In this document: in pieces, positions 1 through 46,525 of the stretch
Position numbering within the stretch: position 1 is the first letter of the stretch
How the letters are laid out: every line of letters starts with the position of its first letter
Origin: Blastocatellia bacterium
Lineage (GTDB): Bacteria > Acidobacteriota > Blastocatellia > Pyrinomonadales > Pyrinomonadaceae
Assembly (NCBI GenBank): GCA_033850605.1
Contig: JAWWPL010000246.1
Coordinates: 1-46,525, forward strand
Length of the DNA: 46,525 nt
Direction: 5' to 3'
Notes under the pieces: model-generated
Databases searched by the model: none
What the model was told of the DNA's origin: nothing
Seen by the model: the letters and a program-made list of their open reading frames with translations, nothing else
Position numbers and translations under genes: made by a program

Positions 1-1
1 G

Positions 2-100
2 GTCTATTCCTCAAAGCTCGACGGTTCGGAAAAGAAAGCATTGGTCTTCGCCGGGGGAAACTTGACCGGCGTCGCCTACGTTGATTTTGCGCAAGCGTAA
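2..100 (+). CDS. 3' end of an unidentified CDS entering from upstream of the window (ends ...LVFAGGNLTGVAYVDFAQA*)
   Basis: Frame 2 is open from the window edge to TAA 98-100. The 33 residues do not identify a family. An 8-bp stem (cgcaagcg 90-97 / cgcttgcg 109-116) straddles the stop. Confidence 0.25.
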   Translation, partial: VYSSKLDGSEKKALVFAGGNLTGVAYVDFAQA

Positions 101-177
101 ACGACGAGCGCTTGCGAGAAAGAAAACTACGGACACTCCACTACGGAGTCCACGAACGAGATTTAAGGAGAACGAAG

Positions 178-1392
178 ATGGCAACTGAAAGAAGAGAGAT
201 TAAGCAAACGAAGCCGCTGCCGGCGCCAAATGTTGACTTCTACGAACTGAGCGAGACCTTGCCGGCCGAAGAAAGAGAAGTTGTGAAACAGGTGCGCGAG
301 TTCATGCAAAGTAAGGTCGCACCGATCATCACGAAATACTGGGTCGACGACGCATTTCCATTTGAATTGTTGCCGGCGATAAAGGAACTCAACATCGGCG
401 GCGTCGGAATGGAAGGATATGGCTGTCGGGGCGGGAGTGAATTGCTCTTTGGATTGATAGCAATGGAGATGTCGCGCTTCGACTCGTCGATTGCGACCTT
501 CTTCGGGGTCCACAACGGTCTGGCGATGGGTTCCATCTATCTGGGTGGATCGGAGGAGCAAAAACAGAAGTGGCTCCCGCCGATGGCGCGTTGGGAAACG
601 ATCGGCTGCTTCGGTCTGACGGAACCGCTCGTCGGTTCCGGAGCGTCAGGCGGCCTGACTACGACGGCGAAACGCGAAGGTGATACCTGGATTATCAACG
701 GCCAGAAGAAATGGATCGGCAACTCACCATGGTGCGACATTTCGATCATCTGGGCGCGCGATGTCGCTGACAACCAGGTCAAGGGATTCATCGTCGAGAA
801 TAAGAACACCCCGGGATTCAGCGTCGAGAAAATCCAAAACAAGATCGCGCTCAAAGTTGTCCAGAATGGCGTGATCACGATGGACAACTGTCGCGTGCCC
901 GAGGAGAACCGTCTCCAGGGAGACACATCGTTTCGCGACACCGCGCGCGTTTTGAGGATGACCCGCTTTCTAGTTGCCTGGGAAGCCACCGGATGCGCGA
1001 TGGGCGCCTACGAGAATGCGCTCAAGTATTGCCAGGAGCGGTTGCAGTTTGGCAGACCGATCGCGTCGTTCCAGTTGGTTCAGGACCTGCTCGCAAAAAT
1101 GCTCGCGAATATTACTGCGTCACAGTGCATGGTAGTTCGCACAGCCCAACTGCAGGCCGAGGGCAAACTGTCCGACGCACATGCGGCGCTGGCCAAGGCG
1201 TTCACCACCGCGAAATGCCGCGAGACCGTCGCCTGGGCGCGCGAGTTGTTGGGGGGCAACGGCATCGCCGCCGAATACAACGTCGGGCGGTTCTTCAACG
1301 ACTCGGAAGCGCTTTATTCCTACGAAGGCACCTATCAGATGCAGAACCTGATTGTCGGCAAGGCGGTAACCGGATTGAGCGCTTTCGTTTAA
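178..1392 (+). CDS. acyl-CoA dehydrogenase, glutaryl-CoA dehydrogenase-like
   Basis: ORF track 112..1392. ACAD motifs are present: IGCFGLTEP...GSGASG and C-terminal YSYEGTYQMQNLIVGKAVTG, which matches the catalytic-Glu context of GCDH-type enzymes. Start moved to ATG 178, 7 nt after AAGGAG (165-170). Confidence 0.85.
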   Translation: MATERREIKQTKPLPAPNVDFYELSETLPAEEREVVKQVREFMQSKVAPIITKYWVDDAFPFELLPAIKELNIGGVGMEGYGCRGGSELLFGLIAMEMSRFDSSIATFFGVHNGLAMGSIYLGGSEEQKQKWLPPMARWETIGCFGLTEPLVGSGASGGLTTTAKREGDTWIINGQKKWIGNSPWCDISIIWARDVADNQVKGFIVENKNTPGFSVEKIQNKIALKVVQNGVITMDNCRVPEENRLQGDTSFRDTARVLRMTRFLVAWEATGCAMGAYENALKYCQERLQFGRPIASFQLVQDLLAKMLANITASQCMVVRTAQLQAEGKLSDAHAALAKAFTTAKCRETVAWARELLGGNGIAAEYNVGRFFNDSEALYSYEGTYQMQNLIVGKAVTGLSAFV

Positions 1393-1447
1393 TCATCGAA
1401 GAAGACCGAAAGCATTTTGAAATTAAATAAACAGGAGACCAGGCATC

Positions 1448-2245
1448 ATGAGTTCACCGGCTGCAACACTTGAAAATGTTTTGTACGAGAAGAAAGGCGC
1501 CGTCGCTTACATCACCCTCAATCGTCCGCAGGTGCTCAATGCACTGAATCAACGAACCTGGGAGGAGTTGCGCGCGGCGTTCGAGGACGCGCGTGATGAT
1601 GCCGAGGTCCGCGGGATCATCGTGACGGGGGCCGGCGATAAAGCGTTCGCGGCGGGAGCAGACATCAGCGAACTCGCCAAAGCCACTGCTGTCGAAGCGG
1701 AGAAGTCGAGTAGTTACGGACAGCAAGTCCTCAATCTCGTCGAGAGTCTCGGCAAGCCGGTCATCGCCGCGGTGAATGGCTTTGCGCTCGGCGGTGGTTG
1801 TGAAACCGCGATGGCTTGCACGATCCGCGTGGCTTCGGAGAACGCAAAGTTCGGTGTGCCTGAAGTTACTCTGGGACTCATCCCGGGCTGCGGTGGCACG
1901 CAGAGACTGCCGCGTCTGGTCGGCAAGGGCCGCGCGCTTCAGCTCATTCTTTCCGGGGGAATGATCGGCGCGGATGAAGCCTATCGCATCGGCCTCGTCA
2001 ACGAAGTTGTTCCCGCGGCAGATCTTATCAGCCGCGCCGAAGCAATCCTGAAACCGATTCTGGCTAACGCTCCGCTTTCCGTGAAGTTTGCGCTCGAGGC
2101 TGTGAACAACGGATTGAACACCACTGTTACCGAAGGCCTGGCCCTCGAAGCCTCGTACTTCGGACTGTGTGCCGGAACCGAAGACAAGAAGGAAGGCACC
2201 GAGGCGTTTCTACAGAAAAGAAAGGCGCAGTTTCAAGGACGATGA
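1448..2245 (+). CDS. enoyl-CoA hydratase (crotonase family)
   Basis: Crotonase-fold motifs VTGAGDKAFAAGADISE, NGFALGGGCETAMACT and GVPEVTLGLIPGCGGTQRL. AGGAGA lies about 9 nt upstream of the ATG. Confidence 0.9.
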   Translation: MSSPAATLENVLYEKKGAVAYITLNRPQVLNALNQRTWEELRAAFEDARDDAEVRGIIVTGAGDKAFAAGADISELAKATAVEAEKSSSYGQQVLNLVESLGKPVIAAVNGFALGGGCETAMACTIRVASENAKFGVPEVTLGLIPGCGGTQRLPRLVGKGRALQLILSGGMIGADEAYRIGLVNEVVPAADLISRAEAILKPILANAPLSVKFALEAVNNGLNTTVTEGLALEASYFGLCAGTEDKKEGTEAFLQKRKAQFQGR

Positions 2246-2301
2246 TTTTCGAGATCGTCGCTCAAAAGGGCTTGAAGTTGGCATTAATTAAGGAGACAAG
2301 G

Positions 2302-3528
2302 ATGACAAAAGACAATATCTTTTCGGGATTGAAAGTAGTAGATCTGGCGAGCTTCATTGCGGGTCCCAGCGCCGCCGTGATCCTGTCTGATTTTGGCGCC
2401 GACGTGATCAAAGTAGAGCCCCCATCCGGTGACTACTGGAGACATGGGAACCAGATCCCGCCGCAGCCGTTTTCGAAGGATCCTTATCAGTGGCATCTAC
2501 AGAATCGCAACAAGCGCGGCTTGGCGCTGGATCTAAAATCCCCGGGCGCTCAGCCGATTCTCGAGAAGCTCGTCAAGTGGGCCGACGTGCTCATCGTCAA
2601 TACGCCGCATCCCGGGCGCAAACGTCTGAAGCTCGAATACGAGGATGTTGCCCAGTGGAATCCGCGTTTGATCTATGCCGATGTCACCGGATTCGGTGAC
2701 CACGGGCCTGATGCCGAGCTGCCGGGTTTCGATATCACTTCGTACTGGTCGCGCAGTGGTCTGCTATCGATGACCCGCGACGCCGGCGCACCGCCCACTT
2801 GGCCGGTGGCCGGTAGCGGTGACAATGCGACCGCCGTTGGTCTCTATTCCGCGATCGTCACCGCGCTCTATCGTCGCGAGCGCACCGGTAAAGGGTCGTA
2901 CGTCACGACCTCGCTGCTGGCTGAGGGTATCTGGTCTGCCAGCGTTTCAATTCAAGGCGCGTTGAGCGGTGCGAAGTTTTACGGATTGCACGATCGCAAG
3001 AATCCTGCGAATGCAGCTCTGAACGTGTATCGTGCCGCCGACGGCACCTGGTTCGTGCTCCTGGTCACGCCTGACAAAGTGGAAGCAGTGGTGAAAGCAA
3101 TAGGCCGCGCCGACTTATTAACCGATCCACGGTTCTCCCCAGCGAACCTGGTGGCGAACATGGCGGAGTTGACCGCCATTCTCGACGAAGTATTCGGTGC
3201 GCAGCCGATGGCGCATTGGTATGAGGCCTTCAATAACGCCCGCGTCACGTTCGGTGCAGTGCGCGACCCACAAGAAGTAATCAACGATCCGCAACTGCGA
3301 GCGAATGACATCGTCGTTCCGCTTGAAGGCGCCGGCGGCAAACTGACGTCAACGATTAGCAGCCCAATTCAAGTGCATGGTGTTGACAAGGTAACTGCAA
3401 AACGCGCGCCGGAACTTGGCGAACACAATGAAGAGATTCTCCAGGAGTTGGGCTTCGACACAAAACAAATCGAGAGTTTTCTGGCGGGTAGAGTTGTGAC
3501 AGAACCCAGAGAATTAGCGGCTAAATGA
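2302..3528 (+). CDS. family III CoA-transferase (CaiB/BaiF/SUGCT-like)
   Basis: N-terminal LKVVDLASFIAGPSAAVILSDFGADVIKVEPP is typical of family III CoA-transferases. ORF track starts at 2167 inside the previous gene. Start moved to ATG 2302, 6 nt after AAGGAG (2290-2295). Confidence 0.88.
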   Translation: MTKDNIFSGLKVVDLASFIAGPSAAVILSDFGADVIKVEPPSGDYWRHGNQIPPQPFSKDPYQWHLQNRNKRGLALDLKSPGAQPILEKLVKWADVLIVNTPHPGRKRLKLEYEDVAQWNPRLIYADVTGFGDHGPDAELPGFDITSYWSRSGLLSMTRDAGAPPTWPVAGSGDNATAVGLYSAIVTALYRRERTGKGSYVTTSLLAEGIWSASVSIQGALSGAKFYGLHDRKNPANAALNVYRAADGTWFVLLVTPDKVEAVVKAIGRADLLTDPRFSPANLVANMAELTAILDEVFGAQPMAHWYEAFNNARVTFGAVRDPQEVINDPQLRANDIVVPLEGAGGKLTSTISSPIQVHGVDKVTAKRAPELGEHNEEILQELGFDTKQIESFLAGRVVTEPRELAAK

Positions 3529-3536
3529 GGTGAACG

Positions 3537-4310
3537 ATGAGTGATATTTTGACCGAACGTGCCGGAAGCATCTTACGGGTGACCTTAAACCGGCCCGCGA
3601 AGAAGAATGCGATGACTTCAAGTATGTACGTAACTTTTGCGGAGATTCTCAACGACGCAGCAAAAAATGAGGAGATCCGGGTCGTGCTTTGGAGTGGCGC
3701 CGGAGACTCCTTTTCCGCCGGCAACGACATCGAAGATTTCCTGAAGAACCCGCCAGGGCCAGGTGAGAGTCCACAAGCTCAACTGGCGAATGCATTACTC
3801 AACTTTGACAAGCCACTGATCGCCGCGGTGAAGGGTGTCGCTATCGGAGGGGGAACCACCTTGCTCACCCACTGCGACTTCGTGTACGCAGGTGCAAATT
3901 CGAAGTTCCAACTGCCTTTTGTCAATCTCGGACTCGTGCCGGAGTTTGGATCCAGTTGGTCATTGCCGGCGCGAAGCGGATACCTCCGGGCTGCTGAAAT
4001 AATAATGTTGGGCCAGCCTTTTGGCGCCACGCTTGCGGCTGAGATCGGATTGGTAACCGAGGTTGTACCTGACGCTAGAGTGCTCGATACAGCTATTGAA
4101 ACAGCGTCGAAGTTGGCGGCGAAACCGCCCGCGGCTCTGCAAGCGTGCAAGCGGCTCATCAAGCGCTATCCACGCGAACAGCTTGATGAGGCGATAAAAG
4201 TCGAGAACGAAGAGTTCTCCTCGCGAGTACGCTCGGCAGAAGCAAAGGAAGCGTTCACGGCGTTTATTGAGAAGCGTCGCCCGGACTTCACGAAAGCGCA
4301 ACGCGTATGA
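3537..4310 (+). CDS. enoyl-CoA hydratase/isomerase family protein
   Basis: Crotonase-fold motifs WSGAGDSFSAGNDIEDF, KGVAIGGGTTLLTHCD and PFVNLGLVPEFGSS. The gene starts 8 nt after the CoA-transferase stop. Confidence 0.88.
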   Translation: MSDILTERAGSILRVTLNRPAKKNAMTSSMYVTFAEILNDAAKNEEIRVVLWSGAGDSFSAGNDIEDFLKNPPGPGESPQAQLANALLNFDKPLIAAVKGVAIGGGTTLLTHCDFVYAGANSKFQLPFVNLGLVPEFGSSWSLPARSGYLRAAEIIMLGQPFGATLAAEIGLVTEVVPDARVLDTAIETASKLAAKPPAALQACKRLIKRYPREQLDEAIKVENEEFSSRVRSAEAKEAFTAFIEKRRPDFTKAQRV

Positions 4311-4352
4311 CGCGCGTGCCGTAAATGAACCCACTGATCACGGTAGATAACG

Positions 4353-5840
4353 ATGACTGAATGTGAAATTCTAACCACTGCCTCCGGTATCCCGGTCGCC
4401 GACAACCAAAACTCGTTGACGGCCGGGCCCCGCGGTCCGGTGTTGATGCAAGACTTTCATTTGATCGAAAAGATGGCCCACTTCAACCGGGAGCGGATCC
4501 CCGAGCGAGTGGTCCATGCTAAGGGCGCCGGCGCGTTTGGAGTGTTTACGGGCACAGGAGATATCACCAGGTACAGCAAGGCTGCGGTGTTCTCTGCTAT
4601 CGGCAAGAGGACAGATGTCATGGTTCGTTTCTCGACCGTTGGCGGCGAGAAAGGTTCCGCCGATTCGGCGCGCGACCCGCGCGGCTTCGCGATCAAGTTC
4701 TACACCGAAGAGGGTAACTGGGACCTGGTCGGCAACAACACTCCCGTCTTCTTTATCCGTGACGCGCTGAAGTTCAGTGACTTCATCCACACGCAGAAGC
4801 GTGACCCGCAGACCAATCTAAAGTCTCCAACCATGATGTGGGACTTCTGGTCGTTGTCGCCCGAGTCGCTCCATCAGGTCACGATTCTTTTCAGCGACCG
4901 GGGCACGCCGAAAAACTACCGCCACATGGACGGTTTCTCCAGTCATACGTTCAGCCTCATCAACTCACGGAACGAGCGCTTTTGGGTGAAATTCCATCTT
5001 AAGACTAAACAGGGCATTCAAAATCTTACCCGGGAAGAGTCGATTCAACTCGCGGGTACGAATCCGGATCACGCAACCAAGGATCTCTTTGAGGCCATCG
5101 AGAAAGGCCACTATCCGAAGTGGCGCCTCTCGGTTCAGATCATGCCGGAATTGGAGGCAGAGACTTATCACTTCAACCCCTTCGACCTTACCAAGGTCTG
5201 GCCGCATACGGACTATCCTTTGATCGAGGTGGGCGAGCTTGAGCTAAATCGAAATCCCACTAATTACTTTGCCGAGGTCGAGCAGGCGACTTTCGCGCCG
5301 GCGAACGTGGTCCCCGGCATTAGCTTTTCGCCCGACAAGATGTTGCAGGCCCGGATTCTTTCCTATCCCGACGCACATCGTCACCGGCTCGGCGTGAACT
5401 ACGAATCGTTGCCGGTTAACCGCCCGCATAGCGCAGTCCATGATTACCACCGTGATGGCGCCATGCGCTTCGACGCCAACGGCGGCGCGGCGCCCAACTA
5501 CGAACCGAATAGTTTCAATGGTCCGACCGAGGACCCCCGTTATGCGGAGCCGCCGCTACGCATCGCGGGCGAGGCGGCTCGCTATGACCATCGTACAGAC
5601 AACGACGATTACCAGCAGGCCGGCGACCTATTCCGGTTAATGAAACCGGAAGAGCGTGCGCGCCTGATTGACAACATCGTGGACAGTTTTATCTGTGTAC
5701 CGCCCCAGATCCAGGCACGTCAGATCGCACACTTTATTAAGGCAGATCCGGATTACGGCCGTGGGGTGGAACGGGGACTGAATGCCGCCCGAATGAAAGC
5801 CTTGGGATGTTCTGAGAAAGAGTTGCCCGAATCATGTTAA
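4353..5840 (+). CDS. katA: monofunctional haem catalase (small-subunit type, 495 aa)
   Basis: [20 protein letters not shown] carries the distal His motif. [17 protein letters not shown] carries the proximal Tyr region. Length fits a small-subunit catalase. Confidence 0.95.
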
Positions 5841-7249
5841 TAGCCGCAAAAGAAAAGACCGTTCGACGAGTCGTTACTACGCACTTGCCGACCAAATGGG
5901 GAGTGTTGCAGACCATCGGTTTCGAACGGGACATCTTGCCCGGAAGCGGAGGGCGTGAAACCGCGGTTGCAATCATCCTGGGTAATCTGGCCGACGGGAG
6001 TCCGCTGGTGCGGATTCACTCGGAATGCTTCACCGGCGAGGTGCTTGGATCGCTGCGGTGTGATTGTAATGATCAGCTGGACCTTGCTATGCGGGCCATC
6101 GCCGGCGACGGTCGTGGGTTGGTCATCTACGAACACCAGGAAGGCCGCGGCATTGGGCTGATGGCGAAGTTGCGCGCCTACGCCCTCCAGGATGAAGGTC
6201 TCGACACAGTCGAAGCTAATCTTGCGCTGGGATTCGAGGATGACGCGCGAGACTTTGGTCTATCCGTCGCTATTCTTCGCGAGCTCGGACTCGATCGCGT
6301 CCGTCTGCTCACAAACAATCCGGACAAAGTTCGCGCGTTGATTGATGGAGGCATTGAAGCTGAACAGCTTTCCTGCGAAGCAGTGCCAAACTCACACTCA
6401 CTGGGTTACTTGCGAACCAAGAAAGAAAAAATGGGTCACGCGTTAACGCTCGAAACCAAGGAACAAATAGGTCCTATAAGTCCTATTCGTCCCATAAGTC
6501 ATATTGATCAAGGTTTTTCCTTCGCCACCATCGACGAGGCACTTCGCGAACTGCGCGCCGGCCGAATGATCGTCGTAGTCGACGATGAAGATCGTGAAAA
6601 TGAAGGCGACCTGACGATGGCGGCGGAAATGGTCACGCCAGAGGCGATCAATTTCATGGCCACACACGGGAGGGGCCTGATCTGTGTCGCCATGACTGAT
6701 GAGAGATTGAAGGAATTAGAAATTGGTTCGATGGTGCCGGCAAATAGCGCTTTGGGTGGGACCGCATTCACCGTTTCAATCGACCTAAATCGCCAGGATA
6801 TAACGACCGGGATATCAGCTTACGACCGCGCGCAAACAATTAAGATGGCAGTTAACCCGAACAGTCATCCGGAAGACTTCGCGCGACCAGGTCACGTCTT
6901 TCCACTTCGTGCTCGGCCAGGCGGTGTTCTCGAACGACGCGGCCAAACGGAAGCGGCCGTAGATCTGGCGAGTCTCGCTGGCCTGCAGCCCGCCGGAGTG
7001 ATTTGCGAGATCATCAATGACGACGGCACGATGGCTCGTTTGCCTGACCTTATCGAATTCTGCAAGAAGCACGATCTGCTCATGATCACGGTCGCAGATC
7101 TCGCGCGCTATCGTTTCGATTCCGATTATGAAGGCTCCCTGGCGGCATACGATGGTATGTTTCCTGTATGTAACAGGATCTCTCCGACTGATCTCGATCG
7201 AACCTTCCCTGCCAACACTCCATTTATTAATGCGGAGTTGATTGGATGA
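5834..7249 (+). CDS. ribBA: bifunctional GTP cyclohydrolase II (N-terminal) / 3,4-dihydroxy-2-butanone-4-phosphate synthase (C-terminal), reversed domain order
   Basis: Residues about 10-205 align with RibA: [25 protein letters not shown] zinc Cys triad, [44 protein letters not shown]. Residues about 225-430 align with RibB: [46 protein letters not shown]. The ATG at 5834 overlaps the catalase stop (5838-5840). Confidence 0.9.
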
Positions 7250-8736
7250 TCCACACGCATTCACTAGGACGGGCTGTTCGCTACTATCCGGAAAGGACGG
7301 CGTTTGCATCGGGCGAAGAACGCTCGACCTTTCGTGAGCTTCACGATCGCGTCGGAAGAATTGCCGCGGGGCTAACGAAACGCGGCTTCAGGAAAGGTGA
7401 CCGTTTGGCGTTACTACTGCCGAATGAACGTGAGTATGTCGAGCTGGTGTACGCGTGCGCCTGGCTTGGCGTAATTGCGGTGCCTTTGAATACCCGGCTT
7501 TCAGCAAAGGAGATCGATCATGTACTGGTTGACGCAGCCCCGCATGGGTTGATTCGGCACTCGTCGCTGGCTGCTCCAAGCGTTAAGCTTCCTGGCCAAC
7601 TGGTCATCGACAAAGAACCACTCGACCCGGGGAATGACTCATTTCCTGCGGATGTCTACGACCCGGATGCAGTATTTGCACTCATCTATACCAGCGGAAC
7701 CACGGGCCGGCCCAAAGGTGTGGCACTCAGTCATTCCAACATTCTGGCTAATCTGGACCATGTGAACTACTGGATGCGTTACCGAGAAGGTGGTGTCTAT
7801 CTCCACGCCGCGCCGATATTTCACATAGCCGATTTTCCGTTCATGTTCGCTTCGCCGGCTTTCGGGACTTGTCAGGTCACGATTCCGAAGTTCAGCCTGG
7901 AAGCCTTCTGCGATACCGTAGAGCGCGAACGTGTTACGCATACAGTGCTGGTTCCAACCATGCTCAATTTGCTGACCCAATTTGCGGATTTGCGAAAGTA
8001 TGACCTGACCAGCCTTGAGTATTTGGGATATGGCGGATCACCGATCGCTCCCGAACTTATTCACAGCACCAGGAAGATGTTACCCAAAACTAAACTCGTT
8101 CAGGTTTATGGGCTCAGTGAAACGGGCTTTCTTGCGGGACTGCAGGATCATGAACATACAGAAAGCAGATTGATATCTTGCGGGCGCGCTTGTCCCGGCA
8201 TTGAAGTGAAAGTTGTTGACGACAAGGGAAATGAGGTTGCTACCGGCCAGCATGGTGAGTTGGTTGCCCGCGGCGCAAATGTAATGCGTGGCTATTGGAA
8301 CAATTTGAAAGAAACGAACGCGGTATTTCGTGATGGGATGTTCCGCAGCGGTGACATCGGATACCAGGATGCCGATGGTTACATCTACATTCTCGATCGG
8401 TTGAAGGACATGATTGTTACCGGCGGCGAGAATGTTTACTCGGGCGAAGTCGAAGCAGTCATTTACCAACATCCGGCGGTTAAGGAAGTCGCAGTCTTCG
8501 GCATACCTGATCCTAAGTGGGGCGAACTGGTGATGGCTTCCATTGTGCTTAAGCCGGGGTTAGCTCTGAGCGCCGACGAACTAATCTCATTCTGTCGGCG
8601 GTCGCTCGCCAATTACAAAGTCCCGCGTAGCGTTGAATTCTCTGAAACAGAGTTACCGAAGAATGGTTCCGGCAAGATCCTCAAGCGGGATCTGCGCGAA
8701 CGTTTTTGGGCGGATCAGAAACGAGCAGTCGGGTGA
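7246..8736 (+). CDS. AMP-dependent acyl-CoA synthetase/ligase (class I adenylate-forming enzyme)
   Basis: Motifs [43 protein letters not shown] and [10 protein letters not shown]. There is an ATGA start/stop overlap with the preceding gene (7246-7249). Confidence 0.9.
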
Positions 8737-8772
8737 CGCCATAAAACGAAGTCCGCGGAGGGACTAAAAATA

Positions 8773-9222
8773 TTGATTAATCCCAGTGAAACATCGTCGG
8801 AGCGCGGCCATCGCGTCATTAAGCTTTGTAACGATCGTTTGGCAGACGCCGTGGATTTGCAGCTGCAATGCAAGCACGCTTTCTGGAATACGACGGCCCT
8901 CGATCTGAGAGAGCTCTTCGATCAGGTAAATAAATCGGTCGCCGTTTATACAGATCGGATTGCCGAGCGCGTGATTGAGATTGGCGGAGTTGCGAATTCA
9001 ACTGAGCGGGTGGTGCCTACCTGGTCGCACCTCTTATGCGCGTCGGATGCGTTGTGCCGCAATCATGCTTCGACCCTCGCCACAACGCTGGACTCATTTG
9101 CAGAGCTCGCCCGTCAGGCAATCGAGACGAGTAATGAGTTTAGTGACTCCGCCAGTGCCGATATGTTTACTGAAATTGCTCATGGCGTCGATAAATGGCA
9201 CCGGAAGCTGGTGGCAGTCTGA
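8773..9222 (+). CDS. dps: Dps/ferritin-like protein (divergent)
   Basis: Length about 150 aa. [18 protein letters not shown]...YTDRIAERV aligns with the Dps H-W-N-x(9)-L-H...D-x-x-A-E-R helix pair. The second His position is Phe. Start is TTG, so it is uncertain. Confidence 0.6.
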
Positions 9223-9236
9223 GAGTCAGCACGGTT

Positions 9237-9776
9237 ATGTTAAGCACCTTGATCGACACTTCACCTCTGACGAAAGCCGAATCTGAGGGCGATCTCGATT
9301 TCTGTTTCCTGGATCTGGCTCTGGCACTCGCGGCCAAAGGCGAAGGTCAGGTAAAGCCAAACCCGCTGGTGGGTACCGTCATTGTGAAGGACGGGGTCAT
9401 CGTGGGTCAGGGCTTTCACCGCTACGATCGAGTCTGGCACGCGGAAGTATTGGCACTCGACGAGGCCGGTCGGCTTGCGAAAGGCGCAACTGTCTATGTA
9501 AATCTGGAACCATGTTGCCACCGAGGGAATGGCAAACGGACTCCTCCATGCACCGACGCCTTGATTGAGGCCCAAGTGAAAAGGGTCGTGTGCTGCATCA
9601 CAGATCCGAACCCTCGTGTTAACGGGCGCGGGGTGGCCGCTCTTCGTGAAGCCGGTATCGCCGTGACGGTTGGCCCAAGAATTTCTGCCGCGCGAATACT
9701 GAATGCGCCATACTTAAGATCAGTTATCATCTCGAACACTTCTCCAGCCCTATCGTTAATGCAACTGCTTTTCTGA
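9237..9776 (+). CDS. ribD: RibD-like pyrimidine deaminase domain only (no reductase domain)
   Basis: [33 protein letters not shown]...TPPC (CDA zinc motif) and [19 protein letters not shown] align with the N-terminal half of RibD. The ORF stops about 30 residues later. No reductase-like sequence appears in any frame downstream. Start chosen at ATG 9237 (track: 9195). Confidence 0.75.
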
Positions 9777-9978
9777 TTAGGCTTCTGCCCTGCTTCAGAT
9801 TTGTCTGCGAAAGCCTCATCGATAGCAACGCTTAGCAATTACAAGCAATCGTCGGCAAGACAGGGAAATCTATTCCGGATAATCTTTACACCGAGAAGCC
9901 GGCGTAGGCACCAACAGACTCGCAACGGGGGGTTTCTTTGAACGGATTGAAGGAGAGTTATGAAACAGGACAGCAAAC

Positions 9979-10614
9979 ATGAGTGAGGAAATCGTAACAC
10001 TGAAATCGCCGGTAACGGATCAAGATCATGTCGCCGGACCCGCGAGCGCGGCTATCACCCTGGTTGAATATGGCAACTTCGAATGCCTTCAATGCGGCGG
10101 CGCTTATCGTAGCCTTAAGCAGATTCGAGATGTCCTCGCAGATGAGATGCGCTTAGTATTTCGAAATTTCCCGATGGTGCAAACGCATCCGCGTTCGTTG
10201 CGTGCCGCCGAAGCAGCCGAAGCTGCCGCCGCGCAAGGACAATTTTGGGAGATGCATGATCAGTTGTTTACACACCAGAAGGCGCTGGAGGATCGCGACC
10301 TGATTCGTTATGCCGCACGGATCAGTCTCGACATCGAGAGATTTAAGCGCGACTTAGCGGAGAATGTTTATCGTCCTAAGGTTCAGTCTAGGTACGAACA
10401 CAGTCTCTTTGCCGAGCATGTGACAGGTACTCCAACCATCTACCTCAACGACACCCGCTACACCGGCGCGACCGACGTGCAGTCGCTTCTCGAGGCCATC
10501 AGACAGGGCGATCCCGAAGGCAGGATTAACCTTCCTGAGAAGGCCAGTCAAATAAGACAGCTCCTCAGCAAACTAAAACAAGGCAGAGCTGCCTTGGTGG
10601 GTATTGTGCAGTGA
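9979..10614 (+). CDS. DsbA-family thioredoxin-fold oxidoreductase (cytoplasmic type, CLQC active site)
   Basis: ITLVEYGNFECLQCGG (C-x-x-C), FRNFP and the later GTPTIYLN (cis-Pro loop) are typical of DsbA/Thioredoxin_4 proteins. No signal peptide is evident. Confidence 0.8.
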   Translation: MSEEIVTLKSPVTDQDHVAGPASAAITLVEYGNFECLQCGGAYRSLKQIRDVLADEMRLVFRNFPMVQTHPRSLRAAEAAEAAAAQGQFWEMHDQLFTHQKALEDRDLIRYAARISLDIERFKRDLAENVYRPKVQSRYEHSLFAEHVTGTPTIYLNDTRYTGATDVQSLLEAIRQGDPEGRINLPEKASQIRQLLSKLKQGRAALVGIVQ

Positions 10615-10671
10615 TAGATTCGATCTCTGCGGTAAACATGTGAGGCGTATTCAACTGTTGGGAGACTCCAT

Positions 10672-11268
10672 ATGCGATCTGATATCGTTCCCGGCGCTAT
10701 CTTGCCCGACTATGAACTTTCCGACCACCAGGCTAAGCGGCGAAAGCTCTCGGTGCTGCAAGGACCAGACCCGATGGTTCTCGTCCTCAGTCGAGGAGGC
10801 TTTTGCCCCAAAGAGCGCAGGCAAGCTGAAGGGCTCCTTCACCTTCATCGTGAACTAGAGGTTGGCTATTGCCGCCTTGTCACGATCAGTACCGACAACA
10901 TCACTCGGACGAATGAATTTCGGAGTGGAGTCGGTGCTCACTGGCCATTCCTCTCCGACGCGGGGCGTATGGTCCAAAAAGATCTCGATATCGCCGAATA
11001 CACCGATCCGGTCAACAATCCGATGATCCCACACGTGATTGTTTTGGAGCCCGGTCTCGTCATTTATAGGATCTACAACGGCTACTGGTACTTTGGTCGG
11101 CCCACAATCGAAGATCTCCGCCAGGACCTCCGTGCCGTTCTCAGGAAATGTCGACCGGACTGGGACATCACAACGCCCGAACTAAAAGCGGCATGGCGAG
11201 AAGGGCGCAAAGAACACTTCTATCCATATGGCAAGACATACGTCCAAACACTGGGTGAGCAGGACTAG
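10672..11268 (+). CDS. redoxin / AhpC-TSA family peroxiredoxin-like protein
   Basis: PDYELSDHQ...VLVLSRGGFCPKERRQ (single peroxidatic-type Cys in a thioredoxin fold), ISTD and WPFLSD. GGGAGA RBS lies upstream of the ATG. Confidence 0.75.
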   Translation: MRSDIVPGAILPDYELSDHQAKRRKLSVLQGPDPMVLVLSRGGFCPKERRQAEGLLHLHRELEVGYCRLVTISTDNITRTNEFRSGVGAHWPFLSDAGRMVQKDLDIAEYTDPVNNPMIPHVIVLEPGLVIYRIYNGYWYFGRPTIEDLRQDLRAVLRKCRPDWDITTPELKAAWREGRKEHFYPYGKTYVQTLGEQD

Positions 11269-11883
11269 GAACCGAGGTCGATATTGCTTGTGGTGACCGT
11301 AGTTCCCGACGTGACCGTACATTGTCATGCTATCAAGAGATAGATCTACGTTGCTGTACTCAGATTTGAACGGATGGCTGCGGTGCGACTTCGCACTTCT
11401 AAAGACGCTTGAAAAACTGGTGGCCAATATTAGCCCAACGCACTTTTGGTGTGGCTATAAGTTTTTTAGATTGGCAGGTTTACATAGGAGTCCACAATTA
11501 CTGAGCCAAGCGGGGTCGTTAACTGTTAAGTTCAGTGTACACAGCAAAGTTTTCTATCGTAAAGCTTAATGAGCACAACGCCCGGTGGGGAATCACATCT
11601 GTCTCGAACGGTTTTTTCGTCCACCATTACATTTCCTTGTAATCAGAGCCGCGCCTGGTGTAATGTTTGGCGCCCGCTTCCTCGTTCGTTTAATAAGCTA
11701 AGCATCGAGTCTTCTCGCGTAAATTCCATGTGAGTCCGAGGTCAGATATTTGATGAGCAATATTCGAAATCTAATGCAAAGAGGAGTCCCAATATCTCGC
11801 CCTGCCAAAATCATCATTGTTTGGGCGAACCAGTCCTGCCGAACCGTCTGTGATTTTGATCCGCAATTTGTAAAGGAGTGCGA

Positions 11884-12309
11884 ATGAACTATTCACGTCT
11901 CGGGCTGGCGGCGCTTGGTGGCATGGTCGCGTCTTTTGCCTTTGGTTTCTTAGTGTTGTGGCTGGTGCCAGCTCTTATCAATGAAGGCCACAAGTACCCG
12001 GCCGTATTCCGACCTAAGGAAGAAATGATGAGTGTTATGCCGATTGGATTGGTCGCAACTTTCATCTCGATCCTGGTTGTCGCCATAATTTTCGCAATGA
12101 TACATCAGGGCGAATCGGGCGCTGCGGCAGGTGCGCGCTTCGGCGTTCTCATTGGCATTTTCGTGGTTTGCGCATTTGTGCTGCACAACTACGTGAACCT
12201 GAACATCGGGCTGAAACTTGCTTTGGGACAAGCTGTGGCTTACTTCGTCCAGTGGACTATCATCGGCATAGTCATCGGTCTTATTTACAAACCCCTCGCT
12301 ACACCATAA
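11884..12309 (+). CDS. small integral membrane protein (about 4 TM segments), function unknown
   Basis: Four long hydrophobic stretches, for example LAALGGMVASFAFGFLVLWLV and VAYFVQWTIIGIVIGLIY. ATG 11884 lies 6 nt after AAGGAG (11873-11878). Confidence 0.6.
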   Translation: MNYSRLGLAALGGMVASFAFGFLVLWLVPALINEGHKYPAVFRPKEEMMSVMPIGLVATFISILVVAIIFAMIHQGESGAAAGARFGVLIGIFVVCAFVLHNYVNLNIGLKLALGQAVAYFVQWTIIGIVIGLIYKPLATP

Positions 12310-12570
12310 TAGTTAATATATCTGTTTTGCGCCTTAAGCCTTGATTGTGGTTTTTAGCCATTGAGAAAGAGATAGCTTTGTTGGCTAATTCATTCCAGTG
12401 AAAGAGTCCTCACCCGCTTCGTTTGCGATCTTATCTAACTGGATAGCTCTCGTAATTCAACGCATTCGTACGCCCATTGTAATCCTAATGGGTGTACCTT
12501 TCGTATGGGCACATCAGTTCGAAGTTCCGGATGCTGGAAAGATAATCATTGCGTTCGTAAGGAGATGAAT

Positions 12571-12942
12571 ATGAAGCGAATCTATATCTTGATGTTTGTT
12601 CTGCTCGTGGCTGGATTTGTCCGTGGTGACGCAGGTGTTACGCGTGAACAAGATCCGCTCATCGTGAACTCAAAGACGATTGCACTGAAACTCGAAAACT
12701 CTCGTGTACGAGTTCTCGAGGCTGCTCTTAAACCTGGCGATAAGGAAAAGACTCATTCACATCCCGCGTATGTTATCTACGTCATTGAGGGTGGAAAGGT
12801 CCGCACCCATTCGTCAGATGGCGCTGTGACGGAAACGGAGTTCCGAACCGGCGACGTTATCTATCGTGATCCAGTAACGCACTGGGCCGAGAATATTGGC
12901 AACACAACAATCCGGCTCGAGCTTGTGGAACTTAAGAATTAG
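12571..12942 (+). CDS. secreted cupin-domain protein
   Basis: Signal-peptide-like MKRIYILMFVLLVAGFVRG, then RVLEAALKPGDKEKTHSHP...VTHWAENIG (cupin His motifs). Start moved to ATG 12571, after the AAGGAG inside taaggag (12558-12564). Paralogue of 18884..19279. Confidence 0.7.
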   Translation: MKRIYILMFVLLVAGFVRGDAGVTREQDPLIVNSKTIALKLENSRVRVLEAALKPGDKEKTHSHPAYVIYVIEGGKVRTHSSDGAVTETEFRTGDVIYRDPVTHWAENIGNTTIRLELVELKN

Positions 12943-12976
12943 AGGTTTGGATTCTTCTGCTCAACGATAGGGACCG

Positions 12977-13034
12977 ATCCACTAAGTGACACGAATTGCG
13001 ATGACTAGTCAGGTGGTTCGCGGGGATTTGTGGA
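12977..13034. repeat. imperfect inverted repeat of the 'cacgaa..atttgtggat' family
   Basis: atccactaagtgacacgaa (12977-12995) versus ttcgcggggatttgtggat (13016-13034), about 13/19 complementary. It resembles the better copy at 39271-39331. Confidence 0.35.
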
Positions 13035-13148
13035 TAGCTTTGCCGTCGGTAGGTGAAGACAATTCATGAAACCAAGCGAATCCAGTAGTATGGCGCCGCT
13101 GAGAGTCGACGGCTTGGGGCGCGAGTTTCGAACAACCTCTGGAGAGTC

Positions 13149-14231
13149 ATGAGTTCCGTCATTCATTCTTTACCACCTGACAGTACTTTGCCGCCGCCTG
13201 AGATTGGCGACGCTTCGGCCTGGTACGGTCAGGATCTAAATGGACGCAGTGAATGCATCGCGCAGCTCTCCGCGGCCGAGATTGCCGAAGTGAAGATCGC
13301 GGTTAGTGAATTAGAAAATGAATCATCCATCGATCTTACGTCGATCAATAAAGGGGACTTCCCGCTTCCTACGCTGGGCCCACGCCTTCAGCTGTTACTG
13401 GAAGAGGTGCTCAATGGCCGCGGTTTCGTGCTGATCAAGGCACTGCCGGTCGAGGGTTGGACAAAACGCGAAGCGGCGATTGCTTTTCTCGGGATTGGGG
13501 CGCACCTCGGCAACTTACGAATGCAAAATGCCGGAGGTCACTTGCTTGGGCATGTTAGGGATCTTGGGCGCTCCAGCTTGGATCCCGAGACGCGGATTTA
13601 CCAAACGCGTGAACGCCAAACTCACCACACTGACTCTTGCGACGTCGTTGGGCTGCTATGTCTGCGGGCAGCAAAATCGGGCGGCCTATCGAGCCTGGTA
13701 TCATCCACCACGATCTTCAATGAAATGCGCCGCCGCCGGCCGGACCTCCTTAGAGTCTTGCTCGATCCTATTGAGACGGACCGACGTGGTGAGGTTCCTG
13801 AAGGTGGTAAACCTTATTTCTCCATTCCGGTCTTCAACTGGCACCAGGGACTAGTCTCGACGATCTATCAGAGACAATACATCGAGTCGGCCCGCCGATT
13901 TCCCGGGGTCGCACCGCTCGGTCCTCTGCAGGTACAGGCACTCGATCTGTTCGACGAACTGGCGAACGACCCGGGGCTGAACTTGATAATGGAGCTTCAA
14001 CCGGGCGACATGCAGTTCGTGCACAACCATACTATTCTGCACGATCGAACCGCATTCGAGGATTTCCCGGAGCCTGAGCGCAAGCGCCACCTGTTGCGAC
14101 TCTGGATAGCGCCGCCCAACGCGCGTCCTTTGCCCGAAGTTTACGCGGAGAGGTTCGGTTCAGTTACGCCGGGAGATCGAGGAGGCATCACGGTAGAAGG
14201 AGCGAAGGGCACCATACTGTTTGAGGGATGA
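13149..14231 (+). CDS. TauD/TfdA-family Fe(II)/2-oxoglutarate-dependent dioxygenase
   Basis: THHTDSCD (H-x-D iron ligands), distal FVHNHTILHDRTAF and RHLLRLWI are typical of the TauD/clavaminate-synthase-like family. GGAGAG RBS is present. Confidence 0.8.
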   Translation: MSSVIHSLPPDSTLPPPEIGDASAWYGQDLNGRSECIAQLSAAEIAEVKIAVSELENESSIDLTSINKGDFPLPTLGPRLQLLLEEVLNGRGFVLIKALPVEGWTKREAAIAFLGIGAHLGNLRMQNAGGHLLGHVRDLGRSSLDPETRIYQTRERQTHHTDSCDVVGLLCLRAAKSGGLSSLVSSTTIFNEMRRRRPDLLRVLLDPIETDRRGEVPEGGKPYFSIPVFNWHQGLVSTIYQRQYIESARRFPGVAPLGPLQVQALDLFDELANDPGLNLIMELQPGDMQFVHNHTILHDRTAFEDFPEPERKRHLLRLWIAPPNARPLPEVYAERFGSVTPGDRGGITVEGAKGTILFEG

Positions 14232-15546
14232 AGGCCTAAGTCGTGAAATCCGGAAGTGGGATCTGGTTGCGCTGCTGGTCAATGTTACGGTGGGAGCGGG
14301 CATCCTTAGACTTCCGGCGGACGTGCAAAAGATCGTAGGAAACTACAGTCTGGCGGCGTTCGTCTTATGCGCGGTGATCATCGGTCTGATCGCTCTTTGC
14401 TTTGCCGAGGTGGGGAGCCGGTTTAGCGGTACTGGTGGCCCCTATCTCTACGCCAGCGAGACGTTCGGGCCCACGCTTGCCTTCCTGGTTGGATGGTTGA
14501 TGTGGTTGACCAGGCTCGCTGGTTTCGCGACGCTCGCGCAGGTATTCATCGCATACCTTGGTTACTTTTGGCCGCCAGCCGAATCAGGGCTGCCCAGAGT
14601 TGCCATCATCACCGGGCTCGTGGTCACACTCACTGTTATTAATCTGATAGGCGTCAAAGAGTCTACTCGGGTCGGTAACATCTTCACCGTCAGTAAGCTG
14701 ATCCCGTTGCTGGTGTTTGTTACCATGGGATTGTTCTTTCTCAGCCCGGCACATTTCACGCTGGGAGCAAGGCCAAGCCTGGGATCATTTTCGGCAGCGG
14801 TGTTCATACTGGTCTATGCGTTCTCTGGTTTTGAGGCGGTGCTGGTAAACTCCGGTGAGATCCGCCAACCTCAGCGCGTCATACCCTTTGCTTTGATTGT
14901 GGCACTAAGCGCGTCGGTCGTCCTTTTTCTGCTGATCCAAGTTATATGCATCGGTACGTTGCCTGAACTAGCGAACTCGCAAAGGCCGCTGGCTGACGCC
15001 AGCTACATTTTTCTGGGTGCTTTAGGGCCGAGAATGATCTCGGCCGGCGCGCTTATCGGAATCTTCGGAACGCTGAATGTAATAATGCTCGCCTGTACGC
15101 GACTGCCATTCGCAATGGCAGTACAAGGCCAACTTCCAAATTCCCTGGCGCTTGTTCACCGGCGATTTCGCACACCTCATGTATCCATCCTGTTTTGTGC
15201 GGCAGCGGTGCTTTTGCTTTCGCTGTCCGGCACGTTCCTCTACGCGTTGAAGGTCACCGTGATTACCAGGGTAATCGTGTACGCCAGCACTTGCGCGGCG
15301 CTGCCGGTGCTGCGGCGGCGAGCCAGGATGGCCGCGCCGGTTCGGACTGAAGAGAGTGGGCCGGGTTCATTTGAAGTGCCTGCTGGGATGTTGATTTCGA
15401 CCGTCTGCGTAATCCTGTGTCTTTGGCTGTTGGCAAACAGCGGCTGGCGCGAGGCCCGCGACGTCGCCATAGCCGTGGCCATCGGCCTGGCCATCTACTC
15501 AGCTACTCGAGTAGGCCAAAGAGACGCGCGCCGGCGGCGTAAGTAG
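14221..15546 (+). CDS. APC-superfamily amino-acid permease
   Basis: About 12 hydrophobic segments. The N-terminal WDLVALLVNVTVGAGILRLP and FSGFEAV motifs are typical of APC permeases. TTG start at 14221 overlaps the TauD stop by 11 nt, so the start is uncertain. Confidence 0.85.
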   Translation: MRDEGLSREIRKWDLVALLVNVTVGAGILRLPADVQKIVGNYSLAAFVLCAVIIGLIALCFAEVGSRFSGTGGPYLYASETFGPTLAFLVGWLMWLTRLAGFATLAQVFIAYLGYFWPPAESGLPRVAIITGLVVTLTVINLIGVKESTRVGNIFTVSKLIPLLVFVTMGLFFLSPAHFTLGARPSLGSFSAAVFILVYAFSGFEAVLVNSGEIRQPQRVIPFALIVALSASVVLFLLIQVICIGTLPELANSQRPLADASYIFLGALGPRMISAGALIGIFGTLNVIMLACTRLPFAMAVQGQLPNSLALVHRRFRTPHVSILFCAAAVLLLSLSGTFLYALKVTVITRVIVYASTCAALPVLRRRARMAAPVRTEESGPGSFEVPAGMLISTVCVILCLWLLANSGWREARDVAIAVAIGLAIYSATRVGQRDARRRRK

Positions 15547-15551
15547 CGCGG

Positions 15552-15580
15552 GCTGCCAGCCTGCGCTGCGAGCTGGCAGC
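15552..15580. repeat. palindromic 'gctgccagc' element between convergent genes (terminator-like hairpin)
   Basis: gctgccagc (15552-15560) and gctggcagc (15572-15580) are exact reverse complements with an 11-nt loop. It belongs to the same sequence family as 25215-25286. Confidence 0.6.
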
Positions 15581-15591
15581 TCGCAGTACCA

Positions 15592-15855
15592 CTAATCCGC
15601 AATCTCCAACCCGGCCTTTCGCAAGCCGTCAATTAGGTGCTCGCGCAACTCAGGGTCAAACCACTTCTCGAGAGTGTTGCGAATTGTAGTGCAGACGTCC
15701 GGCCGCAGTTTGAGCAAATCGCGAACGGCTTTACTTGCCGTTTCAGTTTCACCGAGCTGACCAGCTGCGGCAGCAACACCGGTGTGCATGCCCCAGTGGC
15801 CCGGTAAGTTTGCTTTGAGGATTAAGCCAAAAAAAGAAATCCGTTCCGCCCGTTT
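15592..15855 (-). pseudogene. C-terminal remnant of a TPR-type protein (ends ...EKWFDPELREHLIDGLRKAGLEIAD*)
   Basis: The frame is open for only 88 codons (the track shows 65 aa from an internal Met). The sequence ANLPGHWGMHTGVAAAAGQLGE...LLKLRPD...W...PE...HL.DGLRKAGL resembles the conserved C-terminal end of large TPR/regulatory proteins. There is no N-terminal part and no RBS. Confidence 0.4.
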
Positions 15856-15916
15856 TCACCGCGGACGACATCATCTGATCGTTTTGAGCGACAAAGAAAA
15901 GTGCAGTTCCCTCAAC

Positions 15917-18640
15917 TCAGTTCGCAGGAACGAGGCGGTGCAGTTCTTCGAACCAGTTCACAACGATCCTGATTTGTGCTGAAGCGTCTTCCTTCGGTGG
16001 ACGAATCATCAGAAAACGCCCGCCACGCGGGTCGACGTCATAAGTCTCGCCGCTGTTGGAACGAAGATCGTAGACTTCATTGAACAAGCTACCTGGCGTG
16101 CTCGCGTGAAACGACGAGCGTGTCTCAACCTGGACAACTAACAACTGATTGTTCACCCGGTAATACAACTCCTTTCCATCTGGGGACCAGCGAGGCTCTT
16201 CGCCGCCGCCAGTCGAAATGGGCCAACGACCTCCCGAACCTACGAGTTCGCGAACATAGATTTCCGGTCTGCCACTCTCGTTTGACTGGTAAGCGAGCCA
16301 ACGACCATCGGGCGAAGCGGCTGCGCCGAATTCGTTGAACTGCGTATTGATAAGTGCGGTTGGCTTCGCATCGGGCTTCAATACAATGGTGAAGATATTG
16401 GCGTCGGCGGTTTGCCTCTGGGTATCGAGCAAAGCTGTTTCGCCATCCGGCAAGATCGCTTTCAGATAAGCCTGATGCGTGATGGTGACGACCTTCTCCG
16501 CATCCTGGCTACCGTCAGCCGGTCTTCGGAGTATGGTGGTCTCGTCTGCGCCGGAATTTACTGAAGCGTAGTAGATGTATTTGCTGTCCGCCGACCAGAC
16601 TGGTGTCGCGTTGATAGTGTTAAAGGTCAAGCGAGTAAGAGTTTCGCGCGCAAAGTCGTAAACCCAAACGTCGCCACTCATGCTGGATCCCTGGAGCAGT
16701 GCGACGCGCGACGCATCGGGTGAGATTCGCACGTCATTGAACTGACTGGGTGGTACGTTGACCACTGTAGGGTTACCCTTCTTGTCTACCCAGGTAAGGC
16801 TCCGCCCACCGGAAGTGCTGCTACCCGGAAGGTAGGCAAGAGTGCCGTCGTTGGAGATTGAGAAATGGACAGCTCCAGTGGTTTTGTCACCAGCAACGCC
16901 GACCAGGAGCGGCACCGGTTTTCCATTAACGGTCAAACTGTCGAGATTGAAACCTACGGCGTAGAGCACGCCGGCGCGGGCAAATACCAGGTGTCCTGTA
17001 GGAACATAGCGAGCAACGCTAGCACCCTGAAGAAGAATCTTTCGTTCTCCGGTAGCGAGAACTACGGCTTCAATGTTTGAGCTGTCGTAGTCATCGGGTT
17101 TGTCGAGTGACCCCACAGTGAAGATCACTGCTTTGCCGCCCGGCAACGCCTGCGGCCAACGATGCGTCCGTTCTTTCTTCGCCTCGTCGACTTTCGTGAT
17201 TGCGCGTGCTTCGCCGCCGTTAGCGGAAATCTGAAACACACCACCAGTCGCATCCGGGGTATAGACCAATGAATCGTCGGTCATCCATGACACGCCTCGT
17301 GAATCACCGACCCTGGTCAGTGATACAACAGGTCCGTTTAGGGGGACCTTCTTCAATGTGAAGTCTGCGACGAATGCGATCCAGTGACCATCAGCCGAAA
17401 AACTGGCGTCCAGAGCGCCTTCAGTTCCGGCAATCATTTTTACGTCGTTGTCATCAAGCCGGCGCACGTACAGACGGGTAATACCGTCGCTGTTGGCCAG
17501 GAATGCCAGCATGGATCCGTCGGGAGACATGGTGAGCGCCGGGTAACGGATTAAGCTGAGCCCAGTCTTGTTCGCCGGCGCCACATCGAAACGAACAACC
17601 GGTAACGGAGTATTTCGGGTTCGGCGGAAAGCGACGAATGCTGCCAGACTAATCAGGCCAAGTGTCAGAATAGCCGCAATAACCATCCACAACCGGGAAC
17701 TATTTAGCACCTTGCGACTGGTCCGATCGACCACCGTTGAAAGTGATGCGGTCGTCCTCGCGCCCGAGTCAGTCGAGTTGGCAGAAAGCGCCTCAATCGC
17801 AAATGCCAAATCACTCGCCGAATGAAAACGCTGTTCTGGAGTTTTCTCAAGACTGTGCTGGACCACACGTTCCAGGGCTGGTGATATGGCCGCGTTTGTA
17901 GTGGACAGATCAGGTGGATCCTCTTTAAGGATGGCGCTCATGGTTTCAGCCATCGAGTTCCGCTGAAAGGCACGCTTGCCGGAAAGCATTTCGTAGAAGA
18001 CCGCACCAAAGGAAAAGATGTCGGAGCGTGCATCGGTGATCTGTCCGCGCAGTTGCTCCGGAGACATGTATCCAACCGTTCCCATCACTGTGCCGGGATC
18101 GGTATTTACCTTGCGCGTCGGCACTTCCGTCTGCGACTCGCTCGCTGTGATTGCAGCGGTCAGCTTTGCGAGACCGAAATCCAGTATCTTCACCCGGCCA
18201 TCGTTGGTGACGAAGATGTTGTCGGGCTTGATGTCGCGGTGAACTATTCCTTTTTCATGAGCTGCGGCGAGACCACGAGCAATCTGTAACGCGTAGTCGA
18301 CGGCTTTGCGTTGAGTCAGCGCCGTGCCGTTCATGCGTTCACGCAGCGTCTCGCCTTCTAATAATTCCGAAACGATGTATGGCGCACCATCGTGAACGCC
18401 AATGTGGTGGATGACTAGAATGTTTGGATGATTAAGTGCACCGGCTGCCTGCGCTTCCTGTTCAAAGCGATTCAGGCGTTCGGCATTCTCCGAAAGAGAA
18501 GCGGGCAGAACCTTGATTGCCACGTCGCGTCCGAGCTTACTATCGCGCGCACGCCAGACGACTCCCATGCCCCCTTCGCCGATCTTGGAGACAATCGTGT
18601 ACTGAGCAATCGTCGTGTTGGGGGAAATTGTTTTGCTCAA
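15917..18640 (-). CDS. Ser/Thr protein kinase with one TM segment and a C-terminal TolB/PD40-like beta-propeller region
   Basis: Hanks kinase motifs: GEGGMGVVWRA, VAIK, HRDIKPDNI, DFGLAK, GYMSPEQ. TM segment LWMVIAAILTLGLISLAAFVAF. After it come repeated SPDG..LAF/..Y-type blades and a typical ...VVNWFEEL tail. The only in-frame start is TTG at 18640. Confidence 0.9.
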   Translation of the reverse strand: MSKTISPNTTIAQYTIVSKIGEGGMGVVWRARDSKLGRDVAIKVLPASLSENAERLNRFEQEAQAAGALNHPNILVIHHIGVHDGAPYIVSELLEGETLRERMNGTALTQRKAVDYALQIARGLAAAHEKGIVHRDIKPDNIFVTNDGRVKILDFGLAKLTAAITASESQTEVPTRKVNTDPGTVMGTVGYMSPEQLRGQITDARSDIFSFGAVFYEMLSGKRAFQRNSMAETMSAILKEDPPDLSTTNAAISPALERVVQHSLEKTPEQRFHSASDLAFAIEALSANSTDSGARTTASLSTVVDRTSRKVLNSSRLWMVIAAILTLGLISLAAFVAFRRTRNTPLPVVRFDVAPANKTGLSLIRYPALTMSPDGSMLAFLANSDGITRLYVRRLDDNDVKMIAGTEGALDASFSADGHWIAFVADFTLKKVPLNGPVVSLTRVGDSRGVSWMTDDSLVYTPDATGGVFQISANGGEARAITKVDEAKKERTHRWPQALPGGKAVIFTVGSLDKPDDYDSSNIEAVVLATGERKILLQGASVARYVPTGHLVFARAGVLYAVGFNLDSLTVNGKPVPLLVGVAGDKTTGAVHFSISNDGTLAYLPGSSTSGGRSLTWVDKKGNPTVVNVPPSQFNDVRISPDASRVALLQGSSMSGDVWVYDFARETLTRLTFNTINATPVWSADSKYIYYASVNSGADETTILRRPADGSQDAEKVVTITHQAYLKAILPDGETALLDTQRQTADANIFTIVLKPDAKPTALINTQFNEFGAAASPDGRWLAYQSNESGRPEIYVRELVGSGGRWPISTGGGEEPRWSPDGKELYYRVNNQLLVVQVETRSSFHASTPGSLFNEVYDLRSNSGETYDVDPRGGRFLMIRPPKEDASAQIRIVVNWFEELHRLVPAN

Positions 18641-18883
18641 TGTATTATTTTTTGCTTAGGGCCTTGATCCGCAGATTACACCGATTTTGGAATAGTTGGA
18701 CTTGCTTCGTTAAAAGCAAAAGTATCAGGACATGCCGTGCTCGCCGCGGGATGGAGACATTGGACCTTCAGGCATCGCCATGAGTTATTGCTCCGGTACA
18801 CCGATTGGAGCAAATGCAGTTTCCATGCTTCTCCTCAAAGTTGTGATCACTAATTGGTCATTGTTTGAAGTGACGGCCACTCT

Positions 18884-19279
18884 TTACTTGCAAGGTTTTT
18901 TGAAATCAATAGCCAAAGCATGCGCTTCGGTAGATCCAATGTTCTCCAGTGCGTGCGTTACTGGATTACGCCAATGTGCTTCTCCAGCGCCACCAGTAAT
19001 TTCTTCAGTTCTGCCATCAGGATAAGTTGTTCTCATTTTGGCATCGCCAAAGATGTATAGAACTCCCGATGTGTGCGTATGCATCGGCTCTTTTTCACCC
19101 GGTTTGAGGCGGTATTCCAATACTCGCACCTGCTCATTCTCAAGCAATACTTTGTAATACTGAGGTGATTGCTTGACGGGATCTTGCGCGGTTGTCTTCC
19201 CGGATGAAATAGCAAAGGCCAATGTTGTCGTTAAAGCTCCGATTGCAATACCTGCGGTCAAATGAATAACTCGTTTCAT
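18884..19279 (-). CDS. secreted cupin-domain protein (paralogue of 12571..12942)
   Basis: Signal-like MKRVIHLTAGIAIGALTTTLAFA, then RVLEYRLKPGEKEPMHTHT...VTHALENIG. It aligns without gaps to the other cupin over about 95 residues. GGAGAG RBS is present. Confidence 0.7.
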   Translation of the reverse strand: MKRVIHLTAGIAIGALTTTLAFAISSGKTTAQDPVKQSPQYYKVLLENEQVRVLEYRLKPGEKEPMHTHTSGVLYIFGDAKMRTTYPDGRTEEITGGAGEAHWRNPVTHALENIGSTEAHALAIDFKKPCK

Positions 19280-19319
19280 AAGCTACGCTCTCCTTGGAAA
19301 ATGGAATCGCTGGAATCAC

Positions 19320-19420
19320 TTACTTCCTGGCTATAGGTCTCGACACGATGCAGTGACCCGCGCCGAGCCGGGAACGATGCGATAGTGAGACAGCCTGTCG
19401 CCGCGGGACAGTTGTGCCAT
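19320..19420 (-). pseudogene. possible decayed 5' fragment of a Ser/Thr kinase paralogue
   Basis: The minus strand reads MAQLSRGDRLSHYRIV. After a +1 shift it reads SRLGAGHCIVSRPIARK*. This parallels ISPNTTIAQYTIVSKIGEGGMGVVWRARDSK at the N-terminus of the neighbouring kinase. It is very short, frameshifted and missing one Gly. Confidence 0.3.
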
Positions 19421-19682
19421 CCGTGCTCTTTTACGTGACCGCGACAGATTGCGCAAGATCAAAGTGAGAACCGCGACTCGACGCAGTTGGGTATCTTCAA
19501 ATCTTTTGGCAGAATCTTGACTGTCCACGGTTCGGGGTGGGCCACAGGATTGGTACGGAATTCCAGCGGAACGCGCCTGATGTTGAAACTTTTGATCTGG
19601 AAAGCGAAGTGATTTGGAGTGTGCCGGAAGAGCGAAGGCGACGGCGCTTTGGATGTCAACTGAAGTTGTCGGACACATACAA

Positions 19683-20981
19683 ATGACGATCACAATAACC
19701 GAAATTGAAACTCGTGACGTTCGCTTTCCAACATCACGCACCTTAGATGGCTCAGACGCCGTGAACGTCGATCCTGATTACTCCGCCGCTTACGTGATTC
19801 TGCGCACGAATAGTCCCGGTCTTGAGGGGCATGGACTCACCTTCACCAACGGCCGTGGCAACGATGTAGCGTGCGCGGCGATCGAGGCGCTGGGTCCTCG
19901 GGTCAAAGGACGAACCCTCGAATCGATTACCGCGGATATGTCCGGGTTCTGGTACTCGCTCGCGGGCGACACGCAACTCCGCTGGCTTGGGCCTGAAAAG
20001 GGCGTGATTCATCTGGCCACCGGCGCACTGGTCAATGCGGTCTGGGATCTCTACGCGAAAGCCGAAGGCAAGCCGCTGTGGAAACTTCTCGTTGACATGA
20101 CGCCGGAAGAGCTCGTCTCAGCGATTCCTTTTCGTTACATCACGGACGCGTTGACGAGCGAAGACGCGTTGGGGATTTTGCGCCGGCTGGAGCCCACAAA
20201 GTCTCAGCGCGAAGTTGAGATGCGCGAGCGCGGCTATCCTGCCTACACAACTTCCGCCGGGTGGCTCGGTTACTCAGACGAAAAGATTCGCCGGCTGGTG
20301 CGCGAAGGGATCGACAAAGGCTGGACGCACTTCAAGATGAAAGTCGGCGCCAACCTTGACGACGACTTGCGCCGCGCGCAACTCATACGCGACGAAATCG
20401 GCCCGGCGCGGACGCTGATGATGGACGCGAACCAGGTTTGGGATGTAGGCCAGGCGATCGAATGGATGAAAGAGTTGGCGCGCTTCAAGCCGCTATGGAT
20501 CGAAGAGCCAACCAGTCCCGATGATGTGCTTGGACACGCGGCAATAGCGCGAGCGGTCGCACCGATCGGGGTAGCCACCGGCGAAGCCTGCCATAATCGC
20601 GTGATGTTCAAGCAATTTCTGCAGGCAAAGGCTCTGAGTTTTTGCCAGGTTGATAGCTGCCGGCTCGGGGGCGTTAACGAAGTGCTGGCCGTTTTGTTAC
20701 TGGCCGCAAAGTTTGGCGTACCTGTCTGTCCGCATGCCGGCGGTGTTGGTCTGTGCGAATACGTGCAACATCTTTCGATCTTCGATTACATCGCGGTGAG
20801 CGGCTCGCTCGAAAACCGTCGCGTTGAATTTGTCGACCATTTACATGAGCACTTTGTTTATCCGGTGGAAGTTCGCGCGGGGAACTATCTAGCGCCGCTC
20901 GCACCCGGGTACAGCATCGAGATGAAAGCAGAGTCGATCAAGCAATACGAGTTTCCGAGTGGAGTGGTGTGGAAACAATAA
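19683..20981 (+). CDS. fucD: L-fuconate dehydratase (enolase superfamily, mandelate racemase subgroup)
   Basis: Strong similarity throughout to characterised FucD: ETRDVRFPTSR.LDGSDA.N.DPDYSAAYV, QLRWLGPEKGV, GYPAYTTSAGWLGYSDEK, WIEEPTSPDDVLGHAAI, PHAGGVGLCE and FVDHLHEHF. Start moved to ATG 19683 (MTITITE). Confidence 0.9.
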   Translation: MTITITEIETRDVRFPTSRTLDGSDAVNVDPDYSAAYVILRTNSPGLEGHGLTFTNGRGNDVACAAIEALGPRVKGRTLESITADMSGFWYSLAGDTQLRWLGPEKGVIHLATGALVNAVWDLYAKAEGKPLWKLLVDMTPEELVSAIPFRYITDALTSEDALGILRRLEPTKSQREVEMRERGYPAYTTSAGWLGYSDEKIRRLVREGIDKGWTHFKMKVGANLDDDLRRAQLIRDEIGPARTLMMDANQVWDVGQAIEWMKELARFKPLWIEEPTSPDDVLGHAAIARAVAPIGVATGEACHNRVMFKQFLQAKALSFCQVDSCRLGGVNEVLAVLLLAAKFGVPVCPHAGGVGLCEYVQHLSIFDYIAVSGSLENRRVEFVDHLHEHFVYPVEVRAGNYLAPLAPGYSIEMKAESIKQYEFPSGVVWKQ

Positions 20982-20985
20982 GAAG

Positions 20986-21122
20986 GACCACGGATGACCA
21001 CGGATGAACACGGATAGGCGCAGATTAGAAATTTCCTCTTCTTATCCGTGTATCTCCGTGTTCATCTGTGGTTCATAAGTATGGAGCGCGGACATCCTGT
21101 CCGCCAGCATGCGTAGCATGCT
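20986..21122. repeat. composite palindromic repeat cluster ('cacggatga' inverted repeat, 'gcggacatcctgtccgc' hairpin, 'agcatgc' palindrome)
   Basis: accacggatgaccacggatgaacacggata (20987-21016) faces tatccgtgtatctccgtgttcatctgtggttcat (21043-21076). This is followed by gcggac-atcct-gtccgc (21088-21104) and agcatgcgtagcatgct (21106-21122). Confidence 0.7.
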
Positions 21123-21272
21123 CTTGTTCACCCGCATGAACCAGTCTATCGTTTGTTCGCGCTGCCGCCCTCCATCCCCACGCAATACCAACTCCCTGGT
21201 CGTCTCGCAAAAGACGCACCGAATGCAGAACTTTAGTGAGGAATGAGTAAACTTTCGGAAAGGACAGATAAT

Positions 21273-22259
21273 ATGAAGAAGATAATCGGCCTGCTCATCA
21301 TCTTAACTGCACTACTGTTTTCCTTCAGCTGTTCAAAGACCGGACAGCAATCCGGCAAGAAATTCACTATCGCCGTGATTCCCAAAGGCACAACTCATGA
21401 GTTTTGGAAGAGCATTCATGCCGGCGCCGACAAGGCTGCGAGTGAATACACCGCGCAGGGGACGAATGTCGAAATCATCTGGAAGGGCCCACTGCGCGAG
21501 GACGAGCGCGAAGGACAGATTCAAGTAGTCGAAGGTTTCATCAGTCAGGGGATTAGCGGTATTGTTCTGGCTCCGCTCGACGACCGGGCCTTGACTCGTC
21601 CGGTCGAAGAAGCGAAACGCGCGAACATTCCCACAGTCATTATTGATTCCGGCTTACAGTCCGATCAGATCGTCAGTTTTGTGGCGACGGACAATTTGAA
21701 AGGCGGAACACTGGCCGCTGATCGGCTTGGTGAATTGATGAGCGGCAAAGGCAAAATTCTAATGCTGCGTTATCAGGAGGGATCGGCTAGTACTGAGCAG
21801 CGTGAGGCCGGCTTCATGCAAGAGATGAAGGCGAAGTTTCCCGGTATCGAGGTGGTCTCGTCGAACCAGTTCGCCGGCCCGACGCGAGACACGGCCAAGG
21901 CCGCTTCGGAAAATCTTCTTAATCGTTTCGGCAACGACATTCAGGGTATTTTCACGCCGAACGAATCGTCGACCACCGGCATGTTGCTCGCTCTGCAGGA
22001 CATGAAACTGGCAGGCAAGGTGATGTTTGTCGGCTTTGATTCCAGTCCGAGCTTTGTTGAGGCGATGCGCAACAAACAGATGCATGGGACGGTCCTGCAG
22101 AGTCCTTTTAATATGGGTTATCTCGGTGTGAAGACGATGGTGGATTCTCTGTTGGGTAAACCGGTTGAGAAGCGGATAGATACCGGAGTAGCGCTGGTTA
22201 CTCCTGACAACCTGGATGACCCAAAGATTAGAGAGTTACTGCAACCTCCGGTGAAGTAG
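21273..22259 (+). CDS. sugar ABC transporter substrate-binding protein (ribose/monosaccharide PBP type, probable lipoprotein)
   Basis: MKKIIGLLIILTALLFSFSC signal with a lipobox-like Cys. Periplasmic-binding-protein type I features follow: IAVIPKGTTHEFW, VATDN.KGG, EQR..GF and GFD. Start moved to ATG 21273. Confidence 0.88.
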   Translation: MKKIIGLLIILTALLFSFSCSKTGQQSGKKFTIAVIPKGTTHEFWKSIHAGADKAASEYTAQGTNVEIIWKGPLREDEREGQIQVVEGFISQGISGIVLAPLDDRALTRPVEEAKRANIPTVIIDSGLQSDQIVSFVATDNLKGGTLAADRLGELMSGKGKILMLRYQEGSASTEQREAGFMQEMKAKFPGIEVVSSNQFAGPTRDTAKAASENLLNRFGNDIQGIFTPNESSTTGMLLALQDMKLAGKVMFVGFDSSPSFVEAMRNKQMHGTVLQSPFNMGYLGVKTMVDSLLGKPVEKRIDTGVALVTPDNLDDPKIRELLQPPVK

Positions 22260-22290
22260 CTTCGGCGTACACGTTGAAACAGATGTAGAT

Positions 22291-22481
22291 AAACCGCAAG
22301 GCGGTTTGGGCCTCCAGCCCAACGTTGACGCGCAGCGTCTACGTTGGGATCAGAGGTTAGTATTGTATCAACCCTGAAAGGGTTGTGTAGTCGCAACCCT
22401 TTCAGGGTTGCAAGATGAATCAAACGGCTTTCCCAGGGTGGCCGCTGCGCGGCAACCCTGGGCTTTGGGAAGCAATTGCTT
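22291..22481. repeat. array of five consecutive palindromes/hairpins inside the ABC operon
   Basis: aaaccgc-aag-gcggttt (22291-22307). cccaacgt..acgttggg with an inner gacgc/gcgtc stem (22318-22348). caaccctgaaagggttg (22369-22385) and its exact reverse complement caaccctttcagggttg (22394-22410). cccagggt..accctggg (22432-22462). gaagcaattgcttc (22468-22481). Confidence 0.8.
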
Positions 22482-22507
22482 CGCGGTTGAGTGCCACAAC
22501 CAAGACA

Positions 22508-24058
22508 ATGACTGTTCTCGCCTTATCTGATGTGGCCAAGCGATTTGGTCCCACGATCGCGCTTGACGGCGTGAACCTCCAACTACGCCGCGGTGAAGTG
22601 CATGCTCTTATCGGTGAGAACGGCGCCGGTAAAAGCACTTTGATGAATATTCTCGCGGGGGCTCTTCATCCTGACCGCGGACGCCTGGAAATTGACGGTC
22701 AAGTCTATTCGCCTGCCTCTCCGCTCGACGCGCGTGAACGTGGCATCGCACTTATTCATCAGGAACTTTCATTGGCGCCTCACCTGACCGTGGCAGAGAA
22801 CATCCTCATGGGCCTCGAGCCGGCGCGCTGGGGCTGGCTTAACCGTGAAGCCGCGCGCAGGAAGTCGCTCGAAGTGCTCGAGAGTTTTCATCATCCTGAG
22901 ATCCGCCCCGATCGTCGCGTCGCTGACTTACCTCTCGCGGCGCGGCAAGTGGTTGAGATATGCCGGGCCGTTGCCGCGCGAGCCAATATCATTCTGATGG
23001 ACGAACCCACGAGCAGTCTCCCGCGCGACGATGTGGAGCATCTGTTCGCCCTCATCCACCGTTTGCGTGATGAGGGAATAAGCATCATTTACATCAGTCA
23101 CTTTCTTGACGAGATCCGCGAGATCGCGGACAGCTATACCGTGCTCAGAGACGGCCGGAGCGTGAGCAGCGGCGCACTCGCTGCAGTGAGCAACGGGGAA
23201 CTAATCGTGCAGATGGTCGGGAGGCCGGTAGAAAATCTCTTCCCAGCACGCGAACGATTGCGTGGCGATCAGGTGTTGCTTGAAGTGCGCGATCTCAGCG
23301 CACCGCCTCATCTGCGGGAGGCCGGCTTTAGTCTGCACGCTGGTGAAATCCTGGGCGTCGCAGGTTTGATGGGCTCGGGCCGCACAGAAATGGTGCGCGC
23401 TATCTTTGGCCTTGATTCAGCACAGTCCGGAAAGTTTAAGCTGCGCTCGAAGACGATCACTGCACGCGGGGGCTCGCCAACAGTTCGCCTGTCGCAGGGG
23501 TTGGGATACCTGAGCGAAGACCGCCAGGGCGAGGGGCTGGCCCCGGCGCTTTCTATTGCCGACAACACTACCATGACGCGGTTCGCTTCATGCGCTCGCT
23601 GGGGTTGGCTCGACCATACGGCCCAACGCAAACAAACTGACGCGTGGATCAGGCAGCTCGCGATCAAATCACGCAATCCCCTTCAGGCGGCGCGTACTCT
23701 CTCTGGCGGCAATCAGCAGAAGGTGGCGCTGGCGCGCTTGCTGCATCAGAACGCCGATGTGCTGCTGCTCGACGAACCAACACGTGGAATAGATATCGGG
23801 AGCAAGGCCCAAATCTACGAAGCCATCGCGCAGTGCGCTAGTGAACAGAAGGCTGTGCTGATGGTCAGTTCCTATCTTCCCGAACTCTTCGGAATGTGTG
23901 ACCGGATCGCGGTGATGAGCCGCGGCAAGCTAACGCCGGCACGCGCGGTGGAAAACTGGACGCCTGAGACTGTCATGCTCGCGGCAATCGGCGGAGAAGA
24001 ATTACCAGCAGCCGGCAACGCCGTGCCGTCAGCTCATGTCATAAGCGAGGGACAATAA
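22508..24058 (+). CDS. sugar ABC transporter ATP-binding protein (duplicated ATPase, RbsA/MglA type)
   Basis: GENGAGKST (Walker A), ILMDEPTSSL, second-cassette LSGGNQQKVALARLL and LLLDEPTRGID. The track start 22415 runs through repeat sequence. Start moved to ATG 22508 (MTVLALSDVAKRFG). Confidence 0.9.
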   Translation: MTVLALSDVAKRFGPTIALDGVNLQLRRGEVHALIGENGAGKSTLMNILAGALHPDRGRLEIDGQVYSPASPLDARERGIALIHQELSLAPHLTVAENILMGLEPARWGWLNREAARRKSLEVLESFHHPEIRPDRRVADLPLAARQVVEICRAVAARANIILMDEPTSSLPRDDVEHLFALIHRLRDEGISIIYISHFLDEIREIADSYTVLRDGRSVSSGALAAVSNGELIVQMVGRPVENLFPARERLRGDQVLLEVRDLSAPPHLREAGFSLHAGEILGVAGLMGSGRTEMVRAIFGLDSAQSGKFKLRSKTITARGGSPTVRLSQGLGYLSEDRQGEGLAPALSIADNTTMTRFASCARWGWLDHTAQRKQTDAWIRQLAIKSRNPLQAARTLSGGNQQKVALARLLHQNADVLLLDEPTRGIDIGSKAQIYEAIAQCASEQKAVLMVSSYLPELFGMCDRIAVMSRGKLTPARAVENWTPETVMLAAIGGEELPAAGNAVPSAHVISEGQ

Positions 24059-24062
24059 CCAC

Positions 24063-25067
24063 GTGCCCACGATACCAGCAAAGGTCGAGGCAGCTTCAGC
24101 CGGTCCGGCGCTGCTGAATGTTTGGCTGGCGAGACTGGGTCCGTTCATCGGATTAATCCTGGTGATTGCTGTCTTCGCCCTCTTGACAGAGTCGCCAGGG
24201 CGCTACCTTTCGCCTTTCAATCTGCGGATAGTGCTGGCTCAAACGGTTATTGTGGCGCTCGGCGCTATTGGAATGACGATGATCATCGTCAGTGGCGGAA
24301 TAGATCTTTCGGTTGGTTCGATCATCGCTCTATCGAGTGTGGCGACGGCGCTGGTGCTGAGCGCGGGTTATCCGCCAACTATCGCGGTAATAGTCGGCGT
24401 ATTAGCAGGCGGCCTGGTCGGACTGGCCAATGGATTGGTCATTACGGGTTTACGGGTAGTGCCTTTTATCGCCACGCTCGGCATGCTCGGCATAGCGAGG
24501 GGCGTGGCGAAGTGGATAGCCGGGCAACAGACCGTCAACGTCCCGCAAACCTGGGTCAACGAACTGGCCGTAACTTTCCCGACTCCATCATGGCTACTGC
24601 TCGCGCCGGGCGTCTGGGTTGCGTTAGTGCTGTCAATCATGACGGCGGTGGTCTTACGCAACACTGTTTTCGGCCGGCGCGTTTTCGCGCTGGGCTCGAA
24701 CGAAGCGGCCGCACGCGCTTGTGGCATACCCGTCCCACGTCTCAAGCTTTGGATCTACTCACTGGCCGGACTCTACTTTGGGCTTGCCGGCGTAATGCAG
24801 ATGTCGCGCCTCAGGCAGGGCGACCCAACTGTGGCGGTGGGCGCCGAACTCGACATCATCGCAGCGGTGGTGATCGGTGGTGGCAGTTTGTCGGGCGGGG
24901 AAGGGAGCATCCTGGGGTCCATCATCGGCGCGCTGATAATGGCTTTTCTCCGCAACGGCTGTCAGCAAATGGGCTGGGCCAACTATATCCAGGAGATCAT
25001 CATCGGCGCAACCATCGTCATCGCGGTTGCTATTGATCGTTTCCGTCATGCGCGTACTTACACCTGA
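24063..25067 (+). CDS. sugar ABC transporter permease (RbsC/AraH type)
   Basis: About 9-10 hydrophobic segments. GGIDLSVGSI and GGEGSILGSIIGALIM are typical of ribose-type permeases. GTG start lies 10 nt after GAGGGA. Confidence 0.88.
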   Translation: MPTIPAKVEAASAGPALLNVWLARLGPFIGLILVIAVFALLTESPGRYLSPFNLRIVLAQTVIVALGAIGMTMIIVSGGIDLSVGSIIALSSVATALVLSAGYPPTIAVIVGVLAGGLVGLANGLVITGLRVVPFIATLGMLGIARGVAKWIAGQQTVNVPQTWVNELAVTFPTPSWLLLAPGVWVALVLSIMTAVVLRNTVFGRRVFALGSNEAAARACGIPVPRLKLWIYSLAGLYFGLAGVMQMSRLRQGDPTVAVGAELDIIAAVVIGGGSLSGGEGSILGSIIGALIMAFLRNGCQQMGWANYIQEIIIGATIVIAVAIDRFRHARTYT

Positions 25068-25087
25068 GTTGTTTGTTTTGGTATGTG

Positions 25088-25192
25088 ATGGCAAGCGACT
25101 CAAACTGCCTGATGCAAATCGCCGGCGGCCTGAGCCGGGCGAGTTCGCCGGTTAAGACAATGCATCTGACGGAACTGTTCGCGAAGCAGTGA
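25088..25192 (+). pseudogene. lutA: C-terminal remnant of lutA/ykgE-type (Fe-S) oxidoreductase
   Basis: ASDSNCLMQIAGGLSRASSPVKTMHLTELFAKQ* matches the extreme C-terminus of LutA proteins (...DCGCLMNIGGRL.R......V.HIAEVL...*). Only about 35 codons remain, directly after the permease stop. Confidence 0.6.
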
Positions 25193-25214
25193 GACCGCTT
25201 GTTGAGAGTCGGGC

Positions 25215-25286
25215 TACTGCTGCGGGCTGGCAGCCCGCAGTACGACAGGCAGCCCGCAGTATGACAGGCTGCCAGCCTGTCGCAGC
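25215..25286. repeat. 'gcagcccgcagta / acaggctgccagcctgt' palindromic element
   Basis: The tgcgggctg-g-cagcccgca hairpin is followed by a second cagcccgcagta copy and the palindrome acaggctg-c-cagcctgt. It belongs to the same family as 15552-15580. Confidence 0.7.
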
Positions 25287-25321
25287 TGAGCAAACAAGTC
25301 CGCCGCTTCTAACCTATTGAT

Positions 25322-25444
25322 ATGACGCTTCCGAACCATAATCTGACCCAACGTTCGCACGCCGCGCTGGGCAATGACGTTCTCCAGGGCGCTCTAAAAA
25401 GCGCGACAGTATCGGCGTGCACGGACCGAAAGAGTTGCACGTGA
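25322..25444 (+). pseudogene. lutB: N-terminal remnant of lutB-type 4Fe-4S lactate-utilisation protein
   Basis: MTLPNHNLTQRSHAALGNDVLQGALKSATVSA... parallels the LutB N-terminus pattern F..R....(I/L).(D/N)..(M/L).GA(V/L). The ORF ends after 40 codons at TGA 25442-25444. Confidence 0.45.
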
Positions 25445-25472
25445 TCATTCTTGATTAGCAGAGCCCTGAGGT

Positions 25473-25553
25473 CGGTAGCGACCGGGTCTCAATCCACGCC
25501 ATGGTCGAGTTTGTCGGAAAATAACCCGGTCGCTACCGCTCCCGGTTCTGACC
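25473..25553. repeat. 'ggtcgctaccgctcccggttctg' family palindromic element
   Basis: cggtagcgaccgggt (25473-25487) is the exact reverse complement of acccggtcgctaccg (25524-25538). The right arm continues as ctcccggttctgacc, as in the copies at 39411-39522. Three direct cgcagaga repeats follow (25561-25597). Confidence 0.75.
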
Positions 25554-25638
25554 TCATCACCGCAGAGACGCCGAGGTCGCAGAGACCGCGCAGAGAAAAC
25601 CACAATTCGGATAGGAACCGCTTGAGCTCTTTCCCCCC

Positions 25639-25678
25639 TTGACACCTGACGGAAACTCCATAGAATACGAACGTTCGT
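25639..25678 (+). promoter_or_regulatory. sigma70-like promoter of the TetR gene with an abutting 12-bp perfect palindrome (putative TetR operator)
   Basis: TTGACA (25639-25644), 16-nt spacer, TAGAAT (25661-25666). ACGAACGTTCGT (25667-25678) follows directly, 11 nt before the ATG at 25690. Confidence 0.6.
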
Positions 25679-25689
25679 TTTTGTAAGCT

Positions 25690-26385
25690 ATGCCTAAACT
25701 GACTGAGAAGGCGGTCGAGCGCCGCAAGGGCCGCATCGAAGACGCCGCTAAACAGCTCTTTATCAGACAGGGGTTTCATGCCACGTCGATGCGCAAGATC
25801 GCTTCGCGGGCCGGCACCTCGCTGGGCAACCTTTATAACTATTATCCGACGAAAGAGGCGATCCTTGGTTCGATAATTTCGAAATATCAGAAGGTTGTCG
25901 ATGAGCGGTTGCGTTCGATGTTTGATGAGATCAGGGACCCTTTGAGTCCGGAGGACCTCAAACGGTTTGCCCGTTTGGTCAAGCAGATGGTCAACGAGCA
26001 CCACGATTTTTGGTTGTTGATGTATATCGACGTGCTCGAGTTTGAGAACCTGCATTTTCGCAAGATGTTTGAAAATCTGGCCCTTAAAATGCGGCACCGT
26101 TTTGCCAGGTCCTTTGAAGATCTGCGGAAGAGCGGTGCGTTACACCACGGGGTTGACCCGGCGATTGGTTTTACCGCTGCTTACATGCAATTTTTCAATT
26201 ACTTCATCGTGGAGAAGCTGTTCGGTGGAAACCGGCATCTGGGCATTAGTGACGAACAGGTGATTACTCACCTGACCGATATTTATTCTCGAGGACTATT
26301 GCGGTCAACGAACCATCGACCTCCGGCTGGAACGAAACAAAGGACTAAGCCGTCTCTCCGCGGCCGCAAACGCATCAACAGGTAA
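25690..26385 (+). CDS. TetR/AcrR-family transcriptional regulator
   Basis: The N-terminal HTH AAKQLFIRQGFHATSMRKIASRAGTSLGNLYNYYPTKEAI is the canonical TetR signature. Length is about 230 aa. Confidence 0.92.
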   Translation: MPKLTEKAVERRKGRIEDAAKQLFIRQGFHATSMRKIASRAGTSLGNLYNYYPTKEAILGSIISKYQKVVDERLRSMFDEIRDPLSPEDLKRFARLVKQMVNEHHDFWLLMYIDVLEFENLHFRKMFENLALKMRHRFARSFEDLRKSGALHHGVDPAIGFTAAYMQFFNYFIVEKLFGGNRHLGISDEQVITHLTDIYSRGLLRSTNHRPPAGTKQRTKPSLRGRKRINR

Positions 26386-26430
26386 TCAGAGGTAGGTCGG
26401 GAAGGCTTTTGAAGGTTGACTCCTTAAAAA

Positions 26431-26442
26431 ACGGACGTTCGT
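26431..26442 (+). promoter_or_regulatory. second operator-like palindrome (one mismatch) upstream of the hydrolase operon
   Basis: ACGGACGTTCGT matches the 25667-25678 palindrome at 11/12 positions. It is flanked by aaaaa/ttttt and lies 60 nt upstream of ATG 26502. TTGACT is at 26416-26421. Confidence 0.5.
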
Positions 26443-26501
26443 GTTTTTAGGGAAATGCAGTACAGGCCAGGCACAGAAGCCCCGGGGAAGTTTCTTAATC
26501 A

Positions 26502-27422
26502 ATGAACTCGCTAAGCGTACAGGATATTTTCAGAGTCACCAGGGAGGCGCGAGGGCGCATCTCGGGCGATGGAGTTGAGTTGGCATTTGGTTATTGGCCA
26601 GGACGCGGCCGGCCGGTAATAGCGATTCACGGATTAACGGCTACCTATATCAGCTATATCGGCGTGGCGGAGCGATTGGCCGGCAGGCGGCCGCTGTTTG
26701 CGCTCGATTTACGCGGGCGAGGTGACTCCGATAAACCTGAAGGGCCGTATGGAATGGCGCAGCACGCCCGCGATGTGGGCGCGGCAATGCAAACACTTGG
26801 CTATGGCCCGTGTGTGATCGTTGGCCACTCGATGGGAGCTTTCGTGGCGACCGCGCTGGCGGCGCAAAACCCGGAACTCGTCGGCGGCATAATCATGATC
26901 GACGGAGGCTATGTTCCTGATTTGCCGGTGGGAGTTGACTCGTCACAAATGCTCGATGCAACGCTGGCGCTGCGAATCGCGCAGCTTACTCGAACTTACG
27001 ATTCGAGAGAGGCGTTCCTGGAGTTCTGGCGCAGTCAACCAAATTTTCCGCCCGCGGATTGGAATTCCTGGACCGAAGCATTTTTGAATAACGAAGTTGC
27101 CGGCGAAACCACGGTGCAGCCCAAAGCTTCCGCCGATGCAGTACGGATTGACGTCGCAGAAGCGTTCAAGCGAGATGAGATTATCGAGCGATTGAAATCC
27201 TTACGAGTTCCCGTGCTGCTCTTGCGCGCCGAAAGAGGCTTGGAGCCGAAGCAGCCGCCGATTTATCCGGATTCGATGATGCCATTGTTTCGGGAATGCG
27301 TTCCCGAAATGAAAGCGGAAATGATTTCCGGCACGACGCATTTCACCATCACGCTCGGAGCACGCGGTGCTTCCAGAGTCGCCGATTTGATCGTCGAATT
27401 TGCTGAGACTTGCGAGAAGTAA
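26502..27422 (+). CDS. alpha/beta-fold hydrolase
   Basis: VIAIHGLTA, DLRGRGDSDKP and the nucleophile elbow GHSMGA. Its TAA stop overlaps the next ATG (TAATG, 27420-27424). Confidence 0.85.
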   Translation: MNSLSVQDIFRVTREARGRISGDGVELAFGYWPGRGRPVIAIHGLTATYISYIGVAERLAGRRPLFALDLRGRGDSDKPEGPYGMAQHARDVGAAMQTLGYGPCVIVGHSMGAFVATALAAQNPELVGGIIMIDGGYVPDLPVGVDSSQMLDATLALRIAQLTRTYDSREAFLEFWRSQPNFPPADWNSWTEAFLNNEVAGETTVQPKASADAVRIDVAEAFKRDEIIERLKSLRVPVLLLRAERGLEPKQPPIYPDSMMPLFRECVPEMKAEMISGTTHFTITLGARGASRVADLIVEFAETCEK

Positions 27423-28429
27423 TGAATTTCAAACGGATCATCATTTCAGTGATCGCGCTCACGTTTGTAACTACGACGGCCTACGGCGGCAGTTGGGTTA
27501 GCGGCACGGTCAAGAATTCTTCCGGCGCGCTTGATTATAAATTGTGGGTGGCATCTGCGTACCGCAAGGAAAAGGCAGCGTCGCTGGTAGTGCTGCTGCA
27601 CGGCTGTACTCAGAAGGCCGAAGACCTGGCCGGCCTGTCCGGGATGAATGATCTCGCCGACAAGGATAATTTTCTGGTCGTTTACCCCGAACAAAGCGCT
27701 ACGGCCAATCCGCTAAGATGTTGGAACTGGTTTGACCCAAAGAATCAATCGCGCGATACCGGTGAGCCTTCGCTCATTGCAGCCATCGTTCAGGATATTC
27801 GTTCCAAATACAGTATTGAGAGCAAAGACGTTTATGTGGCCGGGATATCGGCCGGCGGCGCGATGGCTGTGGTTATGGTCGCGGCCTATCCCGAAGCTTT
27901 CGCAGGACTCGGCGTTATTGCCGGAGCTGAGTACAAAGCCGCCACCAGCGTGCAGGCTGGGCTGGCTGCGATGAAGCAAGGTGGTCCCGATCCGAATCAG
28001 CAGGGCCTGCTTGCGTTTCGGGCAATCCAGAAAAGTTTGGGTGAATCGAAAAGGCGAATTCCCGTGATCGCCTTCCAGGGAATGAAAGATCCGTATGTGA
28101 GCCCGCTCAATACGGACCAGCTGATAGCTCAATGGGCGCAGACAAACGATTACCTTGACGATGGCAAGGACAATGATAGCGTCTCAATCCAATCGCCCAA
28201 AGAAACAAAAGGCTCGGTTCCGAACGGCTACAGCTTTACCAAATATAGTTTTTACGACGGCACGAAACGGTTGTTGATGGAAAAGTGGTTAGTCGAGGAA
28301 CTCGGTCATGCCTGGCCCGGGAGCCTGATTACGAATCAGTTTGCCGATCCAAAAGGACCGAACGCCACCGCAGAGATGTGGCGATTCTTCCGGGAAACGA
28401 GTGCGAAGACAATAGGAGGGAGCAAGTGA
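27422..28429 (+). CDS. secreted PHB-depolymerase-family esterase (Esterase_phd / LpqC-like)
   Basis: Signal peptide MNFKRIIISVIALTFVTTTAYG. Family motifs LVVLLHGCTQ, FLVVYPEQS, CWNWF, GEPSLIA and VYVAGISAGGAM (Ser elbow). Start moved to ATG 27422. Confidence 0.8.
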   Translation: MNFKRIIISVIALTFVTTTAYGGSWVSGTVKNSSGALDYKLWVASAYRKEKAASLVVLLHGCTQKAEDLAGLSGMNDLADKDNFLVVYPEQSATANPLRCWNWFDPKNQSRDTGEPSLIAAIVQDIRSKYSIESKDVYVAGISAGGAMAVVMVAAYPEAFAGLGVIAGAEYKAATSVQAGLAAMKQGGPDPNQQGLLAFRAIQKSLGESKRRIPVIAFQGMKDPYVSPLNTDQLIAQWAQTNDYLDDGKDNDSVSIQSPKETKGSVPNGYSFTKYSFYDGTKRLLMEKWLVEELGHAWPGSLITNQFADPKGPNATAEMWRFFRETSAKTIGGSK

Positions 28430-29958
28430 ACGTCGGTTCTCTCCTCGCCAGACACGCGCAGTATCGTCCGCAGCACACGGCGGTTGTGTTCGATGATCGT
28501 CGGCTGAGTTTTCTGGAATTTAACCAGCGGGTCAATCGACTTGCCAATGCACTGCTCAATCTGGGCGTGAGTAAAGGGGATAAGGTCGCGACGATCTTAC
28601 CGAATTGTTTGGAGTTACTTGAGAGCTACTGGGCGATAGTAAAGATTGGCGCCGTGATTGTGCCGCTCAGCCAATTGCTGCGCGGCCAGGGACTGCTGAA
28701 CCTGCTGCGGGATTCCGATACTTCGACGGTAATCACAAGCTCCTGCATCGCTGGTGAGTTGAATTCCATCAAGTCAGAACTCGAGAAGATTTCAGCAGAT
28801 CGGTACATCTCAATCGATGATGCCGAAGGTTTTCAAACCTACGGTACGTTGCTTGAAGCAGCCGGAGACGAAGAGCCGCCAAAGATAGAAATTGGCGACG
28901 ACGATCCATTCAACATTATTTACAGCAGCGGCACGACCGGGCTTCCCAAAGGCATCGTGCACACGCACTACATTCGGGCTATGTATTGCACGATGTTCGC
29001 TTCTTCATTTCGCATGCGTCCGGAAAGTGTCGTGATTCATGCCGGCTCGATCGTCTTTAACGGCGCGTTTGTCATGCTGATGCCGGCGTTGTTTCTGGGC
29101 GCCAGTTACGTGCTGCTCAAACATTTCGATCCCGAAACTTTCATAGCCACGATCGAGCGGGAACGCGCGACGCACGTGATGATGGTGCCGTCGCAAATCA
29201 TCGCGCTGCTGAATTCGCCGGCTTTCCGGCCTGAACGCTTGCGCTCAATGGAAGCCATTTGCTCAGTCGGCGCGCCGCTTCATCGTGAGCACAAAGATAA
29301 GTTGACCCGGATGCTGCCGGGCCGCTTTTACGAACTGTACGGTTTGACGGAAGGATTCATCACGATACTCGACAAAAACGATTATGCGGCCAAGCCCGAT
29401 TCGGTGGGCGTGCCCATCGCTTTTTCGGAAATGCGAATCATCAATGGCGAAGGACGCGATGCGGTTGCCGGCGAGGTCGGTGAGATTGTCGGATGCAGTC
29501 CGGCGCTGATGCCGGGTTATTACAAGCAGCCTGAACTGACGGCGGAGGCCGTTGTCGATGGTTGGCTGCACACGGGCGACCTTGGCTACATCGATAGGGA
29601 CGGTTTTCTTTACCTCGTCGACCGCAAGAAAGATCTGATCATCTCCGGCGGCATAAACGTCTTTCCCAAAGATATCGAAGAGATCATCGTGCAGCATCCC
29701 TCGGTGCGCGAAGTGGCGGTCTTTGGGATTCCCAGCGAAAAGTGGGGCGAGACTCCGGTTGCCGCTGTCATCCTTCACGTATCAGGAGAAATCGGCGAAG
29801 GAGCATTGTGCGAATGGATCAACGATCGTGTGGACGGGAAACATCAGCGCGTTTCCGCGGTCGTGTTGATGGAGGATTTTCCGCGCAGCGCTGCGGGCAA
29901 GACGCTCAAACGCGAGATGCGTGAGCCTTACTGGGCAGGCCGCGCGGCGCGCATTTAA
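28426..29958 (+). CDS. AMP-dependent acyl-CoA synthetase (medium/long-chain type)
   Basis: IIYSSGTTGLPKGIVHTH, YGLTEG, TGDLGYIDRDGFLYLVDRKKDLI and AAGKTLKRE. GTG 28426 follows AGGAGGGA and overlaps the esterase stop (GTGA). The track start 28285 lies inside the esterase gene. Confidence 0.88.
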   Translation: MNVGSLLARHAQYRPQHTAVVFDDRRLSFLEFNQRVNRLANALLNLGVSKGDKVATILPNCLELLESYWAIVKIGAVIVPLSQLLRGQGLLNLLRDSDTSTVITSSCIAGELNSIKSELEKISADRYISIDDAEGFQTYGTLLEAAGDEEPPKIEIGDDDPFNIIYSSGTTGLPKGIVHTHYIRAMYCTMFASSFRMRPESVVIHAGSIVFNGAFVMLMPALFLGASYVLLKHFDPETFIATIERERATHVMMVPSQIIALLNSPAFRPERLRSMEAICSVGAPLHREHKDKLTRMLPGRFYELYGLTEGFITILDKNDYAAKPDSVGVPIAFSEMRIINGEGRDAVAGEVGEIVGCSPALMPGYYKQPELTAEAVVDGWLHTGDLGYIDRDGFLYLVDRKKDLIISGGINVFPKDIEEIIVQHPSVREVAVFGIPSEKWGETPVAAVILHVSGEIGEGALCEWINDRVDGKHQRVSAVVLMEDFPRSAAGKTLKREMREPYWAGRAARI

Positions 29959-30017
29959 CTGAAGTGAAAAGCTCGAAGGCCAGGCTGGCCTAGGGCCGGC
30001 GAGGTGAATACCAGCCC

Positions 30018-30236
30018 ATGATCAGTGCAACGGTCGAAATTGAAGGTAAGAGAATCAAGATCGGAGTCAATGAAGATTTAATCGCAGCGGCGGAGCATAC
30101 GATTTCGCTCGCTTTAGAACACCGGAAGAAGGCGCCGGTGCGGTTTACCTGCTTTGCCTGCCTGAGTCGAATTACATCAGCGGCGAGACTCTGGCATGCA
30201 GTGGCGGTTCATGATGAAAAGCAGTTCTCTCAATAA
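30018..30236 (+). CDS. hypothetical small protein (72 aa), unsupported by homology
   Basis: This is the only open frame in the 290-nt gap before the TonB-dependent receptor. It has no recognisable motif and no clear RBS. Confidence 0.2.
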   Translation: MISATVEIEGKRIKIGVNEDLIAAAEHTISLALEHRKKAPVRFTCFACLSRITSAARLWHAVAVHDEKQFSQ

Positions 30237-30251
30237 CGGAGGTTCAAACCA

Positions 30252-33200
30252 ATGACTTGGAATAGAAGATTAGTGAGTGTCTTTGCGATCACTTTGATTG
30301 CCGGTTTAGCGAGCGTAGCAGGGGCGCAAGTGACAACCGGAACAATCAGCGGCACGGCGACCGACCCCAACGGCGCGGTCGTAGCGGGCGCAAACGTGAA
30401 GGCAAACAACTTGGCCACGGATGCGACGCGAACGACAAGTTCCGATAGCGACGGACATTTTGTCTTTACTTTTCTAAGCCCCGGGCGCTATCGCGTTGAA
30501 GTTACCGCGCAAGGTTTTCAAACCTATCAGGCGGAGCTGGTAGTAAATATTACCCAGACGACCAGCGTTGACGCGCGACTCAACCTGGCGGGGACTAGTG
30601 CGACAGTCATGGTAGCGACCGAGGCGCCAGTCTTGCAGGCTGAGACCTCGCAAAGCGGCCAGGTGATCGAGAGCGGAACCATTCGCCAACTGCCGCTGTC
30701 GACCAGGAACTTTCAACAGCTCCTGGTGCTGCAGGCCGGCGCGCAATCTTCAGTTCCGAACAGCACGGATTTAGGCCGGGGCGACACCGCGTTCAGCGTC
30801 AACGGACAGCGCACGACCAGTAACAGCGTTAAGATCAACGGTGTCGACGCTAACTCGATCGGGACTAACTCAACTCCCAATCTGGCGGTGCCGAGCACCG
30901 AAAGCCTGCAGGAGTTCATCGTCCAGACTTCGCTTTACGACGCGTCCAATGGGCGCAATGCGGGCGGCAACGTCGAAGCTGTGACGCGTTCCGGCGGCAA
31001 TGATTTTCATGGAAATGTCTTTTACTTCCTGCGAAACAAGGCTCTCAACGCGAACGAGCCATTTATCAAAGCCCGCGGTCTGGAACGTCCGATTTTGACG
31101 CGCAACCAATTCGGCGGAACACTCGGAGGCAGGATTGTTCGCGACAAAGCGTTCTTCTTCGTTTCGTATCAAGGCACGCGCGAACGCAATGGTCTTTCGC
31201 TTTCCAACAGTCTAACTTTTCCATCGGTTCCGGCGGGCTTGCGCGATGACAACCGGACCGCGGCGGCGCTGGCGACAACCTTTGGACTGCCGGTGGCAAG
31301 TATCAGTCAGGTGGCGGTGAATATTCTGAACGCCAAGCTGCCCGACGGCCAGTTTGCAATCCCCTCGTCGGGAATAGCGGGAGCGAGTGGAGCAGCGGCG
31401 CGAATACCGACTTCCGTCGTGCAATCAGGGGTCTCTCGTTTTACGGAAAATCAATTCAATGCAAATCTCGATTTCAACTTTACCAATACACATTCGTTGT
31501 CGAGCAAATTGTTCTATGCCAAAAACCCGTCGGTTCAGGCTATCTATAATTTTGCCGGAACGGGAAATCGGCTCGAAGGTCAGCCAGTCAATCAACTAAT
31601 TGGTTTTGGCGGTAACATACCAATCACGCAAATTCTGTATTCGTTGACTGACAACTACGCCGTCAGCTCGAGGATCAGTAATCAGGCGCGGTTCGGCATC
31701 AACTCGATAGAAGCGACCAGCACGCCGCAAGAACCGTTCACTGCAGCGCAACTCGGCATCACTTCGCCGTTCGCCAGTCTCTATCCCGGAGCCCCAACAA
31801 TTCAGGTTGCGGGTGCGGATGCCTCTTTCTTCTTTGGCTCGTCACCGCTGGGCGATCAGCATTCCAAGATTGATGCATGGACCGCGCAGGACACCGTTTC
31901 AATTGTAGCGGGTAAACACCGCATCCGCGTCGGTGGAGAGTACCGTCACTCGGCCCTGGATTTTTATTTCAATGCGTTTACACGTGGACAGTTGATCTTC
32001 ACCAGCTTCAATAACCTCTTGATTGGCAACGGTGTCTCGATTCTGGGCTCGGGTGTTTTTGATCGTCATTACACCGTGAAAGATCTCGCCGCGTTTGTTC
32101 AGGACGATTACAAAGTCAACAACCGTCTGACGCTGAACCTCGGTTTGCGGTACGACTATTTTGGACTACCTGTTGATTCAAGAGGGCGGCTGGTGAATTT
32201 CCTGCCCGATCAATTTCGCGTGGGCGCGCCTCCGAATGGAATCGTGCAAGCGTCAGGCGGGCAACTTCCGGGAGTTCCGACCGTAGATAAGACGCTGGTT
32301 CCGACCGACAAGAACAACTTTGCGCCGCGTGTGGGTTTTGCTCTTCGGGCCGACAACGCAGGGAAGATCATCATCCGCGGCGGCTACGGGGTTTACTACG
32401 ACCGTTTCTCGACTCGGTTCATCAACACCCAACTCTTCAATTTTCCGTACCTGGCTTTAGGCGTGGGTTTGCCGGGCATCTTGCGAACGTTTGCTGATCC
32501 GTTCGTGCCGCTTCCGCTGCCTTCGACGTTCCCAACCGCAGCCACAATTCCGTCGGTGTTGTCACCGCTCGCTCCATTTGTCGGCGTGCCGGTCAGCGGA
32601 GTTTATGTTGACCCGAACTTGAGTACGCCTTACGTCCAGCAGTTCAACTTGGGCGTGCAATGGGAATTTGCCAAGAACACAGTTTTGGAAGTTGGCTACG
32701 TCGGAAACAAGGGGACCAAGCTGCTACAGCTAATCAACGTCAATCAACCGATCTACGCGCCGGCGACCAACAGCTTTGTGACGCGCCTCGCGGCGGGATC
32801 GATTTTGTCTACCAACAAGAATGTCACCGGTGGCGTGCATCAGGTGCAAACGTCGTCCAACTCGAGATACAACTCACTGCAGGCAACATTGACGCGCCGT
32901 TTTTCGCAGGGCCTGCAACTAACCGCCGCGTACACCTTCGGTCGTTCCTATGATTATTACAACGGGACTCCGGTTAATGAGTTGGCCAGTCTAGCGGGCG
33001 ACCAATATGACTGGAAAAGGAATTACGGCCGGTCGGACTTTAATCGCGAACACCGCCTGGTAATCAGCGGCGCTTACGACTTGCCGAAATCCAAGTCCGG
33101 TTCCGGCACGGCCCGCGCGCTTCTGAACAATTGGCAGATCGCCGGCATCGCAGTTTTCCAGTCGGGCCTGCCATTCTCGATCATCGATAATCCCGGCAAC

Positions 33201-33626
33201 GCGGTCTTCAGCCGGGCCAACTTCAATCCATCGTTCACGGGACAGGTTCAGTGCAGCGGCTCAGTCTCCAGTTGCCTGACTAGCTATTTCAACCAGGCCG
33301 CATTCGTAATTTCGCGTCCACGGCTCGATAACACCGGCGTCGGCGTAGTCAACAATCCGACATTCGATCCGGCCAATCCCTTTGGCAACACGCCGCGGAA
33401 CTTCCTGACTGGTCCGGGGCAAAAGAACGTCGACATTTCGCTGATCAAATTTATTCCGATCAACGAGCGGTTTCGCGGCGAGGCCCGAGTGGAATTGTTC
33501 AATGCCTTCAACTGGGTCAACTACGCCAATCCGGTTAACAACATCGCGATTGCGTCGTTCGGGAAAATTATTTCTGCGAGCACGGGACCGCGCGTAATTC
33601 AGTTTGCTTTCAAAGTGAACTTTTAG
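30252..33626 (+). CDS. TonB-dependent outer-membrane receptor with N-terminal carboxypeptidase-regulatory-like domain
   Basis: Signal MTWNRRLVSVFAITLIAGLASVAGAQ. GTISGTATDPNGAVVAGANV...DGHFVFTFLSPGRYRVEV is a CarbopepD_reg-type domain. The plug region FSVNGQRTTSNSVKINGVDAN follows, then a long beta-barrel ending in ...FAFKVNF (terminal Phe). GGAGG RBS is present. Confidence 0.9.
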   Translation: MTWNRRLVSVFAITLIAGLASVAGAQVTTGTISGTATDPNGAVVAGANVKANNLATDATRTTSSDSDGHFVFTFLSPGRYRVEVTAQGFQTYQAELVVNITQTTSVDARLNLAGTSATVMVATEAPVLQAETSQSGQVIESGTIRQLPLSTRNFQQLLVLQAGAQSSVPNSTDLGRGDTAFSVNGQRTTSNSVKINGVDANSIGTNSTPNLAVPSTESLQEFIVQTSLYDASNGRNAGGNVEAVTRSGGNDFHGNVFYFLRNKALNANEPFIKARGLERPILTRNQFGGTLGGRIVRDKAFFFVSYQGTRERNGLSLSNSLTFPSVPAGLRDDNRTAAALATTFGLPVASISQVAVNILNAKLPDGQFAIPSSGIAGASGAAARIPTSVVQSGVSRFTENQFNANLDFNFTNTHSLSSKLFYAKNPSVQAIYNFAGTGNRLEGQPVNQLIGFGGNIPITQILYSLTDNYAVSSRISNQARFGINSIEATSTPQEPFTAAQLGITSPFASLYPGAPTIQVAGADASFFFGSSPLGDQHSKIDAWTAQDTVSIVAGKHRIRVGGEYRHSALDFYFNAFTRGQLIFTSFNNLLIGNGVSILGSGVFDRHYTVKDLAAFVQDDYKVNNRLTLNLGLRYDYFGLPVDSRGRLVNFLPDQFRVGAPPNGIVQASGGQLPGVPTVDKTLVPTDKNNFAPRVGFALRADNAGKIIIRGGYGVYYDRFSTRFINTQLFNFPYLALGVGLPGILRTFADPFVPLPLPSTFPTAATIPSVLSPLAPFVGVPVSGVYVDPNLSTPYVQQFNLGVQWEFAKNTVLEVGYVGNKGTKLLQLINVNQPIYAPATNSFVTRLAAGSILSTNKNVTGGVHQVQTSSNSRYNSLQATLTRRFSQGLQLTAAYTFGRSYDYYNGTPVNELASLAGDQYDWKRNYGRSDFNREHRLVISGAYDLPKSKSGSGTARALLNNWQIAGIAVFQSGLPFSIIDNPGNAVFSRANFNPSFTGQVQCSGSVSSCLTSYFNQAAFVISRPRLDNTGVGVVNNPTFDPANPFGNTPRNFLTGPGQKNVDISLIKFIPINERFRGEARVELFNAFNWVNYANPVNNIAIASFGKIISASTGPRVIQFAFKVNF

Positions 33627-33638
33627 GAACGAAGTAAG

Positions 33639-33711
33639 CCAGAGAGGCACGGCGTAGGAACATTCGAAGTTAGTGCGGGTGGTCCTTGGTTCCTTCGCTG
33701 TGCCTCTCCGG
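33639..33711 (+). terminator. long imperfect hairpin after the receptor gene (possible terminator/processing site, no T-tract)
   Basis: ccagagaggcacggcgtaggaac (33639-33661) pairs with ggttccttcgctgtgcctctccgg (33688-33711) with a few mismatches. It ends 5 nt before the next ATG. Confidence 0.35.
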
Positions 33712-33716
33712 CGTCT

Positions 33717-34547
33717 ATGTCATACTTTCAAGGTCATACTTTCAAGCAAATGCCACAACTGACTCTTGGTGACGTCGATCTCCACTACGAAGTTCACGGA
33801 CAGGGTGAGCCGCTGGTGCTCATTGCCGGCTTTGCCGCGGGTGCCTGGACCTGGTTCAAACAAGTCGCGGCGTTTGCCGAGCATTTTCGGGTAATAACTT
33901 TCGATCCTCGCGGCATCGGTAAGTCAGATTATTCCGCGCGTCCATCGGATATGCGCCTGATGGCCGATGACGTGGCGGGTTTGCTGCGGGGCTTGGCGAT
34001 TGAAAGCGCACACATCCTGGGGGCGTCGTTTGGAGGATTTGTGGCGCAGGAGTTCGCCCTCGCCTATCCCGAGATGACGCGCAATTTGGTTTTGTGTTGC
34101 ACGAGCTTTGGCGGTCCGAATCATGTGGCGCCCGCAACCGAGACGCTGACGGCCCTGATCTCGGGTGACGGATTCAATACCGAAGATCGCGTCAGGCGCA
34201 ATCTGATGCCGGCTTTCTCGCCTGACTTTGCGTGTGACCATTCAACAGAGGTTGAGCAGACCGTAAAGTTGCGAATGGCGAACCCGGTTTCTGAGGAAAC
34301 CTATCGGGCCCAGTTGATGGCCGCATTAGGATTCAATGCTGAGCCGAGATTGCCGGCGATCAAATCTCCGACTCTTATCGTCAGCGGAGGCGCTGACGCG
34401 ATCGTTCCGGCGCAAAACTCCCAAAATCTCGCGGCAAAGATCCCGGGCTCGCAACTGCTGATCGTTGAGGGTGGCAGTCATCTATTTTTTATTGAGCGGC
34501 CCGAAGATTTCAATCGAATCATAATCGAGTTTCTTAAGCAGAGCTGA
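33717..34547 (+). CDS. alpha/beta-fold hydrolase (PcaD/BioH-like subfamily)
   Basis: HYEVHGQGEPLVLIAGF, FDPRGIGKSD, the nucleophile elbow GASFGG, and the C-terminal GGSHLFFIERPEDF (His). Confidence 0.85.
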   Translation: MSYFQGHTFKQMPQLTLGDVDLHYEVHGQGEPLVLIAGFAAGAWTWFKQVAAFAEHFRVITFDPRGIGKSDYSARPSDMRLMADDVAGLLRGLAIESAHILGASFGGFVAQEFALAYPEMTRNLVLCCTSFGGPNHVAPATETLTALISGDGFNTEDRVRRNLMPAFSPDFACDHSTEVEQTVKLRMANPVSEETYRAQLMAALGFNAEPRLPAIKSPTLIVSGGADAIVPAQNSQNLAAKIPGSQLLIVEGGSHLFFIERPEDFNRIIIEFLKQS

Positions 34548-34549
34548 TA

Positions 34550-35539
34550 ATGACCTACGCGCGCATCATCGGCACAGGCTCCTACGTTCCTGAAAAAGTG
34601 CTGACCAACGATGATCTGAGCCGCATGCTGGGCGAAGACATTGACGAGTTCGTTTCTCAAGTCATCGGAATTAGCGAGCGTCACGTCTGCGCCGACAACG
34701 AAAGCACGGCTGACCTGGCCACCGCGGCCAGCAGGAAGGCTTTGCAGGCGGCGGACATGTCCCCGGAAGATCTGGATCTAATCGTTCTTGCGACCGACAC
34801 GCCTGAACACCTCTCGCCGGCAACCTCGGTGGTGGTCCAGCATCGCATCGGAGCGAAGAACGCGGGCACGTTTGATGTCAGTTGCGCCTGCGCGGGCTTT
34901 GTGACGGCGCTGGACGCGGCGTCGAAGTACATCATCGCCGATCCGGCATACAGAAATGTTCTTGTAATCGGCGCCTACGCGATGAGCAAGTACATCGATT
35001 GGAAGGACAAGAAAACTGCGACGATCTTTGCCGATGGCGCAGGCGCCGTCGTCTTGCAAGCGAGCGACGAAGGGCCGGGATTTCTTGCCTCAAAGCTGAT
35101 TGCCAATGGCAGTTTCTCAGATTACATGGGCATCTACGCCGGCGGCACACGGATGCCGATAACGGAAGAAGTGCTGCGCGAAGGCCGTTGGACCAAAGTG
35201 CGCTTTGCGCGGAAGTATCCGCCGGAAGTGAATATCGAAGGCTGGCCCAGGATTATTCATGAGGTGCTCAAGAAAAGCAGCCTTACCGTCGACGACGTGG
35301 CGCTCTTTCTCTTCACTCAGGTAAATTTGAGCACGATCAAAGAGGTCATGAAGATTCTCGAGGCGCCGATGGAGCGCACGCATACAATCATGCAGAAGTG
35401 GGGCTATACGGGATCTGCATGCATTCCGATGGTGCTCGATGACGCTGTCCGTGCAGGCAAATTGAAGCGCAGCGATAACGTGATTATGTGCGCTTCAGGC
35501 GGCGGTCTAAACATGGCGTGCGTTGCGTTTCGCTGGTAA
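34550..35539 (+). CDS. KAS III (FabH)-like thiolase-fold protein retaining the Cys but lacking the catalytic His and Asn
   Basis: It aligns without gaps to FabH: IIGTGSYVPEKVLTNDDL, FDVSCACAGF (active-site Cys), FADGAGAVVL. The FabH motif P-H-Q-A-N reads FTQVN here, and G-N-T-S-A-A reads GYTGSA. Confidence 0.85.
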   Translation: MTYARIIGTGSYVPEKVLTNDDLSRMLGEDIDEFVSQVIGISERHVCADNESTADLATAASRKALQAADMSPEDLDLIVLATDTPEHLSPATSVVVQHRIGAKNAGTFDVSCACAGFVTALDAASKYIIADPAYRNVLVIGAYAMSKYIDWKDKKTATIFADGAGAVVLQASDEGPGFLASKLIANGSFSDYMGIYAGGTRMPITEEVLREGRWTKVRFARKYPPEVNIEGWPRIIHEVLKKSSLTVDDVALFLFTQVNLSTIKEVMKILEAPMERTHTIMQKWGYTGSACIPMVLDDAVRAGKLKRSDNVIMCASGGGLNMACVAFRW

Positions 35540-35541
35540 GC

Positions 35542-35636
35542 GTCAGAACCGCCTTGTGGCGGGCGGTTGATCTTAGGTATCGCTCAGCTTTCGACTATCC
35601 AGGTTCAACCGTCCGCTACCGCGGGCGGTTCTGACC
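35542..35636. repeat. 'cagaaccgcc / ggcggttctgac' palindromic element
   Basis: gtcagaaccgcc (35542-35553) and ggcggttctgac (35625-35636) are exact reverse complements. A local hairpin cagaaccgcc..ggcggtt sits just after the KAS III-like stop. The right half (ccgctaccgcgggcggttctgac) resembles the 39411-39522 family. Confidence 0.6.
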
Positions 35637-35648
35637 GGACAATCCGAG

Positions 35649-37463
35649 ATGAACTACCCGAACATCTATTCCTTATTCATCGATCGAGTAAAGACGTTTC
35701 GCGCGCGCCAGGCCGGTTTGCCACGCGATGTCTTCTACTATCGCCGCGATGAACAATGGCAAGGGATTTCGTGGAATCGTTTCGATGAGGAAGCGCATGA
35801 CTTTGCCACGGCCTTATTGTCGCTGGGCTTAAAGAAGGGTGATTCAGTCGCGATTCTGATGGGCAATGTGCCCGAGTGGCCGATCAGCGACATCGGCACT
35901 ATCGCCGCCGGCGGTGTGGGCGTCGGATTGTATCCCACGAGTTCCGCCGAACAGTGTCAATACATCATCAACCATTCGGATGCGGAGTTCGTGTTGGTCG
36001 ACACCGCAAGCCAGCTGGAAAAAGTCCTCAGTGTCCGGACGCAATTACCAAAGGTCAAAGCGATCATCGTGCTTGACGAATCCGCTGCCGGCCAGTCAGA
36101 ACAAGTCTTGAATTACCGGGAACTGCTGGCCCGCGGTCGAGATCATCGAGCAGCGTACTCGTCCCTCCTACGCGAACGAGCCGAAGGCGCAACAGCCGAC
36201 GACATCGCCATCATGGTTTACACGTCGGGCACTACGGGTCCGCCCAAAGGCGCCCTCCTCAGTCATCGTTACATCCTCAACAGCGTCGAATCGCTGCGTC
36301 AGACAATTCCTATCTTCGATACTGACGTTTCGTTTTCTTATCTGCCGTACTGCCATGTCGCCGAACGTATCTCGGGTCTTTATAACCGGCTTTACGCCGG
36401 CGCGTCGGCTTATTTCGTCGATGATTTGTCAAAGCTGGGCCAGTACATGCTGGAAGTGAAGCCCACGGTCTTCGCCAGCCTGCCGCGGTTCTTTGAAAAG
36501 ATTCACGCGCGCGTAGTGGCTGACGTGGAGGCCGCTGCGAAAGAAGAGCGCGAGGATTTCCTCCAAGCGCTGGCCGTGGGACGAGAGGTCTCGCGCCTTC
36601 GCCAAGCGAGAAAGGAAGTGCCGGCGGATATCAAGGACAGATACGAAGTTGAAGCCTCTCCGATTCTGAAAAAGGTCAAAGAGTATTTCGGTGGCCGTAT
36701 TCGTCTGGCAACTTCCGGCGGCGCGCCTTTGAATCTCGAAGTGGCTGAATTCTTCGATGCGGCTGGTCTGCCGATTCTGCAAGCCTATGGCCTGACGGAA
36801 AACATCTGCGTGGCTTTCAATCGTCCTGACAATCACAAATTCGGTACGGTTGGTCCACCGATGCCGGGTTGTGAGGTCCGGATTGCCGACGACGGCGAAA
36901 TTCTTGTCCACAGCAAAATGATGTTCAGCGGTTACTACAAAGCGGCGGACGAGACCGCGGCAATGTTCCGCGATGGCTGGTTGCTGACGGGAGATATCGG
37001 CGAGGTAGACCGAGCCGGCTTCTTGAAAATTACCGGACGTAAGAAGGAACTGATCGTCACTTCGACGGGAAAGAAAATTGCGCCGGCGCTGATCGAGAAC
37101 CTGTTGAAAGAACATCACCTGATCAGTCACGCACTGGTTTACGGTGAAGGGAAGAGCTACCTCGTGGCTTTGATTACGCTGAATCCGGTAGAGACTGCTG
37201 AATTCGCGCGGGCGCAGGGAGTTACTGGCAGTTTCGATAATCTCGGGCAGACAATTGCGCAGACAGAGGCCTTGCGCCGGCTTCTGCAGGAGACGATCGA
37301 TGAAGTGAACGCGCGTGTGTCATCGACCGAATCCATTAAGAAGTTTGCGATTCTCGACCGAGACTTTGAGGTTGAAAGAGATGAAGTCACGCCAACCGGA
37401 AAGCTTAAGCGAGAGGTTGTGACCGCACGATATCGCGATTTGATCGAGAGTCTTTACACTTGA
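35649..37463 (+). CDS. long-chain fatty-acid--CoA ligase (about 600-aa FACS type)
   Basis: MVYTSGTTGPPKGALLSH, YGLTEN and TGDIGEVDRAGFLKITGRKKELIVTSTGKKIAP. The C-terminal IKKFAILDRDFEVERDEVTPTGKLKR is typical of long FACS enzymes. Confidence 0.9.
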   Translation: MNYPNIYSLFIDRVKTFRARQAGLPRDVFYYRRDEQWQGISWNRFDEEAHDFATALLSLGLKKGDSVAILMGNVPEWPISDIGTIAAGGVGVGLYPTSSAEQCQYIINHSDAEFVLVDTASQLEKVLSVRTQLPKVKAIIVLDESAAGQSEQVLNYRELLARGRDHRAAYSSLLRERAEGATADDIAIMVYTSGTTGPPKGALLSHRYILNSVESLRQTIPIFDTDVSFSYLPYCHVAERISGLYNRLYAGASAYFVDDLSKLGQYMLEVKPTVFASLPRFFEKIHARVVADVEAAAKEEREDFLQALAVGREVSRLRQARKEVPADIKDRYEVEASPILKKVKEYFGGRIRLATSGGAPLNLEVAEFFDAAGLPILQAYGLTENICVAFNRPDNHKFGTVGPPMPGCEVRIADDGEILVHSKMMFSGYYKAADETAAMFRDGWLLTGDIGEVDRAGFLKITGRKKELIVTSTGKKIAPALIENLLKEHHLISHALVYGEGKSYLVALITLNPVETAEFARAQGVTGSFDNLGQTIAQTEALRRLLQETIDEVNARVSSTESIKKFAILDRDFEVERDEVTPTGKLKREVVTARYRDLIESLYT

Positions 37464-37471
37464 GGAAAGTA

Positions 37472-37545
37472 GTGTGTCAGAAGCCCGACCGTTAGGGAGG
37501 GCGGCTTTGGGAAACATGCCCTCGCTCACGCGCGGGCTTCTGAAA
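37472..37545. repeat. 'gtgtgtcagaagc...gcttctga' palindromic element (uninterrupted copy)
   Basis: tcagaagcccg (37477-37487) pairs with cgggcttctga (37533-37543). The inner arms cgttagggagggc / gccctcgctcacg are partly complementary. It belongs to the same family as 43987-44166. Confidence 0.7.
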
Positions 37546-37555
37546 CCTTTTCATC

Positions 37556-37951
37556 ATGAAAATCAAACCAGGCGACACCGCGTCGGTCTCAAAGACGATC
37601 ACTGACGATGATATTCACAAATTTGCCGATGTCTCGGGCGATCATAATCCTTTGCATCTCGATGATGAGTTTGCGCGGACTACTCGCTTTGGCCGGCGCA
37701 TCGCCCACGGGATGTTGAGTGCTTCATTGATTTCATCCGTGATAGCCAACCAATTACCGGGGCAAGGCAGCATTTATCTCGGTCAGACTTTGCAATTTGT
37801 CGCGCCGGTTTTTCCCGGCGATACCGTGACTGCCCAGGTGACAGTCGTTTCGATCCGCGCAGACAAGCCGATCGTCAAGCTCGAAACCATCTGCACGAAT
37901 CAGCGCGATGAAGTCGTAATAAAGGGCGCAGCTACAGTTCTCGTTAGTTAG
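37556..37951 (+). CDS. MaoC-like (R)-specific enoyl-CoA hydratase/dehydratase (hot-dog fold)
   Basis: FADVSGDHNPLHLDDEFA...RIAHGML is the hydratase-2 motif. Length of about 130 aa is PhaJ-like. Confidence 0.85.
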   Translation: MKIKPGDTASVSKTITDDDIHKFADVSGDHNPLHLDDEFARTTRFGRRIAHGMLSASLISSVIANQLPGQGSIYLGQTLQFVAPVFPGDTVTAQVTVVSIRADKPIVKLETICTNQRDEVVIKGAATVLVS

Positions 37952-37960
37952 CGATCACGC

Positions 37961-39247
37961 ATGCCGTCAGCCACCAAGTATCAGGCGACAGCCGATCCAG
38001 TAGACCAGAGCGCCGGGACGTACGCCTGGTATGCGCTCGGCCTGCTCACGTTCGTCTATGTCCTCAACTTTCTCGATCGCACACTGATCTACATTCTCTT
38101 CACGCCGATCAAGAAGGAGATGGCGTTTTCCGATTTGCAGCTGGCGCTGCTCGGCACGACTTCGTTCGTCATTTTTTATACAGCCCTGGGAATTCCTTTC
38201 GGTCGTCTCTCTGATCGCATAGTCCGCAAGAACATGATTGCGTCCGGTCTTGCGGTGTGGAGCGTGTTCTCTGGTCTCACCGGATTTGCGAAGGGGTTCT
38301 GGACCTTGTTCTTCTGTCGCGTAATGGTTGGTGTGGGCGAAGCGACGTTGGGACCAGCGGCGCTGTCATTGCTGAGTGATTATTTTCCGCCGCGACGGCG
38401 CGCCACCGTCCAGGCGATTTACTCATCGGGTATCGCAGTGGGCGCCGGCTTGGCTTTCTTTCTTGGAGGATGGGTGGGCCAGCACTTCGGATGGCGCTCG
38501 GCGTTCTACCTGCTCGGTTTTCCGGGACTGTTCATTGCCGTGCTGGTTTTTCTGCTCAAGGAAAAGCCCCGAGGTCAAACGGAAACGGCCACAGTTCAAT
38601 ACACCAGCAAAGATTGGAAAATATTATTTCGGTCGGTTCCTTTGCGATACCATTATCTCGGTTACGCGCTGTTTGGTCTTGCGGCCAACAATTTGTCGAT
38701 TTGGGGCGCGACATTTTTTGTGCGCGTGCACAAGCTTGATATCGCCACGATCGGTTTCTTTGGGGGTGTATTGTCGCTGGTGGCCGGAGTGCCCGGGACT
38801 ATTCTCGGCGGTTGGGCCGCGGATCGATTTCGCGGCTTCGGTCGCGGCGGACGAATGCTTTTCAGTTCCGTGGCGGCGCTGATTGCGATTCCGTTCTGGG
38901 TCATGCTGATCTTTTCCAATAGCCTTCCGCTGCTTCTGATCGCTAATTTCGTATTACTTGGGCTCTCATTAATGTGGCTGGGGCCGGCCGCCGCGGATGT
39001 GCACGACATCGCCGGGCCGCACTTGCGAGGCCTGGGAATCGGTATCTACTTCTTCAGCGTGAATATTGCTGCGTATGCGATTGGTTCGAACCTCATCGGG
39101 ATGCTAAACGACAGGCTGGGCGCTTCCACCAATCCTTTGCAGATGCGCTACTCGCTTCTCATCTGCCCGATTGCGTGTGCGCTGGCGGCGTTGATGTTGC
39201 GGCTCGGCAGCCGCAGTTTGGGAAGAGAGTCACGACTAACGAGCTGA
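37961..39247 (+). CDS. MFS transporter
   Basis: Twelve hydrophobic segments. LNFLDRTLIYILF and the loop 2-3 motif GRLSDRIVRK are typical MFS signatures. Confidence 0.85.
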   Translation: MPSATKYQATADPVDQSAGTYAWYALGLLTFVYVLNFLDRTLIYILFTPIKKEMAFSDLQLALLGTTSFVIFYTALGIPFGRLSDRIVRKNMIASGLAVWSVFSGLTGFAKGFWTLFFCRVMVGVGEATLGPAALSLLSDYFPPRRRATVQAIYSSGIAVGAGLAFFLGGWVGQHFGWRSAFYLLGFPGLFIAVLVFLLKEKPRGQTETATVQYTSKDWKILFRSVPLRYHYLGYALFGLAANNLSIWGATFFVRVHKLDIATIGFFGGVLSLVAGVPGTILGGWAADRFRGFGRGGRMLFSSVAALIAIPFWVMLIFSNSLPLLLIANFVLLGLSLMWLGPAAADVHDIAGPHLRGLGIGIYFFSVNIAAYAIGSNLIGMLNDRLGASTNPLQMRYSLLICPIACALAALMLRLGSRSLGRESRLTS

Positions 39248-39270
39248 TGCCCTGCCAAAGCTCGTGATTA

Positions 39271-39331
39271 TTCGTGTGATTTCATAGATCGCATTTGTGT
39301 GGGTGAAGCTCGATCCACGAAATCACATGAA
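39271..39331. repeat. 'ttcgtgtgatttc' family inverted repeat
   Basis: ttcgtgtgatttcatagatcg (39271-39291) versus cgatccacgaaatcacatgaa (39311-39331), 18/21 complementary. Confidence 0.6.
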
Positions 39332-39410
39332 GCTTGACGACAAATTGCTCTGGCAAAGGAAAACCTATGCGCCTCTGCGGTATCGCATTGTTTGCACAAG
39401 AGCAAGTCGT

Positions 39411-39522
39411 TACAGAACCGGGAGCGGTAGCGACCGGATGCTAGCACTCAGCGACGGACTAGAAGCGCAATTAATTAAAGGGTTGAATGTAGCATCCGGT
39501 CGCTACCGCTCCCGGTTCTGTA
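39411..39522. repeat. perfect 33-bp inverted repeat ('acagaaccgggagcggtagcgaccgg' family) with a 46-nt loop
   Basis: tacagaaccgggagcggtagcgaccggatgcta (39411-39443) is the exact reverse complement of 39490-39522. Related copies lie at 25473-25553 and 35542-35636. Confidence 0.85.
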
Positions 39523-39554
39523 ATAAAACTTCACCTGTCGGTATCCATTCGATA

Positions 39555-39583
39555 TTGACAGGAAAGACTCTATCAGCTATAAA
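39555..39583 (+). promoter_or_regulatory. sigma70-like promoter for the his leader
   Basis: TTGACA (39555-39560), 17-nt spacer, TATAAA (39578-39583). The leader ATG lies about 30 nt downstream. Confidence 0.5.
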
Positions 39584-39613
39584 ACCTGAGTTCCGAAAGT
39601 GAGCGCGAACTAT

Positions 39614-39730
39614 ATGAGCTTCGTTAGCACCCATCATAGCCACCACGTGCACCATCGTGCCGACCATTATCGGCAGCGGGGCAGCGTGCCGGCGATTGTG
39701 ATGCGGAAGCTCGAAGCGATAACAGAGTAA
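39614..39730 (+). CDS. hisL: his operon leader peptide (38 aa, 7 His in residues 7-18)
   Basis: Manual translation gives MSFVSTHHSHHVHHRADHYRQRGSVPAIVMRKLEAITE*. It is too short for the ORF track. It sits between a promoter-like element and a terminator, directly upstream of hisZ. Confidence 0.7.
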   Translation: MSFVSTHHSHHVHHRADHYRQRGSVPAIVMRKLEAITE

Positions 39731-39753
39731 CCAGCGAACAAATCAAAGGTTTC

Positions 39754-39798
39754 AAACCCGCTGCCCGTGATGAACGAGGCAGCGGGTTTTTCTTTTTG
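39754..39798 (+). terminator. intrinsic terminator of the his attenuator
   Basis: aaacccgctgcc (39754-39765) pairs perfectly with ggcagcgggttt (39778-39789) over a 12-nt loop, followed by ttctttttg. ggcagcggg (39672-39680) in the leader can pair instead with cccgctgcc (39757-39765). Confidence 0.75.
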
Positions 39799-39828
39799 TA
39801 GTCACGAGCCAGGAGCGATTTACTTTGT

Positions 39829-40956
39829 ATGTCTGAACCACTCTCAAGAATGCCGACCGGAATGCGCTATTACTCTGGCGCGGAAGCGCGACTGAGGAGG
39901 GCGATCGAAACCACCCTGATGTCGGTCTTCGAGGGCTGGTCTTACGAAGAAATAACTACCCCGACGGTTGATTACTATTCTCTTTTTGAACGTGGGATGG
40001 GACGCTCGCTGGCGCATCATGCTTTCAGATTTTGCGACACGGATGGACGCCTGCTGGCGATCAGACCTGACGTTACGTCCCTGGTCGCGCGCGCCGCGGC
40101 TACCCTTTTCGCTGCACGTGAGCGGCCCCTGCGCTTGTGTTATGCAGCACCGGTATTCCGCCAACAACCTCAGTCTCACGCGGAATGGAGGAGAGAGTCG
40201 ACGCAGATTGGTGGTGAACTGATCGGCGCTCACAGTAGCGCAGCCGATATGGAGGTTCTGGCAATGGTCTGCGAAGCACTGGAGCGTCTGGATTTGGATC
40301 GCGATTCATTGATCACCTTAAACGACGTCAATGTATTTAATGGCATCGCTGAGCAGTTGCAACTCGCGGCCGACGCCCGGAACGAAATGCGCGAGCTGGT
40401 GGATACGCGCAATGCCACCGACCTGGAGCGCTTTCTGGTGACCTGTTCGTCTGTCGAAGAGTCACGGGCCTTCGCGCAACTGGTTCAACTTTCGGGCAAG
40501 CGCAATATTTTGAATGACGCGAGGCGGGTGATAACAAACCCACGGTCGCAAGCTGCGCTCGATCGTCTCGAGCGCTTGTGGTCCGTGATCGAATCGCTGC
40601 ACTTGACGGATTGCTTCGAAATCGATCTTGGGGATGTAGCGTGGCTCGACTACTACACGGGTCTGACTTTCAAAATCTATGTCAGAGGCGCGGGGGCCAG
40701 GATCGGAAGCGGTGGCCGTTATGACGGTCTGACTGAGAGCTTTGGCCGAGCCGAGCCGGCAGTAGGGTTCGTGCTGGATCTTGATGGATTGACGGACGTC
40801 TTAATGGGCAGGTCGCATAAGCCGGGCTTTATGCAGGCGTCAATGCAGGCGACCCAGCCACGCGGCGAAGGGCTGAATGAGTTATTCGCAGCCGCGAGAA
40901 CGAAAAGGGCACAGGGTGAACGGGTCGTGCTGAACACAAACGAGGTGGCGCAGTGA
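39829..40956 (+). CDS. hisZ: ATP phosphoribosyltransferase regulatory subunit HisZ (HisRS paralogue)
   Basis: Class II aaRS-like core without an anticodon domain (GWSYEEITTPTVDYYSLF, FRFCDTDGRLLAIRPDVT, YYTGLTFKIY, GGRYD). It sits immediately upstream of a short-form hisG. Confidence 0.88.
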   Translation: MSEPLSRMPTGMRYYSGAEARLRRAIETTLMSVFEGWSYEEITTPTVDYYSLFERGMGRSLAHHAFRFCDTDGRLLAIRPDVTSLVARAAATLFAARERPLRLCYAAPVFRQQPQSHAEWRRESTQIGGELIGAHSSAADMEVLAMVCEALERLDLDRDSLITLNDVNVFNGIAEQLQLAADARNEMRELVDTRNATDLERFLVTCSSVEESRAFAQLVQLSGKRNILNDARRVITNPRSQAALDRLERLWSVIESLHLTDCFEIDLGDVAWLDYYTGLTFKIYVRGAGARIGSGGRYDGLTESFGRAEPAVGFVLDLDGLTDVLMGRSHKPGFMQASMQATQPRGEGLNELFAAARTKRAQGERVVLNTNEVAQ

Positions 40957-41597
40957 CGGAGTTAACCATCGCCATTGCCAAAGGCAGGTTGCAGGCTGAA
41001 ACGCTGGATCTGCTAAAGAGCGCCGGGCTCGTCTTTTCGGCTGAGGCCCTCTCGTCGCGCCGCCTCGCGATCGAAGATGAGACCGGGCACTTTCGATTGA
41101 TCTTCGTGAAGCCCGCTGATGTTCCCGTTTACGTCGAACGTGGGATCGCGGACTGCGGCATCGTAGGCCGTGATGTGTTGTTGGAATCTAACGCCGATCT
41201 TTTGCAGCCCCTCAGTCTCAATCTGGGCGCCTGTCGCATCGTGGTCGCGGCTAAGAACGAAAAAGCGGCCAGGCAGGTAGGAATGCTGAAAGTCGCGACC
41301 AAGTATCCACGAATCGCCGCCCGCCATTTTGGCGCTCGCGGCGTGGCCGTCGATCTAATCGAGTTATCCGGGTCGGTTGAATTGGCGGCCGTACTCGGAC
41401 TTGCTGATTGCATCGTTGACCTTGTTGAGACGGGCAAGACGCTTCGTGAGAACGAACTAAGCGTTGTCGACGTCATCACTGAATCATCGGCGCGCCTTGT
41501 TGTGAATCGCGCCAGCTATCAACTGAAAGCTGAAACGGTAAGCCAGTTTATTAAATCACTCGACAAAACAATTCAGAGGCGAGGGAACGGTGATTGA
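40953..41597 (+). CDS. hisG: ATP phosphoribosyltransferase, short form
   Basis: LTIAIAKGRL, DVPVYVERGIADCGIVGRDVL, VATKYP and DLVETGKTLREN. Length 214 aa. GTGA overlap with hisZ. Confidence 0.92.
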   Translation: MTELTIAIAKGRLQAETLDLLKSAGLVFSAEALSSRRLAIEDETGHFRLIFVKPADVPVYVERGIADCGIVGRDVLLESNADLLQPLSLNLGACRIVVAAKNEKAARQVGMLKVATKYPRIAARHFGARGVAVDLIELSGSVELAAVLGLADCIVDLVETGKTLRENELSVVDVITESSARLVVNRASYQLKAETVSQFIKSLDKTIQRRGNGD

Positions 41598-42894
41598 AGT
41601 CATAAATACTCGTAATCAGCAGCGACTGGCCGACAAGTTACAGCGCGTTCGGGAGCGCAACGTCGTCCTCGACGCCGATTTACTGAGCCGGGTCGAAGCG
41701 ATTATCGCCGACGTTCGCCGGCGGGGTGATGCAGCCTTGCTTGATTACGCGGAGCGATTCGACGCTTGTGTCATGCAGGCGTCCGAGCTCCGGATTAACG
41801 AGCAGCAGCTGCGCCGGATCGCCGCGTCCGTCGATGCTAAGGTGCTGGAGGCGCTGCGGGAAGCCATCAAGAACGTCAGACGCTTTCATGAACACGAGCG
41901 ACAACAGTCCTGGGAGATTGAACCAGAGACGGGCGTTCGTTTGGGACAACGCATCACGGCAATCGAGCGCGTCGGCTTGTATGTTCCCGGCGGAACGGCG
42001 AGCTATCCATCGTCGGTAGTGATGAACGTCGTGCCCGCGCAAGTCGCGGGCGTCGCGCGAATCATAGTAGCGACCCCGCCACGTTCGCTGCGAGAGAATC
42101 CGGCTGTAGCTGCGGCGCTCCTGGAGTTGGGAATCGACGAAGTTTACGCGGTGGGTGGGGCCCAGGCTATTGCAGCGCTCGCCTTCGGCACCGAGACCGT
42201 ACCGCGGGTGGACAAGATCACCGGACCGGGAAACCGCTATGTGGCGGCCGCGAAGAAGCTCGTATTTGGCACAGTCGGCATCGATTCGATTGCCGGACCA
42301 AGCGAAGTTGCGATCATCGCGGACGACACGGCGCACGCTGAATTCCTGGCGGCGGATCTCCTGGCACAGGCGGAACACGGTGAAGATGCTTCCGCGATCT
42401 TATTAACGGTCAGCGAGCAGCTAGCGAAGGACGTGAGCGCTGAAGTTTCCAGGCAGGCGGAATCGTTACCGCGCCGGGCCACGGTTGAGAAATCATTGGC
42501 TCATTATGGCGCGATCTTGTTAGTCAAGGATCTCGACGAGGCGTGCGCAATTATTAATACTTTGGCGCCAGAGCACCTGGAGATTGTTACCGGCGATGAC
42601 GAGACCGTGGCGGCGCGAATTCAACATGCCGGAGCCATTTTCTTTGGGTCTTACACTCCCGAAGTCGTCGGCGATTACTTCGCCGGTCCAAACCATGTAT
42701 TGCCTACTGCCGGAGCAGCGCGATTCTCTTCAGCGCTGAGTGTTTTCGATTTTGTCAGGCGCACCAGCGTGCTGCGTTATTCGCGTGAAGCGCTGAAACA
42801 GTCGGCGGAAAAGATTGCGACGCTGGCTAATGCTGAAGGTCTGGACGCGCACGCACGATCGGCTGCGATTCGGTTCGATCAGTTGATGAGTTAG
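41590..42894 (+). CDS. hisD: histidinol dehydrogenase
   Basis: VGLYVPGGTASYPSSVVMN, GGAQAIAALAFGT, IAGPSEV, AQAEHGEDA, APEHLE and GDYFAGPNHVLPT. Confidence 0.95.
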   Translation: MIEVINTRNQQRLADKLQRVRERNVVLDADLLSRVEAIIADVRRRGDAALLDYAERFDACVMQASELRINEQQLRRIAASVDAKVLEALREAIKNVRRFHEHERQQSWEIEPETGVRLGQRITAIERVGLYVPGGTASYPSSVVMNVVPAQVAGVARIIVATPPRSLRENPAVAAALLELGIDEVYAVGGAQAIAALAFGTETVPRVDKITGPGNRYVAAAKKLVFGTVGIDSIAGPSEVAIIADDTAHAEFLAADLLAQAEHGEDASAILLTVSEQLAKDVSAEVSRQAESLPRRATVEKSLAHYGAILLVKDLDEACAIINTLAPEHLEIVTGDDETVAARIQHAGAIFFGSYTPEVVGDYFAGPNHVLPTAGAARFSSALSVFDFVRRTSVLRYSREALKQSAEKIATLANAEGLDAHARSAAIRFDQLMS

Positions 42895-42896
42895 CG

Positions 42897-43982
42897 ATGA
42901 AAAGCCCATTGGACAAAATTAAGCCTGAGGTACAGACCCTGCGCGCGTACTCGCTTTCGCCGCATCGCGCGCGCATAAAGCTTAATCAGAACGAGAGCCC
43001 CTGGGACGCTCCGGCTCGGATCAAACAAGAGACGCTGCGACGGCTGGACACGCGCGAATGGTCACGCTATCCGGATTTCGTTCCTGAGAGTCTGCATACG
43101 CGGCTGGCGGAGTTTTCAGGCTGGCGAGCGGACGGCATCATTGCAGGAAATGGATCGAACGAATTAATTCAGGCGCTGCTGATGGTGACGGTTGGCCCGG
43201 GTAAGCGTGTGCTGATCTCCGAACCCACGTTTGCGCTCTACCGGCAATTAAGTACGGTGCTTGGCGGCGAAGTTATCAGTGTCAACCTCACGCCGGAGTT
43301 GAGCTACGACACGAACGCCCTGCAAGAAACAGTCAGCCACTTGCAGCCCAATGTGACGATTGTCTGCTCACCAAACAATCCTACGGGCTGCCTGCTAAGC
43401 GATCAGGACTTGCGCACACTGCTTAAATCATCAAGTGGAATCGTCGTGATTGACGAGGCGTACCATGAATTCGCCGGGCATTCAGTTGTGCCCATGCTTC
43501 GCGATCACGAAAACCTGGTGGTCCTGCGGACGTTTTCAAAGGCGATGGCGATGGCGGCATTGCGCGTCGGATATTTGCTGGCCGCGCCGGCGCTCGCGGC
43601 GGAGATTAGCAAGGCAGTCCTGCCCTACAACCTGAACGCCGTCTCTCAGACTGCCGCCGAGGTGGCAGTCGAACTGTACCAAGAAGAGTTGCAGCCCCTG
43701 GTGCGAAAGATCATCGCCGAGCGCGAACGATTGTACGGCGAGTTGGGTCGCATCGCGGGGCTTAAGCCGGTGCGCTCTCGCGCTAACTTTATGGTTGTGC
43801 ATTCGACGATCGAGCCGAGGAATATCTTCACTGAATTGATCAAGAGGGACATTTTGGTTCGCGATGTTAGTGGCTATCCCATGTTGAAGGATTACTTCCG
43901 AGTCAGTGTTGGAACACCAGAAGAGAATAATCTTTTGTTGAGGGCACTGCGTGAGATATTCCGTGACAATCTCAGGCTTTAA
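42897..43982 (+). CDS. hisC: histidinol-phosphate aminotransferase
   Basis: KLNQNESPW, GNGSNELI, SPNNPTG, IDEAYHEF and RTFSKAMAMAALRVGY (PLP Lys). Confidence 0.93.
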   Translation: MKSPLDKIKPEVQTLRAYSLSPHRARIKLNQNESPWDAPARIKQETLRRLDTREWSRYPDFVPESLHTRLAEFSGWRADGIIAGNGSNELIQALLMVTVGPGKRVLISEPTFALYRQLSTVLGGEVISVNLTPELSYDTNALQETVSHLQPNVTIVCSPNNPTGCLLSDQDLRTLLKSSSGIVVIDEAYHEFAGHSVVPMLRDHENLVVLRTFSKAMAMAALRVGYLLAAPALAAEISKAVLPYNLNAVSQTAAEVAVELYQEELQPLVRKIIAERERLYGELGRIAGLKPVRSRANFMVVHSTIEPRNIFTELIKRDILVRDVSGYPMLKDYFRVSVGTPEENNLLLRALREIFRDNLRL

Positions 43983-43986
43983 GAGA

Positions 43987-44166
43987 GTGTGTCAGAAGCT
44001 AATCGTGAGAGAGGGCGACACTTAGAGCTGGGAGCGCGGACGTCTCGTCCGCACAGCGTGCGCACCACGCTAATGCTTTTCGCGCTTCGCGCTCAGTGCG
44101 GACGGGACGTCCGCGCTCCCAGCGCCCCGAACGTTGCCCTTGCTCACGCGCGGGCTTCTGACACAC
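43987..44166. repeat. nested palindromic elements between hisC and hisB
   Basis: Outer arms gtgtgtcagaagc (43987-43999) and gcttctgacacac (44154-44166) are exact reverse complements. Inside the loop is a second element with 28-bp arms, gctgggagcgcggacgtctcgtccgcac (44027-44054) and gtgcggacgggacgtccgcgctcccagc (44096-44123), with 1 mismatch. Confidence 0.85.
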
Positions 44167-44187
44167 CCTCCAAACGAACAGGTGTCT

Positions 44188-44796
44188 ATGAAGATGAAAA
44201 AACAAAACCATATTCGCGAGGCGGAAGTTCAACGCAAGACCAAAGAAACGAATGTGCGCGTCAAGCTAAACCTCGACGGCGATGGCCGTTCGCGCATCGA
44301 CACCGGCCTCCCCTTTCTCGATCACATGCTCGATCTGTTTGCGAAGCACGGATTGTTCAACCTCGAGATTGTCTGCAAAGGCGATTTGGAAATCGACGAC
44401 CATCATTCAGTTGAAGACATCGCAATAACACTTGGCCAGGCGCTGACCGATGCGCTGGGCAACAAGTTGGGCATCAAGCGTTATGGCGAAGCTACTCTGC
44501 CAATGGATGAAGCCTTATGTCGTTCCGTGATCGATCTCTCAGGCCGTTTCTACCTGGTCTATGAAGTGGCGACCAGACGTCAGAAGATTGGAAACTTTTC
44601 GATTGAGTTGGCGGAACACTTCTGGCGATCGTTTGCCGAAACTGCGAAATTCAATTTGCACATCGATTGTTTGCGCGGCCGTAACACTCATCACATTCTC
44701 GAAGGCACCTTCAAGGCTACCGCCCGCGCCTTGCGCCAGGCCGTTGAGCGTGACCCGCGCATCACCGGTGTCTTGAGCACAAAGGGAGTCCTCTAA
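44188..44796 (+). CDS. hisB: imidazoleglycerol-phosphate dehydratase (monofunctional)
   Basis: RKTKETNV, GLPFLDHMLDLFAKHG, DDHHSVEDIAI and HHILEGTFKATARALRQA. The track start 44134 lies in repeat sequence. Start moved to ATG 44188. Confidence 0.92.
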   Translation: MKMKKQNHIREAEVQRKTKETNVRVKLNLDGDGRSRIDTGLPFLDHMLDLFAKHGLFNLEIVCKGDLEIDDHHSVEDIAITLGQALTDALGNKLGIKRYGEATLPMDEALCRSVIDLSGRFYLVYEVATRRQKIGNFSIELAEHFWRSFAETAKFNLHIDCLRGRNTHHILEGTFKATARALRQAVERDPRITGVLSTKGVL

Positions 44797-44798
44797 TC

Positions 44799-45416
44799 GT
44801 GCCGCAAATCGCCATCATCGACTATGGAGTCGGCAATCTGCGTTCGGTTGAGAAAGCGTTTGCCGCGAACGGCTGCGTCGCTGTCGTCACCGCGGACCTG
44901 AGCGTGTTGCGTAGGGCCGGGCGCTTGGTGCTTCCCGGAGTTGGAGCCTTCGGCGCCTGCATGAACGCGCTCGCTGAACGCGGATTTGATGATTTGGTGC
45001 GCGAGCGCAGCGGTGCGGGAACGCCTTTGTTGGGCGTTTGTGTGGGGATGCAATTGCTCTTTGAAGAATCGGAGGAGTTCGGCGCTACGAAGGGTCTTGG
45101 CCTTTTACCTGGCCGCGTTCGCCGCTTCTCAGACAATCTGCCAAACAGTCTGGTAGTGCCGCATGTCGGGTGGAATCAAATCCGCCAGCGAACGACGCAT
45201 CCACTGTTCGCTGGAATAGAAGACGAAGCATTCTTCTATTTCGTGCACTCCTACTATTGCGAACCGGCGCAGGACGAAATGGTTCTGGGCGAAACGGATT
45301 ACGGTGTGACTTATGCCTCTGTGATTGCGCAAGAGAATCTTTGCGGCGTGCAATTTCATCCGGAAAAGAGCCAGGAGGCCGGCCTCAGATTGTTGGCAAA
45401 CTTTGCGCATGCCTGA
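44799..45416 (+). CDS. hisH: imidazole glycerol phosphate synthase, glutamine amidotransferase subunit
   Basis: [39 protein letters not shown] (catalytic Cys) and HVGWN..., GVQFHPEKS. Confidence 0.93.
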
Positions 45417-45421
45417 TTTCT

Positions 45422-46189
45422 ATGCTGGCAAAACGAATCATACCTTGTCTGGATGTAGATCGCGGCCGCGTGGTCAAAGGCATTCGCTTTGTCTCGCTGG
45501 TTGATGCGGGCAGTCCGGTTGAGCAGGCTGTAAGGTACGACGCCGAGGGCGCCGACGAGCTGACCTTTCTTGATATCACCGCTTCTTCGGACAAGCGCGA
45601 GATTGTCTCTGAACTCGTCCGCCGGGTCGCCGACGAAGTCTTCATTCCCTTCACGGTGGGCGGAGGATTGCGGTCTTTGGCAGATATTCGCGCAGTGCTT
45701 CGTTCTGGCGCCGATAAAGTTTCGCTCAACACCGCCGCGATCGAGAAGCCGGAACTAATCAAAGAGGGCGCCGAAACATTCGGATCGCAGTGCATGGTTG
45801 TGGCCGTCGACGCGCGCCGGCGCGATCCCGACGATGCGAGTAAAGGCTGGGAGGTTTTCACCCACGGCGGCAGAATCCAGACCGGGCTCGATGCGAGCGA
45901 GTGGATCGCCCGCGCCGAAAAACTGGGAGCCGGAGAGATTTTGCTGACCAGCATGGATCGTGACGGCACGAAAGACGGATACGATATCGAGCTGACGCGG
46001 GCAATTTCCGCCAGCGTTCGCATCCCCGTGATCGCGTCTGGTGGCGCGGGAAAGCCCGAACACTTTTACGAAGCGTTAATCGAGGGGGGCGCGAGCGCGG
46101 TGCTGGCGGCATCACTTTTTCACTTTGGCGAGTATCAGATTTCCGACGTTAAGAATTATTTGCGCAAGCGAGGAGTAGTGGTGAGATGA
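45422..46189 (+). CDS. hisF: imidazole glycerol phosphate synthase, cyclase subunit
   Basis: [72 protein letters not shown] and AASLFHF. The track start 45170 lies inside hisH. Start moved to ATG 45422. Confidence 0.93.
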
Positions 46190-46525
46190 GTGTTTCGATT
46201 GAGAAAATCAAGTTTGACGGACAAGGCCTGGTGCCGGTGGTCGTCCAGGACGCCAATACCCTGGAGGTTTTGACCCTGGCTTACATGAACGCTGCCAGCC
46301 TCAAACAAACTCTCGAGACCAAAGAGACCTGGTTCTGGTCTCGCTCGCGTTCGAGTTTGTGGCACAAGGGCGAGACCTCCGGTCACACACAACGGGTGAC
46401 CGGCATTGTCGTCGATTGCGATCGCGACGCACTCACAGTCTTCGTCATACCGAATGGTCCTGCCTGTCATACCGGTGCGCAATCCTGTTTTCACAATAGC
46501 CTTCAAGGGGAGGAGGGTTCGTCCG
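46186..46525 (+). CDS. hisI: phosphoribosyl-AMP cyclohydrolase (HisI, possibly HisIE), 3'-truncated by the window end
   Basis: Manual translation gives [71 protein letters not shown]...DCDRDALTV...GPACHTG..SCF. ATGA overlap with the hisF stop. It is absent from the ORF track because no stop lies within the window. Confidence 0.88.

Follow-up and report, generated by a model that had tools for sequence, protein, structure and literature searches.

The window, i.e., the whole 46,525-nucleotide stretch of Blastocatellia DNA that was analysed, carries at about 25.6-39.3 kb a pack of genes surrounding one for an enzyme with the KAS III fold, here called the KAS protein (Table 1). The five open reading frames described in an earlier note lie where they had been placed and agree with their Pfam families, but the unit contains more than those five genes. 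It runs from a TetR-family regulator at 25690 to the MFS transporter, adding an outer-membrane receptor, a secreted esterase, a hydrolase and a second ligase. The order, 5' to 3', is TetR, hydrolase, secreted PHB-depolymerase-type esterase, ligase, outer-membrane receptor, hydrolase, KAS, long-chain acyl-CoA synthetase, (R)-hydratase and MFS importer.

Table 1. Features of the KAS operon and its surroundings, in window coordinates
Feature	Position	Strand	Evidence
REP-like palindrome, upstream of operon	25452..25559	.	inverted repeat I2
Sigma-70-like promoter candidate, TTGACA-16-TAGAAT	25639..25666	+	11/12 consensus matches; just 5' of TetR gene
TetR-family regulator, operon head	25690..26385	+	TetR_N 2.3e-15
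Cytoplasmic alpha/beta hydrolase ABH0, GHSMG nucleophile elbow	26502..27422	+	Abhydrolase_1 2e-22
Secreted PHB-depolymerase-type esterase, catalytic domain alone	27410..28429	+	NF050058, Esterase_PHB 1e-29
AMP-forming acyl-CoA ligase LIG1	28285..29958	+	AMP-binding 1.7e-78, AMP-binding_C
Outer-membrane receptor, TonB-dependent-receptor-like, large beta-barrel, signal peptide	30252..33626	+	OMP_b-brl_4 2.7e-185, CarboxypepD_reg 1.7e-20
Alpha/beta hydrolase, cytoplasmic, 276 aa	33717..34547	+	Abhydrolase_1 1.4e-30
KAS III-fold enzyme, 329 aa	34550..35539	+	ACP_syn_III + ACP_syn_III_C (Pfam)
REP-like hairpin, KAS-FACS gap	35544..35635	.	arms GTCAGAACCGCC / GGCGGTTCTGAC
Long-chain-type acyl-CoA synthetase (FACS), FadD11-like, 604 aa	35649..37463	+	AMP-binding 8.9e-78, AMP-binding_C_3
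REP-like hairpin, FACS-MaoC gap	37474..37546	.	inverted repeat I4, 29-nt arms, 83% complementary
PhaJ-type (R)-specific enoyl-CoA hydratase, 131 aa	37556..37951	+	MaoC_dehydratas 2.7e-29
MFS transporter, 428 aa	37961..39247	+	MFS_1 3.5e-53, TIGR00893 1.7e-42
REP-like element, perfect 34-nt inverted repeat, downstream of operon	39410..39523	.	I1, 100% complementary

The promoter candidate is a consensus match only, such sites being no more frequent in the region than shuffled expectation. ABH0 is one of three genes inserted with respect to the common operon layout, and occurs also in loci L033 and L086. The secreted esterase passes the NCBIfam model for extracellular scl-PHA depolymerases of type 1 (NF050058; 280.7 bits, cut-off 150). 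Its true start is probably the ATG at 27422, its N-terminus (MNFKRIIISVIALTFV...) resembles a signal peptide, and its elbow reads GISAGG. The start of LIG1 is uncertain because its reading frame overlaps the esterase gene; ligases of this type lie directly 3' of the KAS gene in Myxococcota and Chloroflexota. The receptor matches TonB_dep_Rec_b-barrel weakly. In the cytoplasmic hydrolase 5' of KAS the triad Ser104-Asp227-His255 is intact, with all three residues invariant in 18 orthologues, and the closest NCBIfam models (PcaD, RutD and PHA depolymerases) are all far under their cut-offs. The stop codon of this hydrolase gene is followed by 2 bases and then by the KAS start codon, which begins 3 bases past the last base of the stop, and the two genes are translationally coupled. 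The 604-aa synthetase scores 356 bits against the FadD11 model, under the cut-off of 950. The MaoC protein contains the hydratase-2 motif FADVSGDHNPLH, catalytic Asp and His included, i.e., the PhaJ catalytic motif. The MFS protein, probably an inner-membrane acid importer, is nearest to an anion:cation-symporter model of the D-galactonate type (TIGR00893; 145.8 bits, under the cut-off of 395).

The gaps on either side of the synthetase gene, previously described as filled with repeats, do contain palindromic REP-like elements. The 25-nt core of the upstream palindrome is identical to copies at 39413-39437 and 39496-39520, and the hairpin following KAS is related to the 39413 element (I6). With 192 matches genome-wide, the family is not specific to the KAS operon.

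The KAS translation contains DVSCACAGF, FTQVN and GYTGSA. In phmmer alignments with solved FabH proteins (2ebd, 4dfe, 8vd9; E 1e-63 to 1e-58), FTQVN falls over PHQAN and GYTGSA over GNTSAA, so that FabH His244 becomes Thr256 and Asn274 becomes Tyr286. The motifs superpose as had been claimed, but the alignment is not gap-free, since about 16 residues near 195-210 are gapped relative to Aquifex FabH. The nucleophilic Cys is likewise kept, and can be specified as C114, the second Cys of SCACAG; C112 aligns to a FabH Ala. The AF2 model (pLDDT 93) has the FabH fold, with a TM of 0.90-0.96. Among 18 orthologues mean column identity is 73%, and S316-G317-G318-G319 is invariant. Asp83, Asn228, Trp232 and Cys291 are new relative to FabH and invariant, and the pocket swaps include F87 to Ser89, F304 to Ser316 and A216 to Asn228. 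The positions of R249 (ACP docking), R36, R151 and T28 vary in the clade, whereas in 100 Cys-His-Asn relatives their commonest residue reaches 75-91%. The hhalign comparison with HMG-CoA synthase pairs Asp83 (ATD) with the Glu of the GTE motif, and C114 with the Cys of that enzyme, which makes Asp83 a candidate acid/base.

These changes are shared widely. The pentad Asp83-Cys114-Thr256-Tyr286-Cys291 was found in 121/121 close homologues and in all 93 fetched loci, which belong to seven phyla (Acidobacteriota, Gemmatimonadota, Myxococcota, Chloroflexota, Caldisericota, Spirochaetota and Bacteroidota) and the archaeon Thermofilum. It holds without exception in both domains, down to identities of about 33-45%, and none of these homologues or loci restores His or Asn. 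The loss of both residues reported earlier is thus real and conserved, and does not mark an isolated decaying copy. The clade branch has 100% SH-like support, Asp83 is present in 23 of the 24 clade members of a diverse tree set, and the motif GYTG[SN]xC occurs in at least 599 species genomes. No published characterisation of the clade was found. By the pentad, the KAS protein falls into a separate clade that is widespread and uncharacterised; its gene, which annotation pipelines would call FabH, the starter enzyme of fatty-acid synthesis, represents an enzyme branch whose active site has been rebuilt.

The neighbourhood is conserved as well. Some 40 Blastocatellia species share the arrangement TetR-OMP-ABH-KAS-FACS-[ABH]-MaoC-MFS. 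The receptor (OMP) gene is preceded by a TetR orthologue of 54-70% identity in about 40 Blastocatellia loci, and in most Blastocatellia loci a receptor orthologue precedes the hydrolase (ABH)-KAS pair and an MFS orthologue closes the operon. Across the 59 loci of at least 15 kb used for neighbourhood counts, a ligase of the FACS or LIG1 type adjoins KAS in 56, plus L129 by Pfam; 51 have a hydrolase, and 45 have MaoC or a FabG-like SDR. In 45 loci the hydrolase gene immediately precedes KAS, and in 22 of these the two overlap or are separated by no more than 6 nt; the hydrolase-KAS-ligase synteny is shared by many genomes. In other phyla, KAS is found together with TetR or LacI regulators and with importers belonging to three unrelated types; the myxobacterial SDR is FabG/PhaB-like, and Gemmatimonadota clusters also contain an Esterase_PHB gene. 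In Thermofilum, an archaeon and as such expected to lack ACP, the KAS gene forms part of an operon for a LIV-type ABC importer, together with two hydrolases and a ligase. The recurrence of importers, local repressors, esterases or lipases, and an (R)-specific hydratase or reductase across phyla and in the archaeon points to an ester-linked acid being taken up and catabolised, rather than to the lipid or acyl-ester modification pathway first proposed or to a biosynthetic one.

The best explanation of the whole, held with about even confidence, is that the KAS protein is an ACP-independent, non-decarboxylating acyl-S-Cys enzyme within an operon for the uptake and catabolism of (R)-3-hydroxy-acid esters. 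The protein would be an active cytoplasmic enzyme of the thiolase/KAS III fold, partnering the adjacent AMP-forming acyl-CoA ligase under TetR control. Because the protein retains its Cys and its Gly-rich oxyanion loop, an acyl-S-Cys intermediate may still form; because His and Asn are gone, malonyl decarboxylation of the FabH type should be impossible, and the non-decarboxylative chemistry suggested beforehand was a sensible inference. A secreted PHB-depolymerase-type esterase would cut the polyester, the receptor and the MFS symporter would bring the fragments in, and cytoplasmic alpha/beta hydrolases and ligases would yield CoA thioesters. (R)-3-Hydroxyacyl-CoA would then reach beta-oxidation through the PhaJ-type (R)-hydratase, whose part a FabG/PhaB-like reductase would take in other phyla. 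Judging from residues and neighbours, the KAS chemistry is most likely a Cys-mediated acyl transfer between O-ester and CoA, e.g., a thiolysis by CoA that breaks (R)-3-hydroxyalkanoate oligomers down to 3-hydroxyacyl-CoA, or O-acylation in the reverse direction. The Asp83/Tyr286 pair could provide proton transfer at the alcohol oxygen, the role of His in other KAS III-like acyltransferases. PhaZ1 of Ralstonia eutropha, which forms 3HB-CoA by CoA-dependent thiolysis of PHB, is a precedent (PMC3430594). A PHB-depolymerase-type gene lies near KAS in just 6 of 94 places (the 93 fetched loci and the window), representing about two independent lineages, so PHA fragments are one of several possible substrates, alongside hydroxy acids derived from lipids or cutin, and other esters. 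Against this explanation, the 604-aa ligase belongs to the long-chain type, a poor fit to 3-hydroxybutyrate, and the esterases of the same operon could perform all ester cleavage, leaving a thiolytic enzyme without obvious need. If the reading is true, the operon imports and breaks down ester-linked hydroxy acids, e.g., fragments of bioplastic (PHA).

The conservation of Asp83 could also be read as a sign of non-decarboxylative C-C chemistry, which we consider unlikely. Here Asp83, present in nearly all clade members as given above and aligned with the HMG-CoA synthase Glu, would act like that residue or OleA Glu117 and deprotonate the alpha-carbon of acyl-S-Cys. The outcome would be an aldol/Claisen-type condensation, its reverse, or the loss of a 3-acyloxy group by beta-elimination from a CoA thioester that the ligase has made. 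The always-adjacent ligase would provide the thioester substrate and, as alpha-proton acidity requires a thioester, the tight ligase-KAS pairing would be explained. However, HMG-CoA synthase and OleA keep a carbonyl-polarising His where the KAS protein has Thr, no second acyl-CoA source is evident, and the operon is one of uptake and catabolism with no product-export or tailoring set. The second invariant Cys raises the more doubtful prospect of a substitute for a degradative thiolase. It would follow the two-Cys thiolase mechanism, with Cys114 as the nucleophile towards 3-ketoacyl-CoA, and Cys291 or Tyr286 as the proton donor to the departing acetyl-CoA enolate. FabG-like SDRs in many clusters could make the 3-ketoacyl-CoA, and the Blastocatellia operon is without a thiolase gene; this operon, however, has a hydratase and no dehydrogenase for a 3-keto substrate, and some clusters own a thiolase beside the SDR (Thermofilum L127). 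From the FabH alignment, C291 would lie five residues past Tyr286, in the helix starting at the Asn274 position and not at the thiolase Cys378 position. Ordinary thiolases are moreover abundant, so that a substitute has no clear need.

An Ole-like or beta-lactone-type biosynthetic cassette, combining a thiolase-fold condensing enzyme, an alpha/beta hydrolase and an adenylating enzyme, is very improbable. The families superficially resemble oleA/oleB/oleC and an SDR occurs in some distant loci (L027), but the ligases are ordinary fatty-acyl-CoA-ligase types, solved OleA chains score about 1e-15 against 1e-63 for FabH, and the clusters centre on importers, repressors and secreted esterases or lipases. 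As the earlier note held, this is not a canonical ole cluster: the OleA His and Asn are absent, and the window is without an OleD-type reductase. There is hardly any likelihood that the KAS protein represents an ordinary paralogue of FabH, or else a copy that is decaying or has lost its activity. Public sources do give the name beta-ketoacyl-ACP synthase 3, and the score against NCBIfam PRK09352 is 282 (cut-off 249). This reading is contradicted by the invariant pentad and high column identity described above, by the lack of any orthologue regaining His/Asn, and by a canonical FabH elsewhere in the genome, adjoining fabD.

Among known systems, FabH (e.g., Aquifex 2EBD and E. coli 1HN9/1EBL) is closest in structure, sharing the fold, both Pfam domains, 32-37% identity, a TM of 0.90-0.96, the nucleophilic Cys at the same helix N-terminus and the same Gly-rich oxyanion loop. 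The KAS protein differs in Thr/Tyr for His244/Asn274, in Phe87/Phe304 changed to Ser, and in Arg249 and the CoA-clamp residues, which are not conserved; its gene lies outside any fab operon and is present in an archaeon. CerJ, DpsC and ChlB3/ChlB6 are natural-product KAS III-like acyltransferases that transfer an acyl group by way of an acyl-enzyme, without decarboxylative condensation (PMC9573744). By analogy, the KAS protein most likely works like these enzymes. These acyltransferases retain a His (Cys/Ser-His-Asp) and are encoded within PKS or ACP clusters, whereas the KAS protein is without this His, has no ACP or PKS gene nearby and occurs in a catabolic context. HMG-CoA synthase, in which the Glu aligned to Asp83 is catalytic, shares the thiolase fold, an acidic residue about 31 positions before the Cys and non-decarboxylative acyl-S-Cys chemistry. 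Its profile matches the N-terminal half only (probability 98%, E 2e-13), the KAS protein has no HMG_CoA_synt Pfam match, Asp replaces Glu, and the His is missing. OleA and LstAB are head-to-head condensing enzymes of the ole, lipstatin and nocardiolactone clusters (PMC12141560), likewise KAS III relatives beside an alpha/beta hydrolase and an adenylating enzyme; OleA, with weak similarity (about 1e-15), keeps Cys-His-Asn and Glu117, while the KAS operon lacks OleD and is built on importers and a repressor. As regards PHB mobilisation by extracellular PHB depolymerase, 3HB-oligomer hydrolase and PhaJ, we know of no KAS III-fold enzyme in known PHA pathways, and the cytoplasmic hydrolases of the operon are far under the cut-offs of PHA-depolymerase models; the likeness lies in the secreted scl-PHA-depolymerase-type esterase, the cytoplasmic hydrolases and the PhaJ-type hydratase that the operon brings together.

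The KAS-like protein of the window and its neighbours are listed in the table below; all five open reading frames described in the earlier note were recovered, with the expected Pfam domains. ACP_syn_III (1.4e-27) and ACP_syn_III_C (2.1e-25) were detected in the KAS-like protein, whose translation contains the motifs DVSCACAGF, FTQVN and GYTGSAC. When aligned with solved FabH structures (phmmer, E from 1e-63 to 1e-58), FTQVN lies over PHQAN and GYTGSA over GNTSAA, placing Thr256 and Tyr286 where E. coli FabH has His244 and Asn274. The replacement of the catalytic His and Asn, originally read from the sequence, is borne out by these alignments, but the alignment has gaps and is not the gap-free one that had been described. 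The nucleophilic Cys is retained, as had been proposed for DVSCACAGF, and an alignment of 252 homologues assigns this role to the second Cys of SCACAG (Cys114), which is aligned to Cys112 of E. coli FabH. An AlphaFold2 model was obtained from 17 proteins sharing Asp83, Cys114, Thr256, Tyr286 and Cys291 (the pentad, which defines the D-C-T-Y-C clade). It has a pLDDT of 93 and matches FabH structures with TM scores of 0.90-0.96 (Foldseek).

Features of the KAS-containing operon and of the repeats in and around it
Feature	Position in the window	Strand	Assignment or remark
TetR regulator	25690-26385	+	same TetR gene as in the Blastocatellia layout
Secreted esterase, scl-PHA-depolymerase type 1 (predicted)	27410-28429	+	NF050058, TIGR01840
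Outer-membrane receptor	30252-33626	+	three extra genes between TetR and receptor
Alpha/beta hydrolase	33717-34547	+	Pfam Abhydrolase_1
KAS-like protein, 329 aa	34550-35539	+	Pfam ACP_syn_III + ACP_syn_III_C
Acyl-CoA synthetase (FACS)	35649-37463	+	Pfam AMP-binding + AMP-binding_C_3
MaoC, PhaJ-type	37556-37951	+	Pfam MaoC_dehydratas
MFS transporter	37961-39247	+	Pfam MFS_1
REP-like palindromic elements	25452-25559, 35544-35635, 37474-37546, 39410-39523	n/a	between genes, within and beside the operon

When 20-24 diverse members of the clade were set against about 100 relatives carrying Cys-His-Asn, a set of clade-specific residues emerged. These are Asp83 (Val, Ser, Ile or Thr in FabH), Ser89 (at the acyl-pocket cap, Phe87 of E. 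coli), Asn228 (replacing Ala), Trp232 (Met or Leu), Phe255 (Pro), Thr256 (His), Tyr286 (Asn), Gly288 (Ser), Cys291 (Ser) and Ser316 (Phe304). Most of these exchanges introduce polar, hydrogen-bonding side chains in place of hydrophobic ones, which suggests that the acyl pocket of the clade may be larger and more polar. The Gly-rich loop of the thioester oxyanion hole, S316-G317-G318-G319, is invariant. The conserved clamps for ACP and CoA have been lost: at the FabH positions Arg249 (ACP docking) and Thr28, Arg36 and Arg151 (contacts with the CoA nucleotide), one residue dominates in 75-91 of 100 Cys-His-Asn proteins, namely Arg at the three Arg positions, whereas the clade is variable. Ser261, Val38 and Lys154 occupy the positions of Arg249, Arg36 and Arg151 in the KAS-like protein. 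In a profile comparison with an HMG-CoA synthase from an Archangium genome (396 bits on TIGR01835), A-T-D83 of the clade lies over G-T-E, and Cys114 over the Cys of that enzyme. In HMG-CoA synthase this Glu acts as general base, and Asp83 is therefore a candidate acid/base of the clade.

The pentad is present in 121 of 121 close homologues retrieved from 5.8 billion proteins (81-100% identity, mostly from Pyrinomonadaceae and Blastocatellia metagenomes) and in representatives at 33-57% identity found by exhaustive HMMER search. Scanning the species genomes of GTDB for the motif gave matches in at least 599 of them. All 93 fetched loci, drawn among others from the best 80 of these matches, encode the pentad, and the Thr/Tyr substitution is accordingly kept among orthologues, a point on which the earlier note had asked for a check. 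The loci belong to Acidobacteriota, Gemmatimonadota, Myxococcota (Archangium, Pyxidicoccus, Corallococcus and Chondromyces), Chloroflexota, Caldisericota, Spirochaetota, a Bacteroidota-like contig and the archaeon Thermofilum adornatum. Cultured carriers include Pyrinomonas methylaliphatogenes K22, Archangium gephyra, Corallococcus, Chondromyces and T. adornatum. A tree built from 133 KAS III relatives, with the two trait columns left out, groups the pentad proteins, the KAS-like protein included, in a single clade with SH-like support of 100%; one Asn/Ser variant and four ORFs that are truncated or chimeric depart from the pentad within it. Distribution in the window's genus is patchy, and the gene is regarded as accessory because only 3 of 25 genomes carry it.

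Public databases name these proteins ketoacyl-ACP synthase III because the cut-off of NCBIfam PRK09352 is exceeded (282 bits vs 249 for the KAS-like protein); the TIGR00747 score stays below its threshold (251 vs 292). This naming is likely a mis-annotation. Judged by the motif scan, it affects at least hundreds of species in which FabH chemistry is probably impossible, and the mis-named genes swell the apparent number of genes for fatty-acid and polyketide initiation, also in archaea without ACP. In the open-access literature, covered also for FabH in Thermofilum and for FabH-like genes of catabolic clusters, we found no paper on the clade and no characterised KAS III with Thr/Tyr for His/Asn, and we consider the clade uncharacterised.

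The source genome has a canonical FabH (PHQAN, GNTSSA) adjoining fabD on contig C283, and the KAS-like gene lies outside the fab/pls cluster, in a TetR/transporter operon. Two more KAS III paralogues with intact Cys-His-Asn were observed at loci L002 (contig C88) and L003 (contig C523), one of them beside a small ACP-like ORF. A metagenome contig (L029) carries a tandem pair of KAS III-like genes, and some clade members may act as heterodimers.

The neighbourhood recurs in about 40 Blastocatellia species, which answers the question of synteny raised at the outset. There, the genes for TetR and an outer-membrane receptor are followed on one strand by those for a hydrolase, KAS, a ligase of 600 aa, in many cases another hydrolase, MaoC and MFS. 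The operon is thus larger than the five-gene unit originally delimited and runs from the TetR gene, preceded by a promoter-like site of good match, through the receptor to the MFS transporter. Few accessory operons of soil Acidobacteria are as well conserved. In the window, a congeneric locus (L033) and locus L086, three extra genes lie between TetR and receptor: a cytoplasmic hydrolase, a secreted esterase and a second acyl-CoA ligase. The esterase has a signal-like N-terminus and a GISAG elbow, and scores 137 on TIGR01840 (cut-off 108) and 280.7 bits vs 150 on NF050058, a 'hypothetical equivalog' model for extracellular scl-PHA depolymerases; by these features it is predicted to be an scl-PHA depolymerase of type 1. 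The MaoC protein carries the PhaJ catalytic motif. In many of 45 loci there is no gap between the hydrolase and KAS genes, which abut or overlap.

Repeats fill gaps between genes within and beside the operon, including the 109 nt between the KAS-like and FACS genes, as had been reported for the gaps that follow the KAS-like gene. These REP-like elements share the core GGTCGCTACCGCTCCCGGTTCTG and frequently form inverted pairs with a spacing of about 67 nt. The family has 192 matches across the 4.4-Mb draft genome, which rules out the copies at 25.5 and 39.4 kb as ends of a mobile cassette. Downstream, a candidate his-operon attenuator (39614-39795) comprises a 38-codon leader ORF (MSFVSTHHSHHVHHRADH...) with seven His within codons 7-18 and a strong hairpin with U-run (39756-39795), just 5' of hisZ (39829), hisG and hisD; its fold z-score is -3.6. 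An Rfam scan of the 39.2-39.8 kb spacer gave nothing meaningful and no match to the His leader model. The region 19614-25067, upstream and apart from the operon, has a gene of the enolase superfamily (MR_MLE) and an ABC importer of the sugar type (Peripla_BP_4, fused double ATPase, BPD_transp_2 permease). The minus strand at 15917-18640 encodes a protein of 907 aa in which a Ser/Thr protein kinase is fused to beta-propeller repeats resembling PD40/WD40.

In other phyla the partner genes differ and the logic of the operon is constant. Myxococcota have a FabG/PhaB-like SDR, TetR, KAS, ligase, two unknown proteins, a hydrolase and a class-2 lipase; Gemmatimonadota have LacI, KAS, ligase, a sodium:solute symporter, MaoC, Esterase_PHB and a ligase. 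Chloroflexota, Caldisericota and Thermofilum combine KAS and SDR with one or more ligases and hydrolases and with an ABC importer of the LIV type; in Thermofilum the KAS gene is flanked by the genes of the permease and the binding protein, and a thiolase and an SDR are close by. In a spirochaete, ligase and KAS are accompanied by a divergent acyl-CoA dehydrogenase with ETF. Of the 59 loci of at least 15 kb (gene calls on high-GC loci were GC3-weighted), 56 have a ligase, 51 a hydrolase and 45 either MaoC or a FabG-like SDR; the short metagenome contigs of P0122, P0124 and P0127 yielded no usable context. The pairing of ligase and KAS is very frequent and not absolute, since the Bacteroidota-like locus L128 lacks an adjoining ligase. 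The myxobacterial version has, between ligase and hydrolase, genes for two conserved proteins (about 210 and 554 aa; L107 of A. gephyra, 12691-15038; orthologues at L096, L105 and L106), which gave no Pfam or NCBIfam match.

The operon looks catabolic. (R)-3-hydroxyacyl thioesters are substrates of PhaJ-type hydratases as well as of FabG/PhaB-type reductases, and the alternation of PhaJ-type MaoC and FabG/PhaB-type SDR suggests that (R)-3-hydroxyacyl-CoA is an intermediate of the pathway. An acyl-S-Cys intermediate would form on the enzyme, which would be unable to decarboxylate malonyl units. In the preferred reading, about as likely as not, the acyl group would move between O-ester and CoA, and Tyr286/Asp83 would manage the alcohol proton. 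Substrates would be borne by CoA and not by ACP, because an archaeon carries the gene and no ACP gene is nearby. A precedent is PhaZ1, which thiolyses PHB in a CoA-dependent manner (PMC3430594). PHA fragments are the best substrate lead here; a PHB-depolymerase-type gene lies near the KAS gene in only about two independent lineages. This operon tie to a secreted esterase offers a concrete lead on the consumption of microbial polyesters, or of similar hydroxy-acid esters, by abundant uncultured soil bacteria. A bolder and improbable reading is that the D-C-T-Y-C clade would be a new thiolase-fold class, a CoA-dependent 'thiolytic oligoester depolymerase' converting imported (R)-3-hydroxyalkanoate oligomers or other O-esters directly to acyl-CoA by way of an acyl-S-Cys intermediate. 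If true, one ATP-dependent activation would be spared per ester bond, and soil bacteria and some archaea would share a widespread, hitherto unseen step of polyester (PHA) turnover.

The likeliest of four rivals is an Asp83-driven chemistry at the alpha-carbon, i.e., condensation, retro-reaction or beta-elimination, to which the alignment with the general base of HMG-CoA synthase would lend itself. The KAS-like protein is not regarded as a member of that family: it has no HMG_CoA_synt Pfam match and reaches at most 64 bits on NCBIfam HMG-CoA synthase models with cut-offs of at least 244, so that the likeness is limited to one residue. Thiolase-like cleavage ranks next; thiolase identity is ruled out by the absence of a thiolase domain (Pfam, E <= 0.001) and by NCBIfam thiolase scores (E about 1e-6) far under the cut-offs. 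An Ole-type or beta-lactone pathway comes third. Hydrolase, KAS fold and ligase occur together, but OleA chains match at only about 1e-15, His and Asn are absent, Ser89 stands at the Phe87/Glu117-like position and the window has no OleD-type gene; residues, similarity and operon content rule this pathway out, as the earlier note had concluded for a canonical ole cluster. Least likely is an ordinary or dead FabH, for which the PRK09352 score would speak; an isolated decaying copy is ruled out by the conservation of the pentad in homologues and loci.

Among known systems, FabH is the nearest in sequence and fold, but its defining catalytic and partner-binding features are absent from the KAS-like protein; His244 and Asn274 are required there for malonyl decarboxylation and enolate stabilisation. 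OleA combines Cys-His-Asn with Glu117 from the partner subunit and has oleBCD neighbours, including the OleD reductase. The acyltransferases CerJ, DpsC and ChlB3/6 use a Cys/Ser-His-Asp triad in an ACP or PKS context; the KAS-like protein has no His at the 244 position, which excludes it from this type, and no ACP or PKS genes were found in the window or the 93 related loci. HMG-CoA synthase has a Glu-Cys-His set, of which the His has no counterpart, and thiolases have Thiolase_N/C domains and Cys-His-Cys with Asn. The KAS-like protein, with its five residues, its place in the fully supported clade and an adjoining AMP-forming ligase, belongs to a group in which the condensing-enzyme fold appears to have been rebuilt on an Asp/Thr/Tyr/Cys set for a different reaction.

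Follow-up and report, generated by a model that had tools for sequence, protein, structure and literature searches.

The his operon of a soil acidobacterium of the Blastocatellia/Pyrinomonadaceae is preceded by a leader region that combines a His-rich open reading frame (ORF), an intrinsic terminator and a set of competing RNA pairings. This leader very probably acts as a ribosome-mediated (leader-peptide) transcription attenuator, by which the expression of hisZGDCBH would be set by the supply of charged tRNA-His. It was found in a 46.5-kb stretch of DNA (henceforth the window), for which an earlier note, made from the letters alone, had proposed a classical ribosome-stalling layout of the hisL type and an Acidobacteriota-type origin. 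The origin is confirmed, each component of the layout is conserved in the family, and folding with a simulated ribosome (see below) fits an attenuation model. Acidobacteriota rank among the commonest bacteria in soil, and a literature search for such attenuators in this phylum found no description.

The comparisons below use 80 species-level Blastocatellia/Pyrinomonadaceae loci (518 kb of DNA in total), which were collected through HisZ (53–77% identical to the HisZ of the window), so that the sample consists of close HisZ relatives. Two alignments were used, a plain MAFFT alignment (n = 69) and a model-based one (n = 77) in which the antiterminator helix C:F was left unfitted. The covariance model of the element (R1) matches the window in full at a single place (131.9 bits) and gives one match each in 76 of the 80 related loci, eight of these lying outside the seed alignment; the four loci with no match lie at contig ends (three) or on a short contig (one). 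Segments are lettered in their order along the RNA: A and B are the arms of a small hairpin in the His run, C and D belong to segment 2, E and F to segment 3, and F and G are the 5' and 3' arms of the terminator. Coordinates of the features are collected in Table 1.

Table 1. The his leader and operon in the window, with the basis of each assignment
Feature	Position	Strand	Basis
Sigma-70-type promoter	39555..39583	+	Read from sequence; conserved in relatives
Leader-peptide ORF, 38 codons + stop, MSFVSTHHSHHVHHRADHYRQRGSVPAIVMRKLEAITE	39614..39730	+	Sequence; homologous ATG-started His-rich ORFs in relatives
Putative regulatory His-codon tract, segment 1	39632..39667	+	7 His among codons 7–18
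Small hairpin in His run, A GTGCCG (39657–39662) + B CGGCAG (39671–39676)	39657..39676	+	Family pairing
Segment 2, antiterminator 5' strand (C + D)	39672..39702	+	Pairing, alignment
Segment 3, E AACAAATC (39737–39744) + F AAACCCGCTGCC (39754–39765)	39737..39765	+	Family pairing
Intrinsic terminator, 12-bp stem, 12-nt loop, T tract 39787–39797	39754..39797	+	Folding, family pairing
Operon hisZ-hisG-hisD-hisC-hisB-hisH	39829..45416, extends further	+	Pfam assignments

The leader ORF and its surroundings

The leader peptide carries His at residues 7, 8, 10, 11, 13, 14 and 18, and its ORF ends with a TAA (39728–39730), 98 nt before hisZ. The earlier note had described this 38-codon frame with seven His in residues 7–18, and every base and coordinate of that description is correct. 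Its remark that the frame is missing from the ORF track holds for the ATG form, which is not listed, but not for a GTG-started version of 43 aa (39599..39730), which is. Related leader ORFs start with ATG, have 22–57 codons and reach 4–9 His per 12 residues, and the His-rich ORF together with the terminator is present in essentially all related loci with enough upstream DNA. When the DNA of the 80 loci was read in six frames, all 61 stretches in which His made up 6 or more of 12 residues fell inside this leader, on the coding strand and at most 950 nt upstream of hisZ, with none elsewhere.

Aligning the upstream regions, a check suggested along with the original observation, showed that the His-codon run is conserved and that the stems carry compensatory changes. 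Within the aligned ORFs the ATG is kept and gap lengths are multiples of three; both His codons are used (CAT 363, CAC 237) and alternate while His is kept in frame. The stop codon lies 3' of the family-conserved strand C and 5' of the terminator F arm in nearly all loci. A recognisable Shine-Dalgarno sequence is missing from most leader ORFs, that of the window included; for comparison, only about one third of the long ORFs in the window have one. The leader ORFs are uncalled by gene callers, the leader peptide has no match in Pfam or NCBIfam at E ≤ 10 (his-leader peptide families included), and an exact look-up of 10 leader peptides found none among the 15 billion predicted proteins of one large collection.

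The promoter is composed of a −35 box TTGACA (39555–39560), a 17-nt spacer and a −10 box TATAAA (39578–39583), from which transcription probably starts near 39590. It stands in the window exactly as first read, and is kept as TTGACA-17/18-TATAA followed by A, G or C in 70 of 74 related loci, where the −10 box ends about 30 nt 5' of the leader ATG. A promoter/terminator consensus scanner working by simple rules made no call on the window element, because these rules accept only −10 boxes with T as the sixth base and loops of at most 8 nt, and the element has TATAAA and a 12-nt loop.

Downstream, the 31 nt between the end of the T tract and the hisZ ATG (39829) leave no space for a separate promoter. 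The spacing is about 20–40 nt in most related loci, and no second conserved promoter was found between terminator and hisZ across them. Given a strong terminator 31 nt 5' of hisZ, the operon would be expressed solely via read-through. hisZ is followed by hisG in 79 and by hisD in 78 of the 80 related loci. Upstream genes are never conserved, the MFS and MaoC genes of the window being missing from all 80. The possibility that the terminator is part of the upstream MFS gene was rejected, given the conserved promoter between them and the lack of synteny. Just upstream of the promoter there is a perfect 34-bp palindromic element (39410–39523), and repeat elements are frequent in these intergenic regions.

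Alternative pairings of the leader RNA

In the terminator, F forms a G+C-rich stem of 12 bp with G, GGCAGCGGGTTT (39778–39789). The perfect stem and T tract between the ORF and hisZ had been placed correctly at the outset, the terminator is found in all related loci with enough upstream DNA, and its motif has no second occurrence in the window. In the alignment of 77 sequences 92% of the terminator cells are paired, and compensatory exchanges (CG/AU and UA/UG/CG) occur. As the loops vary in length, RNAalifold recovered just the terminator core from the full MAFFT alignment.

F is at the same time the 3' strand of the antiterminator: it can pair with G or with near-copies of G that lie just 3' of the His codons (C, 39672–39690). 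In the window there are two such copies, GGCAGCGGG (39672–39680) and GGCAGCGTGCC (39680–39690), each able to pair with F and each of these pairings mutually exclusive with the terminator. The first copy is the one that had been singled out in the earlier note, and it does duplicate the terminator 3' arm exactly; it is, however, a perfect extra copy, overlapping the 3' arm of the small hairpin, whereas the strand conserved in the family, i.e. the conserved column of C, is the second GGCAGCG copy at 39680–39690. The C:F helix has 81–82% of cells paired (69–77 sequences), against 25–49% in slid-register controls.

Adjacent to C, segment D (GATTGTGAT, 39694–39702) has two complementary partners, the CAUCAU His codons and segment E. 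The inner helix D:E has 67–72% of cells paired across the family and is weak in the window (−5.9 kcal/mol, z = −0.3). A first RNAduplex screen for D:E was noisy, and a version using aligned windows found the helix strong in about 35 main-clade loci and weak in the window.

Alternatively, C and D can fold back to form a long hairpin with the His-codon tract. In the window, the tract with 39672–39717 (pairing 1:2) has an energy of −46.8 kcal/mol, compared with −38.3 for the 2:3 antiterminator and −27.3 for the 3:4 terminator, a comparison that the earlier note had suggested. The same note had assigned the role of anti-antiterminator to cgtgccg (39656–39662) and cggcagcg (39671–39678). These do form a real, conserved hairpin, but they do not act alone in sequestration: the antiterminator strand is probably sequestered by the long hairpin and not by the small one by itself. 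The small hairpin has 83–84% of cells paired across 69–77 sequences and shows compensatory changes (CG 39 / GC 22 at one pair, AU 28 / GC 17 / CG 3 at another) that alter the peptide. More speculatively, it may make RNA polymerase pause, or serve as a timing device, and thereby keep translation in step with transcription.

For the leader of 211 nt, the predicted folding energy is −80.8 kcal/mol (z = −4.3), a value that none of 200 shuffled sequences reaches; both the fold and the clustering of His are far beyond chance. Among the pairing and covariation measures, the 'further standard pair types' in the MAFFT alignment were reached by 67 and 93 of 500 column shuffles and every other measure beat 500 of 500, although the relatedness of the sequences means that these controls overstate significance. 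As the cores of C and F are almost invariant, the covariation of the antiterminator rests on few positions.

The effect of a translating ribosome was approximated by folding with its footprint masked (equilibrium, a single ribosome, decision point before G is transcribed). In the window, C:F is part of the minimum-energy structure when the A site is on any of the His codons, and is lost when there is no ribosome or when the ribosome is at the stop codon. Across 61 loci, C:F was obtained in 53 with the ribosome on the His codons, in 18 with the ribosome at the stop codon and likewise in 18 with none; in these last 18 the equilibrium fold gives the antiterminator even without a stalled ribosome.

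Predicted switching and competing explanations

The pairings suggest the following course of events. When His-tRNA is scarce, a ribosome would stall on the His codons and the long hairpin would be melted, leaving C (with D) free to capture F (with E) during transcription. With C:F formed there would be no terminator, and RNA polymerase would proceed into hisZ. With ample His-tRNA, translation would instead go on to the stop codon, where the ribosome would cover the D–E region; the antiterminator would consequently not nucleate, F:G would form and transcription would end at the T tract. In a leader that goes untranslated, C and D would be held in the long hairpin and termination would again be expected.

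A more elaborate version of this scheme is conceivable, though we consider it rather unlikely. It posits a family of his attenuators that arose independently, is ancestral to a large Blastocatellia clade, switches by double mimicry (the antiterminator 5' strand copies the terminator 3' arm, and the downstream UCACAACC imitates the His-codon tract) and uses the hairpin in the His run as a second checkpoint, such as a programmed polymerase pause or a division of the His codons between two blocks that sense separately. If true, the response to His-tRNA would be unlike that of classical attenuators, and translation of the leader would start free of a Shine-Dalgarno sequence.

That the leader is a translation-independent RNA switch (T-box-like, a riboswitch or a protein-binding attenuator), with the CAU/CAC repeats serving base pairing alone, is much less probable still. 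The His codons do sit in conserved helices (the hairpin within the run and the pairing with a GUGAU segment), as such a switch would have it. Against this, a cmscan of positions 39200–40000 with 4227 Rfam 15 families at E ≤ 10 found no T-box, riboswitch or other family, His_leader (RF00514) included, and gave chance-level matches only (miRNA, CRISPR-DR, and Trp_leader at 14 bits against a cut-off of 41). No conserved multi-helix core resembling a ligand pocket was seen. Nor would pairing alone require the conserved ATG, the in-frame His codons with CAT/CAC alternation, gaps in multiples of three, or a stop codon between strand C and the terminator 5' arm in nearly all loci.

The peptide itself could be the product, i.e. 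a functional small protein (e.g. metal-binding) with its own terminator next to an independently regulated his operon, an explanation to which we give hardly any weight. With 22–57 aa it is longer than classical his leader peptides, and parts of it appear conserved (e.g. ...HHANHHWHxGSA...), but the residues other than His that are conserved fall on RNA helices: GSA corresponds to GGC AGC GC, the antiterminator strand, and the A..W, G..R and A..G alternatives in the peptide are the two arms of the covarying hairpin, a clean natural example of RNA structure dictating peptide sequence. Further points against a separate gene are that the ORF is always linked to hisZ, that the peptide belongs to no Pfam or NCBIfam family, and that the short terminator–hisZ spacing holds no conserved second promoter. 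Equally improbable is a constitutive partial terminator, or an insulator from upstream transcription, that operates without amino-acid sensing: the upstream palindrome and the repeats common in these intergenic regions would suit it, but a conserved strong promoter separates the leader from the upstream gene, upstream genes differ in all related loci, and the antiterminator alternative and the enrichment in His codons would be left unexplained.

Relation to known attenuators

His leader attenuators are known in Proteobacteria, Actinobacteria and several Firmicutes lineages. Like the enterobacterial hisL (RF00514), the Blastocatellia element lies 5' of the first his gene, has its His codons clustered in a short ORF that precedes an intrinsic terminator, and can form helices that exclude one another, one of them between the His-codon segment and the antiterminator strand; the logic of stalling leading to read-through is presumably also shared. 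The two have no sequence or structure homology detectable with Rfam, Pfam or NCBIfam. The Blastocatellia peptide has 22–57 residues, compared with 16 in the E. coli his leader peptide, and its 7–9 His codons are spread among other codons over a stretch of about 16, in contrast to seven His in a row in hisL. It also differs in the covarying hairpin inside the His run, in the scarcity of clear Shine-Dalgarno sequences (most copies are without one) and in the operon that follows, which begins with hisZ and has a short-form hisG, whereas the hisL operon has the long form.

The arrangement of four segments, with the regulatory codons in segment 1, a 2:3 antiterminator and a 3:4 terminator, is also that of the E. 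coli trp attenuator, for which termination is likewise predicted when the leader is untranslated. Unlike trp, the Blastocatellia element would sense His and not Trp, and near-copies of segment 4 are built into its segment 2. The E. coli trp leader stop codon lies at the 1/2 boundary, whereas here the stop codon is far 3' of the segment 2 core, inside the antiterminator loop.

Further parallels come from hisZ-led his operons of Firmicutes (the Bacillus cereus group, Clostridioides difficile/Peptostreptococcaceae and Erysipelotrichales), for which lineage-specific His-codon leaders with terminator and antiterminator have been predicted by comparative genomics (PMC2965389; PMC9413887). Those leaders are described as having 3–5 consecutive His codons (PMC9413887). 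Compared by description, the Blastocatellia element belongs to another phylum, has more His codons, which are interspersed, and has a bipartite antiterminator (C:F and D:E). In a 2010 survey almost no predicted Acidobacteriota attenuator had an assigned function (PMC2965389).

Judged on sequence and modelled folds, we thus regard the element as a probable new, lineage-specific attenuator of a well-known type, a solid rather than a surprising finding that leaves the understanding of attenuation unchanged. It provides a candidate regulatory mechanism for the his operon of a family-level clade represented by at least 77 species-level genomes, a seed from which a model of a new RNA family could be built, and an annotation for a small ORF missed by gene callers. 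A further leader instance was recovered from a metagenome, again immediately 5' of hisZ; it was the one true leader in 120 stretches among the matches listed for the pattern GGCAGCG-N60-90-CCGCTGCC-N8-30-GGCRGCGG, the other matches listed being mostly unrelated G+C-rich DNA.

A histidine-rich leader in front of the his genes

The element upstream of hisZ is, judging from its conservation and from modelled folds, very probably a histidine-responsive leader-peptide transcription attenuator. An earlier note, made from the sequence alone, had proposed a promoter, a His-rich ORF and a terminator here; all three were found as described (see table), so that its observation is confirmed, and its interpretation is supported by sequence comparison for the sampled clade, Blastocatellia/Pyrinomonadaceae. 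Pfam searches placed hisZ, hisG (short form), hisD, hisC, hisB and hisH on the 3' side of the element, and genes for a MaoC dehydratase and an MFS transporter on its 5' side. In the leader peptide, His occupies residues 7, 8, 10, 11, 13, 14 and 18. The predicted fold of the 211-nt leader RNA, at -80.8 kcal/mol (z = -4.3), consists of a long hairpin and the terminator. A generic promoter/terminator scanner reported neither signal for this region, a result not counted against the element because its rules bar both a -10 box with a final A and loops of more than 8 nt.

Features of the leader region, in window coordinates
Feature	Position	Strand	Detail
Promoter, -35 box	39555-39560	+	TTGACA, 17 nt before -10 box; read from sequence
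Promoter, -10 box	39578-39583	+	TATAAA; read from sequence
Leader ORF	ATG 39614 to TAA 39728-39730	+	38 codons; peptide MSFVSTHHSHHVHHRADHYRQRGSVPAIVMRKLEAITE
Segment A	39657-39662		
Segment B	39671-39676		
Segment C, extra perfect copy	39672-39680		
Segment C, family-conserved column	39680-39690		
Segment D	39694-39702		
Segment E	39737-39744		
Terminator 5' arm (F)	39754-39765		AAACCCGCTGCC; 12-bp stem with G, 12-nt loop
Terminator 3' arm (G)	39778-39789		GGCAGCGGGTTT
Terminator T tract	39787-39797		
hisZ start	39829		

Conservation among related hisZ loci

A search of bacterial assemblies (one genome per species) with an alignment of HisZ proteins provided 80 related loci, their HisZ 53–77% identical to the window HisZ, with record titles nearly all naming Blastocatellia, Pyrinomonadaceae or Acidobacteriota. 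The best HisZ matches were Blastocatellia/Pyrinomonadaceae MAGs (at most 98% identity) and, since Pyrinomonadaceae is a family of the phylum Acidobacteriota, the origin presumed in the earlier note is right. Almost every locus with sufficient upstream sequence carried an ATG-started ORF of 22–57 codons with 4–9 His per 12 residues, followed 20–70 nt later by a hairpin with a folding energy between -21 and -37 kcal/mol and a T run. The seeming exceptions were mostly contig ends (L001, L008, L013, L018, L041), insertions between terminator and hisZ, or a non-ATG start (L034); in the short contig L036 a leader was looked for and none was seen. Across 518 kb of related loci read in six frames, every one of the 61 windows holding 6 or more His per 12 residues sat 5' of hisZ on the coding strand. 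A covariance model seeded with 69 leaders matched the 46.5-kb window at full length in a single place (39611-39798, 131.9 bits) and had one match in 76 of the 80 loci, eight of these outside the seed.

The MFS and MaoC genes were found in none of the related loci, while hisZ was followed by hisG in 79 and by hisD in 78 of the 80; this assigns the element to the his operon and not to the upstream gene. Of 74 loci, 70 keep the promoter pattern TTGACA-17/18-TATAA(A/G/C), whose end lies about 30 nt 5' of the leader ATG. A perfect TTGACA serves as the -35 box in 70 of the 74; the -10 box reads TATAAA, TATAAG or TATAAC in 65, and a final T, as in E. coli TATAAT, occurs in none. In most loci only ~20–40 nt separate the terminator end from hisZ, which leaves a second promoter no room, so that expression of the operon must pass through the terminator.

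Read as codons, the leader keeps its ATG, the alignment gaps within it are multiples of three, and His is retained while its codons alternate (CAT 363, CAC 237). The conserved non-His residues are explained by RNA structure: "GSA" corresponds to GGC AGC GC, the antiterminator strand, and the alternatives HHA-N-HHW-H, HHG-V-HHR-H and HHA-H-HHG-H to the two arms of a covarying hairpin (GCC..TGG, GGC..CGC, GCCC..GGGC). A clear Shine-Dalgarno sequence is missing from most leaders and is present for only about one third of the window's long ORFs (with crude start-codon assignment).

Alternative helices and ribosome position

Aligning the regions upstream of related hisZ genes, as the earlier note had suggested, showed the alternative helices to be conserved together with the His-rich ORF. 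Pairs were counted for four specified helices on a plain MAFFT alignment (69 sequences) and again on a model-based alignment (77 sequences), in which the antiterminator lay outside the fitted structure. The terminator F:G was paired in 92% of cells, with changes CG/AU and UA/UG/CG. For the antiterminator C:F, joining the segment directly after the His codons to the terminator 5' arm, pairing was 81–82%, against 25–49% in registers slid by 1–3 columns. The copy of C spotted in the earlier note is the extra one. The core of C:F is almost invariant and three pairs vary, including A:U to G:C in the four sequences with terminator arm CCGCCGCC; in one sub-clade UGUG:CACA extends C:F instead. The hairpin A:B within the His run, which the earlier note had seen as cgtgccg with cggcagcg, was 83–84% paired with compensatory changes (CG 39/GC 22 at one pair, AU 28/GC 17/CG 3 at another), and the inner helix D:E (GGUUGUGA with UCACAACC) 67–72%. 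Nearly all whole-structure measures beat 500 of 500 column shuffles on both alignments, the exception being "further standard pair types" on the MAFFT alignment, reached by 67 and 93 of 500; as the sequences are related, column shuffles overstate significance and the slid registers are the fairer control.

Segment D can base-pair with CAUCAU His codons as well, so C+D (segment 2) can pair back onto the His tract (segment 1) or forward onto E+F (segment 3). The energy comparison proposed in the earlier note gave, for the window, -46.8 kcal/mol for the long hairpin 1:2, -38.3 for the antiterminator 2:3 and -27.3 for the terminator 3:4, formed with G. Since D:E is weak in this genome, the 9-bp C:F helix provides most of its antiterminator pairing.

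Transcripts were also folded at the stage directly preceding synthesis of G, masking 30 nt for the ribosome footprint, which yields equilibrium predictions. In the window the antiterminator was part of the minimum-energy structure for an A site at any His codon and was absent without a ribosome, likewise with one at the stop codon. It was predicted in 53 of 61 loci with the ribosome on His codons, versus 18 of 61 with none and 18 of 61 at the stop codon. Simpler masking of the His region agreed with this: the terminator 5' arm paired with positions 0 to +13 past the last His codon, and its duplex energies with the post-His segment beat shuffles in most loci. These predicted folds match the classical attenuation model: a ribosome stalled on His codons would permit read-through into hisZ, while completed leader translation, or none, would lead to termination.

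Relation to known attenuators and neighbouring repeats

His leader-peptide attenuators are textbook examples in gamma-proteobacteria. The predicted mode of working here is like that of hisL and trpL. Compared with E. coli hisL, the Blastocatellia peptide is longer, its 7–9 His codons are interspersed rather than consecutive, a covarying hairpin lies within the His run, the antiterminator strand copies the terminator 3' arm, an auxiliary inner helix is added, and the first gene of the operon is hisZ. The element had no family match in Rfam, nor the leader peptide in Pfam or NCBIfam. Functioning like hisL/trpL yet falling outside the curated hisL families, it would be a lineage-specific new attenuator of a known kind. 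Ten leader peptides looked up among 15 billion predicted proteins were all absent, and a metagenome pattern scan gave one true leader among 120 matches listed, the remainder being noise. Predictions of His leader-peptide attenuators exist for Actinobacteria, the Bacillus cereus group, C. difficile and relatives, and Erysipelotrichales (PMC2965389, PMC9413887, PMC4833913), and new ribosome-mediated attenuators turn up routinely as "uORF" motifs (PMC8632094); our literature search found none described in Acidobacteriota.

Two MAG assemblies each hold two different hisZ loci with their own distinct His leaders (DASXQM01, L017 and L050; JAIVJM01, L043 and L063), reflecting either two attenuated his operons per genome or bins mixing two organisms. 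L012 (CAZJQQ010000031.1, "uncultured Clostridia bacterium") and L009 (DIYZ01000066.1, "Chloracidobacterium sp. UBA6041") carry a Pyrinomonadaceae-type hisZ (66–68% identical) with the same leader, so these labels are probably wrong or loose. Insertions of 100–390 nt between terminator and hisZ occur in L005, L007, L009, L011, L014, L015, L019, L021, L047, L063, L064, L069, L071 and L080; those of L005 and L009 hold palindromes, e.g. GGACAGGCA..TGCCTGTCC.

In the window, a perfect 34-bp inverted repeat (39410-39443/39490-39523, 46-nt spacer) lies 32 nt 5' of the leader promoter. Part of the arm sequence (25 nt) is found again at 25526-25550, and the locus of a different species (L009, 567-607) has copies of both arms, so the repeat looks like a dispersed palindromic (REP/MITE-like) element and not part of the attenuator. 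Related units at 37472-37546 (MaoC-upstream spacer) and 44027-44166 (hisC-hisB gap, ~150 nt), with pieces also in L021 and L058, are a second intergenic palindromic repeat family, sited within the his operon. The mechanically called hisB ORF (44134-44796) has its TTG start (44134) within such a repeat and that of a hisF/hisA-like gene (45170-46189) its GTG start (45170) within hisH; the true starts of both probably lie further downstream.
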